This document shows positions 1 through 64,000 of a stretch of DNA of 64,000 bases, in pieces. The notes below the pieces were generated by a model. The model ran no database searches and was not told the origin of the DNA. It was given only the letters and a program-made list of their open reading frames with translations. Position 1 is the stretch's first letter; each line of letters begins with the position of its first letter. A program made the position numbers and the translations under genes. This DNA is from Clarias gariepinus (taxonomy: Eukaryota): positions 2,599,451-2,663,450 of the forward strand of contig NC_071110.1 in the NCBI RefSeq assembly GCF_024256425.1, written 5' to 3'.

Positions 1-11327: not shown

Positions 11328-11994
11328 TTAACTGAGACTAATTTGAGATTGCCCTAGCATTAAAGCAGGGGGATCAGCATCATTATTAGTGGGTAAAGAG
11401 TCAATTCCATGCTGTGTTAGAACTGCCTCCAAATTTTGTGGTCTGTAGGGATTTTCCCCAAACACATTGTTGATTGCTGCACTGTCCACTGCCATATTTA
11501 AGAGCATGCTTTCCGTCCAGATTTGAGTGGGTGTCCGGTTGTTTTCTGTACGCAAAGCATGGTTGTTCCAGGCCTCCCTAAAGCGGTCAAGGCATTTTTG
11601 AATCTCTGGAAAAAAAACTATGTAAAGAGAAAGTTTGTGGATGTCATTATTGAGATCCAGAAGCTGTGAGTCTTCAAGCGAGTAGAACATGCTGTAAAAG
11701 GATTGCAGCACATGCAAAAACACATCCCTCCAAAGACGTTCGATTCTCTGGTTGTGGACTGATTCCCCTGTAATGAAACTGCGGTGCTCAATACCCTGCA
11801 GAAGATTCATAAATAAGGCCACCTGAAAGTTCTCAACACCATGATCTGATCGGACTCTGGATGGTAGTCCATACAGGCACGTGGCTTTAAGAAACTGAGA
11901 CAGCACAGTGTTGGCACGGTTGTCAGTGTTGCAATTCAGAAAAGTGATCAGCCGAGAATGTCCATCTATGGCTCCATGAACTACGAAACCCCAT
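11328..11994 (-). CDS. Exon 4 of an integrase-like gene, the rve-type catalytic core: (R)WGFVVHGAIDGHSRLI…RVRSDHGVENF…HNQRIERLWRDV… through the stop.
   Basis: The D-D-E pattern of the retroviral/retrotransposon integrase fold: WHIDGNM (previous exon), SDHGVENF (compare HTDNGxEF / HSDRGSQY), and the E in QRIERLWRDV (compare vERfnrtLK). Acceptor ttttag|A; the frame continues from exon 3. Confidence 0.7.
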
Positions 11995-12446
11995 CTAAAA
12001 TGGTGAATACAAAGACAGAACACATACTTGCAGTTATTGGACAAGTAACTATTTAAAGTGTGAAACAACAAATAAATAAAGGCAACAATCAGTTACAAGG
12101 TGTTATGACAATACTGTGTTAGATGTCATCACTGTGTTTTTTAGTACTCTACCACAAGAAATATTTGAGTTGCAACCTACATAATCTAATTCATAATCTA
12201 GACAAACAAAACAGGCTGCCAAGGTTGTACATTAGGTTTACACTCAAGCACACTAATGAAATAGTTAATAGCCAATAAAGACGTCCACTGCATAGGTTAA
12301 TTTTTATCCGACTGCATTGCCAAAGAATTGTCAGTAGAACTGATTTAGTGTCTACTGCATGGCAAAGTCTTGAAAGCCTGACAGTATAGCCTTGACTATA
12401 TTATTACAGTACAGAGGTCATGGATTGTTTGTCAGGATGAATTCAC

Positions 12447-12631
12447 CTTATGAGGCGCATATTTCCATCTATATGCCACAGGCTGTTGGGGTATGGTGCA
12501 TGATACACCCGTCTTGCCACAGTGCTGCTCCATCTCCTAGCAGTAGCTGCTGGGTTTACCTGAGCCAACATCTCCCGCACCCTACGTCGTGGAACCAGGT
12601 GTCCATCCGCATGTAGCAATGCTCTCATCAT
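12447..12631 (-). CDS. Exon 3 of the integrase-like gene (MMRALLHADGHLVPRRRVREMLAQVNPAATARRWSSTVARRVYHAPYPNSLWHIDGNMRLI-).
   Basis: Acceptor ttctag|ATGATG, donor AAG|gtgaat. Holds the first catalytic Asp (LWHIDGNM). The phase-2 end joins exon 4 to make an Arg codon. Confidence 0.65.
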
Positions 12632-12815
12632 CTAGAATAATAATAATAATAATGTCAGTTGCTAATAATACAATTTAATCTGCTTAGCAGTAAAAAATAA
12701 ACCCCAATGCAGTAAGTGATCGCTTACCTCATATCCGGAATTTGGGTGCTGGTCTTGAAGTCTTCACATGGTGTTAGAGTTCTTCATTTTCTATTGCTGA
12801 AAATCTGCTCCTCAC

Positions 12816-12961
12816 TGGTATACCAAGCAACTTCGCCCTCTTATATAAGAATGAGGAGGAGCATCCCAAAATTTTTGCAATTCGCTTAACTGTGTTACCT
12901 TGCTTCATAAGAAAATCTATTTGGTCCCTGGTTACCTGAATGGCTGGTCGCCCTTTTCGTC
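12816..12961 (-). CDS. Exon 2 of the integrase-like gene, helix-turn-helix-like (GRKGRPAIQVTRDQIDFLMKQGNTVKRIAKILGCSSSFLYKRAKLLGIP).
   Basis: Acceptor tgtttcag|G, donor CCA|gtgagg. Exon 1 is phase 1 in and this exon is phase 0 out, which matches. The sequence has a DNA-binding HTH flavour (TVKRIAKILGCS…LYKRAK). Confidence 0.55.
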
Positions 12962-13429
12962 CTGAAACAAAATAGACTTTTTTAAATATTCATGGTTTAT
13001 CAAAAATTACACTTTTCACTGTAAACCACTGTTTTAAATAGAAGCAAGCATTAAAGTGAATTTCACATGAATTTCCATATACTTGGACTCATAAGAACAT
13101 GTAACCCTGATCCACAACAGCCTCTTATACTTAACTGCTTATTTGCATTTATCATTCCGCCACGGCATTCATGTACTCCTAGCGACAGAATTCATAGCTG
13201 TCCGTTTTTTTTTTTTATCAAGTTCTTTTACATCCACATTCTCATTTGTTTGGGTCAATTTTAATACACGCTTCATTCACAGTAAGAAAAAAAGACACTA
13301 CACGCGAACTGAGCGCTCCGTAATGTCTGTTATTCCTTTTCCGTAGTTACTATGCTAATTATTTATATCAATTGCTAAATTATTAATATTAATTATTAAA
13401 TCGTGTTTTACAAAGCACAATAAACTCAC

Positions 13430-13766
13430 CTGAAAGAATTCGAGGGGCTGAAAACCTTCCATTTTTAGCTAACAAAACTTCAGACATCAGTGTCCTGAGA
13501 CCATCCAGACTCCGTTGTAGGTCATCAAATGTGTCTGGAGACAATAAATGTTCAATGCGACGTAAATTTCTCCCACAACTCTGGAGTGAACGAAGCTCTC
13601 GTTCCCCACAAATGCCTTGGTTGTGTACGCGTTCTATTTCATGACATTTTCTAATTATTTTATCTACAACAGCGACCGCCATTTCTTCTGATACCTGTTC
13701 AAATAATTTGTCTGCTGGGCAAATATCCAATGGGAAGCCTTTCACGAGCAACGTCGGACACAACAA
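13430..13766 (-). CDS. Exon 1 of the integrase-like gene (MLCPTLLVKGFPLDICPADKLFEQ…LLAKNGRFSAPRILSG).
   Basis: The ATG at 13766 lies ~25 bp from the tandem array at 13790-14100. Donor TCAG|gtgagt. Confidence 0.55.
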
Positions 13767-13789
13767 TGCTGACGAGTCAAAATGACGTT

Positions 13790-14100
13790 TAAGATATCTT
13801 TAACTTTAATTCTGCCTAGGCAAAACTCAGTTATAGATATCTGTAATTGTAATTTAGAATGTGCGACGAGTCGAACATCAGTTTTAGTGACGTCATTGCA
13901 GATATCCGTAATTCAGTTTTGACTCTTTAAAACTTAATTGCAGATATCCCTAACTTTCATTGTGACTATCCGAAACTGAATTACAGATATCTCTAACTGT
14001 CATTTTGATTCGTAAGAATGTAATTACAACTAGTCAAAAATATGTTGTTGATATCTGTAATGTTCATTCCGGATAGTCAAATTTAGCCATTAAATGTTAA
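13790..14100. repeat. Second instance of the AGATATCT / CTAGTCA tandem array family. Same orientation as the array at 40-535. Carries TGACGTCA at 13888-13895.
   Basis: AGATATCT variants at ~13793, 13835, 13902, 13942, 13985, 14052. CTAGGCAAAACT / ACTAGTCAAAAAT spacers match units in the array at 40-535. Confidence 0.7.
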
Positions 14101-14455
14101 AACGGCTTGCCATATGTGTGTGTGTGTGTGAGGGGGAGAGGGGGTACTTTTCGTTTCTTTTTAACCTTTGTTTTAGGATCATTTCCTCCACCTGCCACAG
14201 GGGAAACAGGTCAACCAATCATTCATGTGCCTGAGCTCAGGCTGTGAATACTTATGTACATGTGCTTTCTCAATTTTTTTATTTTAAATAAATTTGCTAA
14301 AATATAAAGTAAAATCTTTTCACAGTGTCATTATGGGGTGTTTTGTGTAGAATTCTAGGGGAATCCATTTTTCTCATGTTTAATCCATTTTAGAATAAGG
14401 CTGTGACATAACAAAATGTGGAAAAAGTGGTGCGCCGTGAAAACTTTCTGGATTC

Positions 14456-14548
14456 ACTACTTAACATTATAGTAATTAATTATACTTAACATTATAGTAA
14501 TTAATTATACTTAACATTATAGTAATTAATTATACTTAACATTATAGT
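14456..14548. repeat. 24-bp tandem repeat (ACTTAACATTATAGTAATTAATTAT) x ~4.
   Basis: Direct reading. Confidence 0.9.
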
Positions 14549-15021
14549 AATTGAATTGCTTTCGTGAAAATGGCTAACATCAGAGGATGCAAAGCTAATT
14601 AAGGTAATTTAACTTACTATTTTCAGGATGGGTTGGTAAAACATACAACTTGTGAACTAAATATGAACATAAATATTAACAAAATAATAAGATTCACATT
14701 AAAATTATGTCCGCTTCTATTTTAATAGTTTAAACACTTTTTAATGTTGAGTTACATTAATGAAATCACAGCCATGCTTCAGTTGTTTGTGGCCTGCTTC
14801 CCTTCTGACTGAAAATTCCTGCGGCTACTTTGTATGGAATAAAATTACTGTCAAAAAGAAATGTTCGTAATTCAAAGCATGTGTGCGTAATTTTCATTTA
14901 CTCGTGCATGATTTAGCTTTGTCAAGAGTTGGATTCCAAAATCTACGGCCACGGCAGTTTACAGATATGAGATTTTGTGCGTTTGTTATCGTCATCAAGG
15001 TTACAGGCATTACTATCAGAG

Positions 15022-15336
15022 GGAAGATTAATCGATTCCATGATATGCGCATGCGCCCCCATTAGCGTCTTAAACCACAGGCGCCAAAATGGCGGATCAG
15101 CAGCCAATAGCTCACTCATCGTCTCAACTAAAATTCATTGTACTTCTATCGACAAAGCAAGACTCAGTGTCCATTACAAGGGACATGTTATGACTAATAA
15201 ATAAATGAGAGTTTTGAAAAAAAAAATCTGTAAGACATGTTTCTGACATCTCACAGACCTACAGTATGTTATATAAAAAAAAAAGTAATTTTTCTTTTGC
15301 TAATGGGGCGCATGCGCATATCATGGAATCGATTTT
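15022..15336. mobile_element. MITE-like element: perfect ~37-bp terminal inverted repeats (AATCGATTCCATGATATGCGCATGCGCCCCCATTAGC … GCTAATGGGGCGCATGCGCATATCATGGAATCGATT) around a ~240-bp core.
   Basis: Seen directly. The TIRs contain the palindrome GCGCATGCGC. Confidence 0.65.
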
Positions 15337-16886
15337 ATTGATAGCTACGTGTTGACCGAATGTATTTATAATTTAATTGGCTACAAAAACATTTATTAAA
15401 AAGTTTCCAAAAGTATTGTGTTTTTGCAATATATGTTTTAGTTTTACATTATATTTTCCAGTAGTTTTTATTTAACTGTTATGATAATGAATATTTAAGC
15501 TAATTATTAAAAAAATGTAAATGTTGCTTCATAGTTTGATGTGGAAATCTATGTTTTGTCCATAGAGTGTATGCTATCTGCACATGTAATACAAAGGGAG
15601 TAAACTAGCAGTGAAGGTTACTGTACCCTTGATGTAAGAACAATTGTGTACCTTTAATTAAGTTTTACTTTATAAGGTAAAAAAATTGTATCTCCAGAGG
15701 TCTTTTCTATGCCATTTATGGCACATTTATCAAAAAGGTACAAAACTGTTCTTTAAGGAACATTATTTGTACCACTGTGTACATTTCAGAGTGTATGAAA
15801 AAAAGCACCACCTATACTTATACATGCAAAAAGGGTAAATAAAATTGATTTAAAAATTACTTTTGCATTGAAATTAAAATAATAATGTTTAGTCTATTAT
15901 TGTTGTTACTTTTATAGATTATAATTAACAAAAATATATATATTACAAAATTATAATTTGTGTAATAATAAGCTGTAAGCTGTAAAAATCTTATACACTT
16001 AGTAACAGACCTTATAACATAATTAAGTTCATTTCTTTACTTTTAGCTGAATACATAATCATTTAAAAGAGAAAATGCTCATTTTATTTTTTGGATCCTT
16101 CGGTAGAGCTCAGAAGCCCCTCTTTGACTGGTCATAGTCCTCTGCTTCTTCTGCGGTTAGAAAAAAAATAATCAAGCTGTGTTTCTCCTGTGAAGAGGGT
16201 GTGAGAAGTGTGATCTTTTCAAAAGTTTGAAGGAAGACCTCCACATTGATTTAGCTTCAACAGCAGACATTGGATTTACTGCAGGGGTTTGGCAGTTGAA
16301 CACTGGCAACACCACATTGCATCAGGTGAGCTCAGCTGTTGTCGTCTGGAGACCATGGCTCAACTGCTTGAGGAGAGTCTGATGCTGGTCTGCAGGAGGC
16401 TAAGAAACTGTTGCAGGGTGACTGAGCTCCTTAATCTGAGTCCGCAGCCCGAATCCTTATCCAGTGTAAAGCACACTGGGTGGGAAAACACAGATTAGGG
16501 AAAAGTGCTGTATTTTTTTTTTTTCATAAAGCTGTGGTTGAGTAGACCAGGGGAGTGAGAAGTTTTTGGAAGTTGGTTAAGAGTGCAGGTGATGCAGATC
16601 TTTGGCTTTCAATTAAGTCAATGGTTTGGTGAGAGTAGGGTCCAGTCAAGGTCAACCAAGACTAAATGCATGAAAGGTGAGGAGGCAGTCCTGGTTGTAT
16701 ATATATTTATACATACATCGATTAGCTTCCTCTTGTTCCTCTAACATTAATGTCAGTGCAGGTGAAGTGAACAATAGTGAGTGGACCTGTCATTAAAAGT
16801 AATACTAAAAGTAATGTTTAGCATCAGTAAGAGAAGCTTCTCAAAACATTACAGTTTTTAATTTACTTAGCAATTTTCCACAAATT

Positions 16887-17416
16887 CTATTTTGGATCAC
16901 ATAACTTCATAGGGGAATCATAACTCCATATAGAGAACCCAGCATACAGAGGCTGAGTGAATGTGGTGTGCACTGTGTGGAGGAGGCTCATCGTGTCAGG
17001 GACGCTGTAGAAGGACAAAGTTCCTGCATTGTGATCTACATACACTCCTATCCTGGAGGACGCTGAACCTTGGAGCTCAGTTATAATGCTATTGTGCCGG
17101 AAACAAACAGAGGAAGAAGAACACTCCAGACTCCAAGATTGACTGTTGCGTCCAAACCTACACTCTTTGCCCTCTCCTTTTCTGCTGATCTCTTTGTATG
17201 AGACTGATATTTCCACACCAAACCCGCTCCACTCCACCTCCCAGTAACAGCGTCCACGCATACTCTCCTTACACAAGACCTGAGGCCAGGAGTCAAATCT
17301 CTCTGGATGATCAGAGTATCCTTGCTGTTTCCTACTGAGAGTTACATCTCTGTTGTTTTTAAATATAAAGAGTTTGCAGTTTGCTGTGTTGGGATCCAGA
17401 GTCAGATAATTAAAAT
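16887..17416 (-). CDS. finTRIM-like locus 1, B30.2/PRY-SPRY exon (…DFNYLTLDPNTANCKLFIFKNNRDVTLSRKQQGYSDHPERFDSWPQVLCKESMRGRCYWEVEWSGFGVEISVSYKEISRKG…RIGVYVDHNAGTLSFYSVPDTMSLLHTVHTTFTQPLYAGF…*).
   Basis: Canonical B30.2 motifs (LDPNTA, CYWEVEW, SYKxIxRKG, GVYxDHxAGTLSFY). Acceptor tttcag|ATTTTAAT at ~17417. Confidence 0.75.
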
Positions 17417-17462
17417 CTGAAACAACAAAAGTGTCCTTAGGTTAAATATTAATCACAGAATC

Positions 17463-17503
<41 letters not shown>

Positions 17504-18012
17504 GCACCCACGCTGTAGAAAATCTTCTCTACTTTTTGGTTTTGAGAGTGGAATCATCAGAACGGCTGCAATTGTAGAAAATAAGAATATGAAAATTATA
17601 TAAATATAAACAGGTTAAAGCATCAACATGAAATGTCAAATTCTTCACTGGTTTTCGTGTCACATTTTTGTAATTAAATTCTGGCGACTTTTCTCCATAA
17701 GGCTGATCTATGTTCATAGTTATGCAAATTTACAAGGCTAATGGTAATACTGTGTGTAGGGAATATTTTATTTCTGGTGTGTTTCATAATGTCTCAATGC
17801 ATGAGAACAGATTGTTGTCTTTCTTTTACCTTGACACGCTGCACTATCAATAAACACATTCCATAGTATAGTTTGTGTTATGGGTCGTTACTGCTGAAGG
17901 CTCGTAAATGCAGAACTACTCCCACGTTTCTGTTCTTCTTCACCTTATCTTTTATAAACATTCCAGACCAGTGTTTACCATGTAAACCCTCCTGCATCCT
18001 CCTTTTTGGTGC

Positions 18013-18045
<33 letters not shown>

Positions 18046-18254
18046 ATATATATATATATATATATATAGTTTCATTGGGAGGTAACATGTCCAGGCGGGA
18101 CAAGCAGAATACCAAATTCCAAAATACCTACCAAAATTCAAGAAATCCTTACACTCTGACTTTATCCAGTCTTGTTTCTGCTTCTTCCTTATTTTTGTTG
18201 GATTAATTTCATGTCTTTCTTCACTGTGATGCAGAACAAATGTTTGTTTCGTTA

Positions 18255-18379
18255 CCTTGTGGACAGATTTTGTTGAATTCCTCCACACAGATTTCCTCGA
18301 CTTGTTTTTTCAGATCTGAGAGAGATTTCCTCACTTCATCAAATGTGAGATGTTGATTGACAGTGAAGCTGGGTGAGTC
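18255..18379 (-). pseudogene. finTRIM-like locus 1 internal exon with a 1-nt insertion relative to the paralogs (…SDLKKQ|G|RGNLCGGIQQNLST instead of SDLKKRVGEICEEEFNIIHPQ).
   Basis: Locus 1 reads CTCGACCTTG at 18297-18306. The paralogous exons at 29082-29202, 42511-42634 and 58437-58560 read CTCGACTCG / CTCGACCCG / CTCGACTTG and stay in frame. The exon is 125 nt here, against 121 or 124 in the paralogs. Confidence 0.55.
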
Positions 18380-18603
18380 CTCACATCCAGGAGAAGCACA
18401 GAGAGACGGGAAACTCTACAGAGAGGAAACACATCATAGAGAAGGAGAAAAGTGTAGGAGAGGAACGAATGAATCTCAGACTGAATCAGACCAAAGACAC
18501 ACTTGTGATCTCAGACAGGAACATTTATTGTCGCTGTAATGAGCTTTTAGGAGGAAACTTTGTGAGGAACAGCGCCCTCTGTAGATCAGACAGTGAGTGT
18601 TAC

Positions 18604-18837
18604 CTGGAGGAAGTGGATGTGATCGTGTGTGTGTGAAAGCTGCTCCAGCTCAGTGACTCTCCTCTTAAGATCAGCAATCTCCTGCTCCAGTTGCGTCAGG
18701 AGTCGTTCAGCTCGACCCAGTTCAGCTTTCTCCTGAGCTCTGATGAGCTCCGTCACCTCTGAATGCTTTTTCTCCATGGAGCTGATCAGCTCAGTAAAGA
18801 TCCTCTCATTCTCATCTACTGCTCTCTGTGAACGCCT
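18604..18837 (-). CDS. finTRIM-like locus 1 coiled-coil exon (RRSQRAVDENERIFTELISSMEKKHSEVTELIRAQEKAELGRAERLLTQLEQEIADLKRRVTELEQLSHTHDHIHFLQ).
   Basis: Heptad-rich; acceptor gttgacag|, donor CAG|gtaacac; 234 nt, phase 0. Confidence 0.7.
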
Positions 18838-18962
18838 CTGTCAACACACATGCAATCCATTAATCAATCCCTCTATATTGTTTATGTATTGTGTTTGTGT
18901 ATGTACGGTATGTTTCTGATTGGTCATGTGTGTTTAGGTTTCTCTCTCCATTCTGTCCTTAC

Positions 18963-19058
18963 CTTAATAATGTCCACAGTCTTTTTCAGCTCCTGCACCT
19001 TATTCTGCTTCTCCTGGATCCTCTGTTGGGATTTCATCTGCTCCTGCTTTAGTTCATT
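18963..19058 (-). CDS. finTRIM-like locus 1 coiled-coil exon (NELKQEQMKSQQRIQEKQNKVQELKKTVDIIK).
   Basis: Acceptor tctcag|, donor AAG|gtaagg; 96 nt. Confidence 0.65.
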
Positions 19059-19948
19059 CTGAGACCAAATAAATTAGACTTGGATAAAATGTTCGAGTTA
19101 AAAACAAACATATTCCCTTTAGAAAATATAAGAGGCATCCTGGCTGAGGTGAACACTGACACTGAAATTTAATTCAGGATAAATATTCATAATGAAAAAT
19201 TGGGTAACCAGAACTAGAGTGTGGTAAAACCAGTGTTTTGGTGTCCCTGTGCACTCAGTTTATAAGTAAAAACATAAGCATGAATGCTTAACGAAAAACA
19301 GCGCAGACTGGAGAGACTGTGTTTAAACAGCTGTTCTAACACCAAAATATTTTATCGTACCTTATCGATAAAATAAAAGGCACATTTTACATCTCAATCC
19401 CACATGTATCAGTTCACAGTGACTTTGTTTGTCTGTCAGAAAAATAGAGAAAAACAGCATAAATATCTGTAAAATGAAGCTTTATCTACGTACAGTATAT
19501 TGAAACTGCTTTCAAGGATGTTCCAGCTGTTTTCCCTTTACAAGGTACAAGTTTGAGATGGTGTTATGCAGTGATGATCACATAGAATCAAACCGTACTG
19601 CATTAAGATATCTCAGCAATATTGACTTGGGTCAGATAAAGTTCTTACTTCTTACATGTAAACCTTTAGCTTTATACAGAGCTAGTATCTGGTGTGTGTG
19701 TAAGCCCAATTAACAGCTTTAACATTGGGCACGGCTTTGTGCTCTGTTGTTTTGTTGTAAACTTAATCATAATGTTGTTGGGTGTTGATGTGTAAAGTAT
19801 GTTGACTGGTCTGATAGGTTTAACACATCCTTCCCAACAATGCTTTACCTTTTTGTAAGAGATCACAGTAAATGACAGTTATAAGACTAATTTTAACTCA
19901 ACAGAAACTACATTACTATATATATAGAATTATGTAGTCTGGTCTGAC

Positions 19949-20524
19949 CTGTTTTTCAGTCCTTTCCGTTTTAGTTGAAACAGTATCATGTCCTTTATGG
20001 TCGTCTATCGTACACAAGTAACAGATGAAGCTTTGGTCAGTACGACAGTAGATCTCAGTCAGTTTGTCATGCTGAGAGCAGATCTTCTCTTGAAGCTTTG
20101 CACAAGGTTCTATTAACTTGTGCTTTTTAAAAGCAGGAGACTGATAGTGAGGTTGAAGATGATCTTCACAATAGGAGGTCCTGCACACCAGACAGGAATT
20201 GGCAGCTTTGCGTTTTCTCCCGGTGCAGGAATCACACTCCACATCTCCAGGTCCAGCGTAACAGTGAGCCCTAGAAGCAGCTTCGAGTTTGGACTTCTTC
20301 TCCACCACTTCAGCCAGACTCCATAAAACAGGTCTTGAAGTGAAAGTCTCTCTATGCTTGGGGCAGCTGTAGACTCTCCTTCGATCCTGGCAATTCCCGA
20401 AGTCATTACTACACACCTTACCGAAATTGTGGCCTCGGGGAGTAGTCACTGGATCACTCAAAGGGTTCAGACACACTGCACAGCTGAACTGATCCTGATT
20501 TACTGAAATATTTGCCTCTGCCAT
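19949..20524 (-). CDS. finTRIM-like locus 1 RING + B-box exon with substituted zinc ligands ([38 protein letters not shown]…[15 protein letters not shown]…CDSCTGRKRKAANSCLVCRTSYCEDHL…).
   Basis: The finTRIM N-terminus, but PCGHxFC reads PRGHNFG and CPQCR reads CPKHR. The B-boxes (CDxC…CLVCxxSYCEDH; CSQHDK…YCRTDQSFICYLC) are intact. Donor AAACAG|gtcaga. Confidence 0.7.
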
Positions 20525-20565
20525 TTTCCTACACTCACACACACTTGTTCAGAAAGAAACATTTG

Positions 20566-20577
20566 AGTTTCGTTTTC
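20566..20577 (-). promoter_or_regulatory. ISRE (GAAAACGAAACT on the gene strand) ~45 bp 5' of the locus-1 ATG. The shared motif GTGTGGCTTTAAAAA is at 20629-20643.
   Basis: Exact match to the ISRE consensus GAAANNGAAACT. Repeated at the paralogs (see separate features). Confidence 0.6.
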
Positions 20578-21205
20578 TTTTGAAAAAGCTTCCTGGTTCT
20601 GTTTATGGTGTAAATTGACAGAGAGAGGTGTGGCTTTAAAAAGACAGGGAGTTCTGTGTTCTGGTAAATGCTCTTCTCTGTGATTTACAGATTTTTATTA
20701 ATTGAGTTCTGCATAGATTTTTTCATAAATATGACCTAAAACATATAGACAATATTATATGTATTCATTTGTTTATACATATATAATATCAGTTTATTTG
20801 AAATGTAATAATTCATTGCCCAATAAAAAAAAAAATCACTATCTGCATTTATCTAAGGAAATGGTTAAGAGGCTTCCACTGGATAATTACTGCAGTGATT
20901 AATATGGTTTAACTGGTATCAAGTTATTTAACGCTCACTGATGCAGTGAGGAGCTTCTCATTTCCCATGTCAGAAGACATACGCTGTGGTCGTGGCGAAA
21001 ACTATACTCTTTTTTTAAAAGGGTCAAATTATCATTGTGCATCAAACAAAGAAAAGAACTAAGGAGACTGCTAATACTTGAACTGGTTAAAAACCTTGAA
21101 GAACCTCGAAGAGGTAGAAAATGTGATTGAAAATCATCCCGAATAAGCATGTTGGGAGATCACTCAAACACATGGTTAAGTAAATAAATATGAATAAAAA
21201 TAAAT

Positions 21206-21258
<53 letters not shown>

Positions 21259-21339
21259 CATTGAGGCTCATATTTAATAGTGAAAATAATAAGCACACAG
21301 TGCGACAAGAACTCAAGAGATTTATCTTATGAAATAGCC

Positions 21340-21570
21340 TTAAGAAAACCGTGTAACGTTTTGGAAGGTCATGTGGTCTAATGAGTCCAGATTTACCCTG
21401 GAATTTAGCAGTAGAAATTATGTATCCAGCATGTCTAGTGCCTGCCAAACAAACCTGTTGGGACAGTGTTATGATCTATGGTTGCTTCTGTTTGTCAGGT
21501 CTAGGTTCAGCAATGTAATGTGCCTCTTCCATCAACAGTACATGATCTTCTCAAGTTTAACGTGACTCTG
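21340..21570 (+). mobile_element. Tc1-like transposase fragment (VMWSNESRFTLEF…).
   Basis: WSDESRF-like Tc1 motif. Duplicated at 32095-32300 inside the segmental duplication. Confidence 0.5.
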
Positions 21571-21811
21571 CATGGAAATAAATGTTGTGACATTGCATAG
21601 TCTTATGAAAAATAGTTTGTAATGGAAAATGCATGTCATAACCAAAACAAAAGACAGTCCAATGAAATATTAGAGTGTGTGCCCTTTTGTTTGGCCAGGT
21701 GTATGATAGTATTTAAAGAATTGAATGCTGATCATTTTTATAAAATAAACTAACAGTTAAGTGTAAGGAGCTCTACAAAACACAAAGCCAAAAAAGAAAA
21801 ATAAAGAAATT

Positions 21812-22000
21812 GCAGTTTCTAATTACTGCACAACATTCTGATTTTCCTCATCCCAGAAACGATTAATACACTGCTAGCAGAAATTGTGACCACAGGGAGT
21901 AGTCACTGGAACATTCAAGAGATCCAGACAAACTGCACAGCTGAACTGATCCTGATCTACTGAAATACCTGCCTCTGACATTTTTATGGACTGATACACT
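21812..22000 (-). pseudogene. Truncated 5' fragment of a finTRIM RING exon with its own promoter ([47 protein letters not shown]), broken off at ~21812.
   Basis: Near-identical to 62570-62900 (locus 4 start). It has an in-frame TAG where locus 4 has AAG/AAA. An ISRE lies at 22054-22065 and GGCGTGGCTTTAAAA at 22111-22126. Confidence 0.65.
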
Positions 22001-24179
22001 GACAATGGGAGAGAGAGAGAAAGAGGGCGGGAAAATGCAGCTTATCTAAAAGAAGTTTCGTTTTCTCAGAAAGTAGCTGGTTGTGTGTGTGTACAGTGTG
22101 TAAGAGAGCTTGGGCGTGGCTTTAAAACAGGAGATTTTAGATTAAATGAAATCAAACTTTAGATTAAATGAAATCAAATTCTCTGTAAAAAAATTTGTTT
22201 CAATACTACATACTGAAAATAAAACATATTTTGCCACAGAAGCATTTAAACTGTATCTGAGTCAAAGAGAAATAATAAAAAAAAAAATGGTATGAAGAAA
22301 TTGGAGGACAAAAAAGGCAGAATTAAAAAGCAGATGCATAAGGGTAAAACTAAACAAATTAAACAAGCCAAAATAAAATAGAACCCCACTCCGCTGGCTT
22401 CACACCTGTGTGAAAACACTGCAATGTGCAAATTATTTAAAATTTTTGCTTTAGAATTGCAAAAGTAAAGTACCCAAGGATGTTTTTTTTTTTAATCAAC
22501 TGTGTATACAATAAAGATATGTCATATATTATCATACAGTACACACAGGTGTCCCTAGTTGATTAACATGGCTTACATTTTATAAATGTGTAATGAATTT
22601 ATTAAAATTAACCTGGCAAATGGCAGACTTACTTTACATTCTGTGTAAATGTCATTATCAGTAAAGAACTAAAATATAACATACAGAATATTTATTTTAA
22701 TCAAGAAGTGAAGCAGTGAGATAATGTTTGTGTTCAGTGATTTTTGTCTACGATTATCATTAAAGACCAAACCTATTTTTGATTATACATTTGTATATAC
22801 AGTAATGTTCAACTTTTTTTCATGGCCAGCCCAATTAAGCCCACAATAAATATAGATTTTAATAAAGACATAATTTTCCACAATTTCTCCCACACATGCT
22901 CTAAGCCCGCGAATGTTTAAGTGTCCAGTGTGTTGGAGAAACGTGCAGGACATCGCCAGGCCTCGGTGTCAAGAAACACTTTACCAAAGTGTTATTCATC
23001 ATTCATCCAGACCTTTAGGTGGCGGTAGTGTACCACCTACTTTGCCTGCCGCAGATCTAATAGAAAAGAAGACCAAGAAGAAGAAAGAGTGGACAGTGAA
23101 GATCGCTTTCTAAATTAAGTGCGTAGTTATTACTGACAAGGAGTCAAAATGGAAGTCAAAACTACAGCGTCTGTAATAGAAAAACATGTAGTATAATTTA
23201 AATAAAATTACACAGCTTACGTTTGTTCTTACACTGCAAAAGGAATTCAGACGCTACCTGTGGTTTAGCATGTGGATTAGCATGTCTGGGTGACTAACAT
23301 TGGTGATGTTGAAAGTTGTTGTGGTTGTTTGTTTGTTTGTTTGTTTGCTTGTTTATCATTTAATGGTAAAAATCAGTCAGCTGGTTACGGTGTTATTATT
23401 AGGCTGGTCCTGAGTTAACCCTTAGGGGTCTAAGGCATTTTTGAAGACCTGCAGTGATTCAGTGCTCTTCTTAAATTTGTGTAAATTTCAAATATTCTAC
23501 TACTACCAATATAGTAGTTAATACATTTTTCATTTATTTATGTAGAGCACAAACTGGGCTTTCATAATGTGGCTGATATAAAAATGTCATAATGACACAA
23601 GATTCATGTGCAACTTTTAAACTTATGTCAAATTGCAGATACAAAAAAATCCAATTGCAAACTTTAGCAGAAAAGAAGAGAAAAAAGATAATAAATCTGG
23701 CAGATAGTTTTGAACACAGAAATGAGTTCATGAAAATGTTGGGTGTGTGTCCATAGGAAACAACTCAATTATACAGAAACACTCAGAAAAACCTGTAATT
23801 TAAGGGCAAAGTGTAAACTGATGTGCCTAACTATTTCAGAGCCTCTGTTTCACTAAATAATCTATTACTTATCATAAGTATGTAAGACACCTGGATCAGG
23901 TAACATCAGGTTTCACCTAGGGCTCCTATTGTCTCAGCTGTTACACCTACACACTCAGACTCCTCACACAAACCGGGCTTCTTCTGATATAAAAATAAAG
24001 CATGGTTTTTAAAACATTAATTGAAATACAATTAATATGTACACACACACAAAAAACTACACAGCAAAAATATGTTATAGTATATTATGACTGAAATAAG
24101 GTGCCTCATATCAGCACACGTTTTGCGCAGCACCACAAAGGCAGCGTTTTTTTGGCGAGTATAAATCTGTGTTTGTTGT

Positions 24180-24560
24180 ATTTCTACGTTATTATGTGAA
24201 GAATCTCTTATTCAATTCAATTTTATTTGTATAGCGCTTTTAACATTTGTCATTGTCGCAAGCAGCTTTACACAATCAAAAGAATCATTTAAGTTTGTAT
24301 GGAATGTGAGTGTGTATGAATCAGAATGGTCAGTTTGTCCCTGGTGAGCAAGCCGAGGGCGACAGTGGCAAGAAAAAACTTCCTGAGATGGTAATAGGAA
24401 GAAACCTTGAGAGGAACCAGACTCAACAGGGAACCCATCCTCATCTGGGTGAAACAGAGCGCAGGAATTGATCTGCATTCGTAGGTGTGTTAGGTGGCCG
24501 GCAGTTCAGCATAACAGTTGATGTTAGTTAATATGGAGTCCAGTTAGTTATTGGAGGCTC
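24180..24560 (+). mobile_element. Interspersed repeat family copy (…GAACCAGACTCAACAGGGAACCCATCCTCATCTGGGTG…). Further copies lie at 49860-50230 (+) and 50700-50960 (-).
   Basis: The three copies align by eye along their whole length. The ORFs inside them are repeat-derived. Confidence 0.65.
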
Positions 24561-25199
24561 AGGTGCTTGTTAAAGTAGGATTGATCTCCTATTCTCCTCT
24601 CTGATAAGAAATTCCACTCCTGAGTTATCGAGCAACTGCAGCCATGTCAAGTCCTTAGAGAAACAGCTGTCAACATCAGTCGAAGCCAGAACCGTCTTCA
24701 TGGTTTACGCCAGACACCAGACGCATCCCGGAGAGACACACGAGACAGATCCATGTGACGAGATCTCCAACCAGAAGTGGGGCACAAGGATGAGTCAGAC
24801 CGGTCCAGAGGGCAGAGGAAGACTGGATCACTGGCAGCTCAGGAACGACATGTGTAGCTCGACAGAGAGAGGGAAGAGAGAGAAGAGGAGAGGGAAGAGC
24901 AAAAAAGGAGAGATAACAGTTAGGTCTGGTCACAGTCACATAATGTATAAAGTGAATGTATATTTAGTGCAGAGTGCAAGCAGAAGCTTCGGCAGGACTA
25001 AATATAACAGCATAACTAAAAGGGAGAGCCAGAAGGAAACACAGACATGAGGGCTCCCTGAGATGTAAAGCAACCAATCACCTCACCGTCAGCAAACTTG
25101 AGTGATCAATGAGAGTGAGGAGGACAGCATCTAAACGTATTACTCTATGTCCATGAGTCTCCCAGATCTGCTCCTTTACCTATGGCAAATCTATTTATT

Positions 25200-26010
25200 A
25201 AAATGCTTGATTAAATAAATAGGTTTTTAGCCTGGACTTAAACACTGAGACTGTGTCTGAGTCCTGAACACTATTTGGAAGACTATTCCATAATTTTGGA
25301 GCTTTGTAAGAAAAAGCTCTGCCCCCAGCTGTAGTTTTCATAATACGCGGTACTGACAAGTAGCCTGCATCCTTTGATCGAAGTAGGCGTGGCGGATCGT
25401 AAGACACTAGCAGTTCACTCAGGTACTGCGGCGCGAGACCATTTAATGCTTTATATGTCAAGAGAAGTATTTTAAAATCAATGAAATTTCACAGGGAGCC
25501 AATGAAGTGAAGATAAGATAGGGGTGATGAACAACCAGACAGTAAGGCGTTACAATAGTCCAACCTAGAGGTGATAAAAGAATAAACTAATTTCCCTGCA
25601 TCGTTTAGCGACAATATATTTCTTATCTTGGCAATATTTCTAAGGTCAAAGAATGCTATCCTGCTAATATTATCTACATGTGCTTTAAATAAGAGGCTGG
25701 AATCAATAGTTACACCAAGGTCTTTCAGTGTTGCACTTAATGGAACAGAAAGGCCATATAAAGTTACATTGTGATCTAAAATCCTGCTTCCAGCTGCATG
25801 CGGTCATATGTCTTATCAGGATTAAGCAGAAGGAAATTAATTAACATCCAATCTCTTATATCCTTTACGCATTGCTCTACTTTGGCAGGCTGGTTTTTCT
25901 CATCTAGTTTTGCTAAGACATATAACTGTGTGTCATTTACTACTTTAACAAGTGCTGTCTCTGTCTTACAGTATGAATCTATATATCGGCACGCACGCAT
26001 GTTCATCTAC
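25200..26010 (-). mobile_element. LINE 3' fragment with a non-LTR ORF2 C-terminal tail (…LNGLAPQYLSELLVSYDPPRLLRSKDAGYLSVPRIMKTTAGGRAFSYKAPKLWNSLP…).
   Basis: This conserved tail peptide is common in teleost LINE 3' ends. An upstream RT-like C-terminal ORF is at 25776-26006. Confidence 0.6.
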
Positions 26011-26264
26011 CTTTGATCAAAACTTTGCAAAGTGAAAGAGAATGTGCGAAAAAGGTAAAAGTAACTTGTCAAACCACACTGGTTAAAAAAATAGTAATGT
26101 TAAATAGTAAGTTAATGTTAGGTTAGATGGGAATAATCTTGCCCTGATGTTAATTTCAGAAAATGCAAAACATGCTTCAAATTTAAAAATACATAAAGAA
26201 AAATTGCCAATATCACCATGTCACTCATGTTAATGATATATGTATGTAAACACCTGACAGTAAA

Positions 26265-26300
<36 letters not shown>

Positions 26301-27745
26301 AGAGGCATTTATTTCAAAGCAGGCTTTTGATTTTGCAGAATAACAGAAAACATGAGATTAAATACTTTTATTTCTCCATATACTCCCCTGCTACACTAAT
26401 GCACTTATCCCAGCATTTTGCTAGCGCTTGATAGCATCAGGGTAGAAAGTTTTCTCAGTATGCTGGGGATATAATCGGACTGCCTGCTTTACATTTTAAA
26501 CGCTGGCCACCCAGAAACTCCTTTAATGGTGCAAATGTAGAAACGACTTAAAGTGAGGTCAGGACTGTATGGGGGATGTGCAAATGACTCCTGTAATGTT
26601 TAAGTGGTGTTGATAAATTATTGTGTGTACTGTTCCCACAGATGGATCTCTTTCGCAAGTTCATGACAAGTTATCCATTGATTTTCCAGGATTAGGCATT
26701 CCACTCGCTTGTTTACAGAAAACACCTACAGGGGGCTCGAAGCCACCTCAACAGGTATTGTTATTCATGGGAGTACGGCCATCTTTAATACATTTGCACC
26801 GTTCAAATGTTTTACTTTGCACAAGAGTCTCATTACGGTTCTGTGGTTGAAGTCTTCTTAAAATGTCAATCGCTTTTATGCCTCCATTCACCAAAAATTT
26901 TACACAAGTTCCAATTCCACATAAATACCTCTTTTATTATTATTATTTTTAATGATAATAATAATAATGTATTACAATTTGTGCACACAGCTCAAGGGGA
27001 AATGACTATGACATGTGTAATGTTTTCGACCCTTGTGAACAGGTGGCACCACAGACACGGACACAAGACGAGGTCTTACGGCGAAACGGGTAATTTTATA
27101 TAAAAAGAAAATGGGGAAGGAAAGGATTAAAGGAAAGCGGAAGGGAAAAAGGAAAGGGATGTGAAGGTGTGCACCTGCAGGTCCGGTGGCAGTGCCCAAC
27201 AGGCATGCGGGCACACAGCTGGCACAAGGCGGTGCTGGGCAAAGTGGCAGAGTGGAGCACTCGGAGGTAGCGCTCCAGCACAACTCATGATGATGACCTC
27301 TTCCGCTGACACGAGCCAAGACCGGCCTTTTCCTTTTGGCAGTGGGGATACGAAAGCAGGTTCTGTGCGGGAGGTGCCTCGGGAGCTCGAGCAGCTATTA
27401 TCCAATAGCCGTCCTCTCGCGGAGATCGAAGGGGAAAGCATTCTGGTCTTGCCTTAAAAGTTTCTGGGGCATGTAACATCGCTCCTCTCTAGTACCACTC
27501 TCTTATACTCCACCGTGTGACTTCTTACGGTGTTACCTGACTAAACTCCGCGCTTCGCTTTTGTACAATGGAGAAAGCTCGAGTCTATTGATGTTGATTA
27601 TCGCCAGCCGGCCGACCTAGCGGCCCCGTTCGCCCTCTTTGCGCACCTGCAGAAGGGGTGGCCATCTACGTAGGGAGACTATGGAGTGAGCAAGGAGCGA
27701 GAACAGGTTGAGCCCATCACAGGCACAAGCCTTGACACATCTTTA

Positions 27746-28274
27746 TTACAATACATTTGTGTCACATAACCTTACAGATGAGTTTTTAGCCATACAGAAC
27801 CCAGCGTACAGAGGCTGAGTGAATGTGGTGTGGACTCTGTGGAGGAGCCTCATTGTGTCACAGATACTGTAGAAGGACAGAGTTCCTGCGTTGTGATCCA
27901 CATACACTCCTATTCTAGAGGTCATTGGACCTTGGATATCGGTTTTGATTTTGTTGTGCCAGAAACAGACAAAGGAAGACGAACACAGCAGAGTCCAAGA
28001 CTGACTGTTGAATCCAAGCAAACACTCATGACCCGTTCCTTTCCTGCTGATCTCTTTATATGCAACTGATATGGATACAACCCCGCTCCACTCCACCTCC
28101 CAGTAACAGCGTCCACACACACTCTCCTTACACAACACCTGTTCCCAGTAGTTAAATCTCTCTGGTTGATCAGAGTATTGCTGGTGTGTTTCACTGCGTG
28201 TCACTGATCTGTTCTTCTCAGACAGAATGAGTTGATGATGTGCTGTGGTGGGATCCAGAGTCAGATAACAGAAA
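27746..28274 (-). CDS. finTRIM-like locus 2 B30.2 exon (ILDFCYLTLDPTTAHHQLILSEKNRSVT…VCGRCYWEVEWSGVVSISVAYKEISRKGTGHEC…GVYVDHNAGTLSFYSICDTMRLLHRVHTTFTQPLYAGF…*).
   Basis: B30.2 motifs; acceptor ttttag|ATTTCTG. 552-nt open frame. Confidence 0.75.
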
Positions 28275-28319
28275 TCTAAAATTAATAAAATGTCCACAGG
28301 TTAGATATTAATGGGATGT

Positions 28320-28470
28320 AGTAGCTCAGTGATGTTGGACTACTGATGCGAAGGGTTTAAGTTTAAATCACAGTAGCTGGGCCTGTAAACAAAGCCCCTT
28401 AGCTCTCAACTGATCAGGTGTCTGAATGATATAAATGTAAGTCATACTGGATAAGGGCATAATATCTGGT
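28320..28470 (+). mobile_element. tRNA-derived SINE (head GTAGCTCAGTGATG…, tail …ACTGGATAAGGGCATAATATCTGG). An identical copy is at 39590-39745.
   Basis: tRNA-like A/B-box head and the conserved fish SINE tail. Confidence 0.6.
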
Positions 28471-29081
28471 AAAAATGAATCAGATTTAGATGTAAAACAC
28501 AAACATGTTTAGACAAAGTGTTAGGGGGTGTTTTACTTACACTGCAGAAACTCCTCTCTGTTTTTTGGCTGTAATATCTGAAATGCTGCAACTGGGGAAA
28601 ATGATAGAGACAAAAATATGAAATTGAAACAGTTTAAAACCTTGTAAGCTCAGATGGACACATCAATTAGACGCCAACTTGGTGGATCAGTCTTCCAATT
28701 TTGAATTTAAGATATCACCTGCATTTCTATTTCAATTAAATGTAATATTTAGATTTATCATTTCTGTTGACTTTGTCTGGTAAATTTAGCTTGATGTAAT
28801 TTACAATGTTTATACTCTTAAAGACTGAGCAAAAATGGTTTGTGTGTTAAAACCCTACTGCTATAATTGGTTATTAAAAGTCACATGATGAGTTACATGA
28901 GCAAGTGGAGGAAGAGCCTGAAAAATGGAAGACATGTGTGATGTAATGTGCAAAATATTTAACAGCGAACAATTTTCATTTAAAGCCAGCCTGACATCTG
29001 AAGTATAATTGTTCATTTTTATTGGATGGATTTTATGGCGCTCTGTACTGTGATGCAGGACAGAAATGTTTGCTTCTTTAC

Positions 29082-29202
29082 CTTGTGGATGGATTATGTT
29101 AAATTCCTCCTCACATATTTCCCCGACTCGTTTTTTCAGATCTGAGAGAGATTTCTTCACTCCATCAAATGTGTGATGTAGATTGACAGTGTACAGTGAG
29201 TC
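29082..29202 (-). CDS. finTRIM-like locus 2 internal exon (DSLYTVNLHHTFDGVKKSLSDLKKRVGEICEEEFNIIHPQ).
   Basis: In frame, 121 nt; acceptor gtgag|GACTCAC, donor CACAAG|gtaaag. Confidence 0.6.
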
Positions 29203-29426
29203 CTCACATCCAGGAGAAACACAGAGAGACGGGAAACTCTACAGAGAGGAAACACATCATAGAGAAGGAGAAAAGTGTAGGAGAGGAACGAATGAATCTC
29301 AGACTGAATCAGACCAAAGACACACTTGTGATCTCAGACAGGAACATTTATTGTTGCTGTAATGAGCTTTTAGGAGGAAACTTTGTGAGGAACAGCGCCC
29401 TCTGTAGATCAGACAGTGAGTGTTAC

Positions 29427-29659
29427 CTGGAGGAAGTGGATGTCATCGTGTGTGTGTGAAAGCTGCTCCAGCTCAGTGACTCTCCTCTTAAGATCAGCAA
29501 TCTCCTGCTCCAGTTGCGTCAGGAGTCGTTCAGCTCGACTCAGTTCAGCTTTCTCCTGAGCTCTGATCAGCTCCGTCACCTCCGAGCGCTTTTTCTCCAT
29601 AAGGCTGATCAGCTCAGTAAAGATCCTCTCATTGTCGTCTACTGCTGCCTGTGAACGCA
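29427..29659 (-). CDS. finTRIM-like locus 2 coiled-coil exon (…AAVDDNERIFTELISLMEKKRSEVTELIRAQEKAELSRAERLLTQLEQEIADLKRRVTELEQLSHTHDDIHFLQ).
   Basis: Paralog of 18604-18837. Confidence 0.7.
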
Positions 29660-29785
29660 TCTGTCAACACACATGCAATCCATTAATCAATCTCTCTATA
29701 TTGTTCGTATATTGTGTTTGTGTATGTACGGTATGTTTCTGATTGGTCATGTGTGTTTAGGTTTCTCTCTCCATTCTGTCCTCAC

Positions 29786-29881
29786 CTTAATAGTGTCCAC
29801 AGTCTTTTTCAGCTCCTGCACCTTATTCTGCTTCTCCTGGATCCTCTGTTGGGATTTCGTCTGCTCCTGCTTTAGTTTATT
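29786..29881 (-). CDS. finTRIM-like locus 2 coiled-coil exon.
   Basis: Paralog of 18963-19058; AG/GT borders conserved. Confidence 0.65.
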
Positions 29882-31057
29882 CTGAGACCAAATAAATTAG
29901 ACTTAAATAAAATGTTTAATTAAAAAACAAACATATTTCCTTTAGGAGTAAAAAAAAATATATATATAAGGGGAATCCTGGCTGAGGTGGCTCTGAGCCC
30001 ACTGCAGTCGTTCCCTTAAACATTCATTGAGTGAAACGCCTAGGCCTTGAAGGCTGACAGATAACTTGTCGGTAACTTTAGGAAGAGAAACATCTGTTTG
30101 TGGAAACTATACACACAATCATTTACCAACACCACTTGCACAGTGCAGGAACTCTGCTAGGAGTTATTGCCATTTATTGTTATCCCCCCTACAGTCCTGA
30201 CCTCACGCCAGCCATTTTCACATGTTTGGGGACTTACAGGACTTCATAGAGGCCAGAATTTTAGATCTGAAGCAGATTATGACTCTGGCATACTGAGAAA
30301 TCTTTCTACCTTAATGGTATCCAAGTACTAGTGAAACACTGGGATAAGTGCATTAGTGTAGCAGGGGATTATATAGAGAGTTTTTATTGTCAGAACTGTG
30401 TCCTGTTATTCTGCACAATTAAAAGTCCTACTTTCGGGTTATTTGTTAGGTGCTAAACAATGTTTCCTAAACAAAATGAGCTTTATCATTACCAACAATC
30501 ATATCTTTAAAAATAATAATAACTTAAAAAGATACATACATGTATTTCAGACTGACCCGGCACTGAAATTTAATTCATTTTAGGATAAATATTCATTATG
30601 AAAAGTTGGGTAACCAGAGCTAGTCTGTGGTAAAAACAGTGTTTTGGTGTCCCTGTGCATCCAGTTAATGAGTAAAAACCGTACTGCATTTAAATATTTC
30701 AGCAATATTGACTGGGTTCAGATAAAGTTCTTACTTTTTACTTGTAAACCTTTAGCTTTATACAGAGCTATGAAATATCTGGTGTGTGTGTAAGCCCAAT
30801 TAACGGAAAAAAACCTGTTTCAAATGAAATAATTATTTAAACATTGACACTTTAACACCATCACGCAGCTTTAACATTGTGCACGGCTTTGTGCTCTGTT
30901 GTTTTGTTGTAAATTCAATCATAATGTTGTTGGGTGTTGATGTGTACAATGTGCTTGACCTTTTCGTAAAGAAGCACAGTAAATGCCAGTTATAACACCA
31001 ATTAAATTAACTCAACAGAAACTACGTTATCTATAGAATTATGTAGTCTTGTCTGAC

Positions 31058-31639
31058 CTGTTTTTCAGTCCTTTCCGCTTTAGTTGAAACAGTATCATGA
31101 CCTTTATGGTCGTCTATCGTACACAAGTAACAGATGAAGCTCTGGTCAGTACGACAGTAGATCTCAGTCAGTTTGTCATGCTGAGAGCAGATCTTCTCTT
31201 GAAGCTTTGCACAAGGTTCTATTAACTTGTGCTTTTTAAAAGCAGGAGACTGATAGTGAGGTTGAAGATGATCTTCACAATAGGAGGTCCTGCACACCAG
31301 ACAGGAATTGGCAGCTTTGCGTTTTCTTCCAGTGCAGGAATCACACTCCACATCTCCAGGTCCAGCGTAACAGTGAGCCCTAGAAGCAGCTTCGAGTTTA
31401 GACTTCTTCAGCTTTTCCACCACTTCAGCCAGCCTGCGTTGAACAGGTCTAGAAGTGAAAGTTTCTCTATGCTTGGGGCAGCTGTAGACTCTCCTTTGAT
31501 CCTTGCAATTCCCGAAGTAATTACTACACACCTTACCGAAATTGTGGCCACGGGGGGTAGTCACTGGATCCCTTAAAGGGTTCAGACACACTGCACAGCT
31601 GAACTGATCCTGATTTACTGAAATATTTGCCTTAGCCAT
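31058..31639 (-). CDS. finTRIM-like locus 2 RING + B-box exon with the same ligand substitutions as locus 1 ([61 protein letters not shown]…).
   Basis: PRGHNFG and CPKHR are shared with locus 1. An ISRE is at 31681-31692 and GTGTGGCTTTAAAAA at 31743-31758. Confidence 0.7.
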
Positions 31640-31680
31640 TTTCCTACACTCTCACACACTTGTTCAGAAAGAAACATTTG

Positions 31681-31692
31681 AGTTTCGTTTTC
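31681..31692 (-). promoter_or_regulatory. ISRE (GAAAACGAAACT) 5' of locus 2.
   Basis: Exact consensus match, ~45 bp upstream of the ATG at 31639. Confidence 0.6.
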
Positions 31693-32059
31693 TTTTGAAA
31701 AAGCTCCCTGGTTCTGTTTATGGTGTAAATTGACAGAGAGAGGTGTGGCTTTAAAAAGACAGGCTTTGACATGTAGAGAATTATTTTCTATAAATGCTCT
31801 TTTTATTAATTGAGTTCTACAGACTATTACTCAAGTAACTTCTTTCTACTGAAAGAAAGGAGACAAAAATATTATATGTTTTCATTTGTTTATACATATA
31901 TAATTTCAGTTTATTTGAAATGTAATAATTCACTGCCCAATTAAAAAAAATTACTATCTGCATTTATCTAAGCCAGTAGTTAAGAGCATTTCCTTTCAGA
32001 CACAGTGAGTGACAATACAATACAAGACAAGAACTCAAATGATTAATGACTAAATATCT

Positions 32060-33100
32060 TATGAAATAGCCTTAAGAAAACCATGTAACCACTGGAGTGT
32101 GGAGCATTGGAAGGTCATGTGGTCTTATGAGTCCAGATTTACCCTGGAATTTAGCAGTAGAAATTATGTATCCAGCATGTCTAGTGCCTGCCAAACAAAC
32201 CTGTTGGGACAGTGGTATGATCTATGGTTGCTTCTGTTTGTCAGGTCTAGGTTCAGCAATGTAATGTGCCTCTTCCATCATCAGTACATGATCTTCTCAA
32301 GGGGTAGCTCAGTGGATAAGGCAGTGGATTACAGTTTGGAAGATCCCAGGCCCAGGTGGGCTCTTAAGCAAGGCCCTTAACCCTTAACTGCTCAGATGTG
32401 TAATGAGATAAAACTGTAAGTCGCCCTGGATAGGAGCGTCTGCCAAATGTAAATGTAAAATACAAAACAAAAAACAAGCGCTACATCTCAGGCCAAACAA
32501 GCTTCAATAAGCATGTTAAATGTTCAAGTCTGTGAGAGCACAAGACTACACAAGACTACACAAGCACTTCAGTTTGCGTAAAAGCGTAGCAATGAGAATG
32601 CCTCTTTTATCTGAAACATGGAAGCATGTTCAAGAAACTGCATCTGAACAAAGATTCTGGAACAGTGTGTTATGGACAGATGAGAAAAACATGACTATAG
32701 TTCCCATATTTGGGCAAACCAAACAACATTTCAGAAGAAACACCTCCTACCCACTGTCAAGTGTAGTGGAGGAGTAATAATTTGGGCTTGCTTTGCAGCA
32801 ACAGGACCTGGACACCCTGCAGTCATTGAGCCGGCTATAATCTCCTCTGCAGCCATCTGGCTGGCTGTTAAAGCTTGGCCGAAATTGAGCCATGCAATCG
32901 GACCCTGATGTGAAGCACATTAGAAATCTACAACAAAATGGCCTAAAAATAAAAAAAAAGGGCCTTGTCAAAGTCCAGACCTCAACCCAATTGAAATGTG
33001 TGTCAGGACCATAGTAGAGGTGTGTATAAGCCAATGGCCAAAAACCTCTTGTTTTTTCCACATATCCAGAACTTGCTACGTCAAGAAGGAAGCTGCAGGC
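32060..33100 (+). mobile_element. Degenerate Tc1-like transposase remnant (…VMWSYESRFTLEF…, …VLWTDEKNMTIVPIFGQ…, …GGVIIWACFAATGPG…). A tRNA-derived SINE (32301-32460) is inserted in it.
   Basis: Tc1 transposase motifs in broken frames. The SINE has a tRNA-like head and a GATAGGAGCGTCTGCCAAATGTAAATG tail. Confidence 0.55.
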
Positions 33101-33755
33101 ATCGCTCTCCCATGTGCGCTCCCCTGTCTTTGCCTGCCTTGCGCCACTTTCTTTGTGTGACTCGTCACACCTACCTGGTCTGCCTCACCAGGACTCTGAG
33201 GACTCTGCATTCACTGAGCTCTGACCTGTGGATGCACGCCATTCACATGGGCGCCACCAAAACCACTGTTCTGTCAAAACGTGTTATTCACCTAAGACTG
33301 TATAAATTTGAGCTCACTAAACACTGTGCTAAATAAAGACTGTTCATGCTTGTGGATTTTTTGTTCCAGTGTGTTCATCAGCTACCTAAGAATCATGAAT
33401 TATGTAACCACAATTACTGTATGTGTTCCAGATGAAACCACTTCAAAAGAACATGAAACCCTGCAGTTCAGTAGTGTACAGACCCAGGCTGCTTTGCTTC
33501 TTCTTGCTAATCATACTGTGTATGATCCTCATGATAGCAGTACATAATTCCTATTTCTTTATTGTGAAATACCAAATACTTCTTTTTAAATGTCAAAAGG
33601 TCTGCGCATGAATGCTGTGGAAAGACTTCCTATTTAGATAATCTTCTTCAAACACTCAATTACCCTGTGATGGGTAATTTTTAAGTGCCATATATGCAAC
33701 CAATTATACTTAGAAACCCTTAAAAACATCAAAGTAAATGAAGCAATGATTCATA

Positions 33756-35361
33756 CAGTGGTGTGAAAAATTATTTGCCCCTTCCTGATTTCCAATTCTT
33801 TTGCATGTTTGTCACACTTAAATGTTTCTGCTCATCAAAAACCGTTGACTATTAGTCAAAGATAACATAATTGAATACTAAATGAAGGTTTACGTTATTT
33901 AGGGAGAAAAAAAATCCAAACCTACATGGCCCTGTGTGAAAAAGTGATTGCCCCCCTTGTTAAAAAATAACTTAACTGTGGTTTATCACAGCTGAGTTCA
34001 ATTTCTGTAGTCGCCCCCAGGCCTGATTACTGCCACACCTGTTTCAATCAAGAAATCACTTAAATAGGAGCTACCTGACACAGAGAAGTAGACCAAAAGC
34101 ACCTCAAAAGCTAGACATCATGCCAAGATCCAAAGAAATTCAGGAACAAATGAGAACAAAAGTAATTGAGATCTATCAGTCTGGTAAAGGTTATAAAGCC
34201 ATTTCTAAAGCTTTGGGACTCCAGCGAACCACAGTGAGAGCCATTATCCACAAATGGCAAAAACATGGAACAGTGGTGAACCTTCCCAGGAGTGGCCGGC
34301 CGACCAAAATTACCCCAAGAGCGCAGAGACAACTCATCCGAGAGGCCACAAAAGACCCCAGGACAACATCTAAAGAACTGCAGGCCTCACTTGCCTCAAT
34401 TAAGGTCAGTGTTCACGACTCCATCATAAGAAAGAGACTGGGCAAAAACGGCCTGCATGGCAGATTTCCAAGGCGCAAACCACTTTTAAGCAAAAAGAAC
34501 ATTAAGGCTCGTCTCAATTTTGCTAAAAAAACATCTCAATGATTGCCAAGACTTTTGGGAAAATACCTTGTGGACCGACGAGACAAAAGTTGAACTTTTT
34601 GGAAGGTGCGTGTTCCGTTACATCTGGCGTAAAAGTAACACAGCATTTCAGAAAAAGAACATCATACCAACAGTAAAATATGGTGGTGGTAGTGTGATGG
34701 TCTGGGGTTGTTCTGCTGCTTCAGGACCTGGAAGGCTTGCTATGAGAGATGGAACCATGAATTCTACTGTCTACCAAAAAATCCTGAAGGAGAATGTCCG
34801 GCCATCTGTTCATCAACTCAAGCTGAAGCGATCTTGGGTGCTGCAGCAGGACAATGACCCAAAACACACCAGCAAATCCACCTCTGAATGGCTGAAGAAA
34901 AACAAAATGAAGACTTTGGAGTGGCCTAGTCAAAGTCCTGACCTGAATCCTATTGAGATGTTGTGGCATGACCTTAAAAAGGCGGTTCATGCTAGAAAAC
35001 CCTTAAATAAAGCTGAAGTACAACAATTCTGAAAAGATGAGTGGGCCAAAATTCCTCCAGAGCGCTGTAAAAGACTCGTTGTAAGTTATCGCAAACGCTT
35101 GATTGCAGTTATTGCTGCTAAGGGTGGCCCAACCAGTTATTAGGTTCAGGGGGCAATTACTTTTTTACACAGGGCCATGTAGGTGTGGATTTTTTTTCTC
35201 CCTAAATAATAAAAATCATCATTTAAAAACTGCATTTTGTGTTTACTTGTGTTATCTTTGACTAATAGTTAAATGTGTTTGATGATCAGAAACATTTTGT
35301 GTGACAAACATGCAAAAGAATAAGAAATCAGGAGGGGGGCAAATAGTTTTTCACACCACTG
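33756..35361 (+). mobile_element. Full-length Tc1-like DNA transposon, ~1.6 kb. It has ~28-bp TIRs (CAGTGGTGTGAAAAATTATTTGCCCC … GGGGGGCAAATAGTTTTTCACACCACTG) flanked by TA. The transposase is frameshifted.
   Basis: TIRs read directly at 33756-33783 and 35334-35361; a TA dinucleotide on each side. The transposase is split across ORFs 34120-34542 and 34520-35032. Confidence 0.85.
34120..35032 (+). pseudogene. Tc1 transposase broken into two overlapping ORFs by a frameshift near 34520-34542 (MPRSKEIQEQMRTKVIEIYQSGKGYKAISKALGLQRTTVRAIIHKW… / …LWTDETKVELFG…VKYGGGSVMVWGC…DNDPKHTSK…EWPSQSPDLNPIEMLWHDLKKAV…).
   Basis: Paired-like HTH plus a DD34E core, all Tc1 hallmarks; two reading frames. Confidence 0.8.
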
Positions 35362-36009
35362 TATATAATAAATCAATTATTGATTTTATACTGGTAGGGA
35401 ATGAGTGGAATCTGTGAAACCCTCGAGGCTTCAATGCAGGAGTTCATTGACAATTTTTTTTAAACTGGTGTCATAGTTAAGCTTCATAGTCAAGCTATTT
35501 TTGTGTCAAAAAAGAGAAAAGCAGAGTTACTCTTTACTCTGCACAGAAACTAAACTAAACCAAAAAAAAAAAAAAAAATGCACCCAAAAAATAGGTGAGA
35601 AGATGCAGAGAGTATGGTATGATATAGAGTAATTAGAGAAATATGCTCTTTCTGACATGCCAGAAGTCCATCCAATTCTTGTTTGGGTGATAAGTTCTGC
35701 ACTAGTTCACCACTCATGCTGTGCTTCATACTACAACTGAATAGGGTGGGCCAATTTTAAAATTATTTGGGGATTGTGATTCAGGTCTAAAGTTGAACCG
35801 AATCAGTCTTATGATACATATAAAACAGCCATTATTTTGTTTTGTTTTGTTACGTCTCTATCCTGTTTTCTCTTCTCCTCACATCTTTCTGTGATTTATT
35901 TGTTTATGTGAACTTACAATTTGTTAAGAAAAAATTATAATCAAATATGAAAACCTATTACGTCCTTTGGGATGTTCAATGCTGCAGAAACCTTTTGGTT
36001 CCGATCCTG

Positions 36010-36160
36010 AGTTTGGGGCAGTGGTGGCTCAGTGTGTTAAGGCTCTGAGTTACGGATCGGAAGATCGGCGGTTCGAGCCCCAGCTTGAGCAAGGCCTTTA
36101 ACCCTGTCTGCTCCAGGGGTGCCGTAAAATGACTGACCTTGTGCTCTGACCCCTGCCTAC
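36010..36160 (+). mobile_element. tRNA-derived SINE (GGGGCAGTGGTGGCTCAGTGTGTTAAGGCTCTGAGTTACGGATCGGAAGATCGGCGGTTCGAGCCCC…).
   Basis: A tRNA-like head with A and B boxes. It is not a tRNA gene: there is no acceptor-stem closure. Confidence 0.6.
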
Positions 36161-37957
36161 CAACAAGAAGTTGTTATATGCAAAGAATTAAGCATGTGTA
36201 TGTGACAATTAGAATTTTTGTTTCTTTACCTTAAATTTTAAAGATTGATAAATAAAGCATAAATTCCTTTTTTTTTAAGTGTGGTAGAAGACTTTAATTG
36301 ACTATGTGCCTTATAAATAGTCTGCATAATTGTGGGTGAGTTAGAATTGAAGAGCTAGAAATGTGTATACTGTATGTGCAAGAAAGAAGAAGATGCACAA
36401 GGAGTATCGGCTTTCACATCATTGACACTGACAGAATACTCTACGCCAGAAGATGTAACTCACCTGCTTTTATGAGATGTCACGAAGACCTGCACCATCG
36501 TAATACATAAGACACTGTGGGGAGAGGGGGGTGGGGTGTTTCCTCTCTTTAGAAGGTGTGTGTAACGTTGATGTCCAGCGCTGATTAAATAAACCACTAC
36601 TCTTGTTGTGATACTATTTAAAGTCTCCAAAGTTGGTAATTTAATTTCCACCACAAAAGATAGGTGATTTATTTTGCCAAAAATCATACCTGTATCTGGT
36701 CAGTTTAAATTATTATTAACATCAACAATACATACATCACAGGGGAAGGCCAGACCATGAACTCAGGTGATGTAAATAACAAAGGGTCTGAATTATTCTG
36801 CAACTGTGCTATGACAATTTGGAAATGTGATTTATGCATGTTGTTATAATGGAGTACTTTGCAGATATACAGTATATGGATGTGTGTATTATGACAAAAC
36901 TCTTGACAATAAAATGATTGAAGATATGAAAAGTATTTTATATACAGGATAATACCGAAAAACACTGAAGTTTGAGTAAATTATATTATTTTAAATAATA
37001 CGCACCCAGCGTTATTTATAAAGGTGTGTGGCCTGCCTCTCTGCCTGCCTCGCATCAAAAACACTGTCTGTGCTTGTAGAATCTGGTTTTCCCTTATGGA
37101 AAAAAATATATGGCAATATATTGTAAAATATAATGCAATTTATTAAATAATAAATTTCTAGTGTAAATAAACTAGTGTTTATATTTATTAATATATTGCA
37201 ATATACTGTATAAATGGACCTGCAATGCAGACAAAAGCCATTATATGTATACTTATAATTTTTTTATTGAAACATTATTGAAACTTTATGCATGTTTAAG
37301 AATTATATACACACTTTTACTTTGTTGGTGCCCATAGCAAAGGAAACTTGATGAGATGAGATCTTATGATAACCTCTTCTTTTTCTCCTAGACAGAAATG
37401 AGCTGTCTTTGAGACTTGAATAGGAGTTTGGCATCTTCTGCATCTTCCCAAAAGTTTCTCAAATGTGGCTCATTACCTCTAAATCTCAAAGATAGTTCAT
37501 TTTTGTCTTGTGTGTGACTCACATATTTTTTGTTTCCCCAAAGCAATGTTTCCCACACAGTGCTTGTAAACTGTGCATTTGGGTTTTTTGATGTGTTGTG
37601 TAGAATTAAACTCATTATTACTTAAATGGCAAACTTACTTTACATTCTGTATAAATGTCATTATCAATAAAGAACTAAAATACAATATACAGAATATTTA
37701 TTTTAATCAGGAAGGAAAGCAGTGCGATAATGTTTATGATTATGTGATAATGTCTATGATTATCATTAAAGACCATAACTATTTTTTATTATACATTTAT
37801 GACTGAATCTTTAACATTTTTTTATGGCCCAATTAAGCCTACAATACATATAGATTCTAATAAAGACATAATTTCCCACAATGTCTCCCACACGTGCTCT
37901 AAGCCTGCAAACCTTTAAGTGGTCAGTGTGTTAGAGAAATGTGCAGGGCAAATAAAT

Positions 37958-37991
37958 ACATTAATTAATTAATTAATTAATTAATTAATTA

Positions 37992-38028
<37 letters not shown>

Positions 38029-38030
38029 GG
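37958..38030. repeat. (TTAA)n/(AATAAT)n compound microsatellite.
   Basis: Direct reading. Confidence 0.9.
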
Positions 38031-39019
38031 AGAGGCGTTTATGTCAAAACAGGCTTTTAATTGTGCAGAATAACTAATGCACTTATTCCAGCATTTTGCT
38101 AGCGCTTGATAGCATCAGGGTAAAGGTTTCTCAGTATGCTGGGGATATAATCGGACTGCCTGCTTCACATTTTAAATGCTAGCCTTCCAAAAACACCTTT
38201 TATGGTGCAAACGTAGAAACGACTTAAAGTGAGGTCAGGACTGTATGGGGGATGTGCAAATGACTCCTGTAATGTTCAAGTGGTGTTGATAAATTATTGT
38301 GTGTACTGTTCCCACAGATAGATCTCTTCCGCAAGTTCATGACAAGTTATTCATCAATTTTCAAGGATCAGACATTCCACTCGCTGAATGTTTACAGAAA
38401 ACACCTACAGTGGGCTCGAAGCCACCTCAACAGGTATTGTTATTCATGGGAGTACGGCCATCTTTAATATATTTGCACCGTTCAAATGTTTTACTTTGCA
38501 CAAGAGTCACATTACGGTTCTGTGGTTGAAGTCTTCTTAAAATGTCAATGGCTTTTTTATGCCTCCATTCACCAAAAATTTCAACATAAGTTCTAATTGC
38601 TCGTAAATCCCCTTTTAATAATAATAATAATTATAATAATAATAATGTATTACAATTTGGGCACACAGCTCATGGGGAATTGGGGAAAACTTACGGGGAA
38701 AAGGGGGATGGAAAGGGTTAAAGGAAAGCAGAAGGGAAAAAGGAAAAGAAAGATGTAAAGGTGTGCACCTGCAGGTCCGGTGGCAGTTCCCAACAGGCAT
38801 GTAGGCACACAGCTGACAAAAGGCGGCACTGGGCAAAGTGTCAAAGTGATCTAAGGGCGGCATTCTGGTCCTACCTTTAAAGTTTCTGAGGTATGTAACA
38901 TAACATGTAACTAAACTCCGCGCTTCGCTTTTATAATACAGAGGGAGCCTACAGAGTGAGCAAGGAGCGATAACAGGTTAAGGCACACGTCCATTACAGG
39001 CACACGCCGTGACACATCT

Positions 39020-39552
39020 TTATTTCAATACATTTGTGTCACATAACCTTACAGATGAGTTTTTAGCCATACAGAACCCAGCGTATAGAGGCTGAGTGAA
39101 TGTGGTGTGGACTCTGTGGAGGAGCCTCATTGTGTCACAGATACTGTAGAAGGACAGAGTTCCTGCACCGTGATCCACATACACACCTATTCTAGAGGTC
39201 ATTGGACCTTGGATATCGGTTTTGATTTTGTTGTGCCAGAAACAGACAGAGGAAGACGAACACAGCAGAGTCCAAGACTGACTGTTGTATCCAAGCAAAC
39301 ACTCATGACCTGTTTCTTTCCTGCTGATCTCTTCATATGCAACTGATATGGATACAACCCCGCTCCACTCCACCTCCCAGTAACAGCGTCCACACACACT
39401 CTCCTTACACAACACCTGTTCCCAGTAGTTAAATCTCTCTGGTTGATCAGAGTATTGCTGGTGTGTCTCACTGCGTGTCACTGATCTGTTCTTCTCAGAC
39501 AGAATGAGTTGATGATGTGCTGTGGTGGGATCCAGAGTCAGATAACAGAAAT
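39020..39552 (-). CDS. finTRIM-like locus 3 B30.2 exon. It differs from the locus-2 exon by only a few codons.
   Basis: The 184-aa ORF differs from 27746-28297 at ~5 positions (e.g. AYEEISRKETGHEC, VDHGAGTL). Confidence 0.7.
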
Positions 39553-40849
39553 CTAAAATTAATAAAATGTCCACAGGTTAGATATTAATGGGATGTAGTA
39601 GCACAGTGATGTTGGACTACTGATGCGAAGGGTTTAAGTTTAAATCACAGTAGCTGGGCCTGTAAACAAAGCCTTTAGCTCTCAACTGATCAGGTGTCTG
39701 AATGATATAAATGTAAGTCATACTGGATAAGGGCATAATATCTGGTTAAAATGAATCAGATTTAGATGTAAAACACAAACACGTTTAGACAAAGTGTTAG
39801 GGGGTGTTTTACTTACACTGCAGAAACTCCTCTCTGTTTTTTGGCTGTAATATCTGAAATGCTGCAACTGGGGAAAATGATAGAGACAAAAATATGAAAT
39901 TGAAACAGTTTAAAACCTTGTAAGCTCAGATGGACACATCAATTAGACGCCAACTTGGTGGATCAGTCTTCCAATTTTGAATTTAAGATATCACCTGCAT
40001 TTCTATTTCAATTAAATGTAATATTTAGATTTATCATTTCTTTTGACTTTGTCTGGTAAATTTAGCTTGATGTAATTTACAATGTTTATACTCTTAAAGA
40101 CTGAGCAAAAATGGTTTGTGTTAAAACCTACAGTACTGCCATAATTGGTTAGTACACATCACATGATCTGCTACATGAGCAAGTGGAGGAAGAGCCTGAA
40201 AAATGGGAGACATGTGTAATGTAATGTGCAAAATATTTAACAGCGAACAATTTTCAGTTAAAGCCAGTCTGACATCTGAAGTATAATCCTTGAGGAACAA
40301 AAAATATTAGGAATTGATGATTAGGATTACCCTTCTGCTGTGGGAGGTCAGTAAAAAGTGGAGGCGATTATCCATGCTTCAGTCACCAAATATGACTGTT
40401 CAATTACTATAGATGGTTTTTAAAAAGCTTATACAGTGTACTTTAGCCACTGTAGTACTGTTACAAAAATAATAAGTTTAGCTGTTTGCAAGAAGGCCTT
40501 CAAAAAAGAAAAAGAGACGCTCCTGAGCAGCACAGTCTTGGTGCATTATGATACAGAGAAGCCACTAAAGTTGACATGTAATGCCCCCCCATATGAAGTA
40601 GGGACTGTCATATCCAAGAAGAAAAAGTCATGTCAATCCAATCAGTTCTGACAGAAGCTGAAAAAAATTCACAGATCAAAAAGAGGCATTGGCAATCATT
40701 TATTGGGTGAGAATATTCTTATAGTATTTTACTCTATAAGTTTACTCTTCACACATCACAAATCATAAACCATTACTGGCAATGCTAGGGCCAAAAGCAA
40801 CAGTTTCCCACATTAGCTGCTTTAAGGATGCAGGAGTTGCTTTAAGGGG

Positions 40850-41040
40850 CAGGAGTAGCTCAGTGGTTAAGGTGTTGGCCTAATGATTGGAAAGTGCCAG
40901 GTTTAAACCTTAGCATCACTATGTTGACTCTGTTGGGCCCTTGAGCAAGGTCCTTAACCCTCAAATGTTTAGATGTAAAATGTATGCCACTCTATATAAG
41001 GGCGTCTGCCAAATGTCATAAATGTAATGCAGTGCTAGGG
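40850..41040 (+). mobile_element. tRNA-derived SINE (GGGGCAGGAGTAGCTCAGTGGTTAAGG… tail AAGGGCGTCTGCCAAATGTCATAAATGTAATG).
   Basis: Head and tail signatures. Confidence 0.6.
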
Positions 41041-42510
41041 GGTGGATTCTGAGCCTATAGAGGTACAGAATTGAATACAAGAAGTCGTCAGATCACTAAA
41101 ATACTGATGGCATGTCCAGACTATGTGTAGGAGAGAAAGACAAAACAGCATAAAAATCCATGTGTTTTACTTCTCTAATGTAGATACCTTACTAGTGTCT
41201 GTCCATGACATACTGTAAAAGTAAACACCAGAAGGCACCTTATTCTTAGAAAAGTTTGGTGATGCACAATACATGATTGGGCAGCCGCCTAAAAAAGAAA
41301 AAAACTGAAGGTCTACTTTGTGAGGAGACATGGATTCCTTAAGGATTATGGTTGCAACTTGTGAGGTCCCGGGGTGACTGGTCCACCCACCTACTGTATG
41401 AATAATAATTTAAGGAATCTCATGTTAGTCTTAAAGAAACATAATTATTAACTTTGGGATAGCCCGCCAGAACAGGCTGACAAATGTTCTACTTTGTTTA
41501 GAGCCACCTCACTTAGTTACAAGCAAGTCCAAAGCAGGGCAGAGAGATTTGCACCAGTTCCAGTTAGTTAAGATCACATCTGTCTAGACAATGGTCAGGG
41601 TTCAAAATTGAGGAAGTCCAAAATCAGAAAGGGGGAAAAAAGAGCAAGACAGCTGCAAGATGTTTCGGACTATTTACTTAATTAGTGCAGGGAGGCAGCA
41701 GGAGATGCTTCGTTTACATTGACTATAGTCTGCTGAGACTGAAGCAGTATTTACCATTGAGGGGGGAAAAATGCACTACTTTACATCACTTCTACTGCTT
41801 CTAGTCCCTTCATACGTAGTGAGGAGAAATCTTCTGAAATGGAAGTGTCAGAGCAGAACCCAAGTCTGAAAAACAACCTACCAAGGCTCTTACTCCTCCA
41901 ACAAACATAAATGTTGTTGCTGTTCACCAGTGGTCCAGTGATAGAGATATCCTGAAAGCCTCAGAAGGGCTCACTGTAACGTCCTTCAGTATAGAAGAAA
42001 ATAAAGATCACATACTGTCGACAGACAGAGTTGTTAGCGAACGTGCAGTTTACTTTTTGTTTTTATTCACATGCCCAATGACAAATTACACACACGTAGT
42101 TACGTCGTCCCGCTTGACGTGCTTATGCGCTTACGTCAGAGTCAGGATGCAGAAAACAGAAAACTTGGAACAGGACTACAGTACATGCAAACACTACATC
42201 CACCAGAGACTAGACTTGTAATTAATTATACTTTAAAAGAGAAATATAGAAAATTTTACAGTGATGTATGAAAGCATTTTTTAATTGATTTAGATTGTGT
42301 TGCTTTTACCGTAGAGATCATTTAGCCTGTGTCAGTACCTCAGAGAGGTTCTATTTAGGTGATTCTAAGTGTGATCTTTGAGAAACCCACATGTTGTGAC
42401 AAATACTTTGTGATTTTATGCAGTTTTGTTCCTGTGTTCACTTATTTCTGTTAGATGAATTTTATGGCCCTCTGTACTGTGATGTAGAACAAAAATGTTT
42501 GTTTCTTTAC

Positions 42511-42634
42511 CTTGTGAACAGATTTTGTTGAATTCCTCCTCACAGATTTCCTCGACCCGTTTTTTCAGATCTGAGAGAGATTTCCTCACTTCATCAAATG
42601 AGAGATGTTGATTGACAGTGAAGCTGGGTGAGTC
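42511..42634 (-). pseudogene. Copy-III internal ftr exon (…SDLKKRVEEICEEEFNKICSQ). It is intact in itself, but the locus downstream is degenerate. The paralogous coiled-coil exon 2 is deleted (homology breaks at ~42737). The coiled-coil exon at ~42850-42952 has lost its acceptor (ctcag|AATGAAC has become cgcatAATGAAC).
   Basis: Direct comparison with 18255-19058 and 29082-29881. Confidence 0.5.
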
Positions 42635-43295
42635 CTCACATCCAGGAGAAGCACAGAGAGACGGGAAACTCTACAGAGAGGAAACACATCATAGAGAAGG
42701 AGAAAAGTGTAGGAGGGGAACGAATGAATCTCAGACTTTATTATCTCATACTGTATAGGAACATTTAGTTGCATTTTGTTGTTGTTTTTATGTTGTTGTT
42801 TTTTAGTTTGTGCATGTGTTCAGGAGAATTTCTCTTTTTACTCCTTACCGAAATCATGTCAGCAATCTGTCTCAGCCACCTCTTCTGCTTCTCCTGGATC
42901 ATCTGCTGGAATTTAATTTGTTCTTCCTTTAGTTCATTATGCGAAAAAATAAATAAATCTCATTATTTCTCAGTATTAACTGCAGCTAAACATTTAAACT
43001 TGACATTTAAACTACAGTATGTATACTCAATGTTGATTGATGTTACTTTTTAAAGTAACTAACTACAATACATTACAAAATTACTGTCATTAAAAAGTAA
43101 CCAATTTTATAACAGCGTTATTTTCTGATAAAAGTAACTAGTTTGAGTACTTTTCCATTGCAGATAATAAAAACTTGTTTGTGATTCATGCATGTTGTTT
43201 TAGTCAAGATCTTAATAATTATTCTACCTTCATCTCTCAGCGAAGTTTGGCTTATAATCTGTAAACTTGTAATGCTCCTATCTCACTTACGCGGT

Positions 43296-43460
43296 GGCCT
43301 TAAGTAGGTTCATCATGATTCACTGCGAGTTTTGGCGCTGTGATTAGGTTTCCATTTTTCTGTGCGACTTCATGAAACGTCCGGCAGTCACTCGTGACGA
43401 CTCACAGTGACTAACACCGATTCTCACCGCAAGTCAAATCGCATAGGTGAGATAGGGGTA
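43296..43460. repeat. Inverted partial copy of the sequence flanking the 47.4-kb minisatellite (43296-43356 is the reverse complement of 47343-47400). It is followed by a TAGGTGAGATAGGGGTAT seed unit at ~43444.
   Basis: Read directly. The palindrome GTCACTCGTGACGACTCACAGTGAC lies at ~43388-43412. Confidence 0.55.
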
Positions 43461-45820
43461 TAACAGCAGGAATAACAGAGGGAGCGGGTTATCAGGGGCG
43501 GGGCTTGCAGGATGACTTTTACACACACACATTAACGGAATGACTGCTGTCTGGCTTACGGATTACATAAATTGTCTAAATAATGGATTACATTTTTGAA
43601 AATATAACTTAATAACTGAGTACTTAAATGGCGGACCTACAGTAACGCGTTAGATTACTTGCTACATATAAAAAAGTTTTCCAAGTACTCTAACGCTACT
43701 TTGTAACACGTTACACCCAACACTGAGTATAATGATGAAAATAGAACATTTAATTGCGAACTATACTAAAATCTTACTTAACTAAAATAAAACGATTTTA
43801 ACTTCTAAACTTCTACAAAATTACAATGCATTAAAAAAAGGAATATTGTGAATAAGTTTTGCATAATTTAATTCAGAAAGCGAAACTCATATTCTAGATT
43901 CATAACACATTACACGAATATTTCAAGCCTTTTTGGCTTTTATTTCGATGATTATAGCTTACAGCACATGAAAATTCCAGTATCTGAAAATATTAGAATT
44001 TTTTTTAATCTTTCAAAGACCTTCCAATGAATTTTAAAAGGTTTTACAAAACAGAAATGTCCAACTTCTAAAAAGAACAGGTGGTGGCACTGTCTGAGTC
44101 GTTGTTGAAGACCAGGTTGCTTTGATAACAGCCATCAGCACGTCAGTATCATTGAGTCGGGTGTTTCTCATCTTCCTCTTGACAGTAGCCTGTAGATCAT
44201 CTATTGGATTCAGGTCAGATGAGTTGGCTGGTCAATTAAGCACAGTAATATCATGGGCAGCAAACCAGTTATGGTTGTTTGGTTATCGTGGACAGGAGCT
44301 AAGTTCTGGTGAAAATAAAATCAGCATTTCAATGAATCTCATCAGCAGACAGAAACATGCAGTGCTCTAAAATGTTCTGACACTCCTGACGTTATCTCTG
44401 GTCCAGGAGTGGTTTGATGTTAGGAATGCAACAGTTGTAGCTCATTTCCTGAAGGAGTCTAGGCGGGTGGCTTTTGATGCACTGACTTCAGCCTTGCACC
44501 CCTCCTTGTGAAGCTCTTCCATGTTTTTGAATCAGGTTACAGTAGCTTGACAATCTTCTTAAGGTTGTGGTCATCACAGTTCATTTTGCAACTTTTTCTA
44601 CCACACTTTTGCCTTCCAGGTAACTTTGCATGAATATACTTCAATGCAGCCTTTTGTAAACAGCCAGCCATTTTAGTAATGACCTTCTGTGGCTTTGTCT
44701 CCCTATAGAGGGTGTCACTAATTATCTTCTACAACAGTCAAGTCAGTAGTCTTCCCTATGATTGTGGTTGCATATACTGAACCAGACTGAGAGATACATG
44801 GTATTTATTATATATGAATAGTATTTTACTCAACTCATGAGCTGTAAGCCATAATCATCAAGTAAGGCTTGAAATATTTTACTTCTTGTGTAATGAATTT
44901 AAAAAATATAAGTTTCACTTCATATAAAAAAATCCACAATATTCTAATTTGCTTCTATTAATTAATTTTTGCACTATACAACCATAAAGGGTAATGAGAG
45001 CCTTCCTAAAAACTTTTTAGGACTGTTGCCTGTCAAGTTTACTAAAAGAAACCAAACTAAACATGAAACAACTTCTATCCACATAATTCCATGCATTTTT
45101 ATACACGATAAGTAATGCATGTGCTACAGAAACTTTAAGCTAGTTTAGGAAAATCTACTGTCATGAAATATATCATAAATCCACCCACATTGTTGATTGT
45201 CTGAGATAATTAAATAATAAAAAAAGTAAGTTTCATAAACATACGTGTTTGTTAGAAAGACCATTCCTGAAGCCTACTGTAGTTATCCTTGGTTCTTATT
45301 TCTTGATTGGAGTAATCCAGCAGACTCAGTCCTAAACTTGGGTGTCATATGCTTTATACTCTTTATGTTATAATTGTAGGGTTAGGGTTAATGTTTATAT
45401 TGAGATATTTCAGCTAGACCAAGGCGAAGAGTCAATTTAACCACACAAACACCTCTTACGTCATTTAGTTAATGCCAATTTAAAAGTGTTTTGTGTGAAT
45501 GTTTTGTATTTATTGTTGTCTTATCTGTCTAGCACATAGTATATTGACCATAACAAATCCTTACAATGATTTTACAGAGAAAGTGTATTTACATTAATAT
45601 GCTAAATATATGCTTTCAAAGTTTGTATATATGGCTTTGATTTGAAAGTACAAAGTGTATTTTATTTAAGCCTTATAGAGTTTTAAGACTTTCTATAACA
45701 GGGAACTTTACTGTGCACTTTGTTTTATTCCTGTTAGTTAGAATACAATAGAATTTTATCAAAAACCCTTCTGCTTTACATCAATTTACAATAAACATTT
45801 AAAAATCTGAAATGATTTTC

Positions 45821-45851
<31 letters not shown>

Positions 45852-46365
45852 GCCTTGAGTACATATGTGTACTTATACTTTTCAGAGGCCCGATATGTTC
45901 TATGTACAATCCTTGTTTTATTGATTGCATCTAATATTCTAATTTTCTGAGATTGTGGATTTGGGGTTTAAGCCATAATCATCTCAATTATGACAAATCA
46001 TGGTTTGAACTATCTTGAGTCTATCTCATATATTAGTTTCACTTTTTAAGTTAATGTTATTAAATTAACTTTTTAAGTTAATATAATTAACGTTTGCACG
46101 ATATTCAAATTTTTCAAGTTCCACCTGTACAGTATAAGGCAAAATTAAATCAAGAGCCCTTACAATTGTGTTTAACTTAAACTTGACCCACTGATTGTTT
46201 TATTGAGCAAGAACATCTCTCACCCAGACACAACAGTGGTTTATTAATTATCAGTGATTCATAGAAGTTAGATTACAAATTATATATATATATTTTTTTT
46301 TTATATATTATTAAAAATATTTTACGTCAATGTACATGAAAAAATAACAACATTAAAGCTCTTAC

Positions 46366-46953
46366 CTGTTTTTCAGGTCTTTCTCCATTGGTATCTGTAT
46401 CATAGCATTTATGTTCATACATCTTGCACAAACAACAAATAAAATTTTGGTCAGTACAAGAACAAATCTTGATCAGTTTGTCATGCTGAGAGCAGATCTT
46501 CTCTTGGAGATCTGCACAGACTTCCACTGACTTGTTCTTCTTAAAGGCAGGAAACTGATAGTGAGGTTTAAGATGATCTTCACAATAGGAGGCCAGACAC
46601 ACCAGACAGGAATTAACAGCCTTATATTTTCTCCTGGTGCAGAAATCACACTCTACATCTCCAGGTCCAGTGTAACAGTGAGCAGGAGAAGCAGCTTGAG
46701 GTTCAGTCTCTTTTAGTTCCTTCACCTTTTTATTCAGCATGTTGTTCCTTCGTAAAACAGGCCTTGGAGTGAAAGTGTCTCTACACTGGGGGCAGCTGTA
46801 GACACCTTTCACATCCTCCTGATCCCAGAAGCCATAAATACACACCTTACAGAAACTGCGGCCACAGGGAAGAGTCACTGGATCGTTTAGGAGATTCAGA
46901 CACAACGAACACCTGAACAGATCCTGGGATTTTAAAATCTCAATCTTTGCCAT
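46366..46953 (-). CDS. finTRIM-like RING + B-box exon with a largely canonical RING ([65 protein letters not shown]…). Possibly the 5' exon for locus 3.
   Basis: The C3HC4 cysteines are present (His replaced by Arg in PCGRSFC). B-boxes present. Donor AAACAG|gtaaga. Confidence 0.6.
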
Positions 46954-47396
46954 TTTTGTAACTCACACACTGAGTGAGAGAGAGGAAGAGAGAGAGATGC
47001 ACTCAAGGTTTACATCTTCTAAAAAAAGAGAGCTTTTTGATCTTATAAATGTTATGACATGACACAAAGAGCAGGCGTGACTTTAAAAAAAATGGTTCAG
47101 GCTTTAACCCTTTTCCAGCTGGCTCAACCACAGAAAAGCTGACTATGACCGCTTTACTTATTCATCAAGTTGCTGAGCTAAAATGTTATTAGCAAGTAAA
47201 TAAAAATATAAAAAACATACATGTTTTTGATTTTCTACTCATTGCATAGTGAAGATATATTATCACATTTAGGCCCTAAATTTAATTTAAGTCTGAGTTT
47301 AAGTTGTTTTATTTCTACAGGCATGTAGAGAAAGTATTGTGAAGATGGAAACCTAATCACAGCGTCAAAACTCGCGGTAAATCATGATCAAAACCG

Positions 47397-48752
47397 AGTA
47401 GGTGAGATAGGGGTATTAGTAGGTGAGATGGGGTATTAGTAGGTGAGATGGGGTATTAGTAGGTAAGATAGGGGTATTAGTAGGTGAGAGAGGGGTATTA
47501 GTATGTGAGATGGGGGTATCAGTAGGTGAGATAGGGGTATCAGTATGTGAGATGGGGGTATCAGTAGATGAGATAGGGGTATTAGTAGGTAAGAGAGGGG
47601 TATTAGTAGGTAAGAGAGGGGTATTAGTAGGTGAGATAGGGGGATTAGTAGGTGAGATGGGGGATTAGTAGGTGAGATGGGGTATTAGTAGGTGAGATGG
47701 GGTATTAGTAGGTGAGATGGGGGTATTAGTAGGTGAGATAGGGTATTAGTAGGTGAGACAGGGGTATTAGTAGGTGAGATAGGGGTATTAGTAGGTGAGA
47801 TAGGGGTATTAGTAGGTGGGATGGTGGTATTAGTTGGTCAGATGGGGGTATTAGTAGGTGAGATGGGGTAATAGTAGGTGAGATGGGGGTATTAGTAGGT
47901 GAGATAGGGTATTAGTAGGTGAGACAGGGGTATTAGTAGGTGAGATGGGGGTATTAGTAGGTAAGATAGGGGTATGAGTAGGTGAGAGAGGGGTATTAGT
48001 ATGTGAGATGGGGGTATCAGTAGGTGAGATAGGGGTATCAGTATGTGAGATGGGGGTATCAGTAGATGAGATAGGGGTATTAGTAGGTAAGAGAGGGGTA
48101 TTAGTAGGTGAGATAGGGGGATTAGTAGGTGAGATGGGGTATTAGTAGGTGAGATGGGGTATTAGTAGGTGAGATGGGGGTATTAGTAGGTGAGATAGGG
48201 TATTAGTAGGTGAGACAGGGGTATTAGTAGGTGAGATAGGGGTATTAGTAGGTGAGATAGGGGTATTAGTAGGTGGGATGGTGGTATTAGTTGGTCAGAT
48301 GGGGGTATTAGTAGGTGAGATGGGGTAATAGTAGGTGAGATGGGGTAATAGTAGGTGAGATGGGGGTATTAGTAGGTGAGATAGGGGTATTAGTAGGTGA
48401 GATGGGGGTATTAGTAGGTAAGATAGGGGTATTAGTAGGTGAGAGAGGGGTATTAGTATGTGAGATGGGGGTATCAGTAGGTGAGATAGGGGTATCAGTA
48501 TGTGAGATGGGGGTATCAGTAGATGAGATAGGGGTATTAGTAGGTAAGAGAGGGGTATTAGTAGGTAAGAGAGGGGTATTAGTAGGTGAGATGGGGTATT
48601 AGTAGGTGAGATGGGGGTATTAGTAGGTGAGATGGGGTAATAGTAGGTGAGATGGGGGTATTAGTAGGTGAGATAGGGTATTAGTAGGTGAGACAGGGGT
48701 ATTAGTAGGTGAGATGGGGGTATTAGCAGGTGAGATAGGGGTATTAGTAGTT
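47397..48752. repeat. Minisatellite, ~65 copies of a 20-21-bp unit (GTAGGTGAGATGGGGTATTA, with GATAGGGG / GAGAGGGG / TATCAGTA variants). It has a higher-order period of ~475 bp, repeated about 3 times.
   Basis: Seen directly. The variant block …GAGAGGGGTATTAGTATGTGAGATGGGGGTATCAGTAGGTGAGATAGGGGTATCAGTATGTGAGATGGGGGTATCAGTAGATGAG… recurs at ~47490, ~47985 and ~48440. ORF 48360-48602 is an artefact. Confidence 0.9.
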
Positions 48753-50229
48753 AACAGATTATGGGCCAAACTTCACTGAGTGATGATGGTAGAATAATTA
48801 TAAAGGTCTTGACTAAAACAACATGCATGAGGAATGACAAAAGAGTTTTCATTTTCTGCAAAGGAAAAATACTCGAACTAGTTACTTGTATCAGAAAGTA
48901 ACGCTGTAATGTAACTGATTACTTTTTGAAGCCAGTAATTTTGTAATGTAATTAGTTACTTTAAGTAACACCCCTTAACACTGCTGGTGTTTCCACATTG
49001 CCCACAGTGTGTAAATGAGTGAATGAGTGTGATTGTGTACCCTGTGATATACCCTGGAATAGGCTTCGGCCCTCTTGTGACAGTAAAAGATAAGCAGTAT
49101 AGAGAATAAAAACAAATGACTGAGATACCTCTAAGTATATAAAAAGTAAACTGAAAGTATACTTACTTATTTTTAGTTTAAAAGAAGTGTACTATTAGTA
49201 CACTTAAACTTATTTTTGATAATAGATTGCCAAAGGAACATGTCACATGGAGAGAGCATTTTTGCAAGTGACACTACTTAAGGATAATAATAATAATCAC
49301 AAGAGCTTACCACACCTTTTAAATCTCATGGATTTGTACACAAACACATATTTGGCATAGCACAGCCTAAAGAGGGTTTGCAGTGACATAACCGGATGTT
49401 GCATTCCACCATATTAACATTCCAGCTACTGTATGTCTAGCTGCCAGGATCATTTTAATACAGTATACATACATACATTCATATAGATAAATACAGAATA
49501 AAAGAAATAAAAGAGATTTCATATCTTATTTTTTTCATTGACAATGGTTGACATTGAGTCAAATCTTATAATAAATTGATTTTGATGCCATCGGTGTCTT
49601 TTGGTTCTTTATCGACAATAAATGCACTTTTTTTTATTTTAGATCTGTGTGAGATTTCCTCACTCCATCGAATGCGAGATGGTGATTAAAAGTGAATATA
49701 GATGAATTCTTATATCTAGAGAAAATATTTCTGGTATGTTAGATAAGTTTATGAATCATGGGGCTTTGTGTTATAAATACCATTTTTTCATCTTCATATT
49801 GGCATCCTACAGCTAGACCCAAACCAAGATTCAAATTAAGTTGAATCTCTGTGGATTCTTGGAATCTCAATTCAATTCAATTGAAAAAATTTAATAATTG
49901 TCATTGTCGCAAAGCAGCTTAATGCAATCAAAATAATTATTTAAGTTTGTATGGAATGTGAATGTGTATGAATCAAAATGGTCAGATAGTCCCTGGTAAG
50001 CAAGCCGAGGGCGACAGTGACAAAGAAAAACTCCCTGAGATGGTAATAGGAAAAAACCTTGAGAGGAACCAGACTCAACAGGGAACCCATCCTCATCTGG
50101 GTGATAACAGATAGCAGGGATTGATCTGCAGTCATACTGTGTGTTAGTTGGCAGGCAGTTCAACATACCAGTTAATGTTAATTGATGTAAATATGGAGTC
50201 CAGGTAGTTATTGGAGGCTCAGGTAGACT

Positions 50230-50620
50230 TGTAGGAGTCCTATGATGATTCCAGTCCTGAACTATCTAGCAACTGCAGCCAAGTCAAGTCACCGAATATC
50301 ACTCATGTCATGCAATAACTTCTTATGTCATTCACTTGATGGCAACTTGAACATGTTTGAACCAATGCAAAAACCCCTGTTGAAAATAGTTAACTCTTCA
50401 TTCAGCATTAGGTATCTTCCAAAACCTTTTATATTAGCAGTTAGTAAACCACTAATTAAGAAACCCGACCTTGACCCTTGTCAGGTGTCCAATTACAGGC
50501 CGATATCAAACCTCCCTTTTTAGATATGTTCATATCTACATACTGTAAGAGACTGGATGTTAATTGACTTCCTTCTGCTTAATTCTGACAACACAGAAGT
50601 ACTCGTCCTAATACCACATG
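50230..50620 (+). mobile_element. LINE (L2-like) ORF2 N-terminal fragment (…PLIKKPDLDPCQVSNYRPISNLPF).
   Basis: The motif DPSNYRPIS-LP is characteristic of L2/CR1-clade reverse-transcriptase N-termini. Confidence 0.5.
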
Positions 50621-53600
50621 CAGCAAGAAGTAAGCTTTTTAATCACACAGTAACTCTGAAGCTGCCTTCCAGCCTCCTAACAATGACTGCAAAACCATTC
50701 CTGCTATCCCTTATCACCCAAATGAAGATGGGTTTCCTGTTGAGCCTGGTTCCTCTCTAGGTTTCTTCCTACAGCCATCTCAGGGAGTTTTTCCTTGCCA
50801 CCATCACCCTCAGCTTGCTTATCAGGGACCATCTGATTTATACACATTTTCTCATATTTCATACACATTTCTTTTGATTCTGTAAAGCTGCTTTGGGGCA
50901 ATGACCATTGTTAAAAGCGCTATACAAATAATATAAATGAATAAATAAATAAATAAATAAATAAATAAATAGTTGTTTGTCAGTGACTCCAACATGCATG
51001 ATCTAATAAAAACCATTAGCTTTGTAGCCAGTTCCTTAGGAAAGCAAATGTAAGATCAGCAAGCATGTATGCAAATATGATGATGTCAAGGAGACATACG
51101 AGCAGTGAGTTTATTCTCTTCTACCCTCTTTATTTTAGCACAAGAGGAAAAAAACATCAAACTTTGTCACATATAGCTGTAATAGAAAAAAAAAAACAGG
51201 GTTCAATAAAGAGATATTTATTATTAGCAAACAGCTCTTACTGAAATAGCTTACTACAGTACTTTTGGTATGAAGCTACAAGGCCTTTGGATGATTACTG
51301 TGCTCACAAGTATGCCATTGTAAATATTTCCTAAATTTATTTAAACAATAAATGTTGCCTAAAGGAGAGGTATGAGGATGACCCAATAATTAACCCTTTA
51401 TTAGGTTTAGCTAACATTAATGTGCTCGCGAGAACAAAAGCCCTTATAAACCTTGGAGAAAAGAAAATGTAGCACAATGGGATCACAGGATGAAACAAGG
51501 ATAGAAAACCTTTAAAGTATTTACTGACCACCTCTGGGTAATCTTATAATTATCAGATTCTGTTGGAGTGCCTTACAGTATAAACATTGCAGGTCTACAC
51601 ATGCAACTGGAACTGTTTCTCTGTGCAAATCCCCCTGCACACATATTTATTACTATAATTAGTTGGAAAATGTGCACTCATAACAGATTGCATCAGTTCA
51701 AAGGATTGTTGATGAGAAACCGGAATGCAAAACCAGAGGAATGCGGTTAGGTCAACATATTTAAGCCCAGGCATACAGTAATCCAGGCAAATTCTATTAT
51801 TTCCGCCAGAAAATTGCCCATTCATTTTAGGAATGCTGGTCTTTAAGGCACAGATATCCATTACCTTGTTACCACAAAGATACTCGATTATACAGTTTAC
51901 ATAGATTATACAGCTCAAATACATAAGCCTGTGCAAAATATATTGTTTGAGCTTACAGTGTTCAATAAACTGTCAAGACTATTAAGGAGTTGAGCAGTAC
52001 TTGTTGCCTTTTAATACTGTTTTTGATGATGCCCTAGCTAATGACTTTGCACACTTTGTGCCTTTTTTGTCCTGACAAAGATTTTTCAAGTATGCATGTA
52101 GCAATGTGTTGTCAGAGAATTTCATGAATAAAAAGTTTACATCTGAACTACTTTGTTAAACCTACAGTTTCCTACATCAAACACACACACAAAAAAATGT
52201 TCCTACAGAAAGTAGATGTGGGGTACTGTGATATCTCAGCATTTAATCTATCCTGGAGATGAGTTCTTAACATTTGTAGTGAAACGCATTTTCCCATAGG
52301 AAATAATGTAAATGCACATAATCCGTTCCAGCCACACAAAAATATTACTAATATTACTAATTCCCATCCTGATTAAATTTTTGCATATAACATCAATCAA
52401 AACATTTTAAAAAGACATATGGGTAAAGTAAAATATGAAGTAAATAGACATTAAACCTCTTAACCTTAATGTATGGTTTTCTTGGCATTGTCTGCTTTAA
52501 AAACAAAACTGAGAGTGGAAAGCTGCCGATCATTTTTAAGACGATGTTGTATTCTTTATAATGTTTTCATATAAAAAGCAGTTTTGTTCTGATTCTGCAT
52601 TTTTACTGTTACACGACTTTCCCCCCAAATCACAAGGGGAATCACAGTGATAAAAGGAGGTCAGCTGACCATGTTTAAAGAGAAGCCATGAGTACACAGA
52701 CAGCCAACACTCCATTGTGGTTTATATACTCGTGATGTGCAGTTTCAGACTGTCCAACCTTCTGTCTCTTTAAAGATACAGTACATCAACATTGGATTAC
52801 TCTTCACTGGGACAGTATCATTATCATGCTCTTGGACTGACTCATAAGGCCGGTGAGGCCGATACAACAACCCAACATGGCCACACTCACACAGTATTCA
52901 GGACTTTGGACTGTTCATCCATTCATATACCAGCAGATGAGAAAAAAGTCCTGTGTTGTGTAATATCGGTTAGTTAATTAACATGAGCATTACAAACATT
53001 CTCGGGACTGATGGTATTATGTCTTCCCTAAATTTGGCAGAAATTTTTTTAAAATAATAATAATTATATATATATATATAACTTTCTTTGTATATATATA
53101 TATAAAGAAAGGTTTTACTGCCAGAACTGTTCTGTACAATCAAAAGTTTAATTTAAATGCCCTGTGTATTAAGCAATAATGATGGCGATTTGATACCTAA
53201 GCTCTGGAGCATTGAGTACAAGTGTGGCCATTCCTTCTGAACATGAAACCATGCTGTTTTTGCTCCAGTTTGCTTTCATGCTCATGATGCCAGCTGCATG
53301 CTGTAATACTGTATATCATATCCTTACAGTAGCAGAACAGTATTTAGCTATTTGCTCCCTATTGTGAAATATTTATAATGCTGACTTCTGCTTAATCCTA
53401 GCTGCACATTAATGCTGTAGAAAGACTTGCCATTCACATAATCTCCTTCATACACTCAGCTGTGCTGGGTAATTTATACTGTAAGTGCTATCTATGCCAC
53501 CAATCACACCTGGAAACTCTAACATGGATCAGATTAAATAATGCTACTTTTATACCAATCAAATGAAATGATCAAATTATTAATCCCAAATGAATTAATG

Positions 53601-54789
53601 AATTTATTTATTTAATTATGAGAATTCTCAAGGCTCAAAGCATTCCAATAAAGGTTTTTTATTTGAACCATATATCTAAAGCCTCATACAGTAGGCAAGC
53701 AATTCTTTTTGTCAAAAAAGAGTAAAGCAGAGCTACTCTTACTCACAAAGCAAACAAATTATGAATATTGACATAAAAAATGGTTAAAAAGATGCTGGGA
53801 GTATGGTTTGAGGTATGTGCTCTTTCTCACATGCCAGTAGTACATCCACTCATCCAGCAGCCAAAATGCTGGGTGTTTGGGTGATTAGTTATGCACTAGG
53901 ACCCTGTTCATGCTGTGCTTCATGCTACTGTACAACTGAATGGGCTGAAATTTAGGCTGATTTTAAAAATATTTGGGTAATGGTGATTCAGGACTAAAAT
54001 TGAGCTGAAGATGCTAGAGAGACCAAAAGGTCAGTGGAACTGGAGTTTAGAAACTGAAAACCCAGATCTTCAAGTAACTACCACTGAGCTTTTACCAAAC
54101 CTGCTTTCTGAAATCTATTAAAAACAGTAGCAGTATGGGGATACAGAAGCGCCAGACAAGATTCTAATAATAATAGTAACAAACATAATCATAAACAAAA
54201 CTACAATGCCAAACAAAAGGAAGAAAACACACTGGGTTAATTGGGTGTACAGCGCCCTCCAGGGGACAGTCCTGGCACTTGTAATGTAAGTTCCAGTTTG
54301 TACGAGAGCAACTTCAAATTCAAATTTTATTTGTCACATACACAGTCATACACAGTACGAAATGTAGTGAAATGCTTACACGACCGATACTTACTTCTTA
54401 CCATCTTACATACTTACATACTTCTTATCAATATCTATCTAAACATATTGCCATTGTTCACTAACATTAATGTACAGCCATCTGTATATCTTACACTATA
54501 CTTACTTTACATTTAACCACTTAGAGAATTTTTCACTTTTATCAAAAGAGAGTAAATGAGTATGAAATATGAAACTATGCTATTGATTTTTTTTAAACAT
54601 GTCTTTAAAGCTCAAGTTTAAGACAAAATATATAGATAGCAGAGTTGTTTCATTTCAGTGAGCTACTTTTTAAAATAAAGAGACTTACTTGAAGACTTAT
54701 TAGGGAAAAAAATATCATTGTACTCCACAGTTGTATGTGTTTTACACTCACTCACCTTCTATACCCCGACTTATAACGCAGGTATACAC

Positions 54790-55020
54790 ATTCACACACT
54801 ACGGGCAATTTGGGAACGTCAATTAACCTAACTTTGGACTGGGGACTGTGGGAGGAAACCGGAGTACCTGGAGGGAACCCACCAAGCAGAACATGCAAAC
54901 AGATGGTATGTGCATGTGCCCTGCGATTCCTGAGAGACTCCAAGTCCCCGCGACCTTCGATCCTGGCCGGGAATCGAACCCGGACCCTGGAGGTGCAAGG
55001 TGCAAGGTAGCATGGTGGTG
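54790..55020 (-). mobile_element. DANA-like SINE fragment, reverse orientation.
   Basis: Contains the reverse complement of …GGTTCGAGCC…GAGTTTGCATGTTCTCCC…-like segments (ACATGCAAAC…GGGAATCGAACCCGGACC). Confidence 0.55.
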
Positions 55021-55967
55021 TATCACTGAAATGGTTGTAAATAAATAATCACTGAAATGGTTGTAAATAAATAACTGGTTAAGGTAATCACTGCAACATT
55101 ACACAGTTAAAACATTTACATAGAGAAGTTTACACAATAGGAAGAAAAAAATACAATCATTACTATGAGTGGGTACTGAGTGTGAGTCCTTTTGAGCAAG
55201 TCTTAGATATGTCTCTCAACATTGTTCTGTTAATCTCTTTCTTACTGAACCACATAATTGAATCATGAATGATAGATGAATTAATAGATAGATGACTTGA
55301 AATGTGGGAAGTTTTATCGTTTCCAATTTCCAAGTTTGAAACATCTCAAACATGACCTGTGGGCAGTAAAAATTTCAGGTCTAAAATATACTTAACCATC
55401 CCATGACCAGCAGATTAAGGTATAATGTGTTCGATCCTTGAATGACATCTTTTGCACAAAAAGCTCAGGACATTTATGTTCCATTCAGCTTTTTCTTTTT
55501 GTCTTTTGATATCTTTTAGACATAAAATAATTATTGGGTATTACCTCTTTGTTATTTTTGCAGTGAATTTGAGGTTGTGAACAGATGAAATAAAGACCAG
55601 TCTAAATTAAAGACCAAAAAATCCGATCAATGGACCAACCCAATCTGTCCAGATTGGTGTAAAGGGCTTATAAATAATTTCAGAATATATTATATCTTAA
55701 CTGGACCCTTGATAAGAAAAGGGTCCAAAAAATTGTAAAGTTTTTGTAATCTTTTAACAGTGCTTATCGTTAAAAAGTATGTTTAACATCCAACAATTTA
55801 AGTAATTAAAAAAACTATAAGAAAGATACAGTTAAAAAAAATATATATATATAATTTATGTTTTGAGTATACAAACATGCCATTCTATTGTATAAAACTA
55901 TACATCTTAAAATATGGTATCTCAGTTTATTTTTATTTAAACATTTTATTTTTTTTAAATCATCATT

Positions 55968-56491
55968 TTATTTTGGATCACATAACCTCATGGTTGAGTT
56001 ATACCATACCCTGAACCCAGCGTACAGAGGCTGAGTAAATGTGGTGTGAACTGTGTGGAGGAGCCTCATCGTGTCAGAGACATTGTAGAAGGACAGAGTT
56101 CCTGCATTGTGATCCACATACACTCCTATTCTTGTAGAAGCTGGTCCTTGGACCTCAGTCTTTACATTGTTGTGCCAAAAAGAGACAGAAGAAGAAGAAC
56201 AACGCAGACTCCAGGACTGACTGTTATAGCCAAACCCACACTTATTACCTCCACCTTTCCTGCAGATCTCTTTATATGAGACTGATATGGAGACACAAAC
56301 GCTCCACTCCACTTCCCAGTAACAGCGTCCACACACACTCTCCTTACACAACACCTGAGTTCTGGAGTCAAATCTCTCTTGGTGACGTGTGTATCGCTGT
56401 TTTGTCAAAATATGTTTTACTGCTCTGTTCTCCTCAGACAGAAGGAGTTGACAATGTGCTGTGTTGGGATCCAAAGTCAAATAACAGAAAT
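55968..56491 (-). CDS. finTRIM-like locus 4 B30.2 exon (…DFCYLTLDPNTAHCQLLLSEENRAVKHILTKQRYTRHQERFDSRTQVLCKESVCGRCYWEVEWSVCVSISVSYKEICRKGGGNKCGFGYNSQSWSLRC…GVYVDHNAGTLSFYNVSDTMRLLHTVHTTFTQPLYAGF…*).
   Basis: B30.2 motifs; acceptor ttttag|ATTTCTG. Confidence 0.75.
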
Positions 56492-56639
56492 CTAAAACGA
56501 TAAAATGTCCATAGGTTAGATGGTAATCCACAGTTTATCTCATGACATTATTATCTATCAAGAGAGCAATTAAACAGTTAGTTGTCATAGTTGATGCTTT
56601 AAAACAGTAAAAATAGACAATAGTCAGAATCTGAACAAC

Positions 56640-57175
56640 TTTGATAAGAGCCAAGGTTTACTGATGTGCATGAGACACGAAGGCTAGCCCATATGGAAGA
56701 GCTGGCACCAGGTTGCACAATGGTAAGAAAGCAAGCCAGTGGAGGTGGTCTGATTTTCTGGGTAATTTTTTTGCTAGGAAGCCTTGGGTTTTGCTATTCA
56801 TAAGGATGTTATTTTGACTTGTACTGTACCACCTACCTAAACATTGTTGCAGACCAGTACAGCCCTTCATGGAAAGGGTTTTCCTGGATGGCAGTGGGTT
56901 CTTTTAGCAAAATAATGCACTGCAAACATTGTTCATGGAATGTTTTAAGGAACATGCCAATGAGATTGATGACTAGACCAATTGAGTGTCTGTGGGATGT
57001 GCTGGAAAAACGTCAGATCCATGGAGACATCACCTCACAACTTACAGGACTTAAGGAATTAGCTTGGTTCCAGTTACCAAAGCAAACCTTCAGAGGTCAA
57101 CTCAGAGTTGTTTTGGTGGCACAAGGAGAACTAAGCAAGATAAGTAAGAAGATTATAATCATATGACTGATCTGT
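56640..57175 (+). mobile_element. Tc1-like transposase C-terminal fragment (…ECLWDVLEKRQIHGDITSQLTGLKELAWFQLPKQTFRGQLRVVLVAQGE…).
   Basis: Similar to the Tc1 transposase C-terminus (NSPDLNPIEHLWDVL…). Confidence 0.55.
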
Positions 57176-57208
57176 GAATAATAACACAGGGGTGTAAGAG
57201 ACACATGT

Positions 57209-58079
57209 ACAGTGGAACCTCGGATTGCGAGTAACATGCTTTGCGAGTGTTCTGTAAGAGGAGCAAAGAATTTTTATAAATTTTTACTGTAAAAACTAGC
57301 AAATCTTGGTTTATGTGTACCGAGTGTCATGTATCACGCATGCGCTTCTTGTTTTAATGCCGAGTGTCATGTGGTCACAACTGTGCCAATGTTTTTTTTT
57401 TCTCTCTTGCACTACGGAATTGTGGGTAATCGTCTCCCCTGCTGGGTCTTAGTGCTCGTCTGTTACTGGTATCCGTGCACCCGTGTACTCGTTTACTATA
57501 ACACTGTGACCACGTGTGGCACATAAAACCTCTTATAATTTGTGTTTGTATGTGTGTGTGTGTGTGCAGCGTGCATGTACTGTTTATTATAACACACGTG
57601 TATGCGCGCGTGTAAAGCAAAAGAAAGTCTCATTAGAAGGGGTTAAAGATCCATTTTCTCTCTCCCTCTCTGTATCAGCCTGTCGTTTGCTTCTGTGTGC
57701 GCGCGTCTTTGGACACTGTGCCCCTTTACACACACACCCCTCCTTTCGCTTTCACACAAACACACACACCCACCCTCTCCTTCTCTCGTTTTCACACACA
57801 CACTATGCTCTACACAGAAACACTGCTCTGCCTGCCGCACAAACGGAAACACTTATTTGTTGGTTTTTTTTTTTTACTTAAAGGTAAAGTGCAGGTTATT
57901 TTGTTTTATTTTTACTTTATATTTTGTGTTAATTATTTTTAAGTATTTAATTTTTTGGGCTGTAGAATGAATAATTTGAGTTATTATTATTTCTTATAGG
58001 AAGATTTGCTTTGATTTTAGTGTTTTGAAATATGAGCCATTCCAGAACAAATTATGCTCGTAATCCAAGGTTCCACTGT
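57209..58079. mobile_element. Non-autonomous DNA transposon (MITE-like, ~870 bp) with ~24-bp TIRs (TACAGTGGAACCTCGGATTGCGAG … CTCGTAATCCAAGGTTCCACTGTA). It is inserted next to the Tc1 remnant and contains CA/GT-rich low-complexity DNA.
   Basis: The TIRs are perfect reverse complements, read directly. A TA lies on each side. Confidence 0.7.
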
Positions 58080-58163
58080 ATGTGTTTCTACATGCATGTG
58101 ATACTCTATATGAAATATGTTAAAAATTACCTAACCTCAGTGAGAGGGTAAAATCGGTCAAAA

Positions 58164-58194
<31 letters not shown>

Positions 58195-58436
58195 TTCACT
58201 TACAGTGCAGAAAATCTTCTCTGTTCTTCAGTTCTGAGGGTGAAAATATGTTATTTGTTCGTATCTTATGTTTATAATAATGTTGTCATATGTTAAGTTA
58301 GATAAGTGTGTAGATTTGCAATTAAGCTCCACTGAATTTGTTTCACCTGGAAGGTTTCTCTTGATGTCATTTACGAGGCTAATACTGATACTTTGTGACT
58401 TTATCTTGTCTTGTTACTGTTTTTCTTCCTATTTAC

Positions 58437-58560
58437 CTTGTGGATAGATTTTGTTGGATTTCTCATCACTGATTTCCTCGACTTGTTTTTTCAGATCTGA
58501 GATTGATTTCCTTTCTCCATCAAATAAGAGATGTTGATTGACAGTAAAGCTGGGTGAGTC
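58437..58560 (-). CDS. finTRIM-like locus 4 internal exon (DSPSFTVNQHLLFDGERKSISDLKKQVEEISDEKSNKIYPQ).
   Basis: Acceptor tgtcag|GACTCACCC, donor CACAAG|gtaaat; 124 nt in frame. Confidence 0.6.
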
Positions 58561-59513
58561 CTGACATCCAGGAGAAACACAGAGAGACGGGGAACTCTAC
58601 AGAGAGGAAACACACAATAGTGTGTATACAGTACTAAATGTGTGAGCAAGGATGCTGGATATTTCCATTTTTTAACACATACTGTATACAACAGGTACGT
58701 CTGTTTGACTGATTAATTAAATTCTGATTGTAGGAGGCAACAGCATTCCACGAATCACATTCAATGTGAACAAATTTGACATATTTTTACATTTGGCAAT
58801 TGTCAAGTCAGCAATTGAATTAGGGGGAATATACAAGAGACACTACCTTCTCTTGAGTCTACAAATTAATTAGCAAAATCAAATAACTTCACTAGGGAGT
58901 AAAGAAAGTGTTTGTAGTTAGACAATGTTTGACTCAAAACCCTGCAGAAGCTTTTTTGGCGTAGAACTGTTGTATAAAAGCAATATGACACTGGGGTTCT
59001 TTATAGTAAAGTGGATTAAATGAATGAATGAATCTCAAAGACACTTGTAATACATGGCAAGAACAATCTCTACTGGTCAATGTACACTAAATGGCCAAAA
59101 GTATGTGGACAACTGACCACCACACCAACTGTTGCCATAAGGTTTAAGGCAATTACATTAATGTATATGTCTTTTTTTGTTGGATTTTACAGTTGATGAC
59201 AATGTCCTGTGTACAAACTGAGCTCCATGGTGTGTAAAGGTTGGTATGGAAAAAATCAAGTGTCTTGAACAAAGCCATGACTTTAACCCCACTGGACACC
59301 TTTGGGTTACATTGATGTTGACTATCTGCCAGACCTACTAATCTTTTGAAAGCTAAATAAACACAAATAAGTCTCAAAATCTAGTGGAAAGCCATTAAAG
59401 AATAGGTGAGCTCATTATAAAAACAAGAAGTAACAATTCTAAGTTGAAATGTTCATTACGAACACTGAAGAACCTTCCATAAACTTTTAGCCAAATATTG
59501 TACAGTATATGCA

Positions 59514-59544
<31 letters not shown>

Positions 59545-59548
59545 TCAC

Positions 59549-59626
59549 ATTGACAGAGTCTACTGTCGGTTCCAGCTCCTGATCCACTTTCTGTTGTGAT
59601 TGCATCTGCTCATCCTTTAGTTCATC
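59549..59626 (-). CDS. finTRIM-like locus 4 short coiled-coil exon (DELKDEQMQSQQKVDQELEPTVDSVN). No equivalent of the long 234-nt coiled-coil exon was found between 58570 and 59549.
   Basis: Acceptor cctcag|, donor AAT|gtgagc; 78 nt, phase 0. Confidence 0.55.
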
Positions 59627-60589
59627 CTGAGGCCAAATTAAATACATTTTATTTCTGCATCAGAAGATGTTCATTTCACTCATGTTCTATTTACCTGCTG
59701 TTTAAATATGTTTTTGATACACTGTCGGTCAAAAAGTACACCCTAATGTACACCCTAATTTTTCATTGTGCACTATATAGTATCCCATTCATCAGATCAA
59801 ATTATGCCTTATTCTCCCACAATAATTTTTTTACAGTCTGAGCCCTGGAATACGGCCATGCTGTCAGGTAAGAAAAACTCCATAAATATGATAACCTGGT
59901 CATTTAGTACATTCAGGTCATCAGCTAACTTCATTTTATTGCCAGATAATGTTGCTGACCCTAGACCTAAACAACTGAAGCAACTACAGGAAGTGGTTGT
60001 GCACCTATCTCACCTTTATTCTTTGCCTCATTATCTTCAGGCTTTCACTTCACCCTTTAATAGCATCTCAGAACTCTAAAGCTTTCATGTCTTTACTCCC
60101 TACCTAAGGAACCTAAGGAACCTGGTAAAGAAACGATCCTGCCCCAACCATGCTTCATTTGAGCCATTACATTGCTCCATATTCAGTTTTACAAATAAGA
60201 TTGTACAAAAATCTTTGTATTGTACTCAATAATTGCATCTGGTTACCATTCACAGGCTACCAGAGAAATGTAGAGAGTCAACCAAGAGATTGATCAGTTT
60301 GTAAAAACATTTTTGTGTCCTCAATTTCTCCCATAGTTTAAATGTGCCCAAAGCCCTTTCTCCATTGTTAGGTTTAAGAAGAATAGTGTCCAAATTGTTA
60401 AGGTTTAAAATAAATTAAAGGAAAAATTATTTTTGACGATAGGAAAGTATGCGTTCTCATTTTCCAGTTAGGCAAAAAAAAGTTCCAGCTGACACAAGCT
60501 GTTTGAATGTACAGTATACTTGTCTGGATATGAGCTATAGGAAGTGTTACATAAGTCAAAATAGGGGGTTGTTTTATGGGCAGAGGAAC

Positions 60590-60740
60590 CTTTTCAGGTG
60601 GCATGATGGCATAGTGGTTAGCACTGTCACCTTGCACCTTCAGGTTCTGGGTTTGATTCTGGCCTCAGGTCTGTGTGCGTAGAGTTTGCATGTTCTCCCA
60701 ATGCTGGGTGGGTTTTCTCCCTTTTAAAGAGGCAGGGTTT
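60590..60740 (+). mobile_element. DANA-like SINE fragment (…GGTTCTGGGTTTGATTCTGGCCTCAGG…GAGTTTGCATGTTCTCCCAATGCTGGGTGGGTTTTCTCCC…).
   Basis: Matches the conserved DANA core segments. Confidence 0.6.
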
Positions 60741-60799
60741 TTTCCCATTCTCAAGAAACCCTGCTTGGATCCAGCAGACTCTTTTAGCTCTAACATTCA

Positions 60800-64000: not shown

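Follow-up and report, generated by a model that had tools for sequence, protein, structure and literature searches.

IS3EU transposons (e.g., IS3EU-1_CVi, IS3EU-1_SK, and IS3EU-1_DR/-3_DR) have been united with GingerRoot under the name IS3EU/GingerRoot (Kojima & Bao 2023, PMC10045372), and their reported ends are TA..TA and TAYGG..CCRTA (PMC10045372, PMC12730594). GingerRoot of Selaginella lepidophylla has a 6-bp TSD, mostly TA..TA termini, and an integrase-related DDE transposase, and homologs in fish were noted (Cerbin et al. 2019, PMC6839031); it also has terminal inverted repeats (TIRs) of 100 to 150 bp and captures gene fragments (PMC6839031). Fungal IS3EU elements with alpha-kinase and TET/JBP genes have TAYGG..CCRTA ends, a 6-bp TSD, and TIRs of >30 bp (Kojima 2025, PMC12730594), with the extra gene opposite in orientation to the transposase gene (PMC12730594).

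The element described here lies in a 64,000-nucleotide stretch of Clarias gariepinus DNA (NC_071110.1, positions 2,599,451 to 2,663,450), called the window below. It shares with IS3EU the core motifs LWHxDxNHKLIRW, IDGxSR, GLPSRVRSDxGxEN, and SVHNQRIERLWRDV, the absence of HHCC, TA..TA termini, TIRs, and a 6-bp TSD, the last of these taken from sister copy L010 at another C. gariepinus locus. The catalytic Asp of IS3EU lies 100 to 300 residues from the N terminus; here, it is at about residue 219. The teleost lineage differs from IS3EU as described in the literature searched in its subterminal AGATATCT arrays of ~0.3 to 0.7 kb and its UBX-HECT second gene. With GingerRoot, the catfish element has in common the 6-bp TSD of the sister copy, the TA..TA termini, and an integrase-related DDE transposase, but its TIR is perfect and only 29 bp long, it has repeat arrays in addition, and its passenger gene is complete and evolves under purifying selection. 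The fungal elements resemble it in their ends, 6-bp TSD, TIRs, and oppositely oriented extra gene, whereas its own passenger gene encodes a HECT E3 ligase, not a kinase or dioxygenase, and its host is a vertebrate. IS3EU/GingerRoot is a known family of which the catfish element is a further member, novel, and mildly so, solely in its conserved HECT passenger gene and a possibly active Clarias copy. Bacterial IS3/IS481 likewise have an HTH at the N terminus and, after it, a DD(35)E core of the rve type. Those elements are intronless, with TG..CA ends, 3- to 5-bp or variable TSDs, and often frameshifted ORFs, and they transpose by copy-out-paste-in.

The integrase-like gene is a broken transposase gene

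The earlier note had described a four-exon integrase gene with an intact core and a product of ~470 amino acids. The coding signal is real, but the intact four-exon gene is not. The four exons do splice into a single frame of 1335 nt that no stop interrupts, each border being GT-AG, and exon 1, exon 3, and the acceptor sites of exons 2 and 4 agree with the structure of the homologs in Epinephelus moara (L001) and at the other Clarias locus (L010). The exon 2 donor (12816/12815), however, is cryptic, lying inside the 'GIPVRS' coding sequence kept by all homologs; the stop is premature; and positions 13683 to 13766 are upstream of the conserved ATG. The model yields only 416 amino acids from the ATG (444 codons from 13766).

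Three disabling lesions, two nonsense codons and one frameshift, are specific to the window copy. Codon 12774-12776 reads TAA where relatives have GAA, and codon 11328-11330 reads TAA where they have CAA/CAG, the frame past the latter running 33 codons further to the conserved stop at 11226-11228. The intact ancestral transposase has 480 amino acids, and sister copy L010 still encodes it as an intact ORF in four exons with GT-AG introns. The window gene could be modeled as intact only because the cryptic GT donor at 12816 bypasses two of the three lesions, namely, the TAA at 12774-12776 and the 2-bp deletion at 12765 in ancestral exon 2. What had been read as an integrase gene is not an adopted fish gene; it belongs to an IS3EU/GingerRoot copy that inserted recently, and it is the broken gene for the transposase of that copy. 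It is a transposon pseudogene that a predictor or the eye could rescue as a false "intact" gene via a cryptic splice site, and the finding in the window has little significance by itself.

The window copy might still yield the shortened 416-amino-acid protein via the 12816 donor, and this protein might regulate or repress the family, given that the alternative splice restores the frame, that CCA|GTGAGG is a plausible donor, and that the HTH and the DDE core would be kept. We consider this very unlikely. The product would be without 30 internal and 33 C-terminal residues, and the lost parts hold invariant or near-invariant positions; moreover, all homolog models read the GT at 12816 as coding sequence, frame restoration hinges on the window-specific 2-bp deletion, and the neighboring HECT gene has decayed in parallel, which fits neutral decay. 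The many nonsense codons also prompted the idea of RIP-like or editing hypermutation, which was rejected, the substitution spectrum being unremarkable.

Table 1. Features of the transposon copy in the window
Feature	Position	Strand	Remarks
IS3EU/GingerRoot-type transposon copy	1..14114		HECT-side end (~161 bp) beyond window start
HECT-side subterminal array, ~43-bp period	46..520		14 GATATC cores
Convergent UBX-HECT (G2E3-like) E3-ligase gene, degraded	620..10189	+	Pfam HECT E=2e-10
Nested Tc1/mariner-like insertion	4816..9023		TA target duplication, CAGT... inverted termini; splits HECT coding exon
Transposase exon 4 (ancestral extent)	11226..11994	-	D 11844-11846; E 11739-11741; premature TAA 11328-11330; ancestral stop 11226-11228
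Transposase exon 3	12447..12631	-	First catalytic Asp (WHID) 12467-12469
Transposase exon 2 (ancestral extent)	12728..12961	-	HTH ~12837-12926; TAA 12774-12776; 2-bp deletion 12765
Transposase exon 1 (CDS from ATG)	13430..13682	-	Starts MAVAVVDKI as in homologs; borders match L001 and L010
Transposase-side subterminal array, ~43-bp units, palindromic AGATATCT core	13766..14068		6 GATATC cores; candidate transposase-binding sites and promoter region
TIR, transposase side: TATGGCAAGCCGTTTTAACATTTAATGGC	14086..14114	-	Identical to both 29-bp ends of L010

The transposase belongs with IS3EU/GingerRoot

The integrase core anticipated from the sequence was recovered by Pfam rva_4 "integrase core" at an E value of 9.9e-98, and the transposase has thousands of homologs; matches to rve, HTH_23, HTH_7, and HTH_28 were weak and below cutoffs, the HTH matches falling at residues 97 to 126. 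All four of the motifs LWHIDGNM, AIDGHSR, RSDHGVEN, and HNQRIERLW were found in the product. The catalytic triad, with DD(35)E spacing, consists of the Asp residues of WHID and RSDHG and the Glu of RIERLW (Table 1), which are D219, D276, and E311 in P0001 numbering. The Asp of AIDGHSR stands outside the triad: it is conserved but sits on strand 2 of the structural model in a noncatalytic position.

A PDB sequence search gave only marginal matches to HTLV integrase (E=0.3), and a fold search was therefore used. An AF2 model (pLDDT 82.8) of the E. moara homolog, a protein of 81% identity, in which the N-terminal region holds helices only, retrieved the RSV, MMTV, and HTLV integrases, TnsB, and MuA in Foldseek, with a best E value of 1e-5 and TM scores that reached 0.76 for the catalytic core of HTLV-2 integrase. 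The 480-amino-acid transposase combines a coiled N terminus, an HTH of three helices, and a DD(35)E core with the RNase-H fold. The HTH-plus-DDE architecture suggested earlier is correct, as the Pfam matches, the model, and the fold search show.

The RNase-H-fold DD(35)E integrase superfamily is common to many elements, and the weak rve match and the retroviral integrases among the best structural matches might suggest the integrase of an LTR retrotransposon, a Ginger1/2 element, or a Maverick/Polinton element, the types to which the earlier note had likened the core. The core itself points elsewhere. Its identity to five Repbase IS3EU cores was 61% (IS3EU-1_CVi), 54% (IS3EU-1_SK), 38% (IS3EU-1_DR), 39%, and 29%, with z scores against shuffles of 18 to 54 (33 to 54 for the three named), whereas its similarity to Ginger1/2 was near the shuffled background (z=2.5 to 8.8). 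A Pfam search of the product found no Integrase_Zn/HHCC or zinc-finger domain at E≤1, and HHCC is expected of Ginger1 and LTR elements, as are TG..CA ends, a 4- to 5-bp TSD, and close core similarity of the Ginger1/Ginger2/LTR group, none of which was found. The complete copy has two genes only, with no reverse transcriptase, protease, polB, capsid, or ATPase gene, and the termini are TA..TA rather than TG..CA or the AG..TC of Maverick/Polinton. Such an origin is extremely improbable, and the core is closest to IS3EU/GingerRoot.

A sister copy and relatives in other fishes

The window element, at least 14.1 kb long and truncated by the window start, contains two convergent intron-bearing genes, for the transposase and a UBX-HECT protein. 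It is colinear with positions 7767 to 17620 of L010, apart from one window-specific 4.2-kb insertion, and differs from it by 0.67 to 0.88% in substitutions; similarity ends at 14114, with none beyond. L010 is a complete copy of 10,015 bp (>99% identical in substitutions) with a 29/29 perfect TIR and ends reading TATGG...CCATA, it is flanked by a 6-bp TSD (AACCCA/AACCCA), and its flanking genes differ from those of the window. The second end of the window copy lies outside the window. Of the TIRs and TSDs that the earlier note proposed to look for, a TIR was found beside the gene and a TSD on the sister copy, and the alternative of an intron-bearing DNA transposon family was borne out by the TIRs, the TSD, and the sister copy at another locus. 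Taken together, these results very probably make positions 1 to 14114 a young, already dead copy of an autonomous IS3EU/GingerRoot-superfamily DNA transposon. This copy does not qualify as a host gene, nor as an element that moves by itself; mobilization in trans is the most that could be expected of it.

The other proposal, a host-domesticated, single-copy integrase gene that serves the cell, as GIN1 and other exapted integrases do, would draw on the conservation of intron positions across teleost orders, a Ka/Ks of 0.20 against the grouper homolog, and the annotation of relatives in RefSeq as ordinary genes. An active transposase, however, would also show purifying selection between lineages. 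A domesticated integrase is recognized by an intact ORF, lost ends, and a single orthologous locus; here, the ORF has two nonsense codons and a frameshift against a copy <1% diverged in substitutions, the element keeps its TIR and repeat arrays, and the family is multicopy within genomes, with a paralogous copy bearing a TSD at a different Clarias locus. The earlier note had itself counted near-identical copies with terminal repeats and TSDs against domestication, and L010 is such a copy. Domestication is refuted for the window locus and is very improbable as an account of this gene.

At least three loci were found in E. lanceolatus, copies of ≥90% identity lie on several C. gariepinus chromosomes, and clustered or nested copies occur in Osmerus, Trichomycterus, and gadids. 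Both termini were sought in nine loci (E. moara, Arctogadus, Culter, Osmerus, Melanotaenia, Trichomycterus, two in Siphateles, and Boreogadus), and no complete copy was found among them, each being without one terminus, extending past the sequence examined, or, in Arctogadus, broken by an assembly gap; Clarias L010 is the only complete copy with both ends that was recovered. Elements of seven other teleost species begin with the same first 12 to 24 nt of the TIR, although the sequences flanking them are unrelated. The window locus and the E. moara locus are not orthologs, as the two cease to be similar where the element ends and the host is a catfish. Noncoding conservation is partial, intron 1 and most of the intergenic spacer giving no significant similarity between catfish and grouper.

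A HECT ligase gene is found with the transposase gene

Each exon of the HECT gene is 96 to 99% identical to C. gariepinus P0121/P0354. In the window, the gene carries a 4-bp deletion at ~3024, a 7-bp deletion at ~3377, a TAA at 3477-3479, and a TAG at 9314-9316, and the nested 4.2-kb Tc1/mariner-like insertion is without a counterpart in L010 and L001. The transposase and HECT genes occur together in Epinephelus, Arctogadus, Osmerus, Trichomycterus, Siphateles, and Clarias. Between catfish and grouper, Ks is similar for the two genes, 0.50 for the transposase and 0.44 for HECT, and Ka/Ks is 0.20 and 0.25, respectively. Searches of the literature (Repbase itself being outside the search) returned nothing relevant linking HECT with IS3EU, transposons, or Repbase.

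We tentatively suggest, as a possibility that falls somewhat short of probable, that there is a teleost IS3EU lineage with a complete UBX-HECT gene in the TIR/TSD unit, a gene that is under purifying selection and is found with the transposase in at least six fish orders, and that this lineage has moved between fishes and may be active in Clarias. Movement between distant fishes is proposed because the catfish-grouper Ks is only ~0.5, and current activity in Clarias is considered possible because of the intact 10-kb copy and the copies with <1% substitution divergence. The intact copy, with its perfect TIRs and near-identical paralogs, is a candidate for an active DNA transposon of vertebrates and a potential tool.

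In fish genomes, many genes with the annotation "G2/M phase-specific E3 ubiquitin-protein ligase-like" and many with "uncharacterized protein / integrase catalytic domain" seem to represent the two genes of a single IS3EU element, and they should be handled as transposon genes when genomes are annotated or gene family expansion is studied. If a HECT ligase is indeed conserved on a transposon, it would be a counterpart of the TET/JBP and kinase genes that fungal IS3EU elements carry, and one could test on it whether a transposon manipulates the ubiquitination of its host. Were the ligase to aid transposition or blunt host silencing, it would represent a kind of transposon-encoded HECT factor not described before, and the element would be a candidate new vertebrate-active DNA transposon.

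Termini, repeat arrays, and a proposed mechanism

The visible element end begins TATGGCAAGCCG..., followed by arrays of ~43-bp AGATATCT units. At 14114, the end reads TATGGCAAGCC..., and its TATGG fits both TA..TA and TAYGG..CCRTA ends. The literature searched, again with Repbase outside the search, contained no description of AGATATCT arrays in IS3EU. The array at the transposase side is a candidate for transposase-binding sites and a promoter region. We envisage that the transposase would bind the terminal and subterminal repeats through its HTH, that its DDE site would cut the element ends and join them into a target cut with a 6-bp stagger, and that each array may double as a promoter for the gene next to it. 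The HECT protein might play an accessory part, with either the host or the transposase as its target. The window copy inserted beside a (TG)n tract and afterward acquired the transposase nonsense codons and frameshift, the four HECT lesions, and the nested insertion.

The (TG)n tract adjoins the insertion, with TGTGTG at 14115-14120 directly after the element end. Two arrays hold 20 of the 31 GATATC sites in the window, and their repeat units are given as AGATATCT/TTTTGACTAGTCAAAA.

A transposase gene with a cryptic splice choice

A clear coding signal runs along the minus strand of the window from 11.2 to 13.8 kb, where the earlier note had proposed a four-exon gene with an intact integrase core at 11328-13766. 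The conceptual protein matched Pfam PF24764 rva_4 ("integrase core domain") with an E value of 9.9e-98, and rve, HTH_23, HTH_7 and HTH_28 matched weakly, under their cut-offs. A protein search returned 2665 homologs, most of them from teleosts, echinoderms, molluscs and insects; the top one, at 79% identity, was Epinephelus moara LOC126389342 (P0001, 481 aa).

With 44 homologs as input, AlphaFold2 gave a model of P0001 (pLDDT 82.8, pTM 0.74) that has an RNase-H-like fold order, with strands at residues 215-221 (D219), 230-236 and 242-248, a helix at 253-267, a strand at 272-275 followed by D276, and a helix at 309-334 (E311). Across the 44 sequences, D219 and E311 were invariant and D276 was at least 90% conserved. 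A Foldseek search of the PDB matched the model to RSV, MMTV, PFV and HTLV integrases, TnsB and MuA (lowest E value, 1.4e-5), the highest TM score (0.76) falling on the HTLV-2 integrase catalytic core. The weak HTH matches coincided with a three-helix unit at residues 97-130, so that this unit, the rva_4 match and the modeled fold bear out the proposal of an HTH-plus-integrase-core product.

The gene model itself fared differently. Its four exons do splice in frame at GT-AG borders, free of internal stops, but they are not the ancestral ones, which we obtained by exon-by-exon alignment with the E. moara locus (L001), whose exons were derived exactly from the protein. In alignments, the segment that the model removed beyond 12816 is coding in homologs (window VRSRFSAIENEEL*HHVK-LQDQHPNSGYE versus E. 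moara VRRRFSVIDDEELERHVRRLQGLYPNSGYE), and 33 further conserved codons lie beyond its terminal stop. Against the ancestral exons, the window copy carries two TAA codons and a 2-bp deletion. The in-phase model works because a GT within the 'IPVR' codons skips 88 nt holding the first two lesions; what was observed is genuine, but the "intact gene" arises as an artefact from cryptic splice choice. Arctogadus, Osmerus, Culter and Clarias have the same four-exon structure.

Features of the transposase and HECT genes (window coordinates unless L001 is stated)
Feature	Position	Strand	Remark
Ancestral transposase exons	13682-13430, 12961-12728, 12631-12447, 11994-11226	minus	alignment with E. moara
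E. moara transposase exons	L001 10001-10256, 10517-10752, 10848-11032, 11792-12560		derived from protein
Triad codons D, D, E	12467-12469, 11844-11846, 11739-11741	minus	equivalents of D219, D276, E311
Transposase TAA nonsense codon	12774-12776	minus	GAA in relatives
Transposase 2-bp deletion	12765	minus	exon-by-exon alignment
Transposase premature TAA	11328-11330	minus	CAG or CAA in relatives
Conserved HECT 5' exons	620-772, ~992-1117, 1263-1500	+	beginning MSEQ...; MSEQQEEQRVVFDRIFNAAARARQEL..., ...NFVCQSYP...
HECT 4-bp deletion	~3024	+	
HECT 7-bp deletion	~3377	+	
HECT TAA	3477-3479	+	
HECT TAG	9314-9316	+	
4,208-bp insertion splitting HECT coding exon	4816-9023		TA duplication, CAGT... inverted ends typical of Tc1/mariner

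A two-gene IS3EU/GingerRoot element

IS3EU (Repbase) and GingerRoot are described as one superfamily, which has an integrase-related DDE transposase without HHCC, TA..TA termini, 6-bp target-site duplications (TSDs) and terminal inverted repeats (TIRs) (PMC10045372, PMC6839031). Fungal IS3EU elements have TAYGG..CCRTA ends and extra genes, one of them opposite in orientation to the transposase (PMC12730594). When Repbase reference cores from the supplementary alignment of PMC10045372 were compared with the window core and z was computed against shuffles, IS3EU-1_CVi (61% identity, z 54.0), IS3EU-1_SK (54%, 53.6), IS3EU-1_DR (38%, 32.8), IS3EU-1_CGi (39%, 31.6) and IS3EU-1_PGra (29%, 18.3) stood against z values of 2.5-8.8 for the four Ginger1 and Ginger2 cores tested.

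E. moara L001 9559-21680 is colinear with window 14114-1 at 68-86% nucleotide identity, and the similarity, which covers the introns in part as well as a HECT-domain gene in convergent orientation, ends at the element borders. Both ends carry arrays of a ~43-bp unit with a palindromic AGATATCT core (window 46-520 and 13766-14068); in the window, matches to the array motif number 15 against 0.11 expected, and 20 of the window's 31 GATATC sites lie within the arrays. Outermost at the transposase-side end lies TATGGCAAGCCGTTTTAACATTTA, which terminates at 14114. This motif also ends elements in Epinephelus, Culter, Osmerus, Melanotaenia, Trichomycterus and Siphateles and, with 4 mismatches, in Arctogadus, all with unrelated flanks.

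In Osmerus (L004 9190-9920), the AGATATCT core is retained with different units (a 33-bp TTTGCATGTTAACTAGATATCTTCTAAAGCTAA unit and GTTACTAGTAAC units); therefore, the core is conserved and the unit is not. The terminal 65 bp of the Boreogadus element is tandemly duplicated (L009 6141-6270; …GTAGATATC|TATGGCAAGCCG…). In the window, (TG)8 directly adjoins the terminus at 14115-14130, and four copies of a 25-bp unit (98% identity) lie just beyond, at 14458-14557.

A complete 10,015-bp element lies elsewhere in C. gariepinus (CM044208.1, L010 7606-17620), with perfect 29-bp TIRs and the 6-bp direct repeat AACCCA on each side. Its neighbors differ, with a MORC-like gene by this copy and (TG)n and a finTRIM cluster by the window copy. 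The window copy differs from it by 0.88% substitutions over 1-4815 and 0.67% over 9024-14114, plus 14 small indels. The L010 transposase is intact (480 aa, four exons, GT-AG introns, 81% identity to P0001), which makes all three transposase lesions peculiar to the window copy. Host domestication, which the earlier note had also entertained, is refuted for this locus by these window-specific lesions and the intact, TIR/TSD-bounded sister copy; its other suggestion, an intron-bearing DNA transposon family, was correct. All defining features of IS3EU/GingerRoot are present, in the window copy where testable and in the sister copy for the TSD. The locus is thus a decayed copy of a two-gene IS3EU/GingerRoot DNA transposon, under 1% in substitutions from an intact sister.

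Four nonsense substitutions are among the few dozen coding differences from L010 (coding parts of 620-13682), which looks above chance (rough expectation, <1); neither the substitution spectrum nor the contexts bore a RIP-like or CpG-only signature.

The HECT passenger gene

In six species of different orders, the transposase gene has the HECT gene as its convergent neighbor, and in Clarias the TIR/TSD-bounded unit encloses the pair. The window HECT protein is 96-99% identical per exon to C. gariepinus proteins. The HECT proteins are named "G2/M phase-specific E3 ubiquitin-protein ligase-like" in sources, some having a UBX domain, and reading of the sequence found PEANTC, the HECT catalytic-cysteine context. 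The element nested at 4816-9023 (inverted termini CAGTAGTTGATCAATTGG / CCGATTGATTAACCACTG) is missing from the L010 and grouper copies. Conserved 5' exons adjoin the array at 620, upstream of the annotated Clarias and grouper HECT starts; a carp protein (P0206) unites them with the HECT protein, and current HECT models are therefore probably 5' truncated.

Our search of published papers found no link of HECT to IS3EU or other transposons, although Repbase may already describe one. Unclassified variable-copy-number repeats with G2E3 matches in Cottus (PMC5638112) fit a transposon-borne HECT gene. Interest is modest and lies mainly in this passenger gene and in the Clarias sister copy, which, judged from its intact sequence, is possibly active.

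Mobility and evolution

E. lanceolatus has at least three integrase loci at ≥90% identity, HECT members at ≥90% identity lie on several C. gariepinus chromosomes, and copies are clustered, nested or head to head in Osmerus, Trichomycterus and gadids. The Trichomycterus element ends have 278 bp in common at 95.7% identity. Head-to-head or adjacent copies form large palindromes in Osmerus (L004 9100-10000 and 19600-20350) and Trichomycterus (L006 18990-20960); the palindrome centers (termini) are missing, and several copies lack the transposase-side terminal ~100 bp.

Between the window and E. moara, the transposase gave Ks 0.50, Ka 0.10 and Ka/Ks 0.20; between L010 and E. moara, the HECT gene gave 0.44, 0.11 and 0.25. 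Both genes have been under purifying selection and have diverged in step. A catfish-grouper Ks of ~0.5 is far under what would be expected of vertically inherited neutral sites. The Clarias transposase is nearer percomorph copies (76-81%) than a cyprinid (68%) or another catfish copy (70%), which suggests that horizontal transfer, or sorting of old lineages, may lie behind the pattern. The closest matches of the finTRIM genes elsewhere in the window are all from catfishes (Siluriformes); with the HECT identities, they point to a catfish as the host, probably Clarias.

These genes form a minus-strand finTRIM/TRIM25-like tandem cluster (16887-62792) of RING-B-box and B30.2 exons, some with degraded RING cysteines (19916-20542, 31031-31639). 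The window also holds a MITE-like perfect 30-nt inverted repeat, AATCGATTCCATGATATGCGCATGCGCCCC, at 15030-15334, with arms 245 nt apart, and a plus-strand Tc1-like transposase at 34120-35032, whose adjacent HTH-part and DDE-part ORFs are probably a single frameshifted gene.

What the first reader, a model, noticed from the sequence alone, without database searches (positions are those of the whole stretch)
20560..20645. Perfect ISRE (GAAAACGAAACT) plus a shared GGCGTGGCTTTAAAA motif upstream of three ftr loci and the truncated fragment
On the gene strand, GAAAACGAAACT sits 25-110 bp 5' of the ATG at 20566-20577, 31681-31692 and 62816-62827. It also sits at 22054-22065 beside the truncated ftr fragment. 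Each time, GGCGTGGCTTTAAAA lies ~60 bp further 5'. The ISRE consensus is GAAANNGAAACT, and finTRIMs are known interferon/virus-induced genes, so this is probably the cis-element behind that induction. The 46.9-kb RING exon lacks it. The ISRE sits between the TATA-like TTTAAAG and the ATG, so it may lie in the 5' UTR.
Basis: partly seen in the sequence, partly recalled or inferred. Interest (0 to 1): 0.6.

Follow-up and report, generated by a model that had tools for sequence, protein, structure and literature searches.

The report
Conserved interferon-response element in catfish finTRIM promoters
Upstream of several virus-defence (finTRIM) genes of an African catfish sits a textbook interferon-response DNA motif, part of a short promoter cassette kept at the same place in finTRIM genes from eels to catfishes; it is real and probably functional, but it is the ordinary kind of switch expected for interferon-induced genes.

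Summary
GAAAACGAAACT occurs four times in the window, with none expected by chance. All four are on the gene strand, 53-109 bp 5' of a finTRIM RING-exon ATG. A TTTTAAAGCCACRCC box lies 50-64 bp further 5'.

The window is Clarias gariepinus. Copies A/B and T/D are recent duplicates, so the window holds only about two independent lineages. Between those lineages the only alignable non-coding DNA is the 84-bp block from the TATA-like box to the ISRE.

I fetched finTRIM loci from 10 other fishes. Of 12 strict ISRE matches in 290 kb, 11 lie within 110 bp 5' of a finTRIM ATG, from moray eel to catfish.

One is an ETS-like 13-mer, CAGAACCAGGAAG, exactly 11 bp 5' of the ISRE in catfishes. The other is a TTC that makes a GAS-like TTCNNNGAA overlapping the ISRE.

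The 12-mer equals the human PKR ISRE. ISRE-bearing, IFN-responsive finTRIM promoters are already published (zebrafish ftr42). The TSS, and so whether the ISRE lies in the 5' UTR, could not be tested. The local genes look partly degenerate.

Verdict: a real, conserved, ordinary ISG promoter element.

The parts
20566..20577 (-). ISRE GAAAACGAAACT of finTRIM gene A (-53 from ATG at 20524)
20589..20601 (-). ETS-like box CAGAACCAGGAAG of gene A, 11 bp 5' of the ISRE
20627..20641 (-). TATA-like plus CACCC-type box TTTTAAAGCCACACC of gene A
19949..20524 (-). Gene A exon 1 (RING/B-box). Three RING zinc ligands are substituted. The gene continues to the B30.2 exon at 16890-17414.
22054..22065 (-). ISRE of the truncated fragment T (-84 from ATG at 21981). 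TTC at 22069-22071 makes a GAS-like TTCTGAGAA at 22063-22071.
22113..22127 (-). TTTTAAAGCCACGCC box of fragment T. The ETS-like box is deleted in this copy.
21841..21981 (-). Truncated finTRIM exon-1 fragment T (about 47 codons, then a stop)
31681..31692 (-). ISRE of gene B (-53 from ATG at 31639)
31704..31716 (-). ETS-like box of gene B, CAGAACCAGGGAG (GGAA core changed to GGGA)
31742..31756 (-). TTTTAAAGCCACACC box of gene B
31058..31639 (-). Gene B exon 1, with the same RING ligand losses as A. The gene continues to 27761.
62806..62817 (-). ISRE of gene D (-109 from ATG at 62708). A GAS-like TTCTGAGAA lies at 62815-62823.
62829..62841 (-). ETS-like box of gene D, CACAACCAGGAAG, 11 bp 5' of the ISRE
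62873..62887 (-). TTTTAAAGCCACGCC box of gene D
62127..62708 (-). Gene D exon 1. Its product is identical to the Clarias gariepinus 'TRIM25-like' protein P0121 (454 aa), which lacks the coiled-coil exons.
47074..47088 (-). TTTTAAAGTCACGCC box of gene C. The ISRE position downstream is decayed (tagaagatgtaaacc).

Best explanation
The 84-bp block at 20564-20641, and its copies at 22.0-22.1, 31.7 and 62.8-62.9 kb, is the proximal promoter cassette of finTRIM (TRIM25-like) genes of Clarias gariepinus.

Its parts, 5' to 3' on the gene strand:
1. A TATA-like TTTAAAG box fused to a CACCC/GC-type box (CCACRCC).
2. An ETS-like box, CAGAACCAGGAAG.
3. Exactly 11 bp (one helical turn) later, a canonical ISRE, GAAAACGAAACT. 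In most family members a TTC precedes it and creates an overlapping GAS-like TTCNNNGAA.

Inferred mechanism:
- After virus sensing or type I IFN signalling, ISGF3 (STAT1-STAT2-IRF9) and/or IRF3, IRF7 or IRF1 bind the ISRE and switch on transcription.
- The ETS-like box, which could also be a degenerate second IRF site, and the TATA/CACCC boxes supply basal or cell-type input.
- The cassette is copied along with each gene in tandem duplications. This would explain why the family as a whole is IFN/virus inducible.

Shown here: the motifs, their positions, their non-random occurrence, and their conservation across paralogues and across teleost orders.

Inferred only: factor binding, IFN responsiveness of these copies, and the position of the ISRE relative to the TSS. 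From the TATA geometry the ISRE would lie at about +30, but this was not measured.
For: 1. Chance is excluded. There are 4 exact 12-mers against 0 expected, 5 copies of the TATA/CACCC box against 0.06 expected, and 3 ETS-like boxes against 0.1 expected. All lie only upstream of finTRIM RING exons.
2. Paralogue footprint. Between the A/B and D lineages, coding exon 1 is about 80% identical, yet the only alignable non-coding DNA is the 84-bp TATA-to-ISRE block (76%). Outside the ISRE that block is about 72% identical, so 12 of 12 identical bases has a probability of about 0.02 per comparison. This is a rough estimate of my own.
3. Cross-species test. RING exons were located by coding homology alone in 10 other fishes. 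Of 12 strict GAAANNGAAACT matches in 290 kb on both strands, 11 lie on the gene strand within 110 bp 5' of a finTRIM ATG (nominal binomial P about 1e-24). They occur in Tachysurus, Pangasianodon, Ameiurus, Ictalurus, Metynnis, Electrophorus and Gymnothorax.
4. Conserved partners. The 13-mer CAGAACCAGGAAG (at most 1 mismatch) lies at a fixed 11 bp in all catfishes that have it, and at 20-33 bp in the electric eel, trout and moray eel. TTC sits at -6..-4 in 11 of 14 promoters. Information content is 1.84 bits in ISRE columns, 1.03 bits at -12..-1, and 0.4-0.5 bits in the flanks.
5. Decay pattern. The decayed copies carry the changes expected of a methylated CpG: GAAAACAAAACT in T. fulvidraco and trout, and GGAAACAAAACT in Silurus b. 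Retention of the CpG elsewhere argues for constraint.
6. Precedent. The 12-mer is the human PKR ISRE (PMC3509664). The zebrafish ftr42 5' flank has putative ISREs and responds to SVCV, poly(I:C), IRF3, IRF7 and IFNphi1 (PMC10973201). ISRE mutation abolishes induction of the fish herc7c promoter (PMC10003058). finTRIMs are IFN/virus induced as a family (PMC13030082).
Against: - There are no expression, binding or TSS data for this locus.
- The four local copies amount to about two independent lineages. Cross-species hits share ancestry, so the binomial P is nominal only.
- The local genes look degenerate. A and B have lost three RING zinc ligands, and their RING scores below the Pfam threshold. 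C and D lack the coiled-coil exons. T is a stump. The ISRE may therefore be a relic here.
- Six of 20 promoters lack a recognisable ISRE: Clarias C, Pangasianodon b, Silurus a, Electrophorus b and Metynnis b/c. It is therefore not obligatory for the family.
- The TATA-like/CACCC box is confined to catfishes.
- One sturgeon TRIM25-like gene lacks the cassette.
Confidence: 0.7

Rival explanations
1. Relic by descent. The ISRE was functional in the ancestral finTRIM promoter. In this Clarias cluster it persists only because the duplications are recent. The genes, and hence the elements, are no longer under selection.
For: A and B are 90% identical, so they are recent duplicates. Three RING ligands are lost in A/B and the RING scores below Pfam gathering. 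The coiled-coil exons are missing in C/D. The ISRE is also kept beside a dead stump, T. C has already lost its ISRE.
Against: The A/B and D lineages have diverged to about 72-76% in the promoter, yet keep 12 of 12 ISRE bases including a mutable CpG. Exon-1 ORFs stay open over about 200 codons in A, B, C and D. D is annotated as a protein-coding gene in C. gariepinus.
Confidence: 0.15
2. IRF/ETS element for constitutive or lineage-specific expression. The GAAANNGAAA core, together with the GGAA box 11 bp away, is used by IRF1, IRF2 or IRF8 with PU.1/ETS factors in leukocytes, rather than by ISGF3 after interferon.
For: An ETS-like CAGGAAG box is conserved at fixed spacing next to the ISRE. ISRE and IRF-E sequences overlap in specificity (established knowledge).
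Against: The full 12-mer with the 3' ACT is the ISGF3-type ISRE, identical to the PKR ISRE. The family is IFN/virus induced, and an ftr promoter responds to IFNphi1. The two uses are not mutually exclusive.
Confidence: 0.08
3. The block is not the core promoter but the 3' end of a 5'-UTR intron. The (CT)n tract plus CAG just before the ATG would be a splice acceptor. The ISRE would then be an intronic or alternative-promoter element, and the true TSS would lie far upstream.
For: In many catfish copies a long CT-rich tract followed by CAG...GCAG|GAAAATG precedes the ATG.
Against: Copies A and B, the moray eel and the trout lack a convincing polypyrimidine-AG acceptor at that place, yet keep the ISRE and ETS boxes. 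No conserved donor or upstream exon is seen. The constant 54-62 bp spacing between the CACCC box and the ISRE in catfishes, set against a variable ISRE-ATG distance, fits a core-promoter cassette followed by a variable 5' UTR microsatellite.
Confidence: 0.06
4. Chance matches, or part of a dispersed repeat or transposable element that happens to lie near these genes.
For: The window contains transposon remnants: Tc1-like at 34.1-35.0 kb, an integrase ORF at 11.3-12.1 kb, and a UnaL2 LINE tail at 61.85 kb.
Against: Zero matches are expected by chance. The motifs occur nowhere else in the window. The element sits at the same place relative to the ATG in seven other species. There is no Rfam or repeat match at the site.
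Confidence: 0.01

Closest known systems
ISRE of interferon-stimulated gene promoters (e.g. human PKR/EIF2AK2, GAAAACGAAACT)
   Same: The 12-mer is identical (PMC3509664). It fits the consensus GAAANNGAAACT and lies close to the start of a gene from an IFN-inducible family.
   Different: Binding of ISGF3 or IRFs, and IFN responsiveness, were not tested here. By TATA geometry the element would lie just 3' of the TSS rather than about 100 bp upstream, but the TSS is unknown.
Published finTRIM promoters with putative ISREs: zebrafish ftr42 (PMC10973201) and crucian carp FTRCA1 (cited there)
   Same: Same gene family and the same kind of element in the 5' flank. Reporter activation by virus, poly(I:C), IRF3, IRF7 and IFN has been shown for ftr42.
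   Different: The species differs (a siluriform, Clarias gariepinus) and the paralogues differ. Those papers, as far as I could read them, do not describe the conserved ETS-like box, the fixed 11-bp spacing or the GAS overlap.
Composite GAS/ISRE and ETS-IRF elements of mammalian ISGs
   Same: TTCNNNGAA overlaps the first GAA of the ISRE in 11 of 14 promoters, and a GGAA-core box lies next to an IRF-type site.
   Different: The classical EICE is GGAANNGAAA with a 2-bp spacer. Here the boxes are 11-33 bp apart. Copies A and B lack the GAS-like TTC register. Function is untested.

Membership tests
ISRE (ISGF3/IRF-binding interferon-stimulated response element) | Sequence matches the consensus GAAANNGAAACT | tested here: met
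   Four exact GAAAACGAAACT matches. The sequence is identical to the human PKR ISRE.
ISRE (ISGF3/IRF-binding interferon-stimulated response element) | Located in the proximal regulatory region of an IFN-inducible gene | tested here: inconclusive
   The element lies 53-109 bp 5' of finTRIM ATGs. The TSS is unknown. IFN inducibility is known for the family but not for these genes.
ISRE (ISGF3/IRF-binding interferon-stimulated response element) | Evolutionary conservation beyond the flanking DNA | tested here: met
   11 of 12 consensus hits in 290 kb lie at finTRIM promoters in 8 species. ISRE columns carry 1.84 bits against 0.4-0.5 bits in the flanks. An 84-bp block is the only non-coding alignment between the paralogue lineages.
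ISRE (ISGF3/IRF-binding interferon-stimulated response element) | Bound by ISGF3/IRFs and required for IFN induction | not testable with these tools
   This needs EMSA or ChIP and reporter mutagenesis.
finTRIM (ftr) / TRIM25-like gene family | RING, B-box, coiled-coil and B30.2 (PRY-SPRY) architecture | tested here: inconclusive
   A and B have all exon classes, but three RING ligands are substituted (RING 20.6 bits, below the 30-bit cut-off). C and D lack coiled-coil exons 2-3. T is a stump.
finTRIM (ftr) / TRIM25-like gene family | Closest relatives are teleost finTRIM ('fish virus induced TRIM') proteins, and the genes lie in tandem clusters | tested here: met
   Hits of 65-87% identity carry the names finTRIM family member, Fish virus induced TRIM protein or TRIM25-like. 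The window holds four genes plus a fragment, all on one strand.
GAS element (STAT dimer site) | Palindrome TTCNNNGAA | tested here: inconclusive
   Present and overlapping the ISRE in T and D (TTCTGAGAA) and in 9 foreign promoters. Absent in A and B (TTCAAAAGAA, N4) and in T. ichikawai.
ETS-binding site | GGAA core in a CAGGAAGT-type context | tested here: met
   CAGAACCAGGAAG occurs in A, and with one flank mismatch in D. The core is mutated in B and deleted in T. It is conserved in 10 of 14 ISRE-bearing promoters. The box is also only 2 mismatches from GAAANNGAAAST, so it may instead be a degenerate IRF site.
TATA box | TATAWAWR about 25-35 bp 5' of the TSS | tested here: inconclusive
   TTTAAAG is a non-canonical variant. 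A second candidate, (C)TATAAC, lies about 30 bp 5' of the ISRE in catfishes. The TSS is unknown. The box is absent outside Siluriformes.

The most novel reading that the evidence does not exclude
finTRIM genes carry an ancestral regulatory cassette shared across teleosts and older than 200 million years. It consists of an ETS/IRF-like 13-mer plus a GAS-overlapping ISRE, placed at or just 3' of the TSS. The cassette is co-duplicated with every gene copy, and this is what makes the whole, rapidly expanding family interferon-inducible. Orphan copies such as the 22.0-kb stump, 1.5 kb upstream of gene A, could persist as IFN-responsive enhancers, alternative promoters or non-coding transcripts.
Probability: 0.3. 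Interest if true: 0.45.

Novelty: new member of a known kind. Interest (0 to 1): 0.3.

Why it matters
The result gives a concrete, testable cis-regulatory explanation for why finTRIMs behave as interferon-stimulated genes. Because the promoter cassette travels with the gene, tandem duplication would automatically produce new IFN-inducible paralogues.

The integrity of the ISRE could serve as a cheap predictor of which of the dozens of finTRIM copies in a fish genome are still IFN-responsive. The relevant distinction is an intact CpG against CpG-to-CpA decay.

For an aquaculture species (African catfish) it also marks candidate IFN-responsive promoters.

It does not change what is known about ISG regulation.

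Tried and rejected
- **TSS mapping from transcript contigs.** I looked up a Logan-derived homologue (P0109) hoping for an RNA-seq contig. Both contigs were genomic (exon followed by an intron), so they gave no TSS information.
- **Outgroup test.** I checked a sturgeon TRIM25-like gene (L013). There is no ETS/ISRE cassette within 160 bp of the ATG, only a 1-bp-spaced GAAATGAAAC and a SINE. With a single gene this is inconclusive for the age of the cassette.
- **Literature.** I found no paper describing a family-wide finTRIM promoter module. A search for the ETS-like string returned only unrelated primers. The FTRCA1 and ftr01/42/58 papers, and the ftr42 supplement with the ISRE figure, are not held.
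- **Rfam.** The scan of the window found nothing at the sites.
- **Rejected readings.** Chance and a transposable-element origin are rejected.

Full report
**Observation.** GAAAACGAAACT occurs exactly four times in the 64-kb window, all on the minus strand: 20566-20577, 22054-22065, 31681-31692 and 62806-62817. None of 100 dinucleotide-preserving shuffles gave a match. The second motif reads TTTTAAAGCCACGCC on the gene strand. It is exact at 22113-22127 and 62873-62887. It has one mismatch at 20627-20641, at 31742-31756, and at 47074-47088 upstream of the 46.9-kb RING exon. That makes 5 hits against 0.06 expected. Reading the minus strand shows the ISRE starting 53, 84, 53 and 109 bp 5' of ATGs that open RING-finger ORFs. 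The TATA-like box starts about 60-70 bp further 5' (its 3' end lies 47-55 bp from the ISRE). The 46.9-kb copy has only a decayed remnant at the ISRE position. The looser consensus GAAANNGAAACT adds a single further hit, GAAAGCGAAACT at 43876-43887 on the plus strand, in AT-rich non-coding DNA.

**Genes and organism.** The exon-1 product of the 62.7-kb gene hits teleost proteins named 'finTRIM family member', 'Fish virus induced TRIM protein' or 'TRIM25-like', best in catfishes. A composite exon-1 plus B30.2 query found a Clarias gariepinus 'TRIM25-like' protein (P0121, 454 aa) whose sequence matches gene D exactly, including its aberrant B-box 2 end. The window is therefore African catfish, not zebrafish.

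Mapping an intact C. gariepinus finTRIM (P0185, 558 aa) onto the window gives these models:
- Gene A (20524 to 16890) and gene B (31639 to 27761) have all exon classes.
- Gene C (46929 to 39038) and gene D (62708 to 55971) lack coiled-coil exons 2-3.
- T (21981-21841) is a 5' stump with a stop codon.

A and B share substitutions of three RING zinc ligands (PRGHNFGKVC, CPKH), and their RING scores below Pfam's threshold (20.6 against 30 bits). C has the RING His changed to Arg (PCGRSFC). The cluster is thus partly degenerate.

**Independence of the local copies.** A and B are 90% identical over about 1 kb that includes the promoter. T and D are 76% identical over 576 bp. The window therefore holds about two independent promoter lineages, plus C. 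Between the A/B and D lineages exon 1 is about 80% identical. The only non-coding DNA that aligns is an 84-bp block, 20564-20641 against 62804-62887, at 76%. Outside the ISRE that block is about 72% identical. Twelve identical bases out of twelve, including a CpG, is then about a 2% event per comparison; this is my own rough estimate.

**Cross-species test.** I fetched finTRIM loci with 10-kb flanks from ten other fishes:
- Siluriformes: Tachysurus ichikawai, T. fulvidraco, Pangasianodon, Ameiurus, Silurus, Ictalurus
- Characiformes: Metynnis
- Gymnotiformes: Electrophorus
- Salmoniformes: Oncorhynchus
- Anguilliformes: Gymnothorax

All RING exons were located by tblastn alone, giving 15 foreign and 5 local starts. 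In the 290 kb of window plus loci, on both strands, the strict consensus GAAANNGAAACT occurs 12 times. Eleven of those hits are on the gene strand, 53-109 bp 5' of a finTRIM ATG. About 0.06 would be expected if the hits were spread uniformly. The nominal P of about 1e-24 overstates independence, because the copies share ancestry. The point that stands is retention at a fixed place while the flanks are randomised.

Three further promoters carry the CpG-to-CpA decay product: GAAAACAAAACT in T. fulvidraco and trout, and GGAAACAAAACT in Silurus b. Ameiurus carries the neutral CpG-to-TpG form GAAAATGAAACT. Six promoters have no recognisable ISRE.

Anchoring on the ISRE reveals a conserved cassette with further parts:
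- The 13-mer CAGAACCAGGAAG, with a GGAA core in a CAGGAAGT-type ETS context, lies exactly 11 bp 5' of the ISRE in every catfish copy that has it. It lies 20-33 bp 5' in the electric eel, trout and moray eel. The moray eel, electric eel, Pangasianodon, Ameiurus and Clarias A share the 13-mer without a single change.
- In the window it occurs only at 20589-20601, 31704-31716 (core mutated to GGGA) and 62829-62841. It is deleted in T.
- The box is also only two mismatches from GAAANNGAAAST, so it may be a degenerate second IRF site.
- Immediately 5' of the ISRE, TTTCAGA is conserved. Its TTC at -6..-4, present in 11 of 14 promoters, creates a GAS-like TTCNNNGAA overlapping the ISRE. T and D have it; A and B do not.
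- Information content is 1.84 bits per column in the ISRE (biased by selection on the motif), 1.03 bits at -12..-1 (unselected), and 0.4-0.5 bits in the flanks.
There its distance to the ISRE is nearly constant (54-62 bp), while the ISRE-ATG distance varies with a (CT)n microsatellite.

**Mechanism.** The 12-mer is the canonical ISRE of the human PKR promoter (PMC3509664). finTRIMs are induced by virus and IFN as a family (PMC13030082). The zebrafish ftr42 5' flank has two putative ISREs and drives a reporter that responds to SVCV, poly(I:C), IRF3, IRF7 and IFNphi1 (PMC10973201). In another fish ISG, herc7c, mutation of the proximal ISRE abolishes induction (PMC10003058).

The best-supported reading is therefore an ISGF3/IRF-responsive proximal promoter cassette that is duplicated together with each finTRIM gene. 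Factor binding and inducibility of these Clarias copies are inferred, not shown.

A TSS about 30 bp 3' of TTTAAAG would put the ISRE at about +30. The alternative CTATAAC box would put the TSS at the ISRE itself. I could not obtain transcript evidence: the Logan contigs were genomic.

**Rivals.**
- *Relic of recent duplication in a decaying cluster.* This is plausible for individual copies, given the coding defects and the ISRE beside a dead stump.
- *Constitutive or myeloid IRF/ETS element.* This is not exclusive of IFN control.
- *3' end of a 5'-UTR intron.* A CT tract plus CAG precedes the ATG in many catfish copies. However, A and B, the eel and the trout lack a credible acceptor and still keep the boxes.
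- *Chance or transposon origin.* This is excluded.

**Outgroup.** One sturgeon TRIM25-like gene lacks the cassette. As a single gene it is uninformative about the age of the cassette.

**Verdict.** Comparative data now support it across about five teleost orders. It is nonetheless the expected kind of element for an ISG family, and ISREs in finTRIM promoters are already published. The modest new content is the deep conservation of a composite ETS-like / GAS-overlapping-ISRE cassette with fixed spacing. I found no description of this in the searchable literature.

Noticed in passing
window 43876-43887 (+): A fifth ISRE-consensus match, GAAAGCGAAACT, lies in AT-rich DNA inside the long first intron of gene C, on the opposite strand. 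Gene C's own promoter ISRE has decayed. With 0.22 hits expected per window, this may be chance.
   Followed up: partly
window 19949-20524 and 31058-31639 (-): Genes A and B share substitutions of three RING zinc ligands (C to R, C to G, C to H: PRGHNFGKVC...CPKH). The B-box, coiled-coil and B30.2 exons remain open. The RING scores below Pfam gathering. They may be RING-dead finTRIMs or young pseudogenes.
   Followed up: partly
window 39038-46953 and 55971-62708 (-): Genes C and D lack coiled-coil exons 2-3. D is nevertheless annotated in Clarias gariepinus as a 454-aa TRIM25-like protein (P0121) with a corrupted B-box 2. C has the RING His changed to Arg.
   Followed up: partly
window 27746-28297 vs 39020-39574 (-): The B30.2 exons of genes B and C are nearly identical, and flanking motifs at 28620/39896 and 28724/40000 are duplicated. 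Their exon 1 sequences are only about 75% identical. This suggests a segmental duplication or gene conversion that makes C chimeric.
   Followed up: no
window 21841-22367 (-): The orphan promoter plus 47-codon stump (T) lies 1.5 kb upstream of gene A on the same strand. It keeps the ISRE, the GAS-like overlap and the TATA/CACCC box but has lost the ETS-like box. It could act as a distal ISRE or alternative promoter for A.
   Followed up: no
window 34120-35032 (+): A Tc1/Sleeping-Beauty-like transposase is split into two frames (HTH_Tnp_Tc3_2/HTH_SB, then DDE_3). It lies between genes B and C.
   Followed up: partly
window 11328-12071 (-): A 247-aa ORF carries a strong integrase core domain (PF24764 rva_4, E = 3e-84). 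It is probably a mobile-element remnant downstream of gene A.
   Followed up: partly
window 61847-61900 (+): Rfam finds a UnaL2 LINE 3' element (59.5 bits) in intron 1 of gene D.
   Followed up: no
L005 3440-3480 (Silurus asotus): In one Silurus finTRIM promoter the original ISRE position has decayed. The ETS-like box has changed to GAAACAGAAAGT, which fits the ISRE-type consensus GAAANNGAAAGT. This may be turnover of the site within the cassette.
   Followed up: no
L003, L005, L008 promoters: The decayed ISREs are the CpG-to-CpA products GAAAACAAAACT and GGAAACAAAACT. Deamination of the methylated CpG may be the usual route by which finTRIM copies lose the element.
   Followed up: partly
catfish promoters, e.g. 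window 62895-62910 (-), L002 9850-9880: A second TTAAAGCC-type box (CTTTAAAGCCTRAAC) lies about 24 bp 5' of the TTTAAAGCCACRCC box in most catfish copies. The TATA-like box is thus itself tandemly duplicated.
   Followed up: no

Follow-up and report, generated by a model that had tools for sequence, protein, structure and literature searches.

What is the minisatellite that lies beside the first exon of a finTRIM-like gene, and how is it related to the inverted blocks of similar sequence found on both sides of this exon? In the initial annotation, these blocks were read as the ends, and the minisatellite as the internal satellite, of a large composite element enclosing the exon. Part of this reading has stood: the blocks are mobile-element ends, the minisatellite is internal to such an element, and inverted relatives are present on both sides. 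The single large element has not. Analysis of the window (the whole 64-kb stretch of DNA) indicates that the two related sequences, termed here copy A and copy B, were inserted separately, in the ordinary way, on either side of an exon of a host immune gene, and that the minisatellite is a 21-base transposon piece amplified about 65-fold inside one broken transposon copy. We hold with good confidence the account as a whole, that is, two separate short non-autonomous cut-and-paste copies, most likely hAT-like, with the 21-nt segment amplified within copy B.

Copy A is located in intron 1 of the gene, with the predicted acceptor of exon 2 about 100 bp away, and comprises the following features:

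43028-43725, plus strand: copy A, a complete non-autonomous DNA transposon (most likely hAT-like) of 698 bp, recognised by its terminal inverted repeats (TIRs), a three-terminus alignment and motif density
43020-43027: candidate left target-site duplication (TSD), TGTATACT
43028-43046: left TIR, CAATGTTGATTGATGTTAC
43270-43293, minus strand: single minisatellite unit, colinear with the array of copy B
43388-43412: imperfect palindrome GTCACTCGTGACGACTCACAGTGAC in the central region of copy A, absent from copy B
43440-43465, plus strand: second unit, in the same orientation as the array
43710-43725: right TIR, the reverse complement of CAGTGTTGGGTGTAAC
43726-43733: candidate right TSD, AGTATAAT

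The element spans about 0.7 kb and is devoid of ORFs. Read as an 8-bp direct repeat, its quasi-palindromic flanks, TGTATACT and AGTATAAT, agree at 6/8 positions, for which the chance of at least 6/8 is estimated at about 1%, and the same flank bases can also be read as a 6-nt extension of the TIR. Both ends are crowded with GTAAC/GTTAC motifs, at about 20 times the background density, whereas the 414-bp centre of the copy contains none. At 43028-43145 and at 48860-48983 the motif reaches 34-40 per kb, and no other 120-nt windows in the 64 kb score as high; 43560-43725 has 18 per kb, as compared with 1.75 per kb window-wide. The richness in this motif that had been pointed out for 43040-43140, 43560-43700 and 48860-48960 is borne out.

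Within copy A, the units at 43270-43293 and 43440-43465 form the left and right arms of a 26-nt internal inverted repeat (81% identity) spanning 146 nt. A seed unit had been placed at about 43444, and indeed the 18-mer at 43444-43461 is identical to eight array units; the colinear seed, however, is the inverted unit at 43270-43293. The palindrome described beside the seed is likewise present, in imperfect form, and appears as a hairpin in the predicted centroid DNA fold.

Copy B lies on the other side of the exon, in inverted orientation with respect to copy A and with the ATG of the gene about 390 bp downstream. It lacks the right 367 bp of copy A and retains the left 331 bp:

47342-48983, minus strand: copy B
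47342-47396, minus strand: inner part, homologous to 43309-43358 of copy A, where the homology to copy A ends (truncation point)
47397-48750, minus strand: minisatellite of 1.36 kb, whose units (about 65, each 20-21 nt long) fall into 18 sequence variants
48751-48983, minus strand: outer part including the terminus, homologous to 43028-43267 of copy A

The outer part aligns at 82% identity (43028-43286 against the reverse complement of 48983-48730, with 243-262 nt aligned). The inner part does so at 90% over 50 nt (43309-43358 against the reverse complement of 47391-47342), in agreement with the earlier remark that the 5′ flank of the minisatellite recurs inverted at 43296-43356. The homology between both copies ends exactly at 48983 and 43028, and the terminus of copy B (48965-48983) is the reverse complement of CAGTGTTAAGGGGTGTTAC. 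Indeed, the left end of copy A, its right end and the outer end of copy B (the latter two as reverse complements) all begin their homology at CA(A/G)TGTT, the flanks being otherwise unrelated. A common boundary in differing contexts is what classically identifies the terminus of a mobile element, and it also speaks against a segmental duplication. On this sequence evidence, copies A and B would both have been inserted by cut-and-paste transposition. No further copies of the family were detected in the rest of the 64-kb window. The crowding of two copies into 6 kb, with the other 58 kb free of them, is not obviously due to chance, and the linkage of the two may reflect local re-insertion.

The same comparison locates the array within the element. 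Its monomer shares homology with a segment inside the transposon: the first array unit of copy B pairs with 43270-43295 of copy A, and this alignment continues on both sides into both flanks of copy B. Because both array flanks are colinear with the unexpanded copy A, the array stands exactly where copy A has one unit, the number of monomers at this position being 1 in copy A and about 65 in copy B.

Judging from its termini and subterminal motifs, the family is most likely hAT-like. The TIRs of hAT transposons follow a YARNG pattern, and the three termini CAATGTTGATTGATGTTAC, CAGTGTTGGGTGTAAC and CAGTGTTAAGGGGTGTTAC are short TIRs that fit it. Subterminal repeat clusters of the hAT type are present at both ends in the form of GTAAC/GTTAC, as putative transposase-binding sites. 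Teleost non-autonomous hAT elements (Tol2-like, hAT-N) share with this family the short CAG/CAA-TG TIRs, dense subterminal motifs in both orientations, a candidate 8-bp duplication, a length of about 0.7 kb and the lack of an ORF; on the other hand, the duplication is here only 6/8 and ambiguous with TA, and no transposase partner was identified. Pattern scans of viral, metagenome and prokaryote collections returned nothing, or one chance match.

The same two copies could instead be MITEs of the Tc1/mariner type, in which the target duplication would be TA and the TIRs would begin TACTCAGTGTTG, a reading that we find doubtful but not far-fetched. CAGTG-type termini also occur in Tc1-like elements. 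Moreover, the inverted repeat of copy A can be extended to TATACTCAATGTTG / CAACACTGAGTATA (93%), leaving TA on each side, and if the TIR is taken to start TACTCAGTG, its flanks agree with a TA duplication. Against this reading, the direct 8-bp repeat is equally good at 6/8. In addition, copy B ends in CACTG/CTGG, its terminus being followed by CTGG and not by AGTA TA, so that the homology between both copies ends at CAGTG, and the short TIRs come with subterminal motifs that are dispersed and face both ways, and not with long IR/DR arms.

The array itself has a two-level structure. Tandem Repeats Finder (TRF) describes 47397-48750 as a repeat of period 21 with 65.2 copies and 90% matches, and splitting it into units yields 47 that measure 21 nt and 16 that measure 20 nt, with the consensus AGTAGGTGAGATAGGGGTATT. 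Hence, the earlier description as a 20-mer repeated about 65 times is right in its copy number, the predominant length being 21 nt and 20 nt a minor length class. A second TRF row gives a period of 457 repeated 3.0 times at 94%, and the string of unit variants recurs along the array as (L/Q)IDJDKE(E)M(P)BBAFGCCNOH..., which divides it into three blocks:

47458-47955: higher-order block 1, 498 nt
47956-48412: higher-order block 2, 457 nt
48413-48752: higher-order block 3, 340 nt, incomplete

The higher-order unit of about 475 bp in the initial annotation corresponds to the mean of 498 and 457. Blocks 1 and 2 differ by 4 mismatches and one two-unit indel, with 452 matches. Monomers one block apart are more alike than neighbouring ones, mean monomer identity being 0.895 overall, 0.903 at lag 1, 0.948 at lag 22 and 0.963 at lag 46. 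At aligned positions, the higher-order copies are 97.6-99% identical, as against 89.5% for monomers and 82% for copies A and B.

These features suggest that the array would have grown in two phases within copy B. In the first, units would have been added one by one and diverged, probably through replication slippage between short direct repeats, since the unit begins with AGTAG and AGTAG also follows the last unit. In the second, more recent phase, blocks of 22-24 units may have been duplicated by unequal exchange or large slippage, which would give the 457-498-bp higher-order period. Near-identical blocks of 22-24 units are read here as the signature of block-wise unequal exchange. As in other higher-order-repeat minisatellites and satellites, monomers that are themselves diverged (89.5%) are organized in blocks of much higher identity; what differs is that there are only about three blocks, at one euchromatic locus, inside a transposon remnant.

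As for the direction of the change, expansion in copy B and collapse in copy A may each fit the two copies. The array could have been an ancestral variable trait of the family, as in miDNA4 and DTC84, with copy A as a collapsed one-unit member. Among the members of known tandem-repeat MITEs, the number of monomers does range from one to many (PMC12628747; PMC3879986), and copy A carries the unit twice, in its 26-nt internal inverted repeat. The higher-order copies are, however, far younger than the 18% divergence between copies A and B, which implies that, once inserted, the array gained at least most of its present length on the spot, and we regard the ancestral array as unlikely.

Growth of the array within copy B would be an event of a known kind, a tandem-repeat expansion within a MITE-like element. 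This route has been described in Xenopus for Xstir and miDNA4 (review: PMC12628747) and for DTC84 in the clam Donax trunculus (PMC3879986). In miDNA4 (Scalvenzi and Pollet), Xstir (Hikosaka and Kawahara) and DTC84, as here, an internal segment is single in some copies and arrayed in others, the monomer has short direct repeats at its borders, and a long-array copy that has lost one terminus fits the proposed path from MITE to satellite (PMC12628747; PMC3879986). Unlike those cases, the monomer of copy B is 21 nt long (a minisatellite) instead of the 100-200 nt of satellite monomers, the comparison comprises two copies only, and the superfamily is probably hAT and not Tc1/mariner.

Could copies A and B instead derive from a local inverted segmental duplication or rearrangement in the finTRIM cluster? 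The copies are close and inverted, and the 97% identity between 39000-40287 and 27723-29009 points to another recent duplication or gene conversion in the cluster. Nevertheless, a segmental copy should carry its flanks, whereas the homology stops at the element terminus and the adjoining host sequence is dissimilar, which makes this origin very improbable.

The sequence enclosed by both copies belongs to the host:

46366-46953, minus strand: exon 1 (RING and B-box) of finTRIM-like gene 3, identified by ORF, Pfam and protein identity

The position and strand of this RING exon, already noted in the initial annotation, were confirmed by its intact reading frame and by the Pfam domain zf-C3HC4_4 (E 1.5e-11). 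Residues 1-197 of its product are 60-70% identical to catfish TRIM25-like/finTRIM proteins, and the exon shares 75-80% nucleotide identity with the RING exons of three paralogs in the window. The rest of the gene falls outside the bracket formed by both copies: exon 2 at about 42842-42929, the exons encoding the coiled coil, and the exon for B30.2 at 39020-39574, with the same exon order and strand as in the three tandem paralogs. Exon 1 is, in short, host sequence and not cargo. None of the three paralogs in the window carries copy A or copy B at the corresponding position, and both copies are likewise absent from finTRIM and transposase loci of Hemibagrus (two species), Tachysurus, Pangasianodon and Silurus that total about 140 kb; the finTRIM loci covered there, which came from four other catfish genomes, have neither flank.

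It might be asked whether the array serves as a functional cis-regulatory or structural VNTR module for the adjacent downstream finTRIM gene. The exon-1 reading frame of this gene is intact, its ATG lies about 440 bp downstream of the array, the array is strongly G-rich on the plus strand (GC skew 0.65-0.77), and the proximal ISRE-like motif of gene 3 is degenerate, unlike those of the three paralogs. Against this, the array shows no sign of conservation, the paralogs manage without one, it is absent from all of them and from the other catfish loci, and the GGGG runs are spaced 16-17 nt apart, with no canonical G-quadruplex spacing in the array. No evidence of a function of the array or of the pair of copies for the gene was seen in this analysis, and the module is in our opinion highly improbable. 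We give equally little credence to a non-accidental linkage, either through a hypervariable promoter-proximal VNTR tuning an antiviral TRIM or through the pair promoting flipping or hairpin formation of the promoter and exon 1. If either were true, a transposon would be a new source of regulatory variation for a fast-evolving immune cluster.

Finally, the geometry needed for one transposon of about 6 kb, carrying the RING exon and the satellite and moving as a unit, is present, with termini at 43028 and 48983 of the same kind, outward-facing and inverted, in the sole family members of the window. This composite can nonetheless be set aside as scarcely tenable: the outer flanks, TGTATACT (43020-43027) and CTGGTGTT (48984-48991), agree at 2/8 positions, hence no composite target-site duplication, while copy A's own flanks agree at 6/8; copy A is complete by itself and copy B has no inner terminus; the copies share no more than 82% identity; the exon between them is the first of a gene whose remaining exons lie outside in the paralog order; and neither flank accompanies the three paralog RING exons in the window or several finTRIM RING exons in four loci of other catfish, L002, L003, L006 and L007 (a limited sample). 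Composite transposons, and macrotransposition by paired ends of the Ac/Ds type, likewise involve inverted copies of one element around host DNA; here, by contrast, there is no common TSD, one copy is truncated, the copies have diverged by 18% and the enclosed DNA remains in its ancestral context. The separate insertions of copies A and B are thus the reading retained.

Two further transposon sequences are found in the window:

43878-44920, minus strand: degenerate Tc1-like remnant, an independent insertion between copy A and exon 1, recognised by inverted arms, tblastn and Pfam
63520-63700: end of a different transposon, with TACTTGAGTA twice and GTAAC/GTTAC three times

The latter had been listed as a recurrence of the motif-rich blocks. 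Both motifs are there, but the stretch has no blastn or nhmmer similarity to copies A and B and belongs to another family. The arms of the Tc1-like remnant (43878-43971 and 44835-44920) are 72% identical over 99 nt, and the remnant matches Tc1 transposases by tblastn (E 4.5e-4) and DDE_3 in Pfam (E 2.7e-4, under the curated cut-off). Together with copy A, it lies in intron 1 of gene 3, which measures 3.4 kb as compared with roughly 0.9-1.2 kb in genes 1 and 2.

The two related, inverted sequences that bracket the RING exon of gene 3, a finTRIM-like gene, very probably stem from two insertions, on either side of a host exon, of one non-autonomous and probably hAT-like transposon, with an internal 21-mer of the truncated copy having expanded into a higher-order minisatellite. 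Comparison of the segment 42980-43780 with the whole window by blastn yielded only two non-self matches, both inverted: 43028-43286 with 48983-48730 (82% over 262 nt), and 43270-43358 with 47418-47342, within which 43309-43358 matches 47391-47342 at 90%. Given that both matches are inverted, the opposite strand from 48983 down to 47342 (copy B) is colinear with the forward strand from 43028 up to 43358, the left part of the complete 698-bp copy A (43028-43725). The 5' flank of the minisatellite thus recurs in inverted orientation, as the initial annotation had reported. The whole 1.36-kb array of B stands at the place of a single unit of A (43270-43293; GTAAGTGAGATAGGAGCATTA when reverse-complemented). 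Nothing in B corresponds to 43359-43725 of A, B being truncated within the central region of A.

A second unit, in array orientation, is located in A at 43440-43465 and corresponds to the seed unit that had been recognized near ~43444. Together with 43268-43293 it forms a 26-nt internal inverted repeat (81%) around 146 nt, and this loop holds the palindrome of the initial annotation, which is present at 43388-43412 but imperfect. As for A being a strong foldback element along its whole length, this was discarded, as its predicted DNA fold is only mildly more stable than that of shuffled sequences (z -2.2). A contains no ORF, and neither Rfam, at its gathering threshold, nor ARAGORN detected a structured RNA or a tRNA-derived SINE at 43-49 kb. 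A scan for bacterial promoters and terminators returned nothing, its models being bacterial and irrelevant to vertebrate DNA.

Copies that lie in different contexts and end at the same base are the standard criterion for a transposon boundary. When the left end of A was aligned with the reverse-complemented right end of A and outer end of B, similarity was found to begin in all three at the same CA(A/G)TGTT...GGTGT(T/A)AC, outside which the sequences are unrelated; such a shared end in different contexts speaks against segmental duplication. The 8 bp on either side of A (TGTATACT and AGTATAAT) match at six positions, and a match of at least 6/8 is estimated to occur by chance with a probability of ~1% at this base composition. 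The blocks at A and B that had been described as rich in GTAAC/GTTAC are indeed enriched and coincide with the element ends: motif densities at the three ends are 34, 18 and 40 per kb versus 1.75 per kb window-wide, the motif is absent from the 414-bp centre of A, and the left end of A and the outer end of B are the top-scoring 120-nt windows in all 64 kb. We take the short YARNG-type terminal inverted repeats (TIRs), the subterminal motifs, which are dense and occur in either orientation, and the candidate duplication of 8 bp as signs of a hAT-like non-autonomous element, and a hAT-like affiliation of the family appears reasonably likely. The caveat to this assignment is a Tc1/mariner type, with a TA duplication and a TIR starting TACTCAGTG: the flank of A is quasi-palindromic, so that the same bases can also be read as TA plus a longer TIR, but the end of B (CACTG-CTGG) is unsuited to the TA reading.

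The exon between the two transposon copies is part of a tandem cluster of four finTRIM/TRIM25-like genes that occupies 16887-62792 on the minus strand.

Exons of the four finTRIM/TRIM25-like genes
Gene 1: RING/B-box exon 19916-20542; B30.2 exon 16887-17276; minus strand
Gene 2: RING/B-box exon 31031-31639; B30.2 exon 27746-28297; minus strand
Gene 3: RING/B-box exon 46327-46953; B30.2 exon 39020-39574; minus strand
Gene 4: RING/B-box exon 62118-62792; B30.2 exon 55968-56531; minus strand

In gene 3, Pfam identifies a RING domain in the product of 46366-46953 and PRY/SPRY in that of 39020-39574, and tblastn with catfish proteins places residues 1-197 at 46953-46366 and further exons near 42667-42521 and 39553-39428. 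Exon 2 is marked by a paralog-conserved segment (42842-42954), and our own reading of the sequence puts its acceptor near 42929; A therefore lies within intron 1, ~100 bp from exon 2, and B lies ~390 bp upstream of the ATG. This intron measures 3.4 kb in gene 3 versus roughly 0.9-1.2 kb in genes 1 and 2, and it also holds a degenerate Tc1-like remnant (43878-44920) with inverted arms of ~95 nt. An ISRE-like GAAAGCGAAAC at 43876-43886 accompanies this remnant. The best matches to the finTRIM exons in protein searches are all siluriform (71-78% identity), and at the nucleotide level the exons and adjacent segments are 80-91% identical to bagrid, pangasiid and silurid loci; both comparisons place the source species among the catfishes. 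An exact search with the ORF of exon 1 gave no match, and the highest protein identities were 76-78%, with none of at least 90% in the collection searched. The RING exon is in its ancestral place in a host gene, the remainder of which lies outside the bracket.

The initial annotation had regarded A and B as the two ends of one large composite element enclosing the ftr RING exon, and their outward-facing termini are in fact of the same type and inverted. Nevertheless, the outer flanks of such an element (43020-43027, TGTATACT; 48984-48991, CTGGTGTT) agree at only 2/8 positions versus 6/8 for the flanks of A itself, an inner terminus is missing from B, divergence between A and B amounts to 18%, the enclosed exon belongs to a host gene with other exons outside the bracket, and neither A nor B is present at equivalent sites in the three paralogs within the window. 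The composite element is not supported. At the introns and promoters of these paralogs, no precise empty site for A or B was found, the introns having diverged too far for alignments to extend past the exons.

Neither blastn (word size 7) nor nhmmer with a single-sequence query detected a further copy of A or B in the window, and the same tools found neither the family nor the array in ~140 kb of other catfish DNA, taken from the neighbourhood of finTRIM and Tc1 genes in Hemibagrus wyckioides, H. guttatus, Tachysurus ichikawai, Pangasianodon hypophthalmus and Silurus meridionalis. Scans for exact occurrences of conserved 19-28-mers gave no match in viral or metagenome contigs and a single 19-mer match in prokaryote genomes, in Paenibacillus, which we read as chance, by our estimate for 19 nt in 596 Gb. 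The block at 63520-63700, which had been grouped with A and B, does carry similar short motifs (TACTTGAGTA twice, GTAAC/GTTAC three times), but it shows no alignable similarity to them by blastn or nhmmer and was rejected as a further family copy; it is the end of another DNA transposon unrelated to A and B. Its TACTTGAGTA subterminal motifs are Tol2-like, and no partner end was seen in the rest of the window, up to 64000.

Both the minisatellite and its higher-order period were confirmed. TRF reports it as the sole large array of the region (47397-48750, period 21, 65.2 copies, 90% matches), with a second row of period 457 (3.0 copies, 94%). Cutting the array at every AGT(A/T)... start gave 47 units of 21 nt and 16 of 20 nt, so that the tandem repeat of the initial annotation stands but its 20-mer is the minor length class. 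The units comprise 18 sequence variants which, written as letters, recur blockwise as (L/Q) I D J D K E (E) M (P) B B A F G C C N O H ....; three lead-in units precede the blocks.

Higher-order blocks of the array
Block 1: 47458-47955, 498 nt, 24 units
Block 2: 47956-48412, 457 nt, 22 units
Block 3: 48413-48752, 340 nt, cut off

The higher-order unit previously given as ~475 bp is accordingly a true periodicity, but its length is the mean of 498 and 457. Block 1 differs from block 2 by four mismatches and one two-unit indel, and from block 3 by eight mismatches and six gap positions (329 matches). Mean monomer identity is 89.5% overall, 94.8% at lag 22 and 96.3% at lag 46. The plus strand of the array is strongly G-rich, with a GC skew of 0.65-0.77.

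At the colinear position there is one unit in A versus ~65 in B, with transposon sequence on both sides of the array; the blocks are young (97.6-99% identical) and the monomer diversity is old (89.5%). The initial duplication of the unit would have arisen by replication slippage between short direct repeats. Every array unit starts with AGTAG and the last one is followed by AGTAGTTAACAG; in A, the only repeat with this spacing is a weaker (G)TAAG...(A)CAAG. Thereafter the array would have grown and mutated unit by unit and, lastly, undergone two recent block duplications via unequal exchange. Growth of the array took place at one arm of the 26-nt internal inverted repeat of A, and the truncation point of B falls inside the inter-arm loop; we speculate that a hairpin-prone site favoured both array growth and truncation. 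Local re-insertion is known for cut-and-paste elements, and the nearness of the only two copies in the window may reflect it.

The event is of a known kind and of low general interest. In the Xenopus MITEs Xstir and miDNA4, microhomology flanks the monomer that expanded into tandem repeats, and long-array copies have lost their termini (PMC12628747); DTC84 of clam is another such case (PMC3879986). The route proposed here for B, from internal monomer to array, is one already known for MITEs. B offers a clear case, on a small scale, of a minisatellite that arose from a single transposon-internal unit, with an unexpanded sister copy 4 kb away and recent higher-order amplification still visible. 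Transposon-derived arrays of this sort are known mostly from Xenopus, bivalves and insects, to which a fish, probably hAT, case is now added. The main consequence is for annotation: ~2.3 kb of a seemingly exotic composite amount to two small-transposon insertions plus a locus-specific minisatellite, and A, B and the array should be masked as repeats rather than treated as gene-associated architecture. If length-polymorphic, the array would be a convenient marker beside a finTRIM immune-gene cluster.

Other mobile elements are present in the window. A nearly full-length Tc1-like transposon (33755-35367) has a transposase interrupted by a single frameshift (ORFs 34120-34542 and 34520-35032). Its nucleotide identity to Hemibagrus guttatus copies is 87%, and its protein is up to 94-95% identical to that of copies found in Xenopus, Polypterus and other fishes; the family is thus very widely shared. 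The segment 61847-61900 on the plus strand matches the Rfam UnaL2 LINE 3' element (59.5 bits; gathering score, 55); it is a LINE or SINE tail that closely follows the gene 4 RING exon in the orientation of the gene. A 247-aa ORF at 11328-12071 (minus strand) looks, from its translation, like the integrase or transposase core of a further element. Finally, a ~125-nt repeat at 60596-60720 and 54786-54900 is 73-77% identical to several places in the Tachysurus and Hemibagrus loci, and probably represents a SINE or MITE shared among catfishes.

Within the cluster, the RING exons of genes 1 and 2 have lost three zinc ligands (PRGHNFGKVCS...CPKHRE vs PCGHNFCKKC...CPQCRE) and exon 1 of gene 4 diverges at its 3' end; these three genes are therefore likely pseudogenes or RING-dead copies. 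Exon 1 of gene 3 looks intact. An ISRE-like GAAAACGAAAC precedes the start codon or RING exon of genes 1, 2 and 4 by a few tens of bases, and likewise occurs in an extra promoter fragment at ~22055.

ISRE-like GAAAACGAAAC sites
20567-20577, minus strand
22055-22065, minus strand
31682-31692, minus strand
62807-62817, minus strand

The pattern GAAANNGAAAS has eight matches in the window versus 1.8 expected, and gene 3 has only a degenerate version of the motif (GAAGATGTAAAC, 46990-47020). Genes 3 and 2 are 97% identical at their 3' ends, comprising the B30.2 exon and downstream sequence (39000-40287 and 27723-29009; 1.29 kb), versus only ~75% in their RING exons, which suggests recent gene conversion or partial duplication. 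Stray finTRIM pieces also lie between the full genes: 49631-49723 is similar to an internal exon at 42560-42650 and 18302-18395, and 21850-22124 is a copy of the RING-exon 5' region with its promoter.
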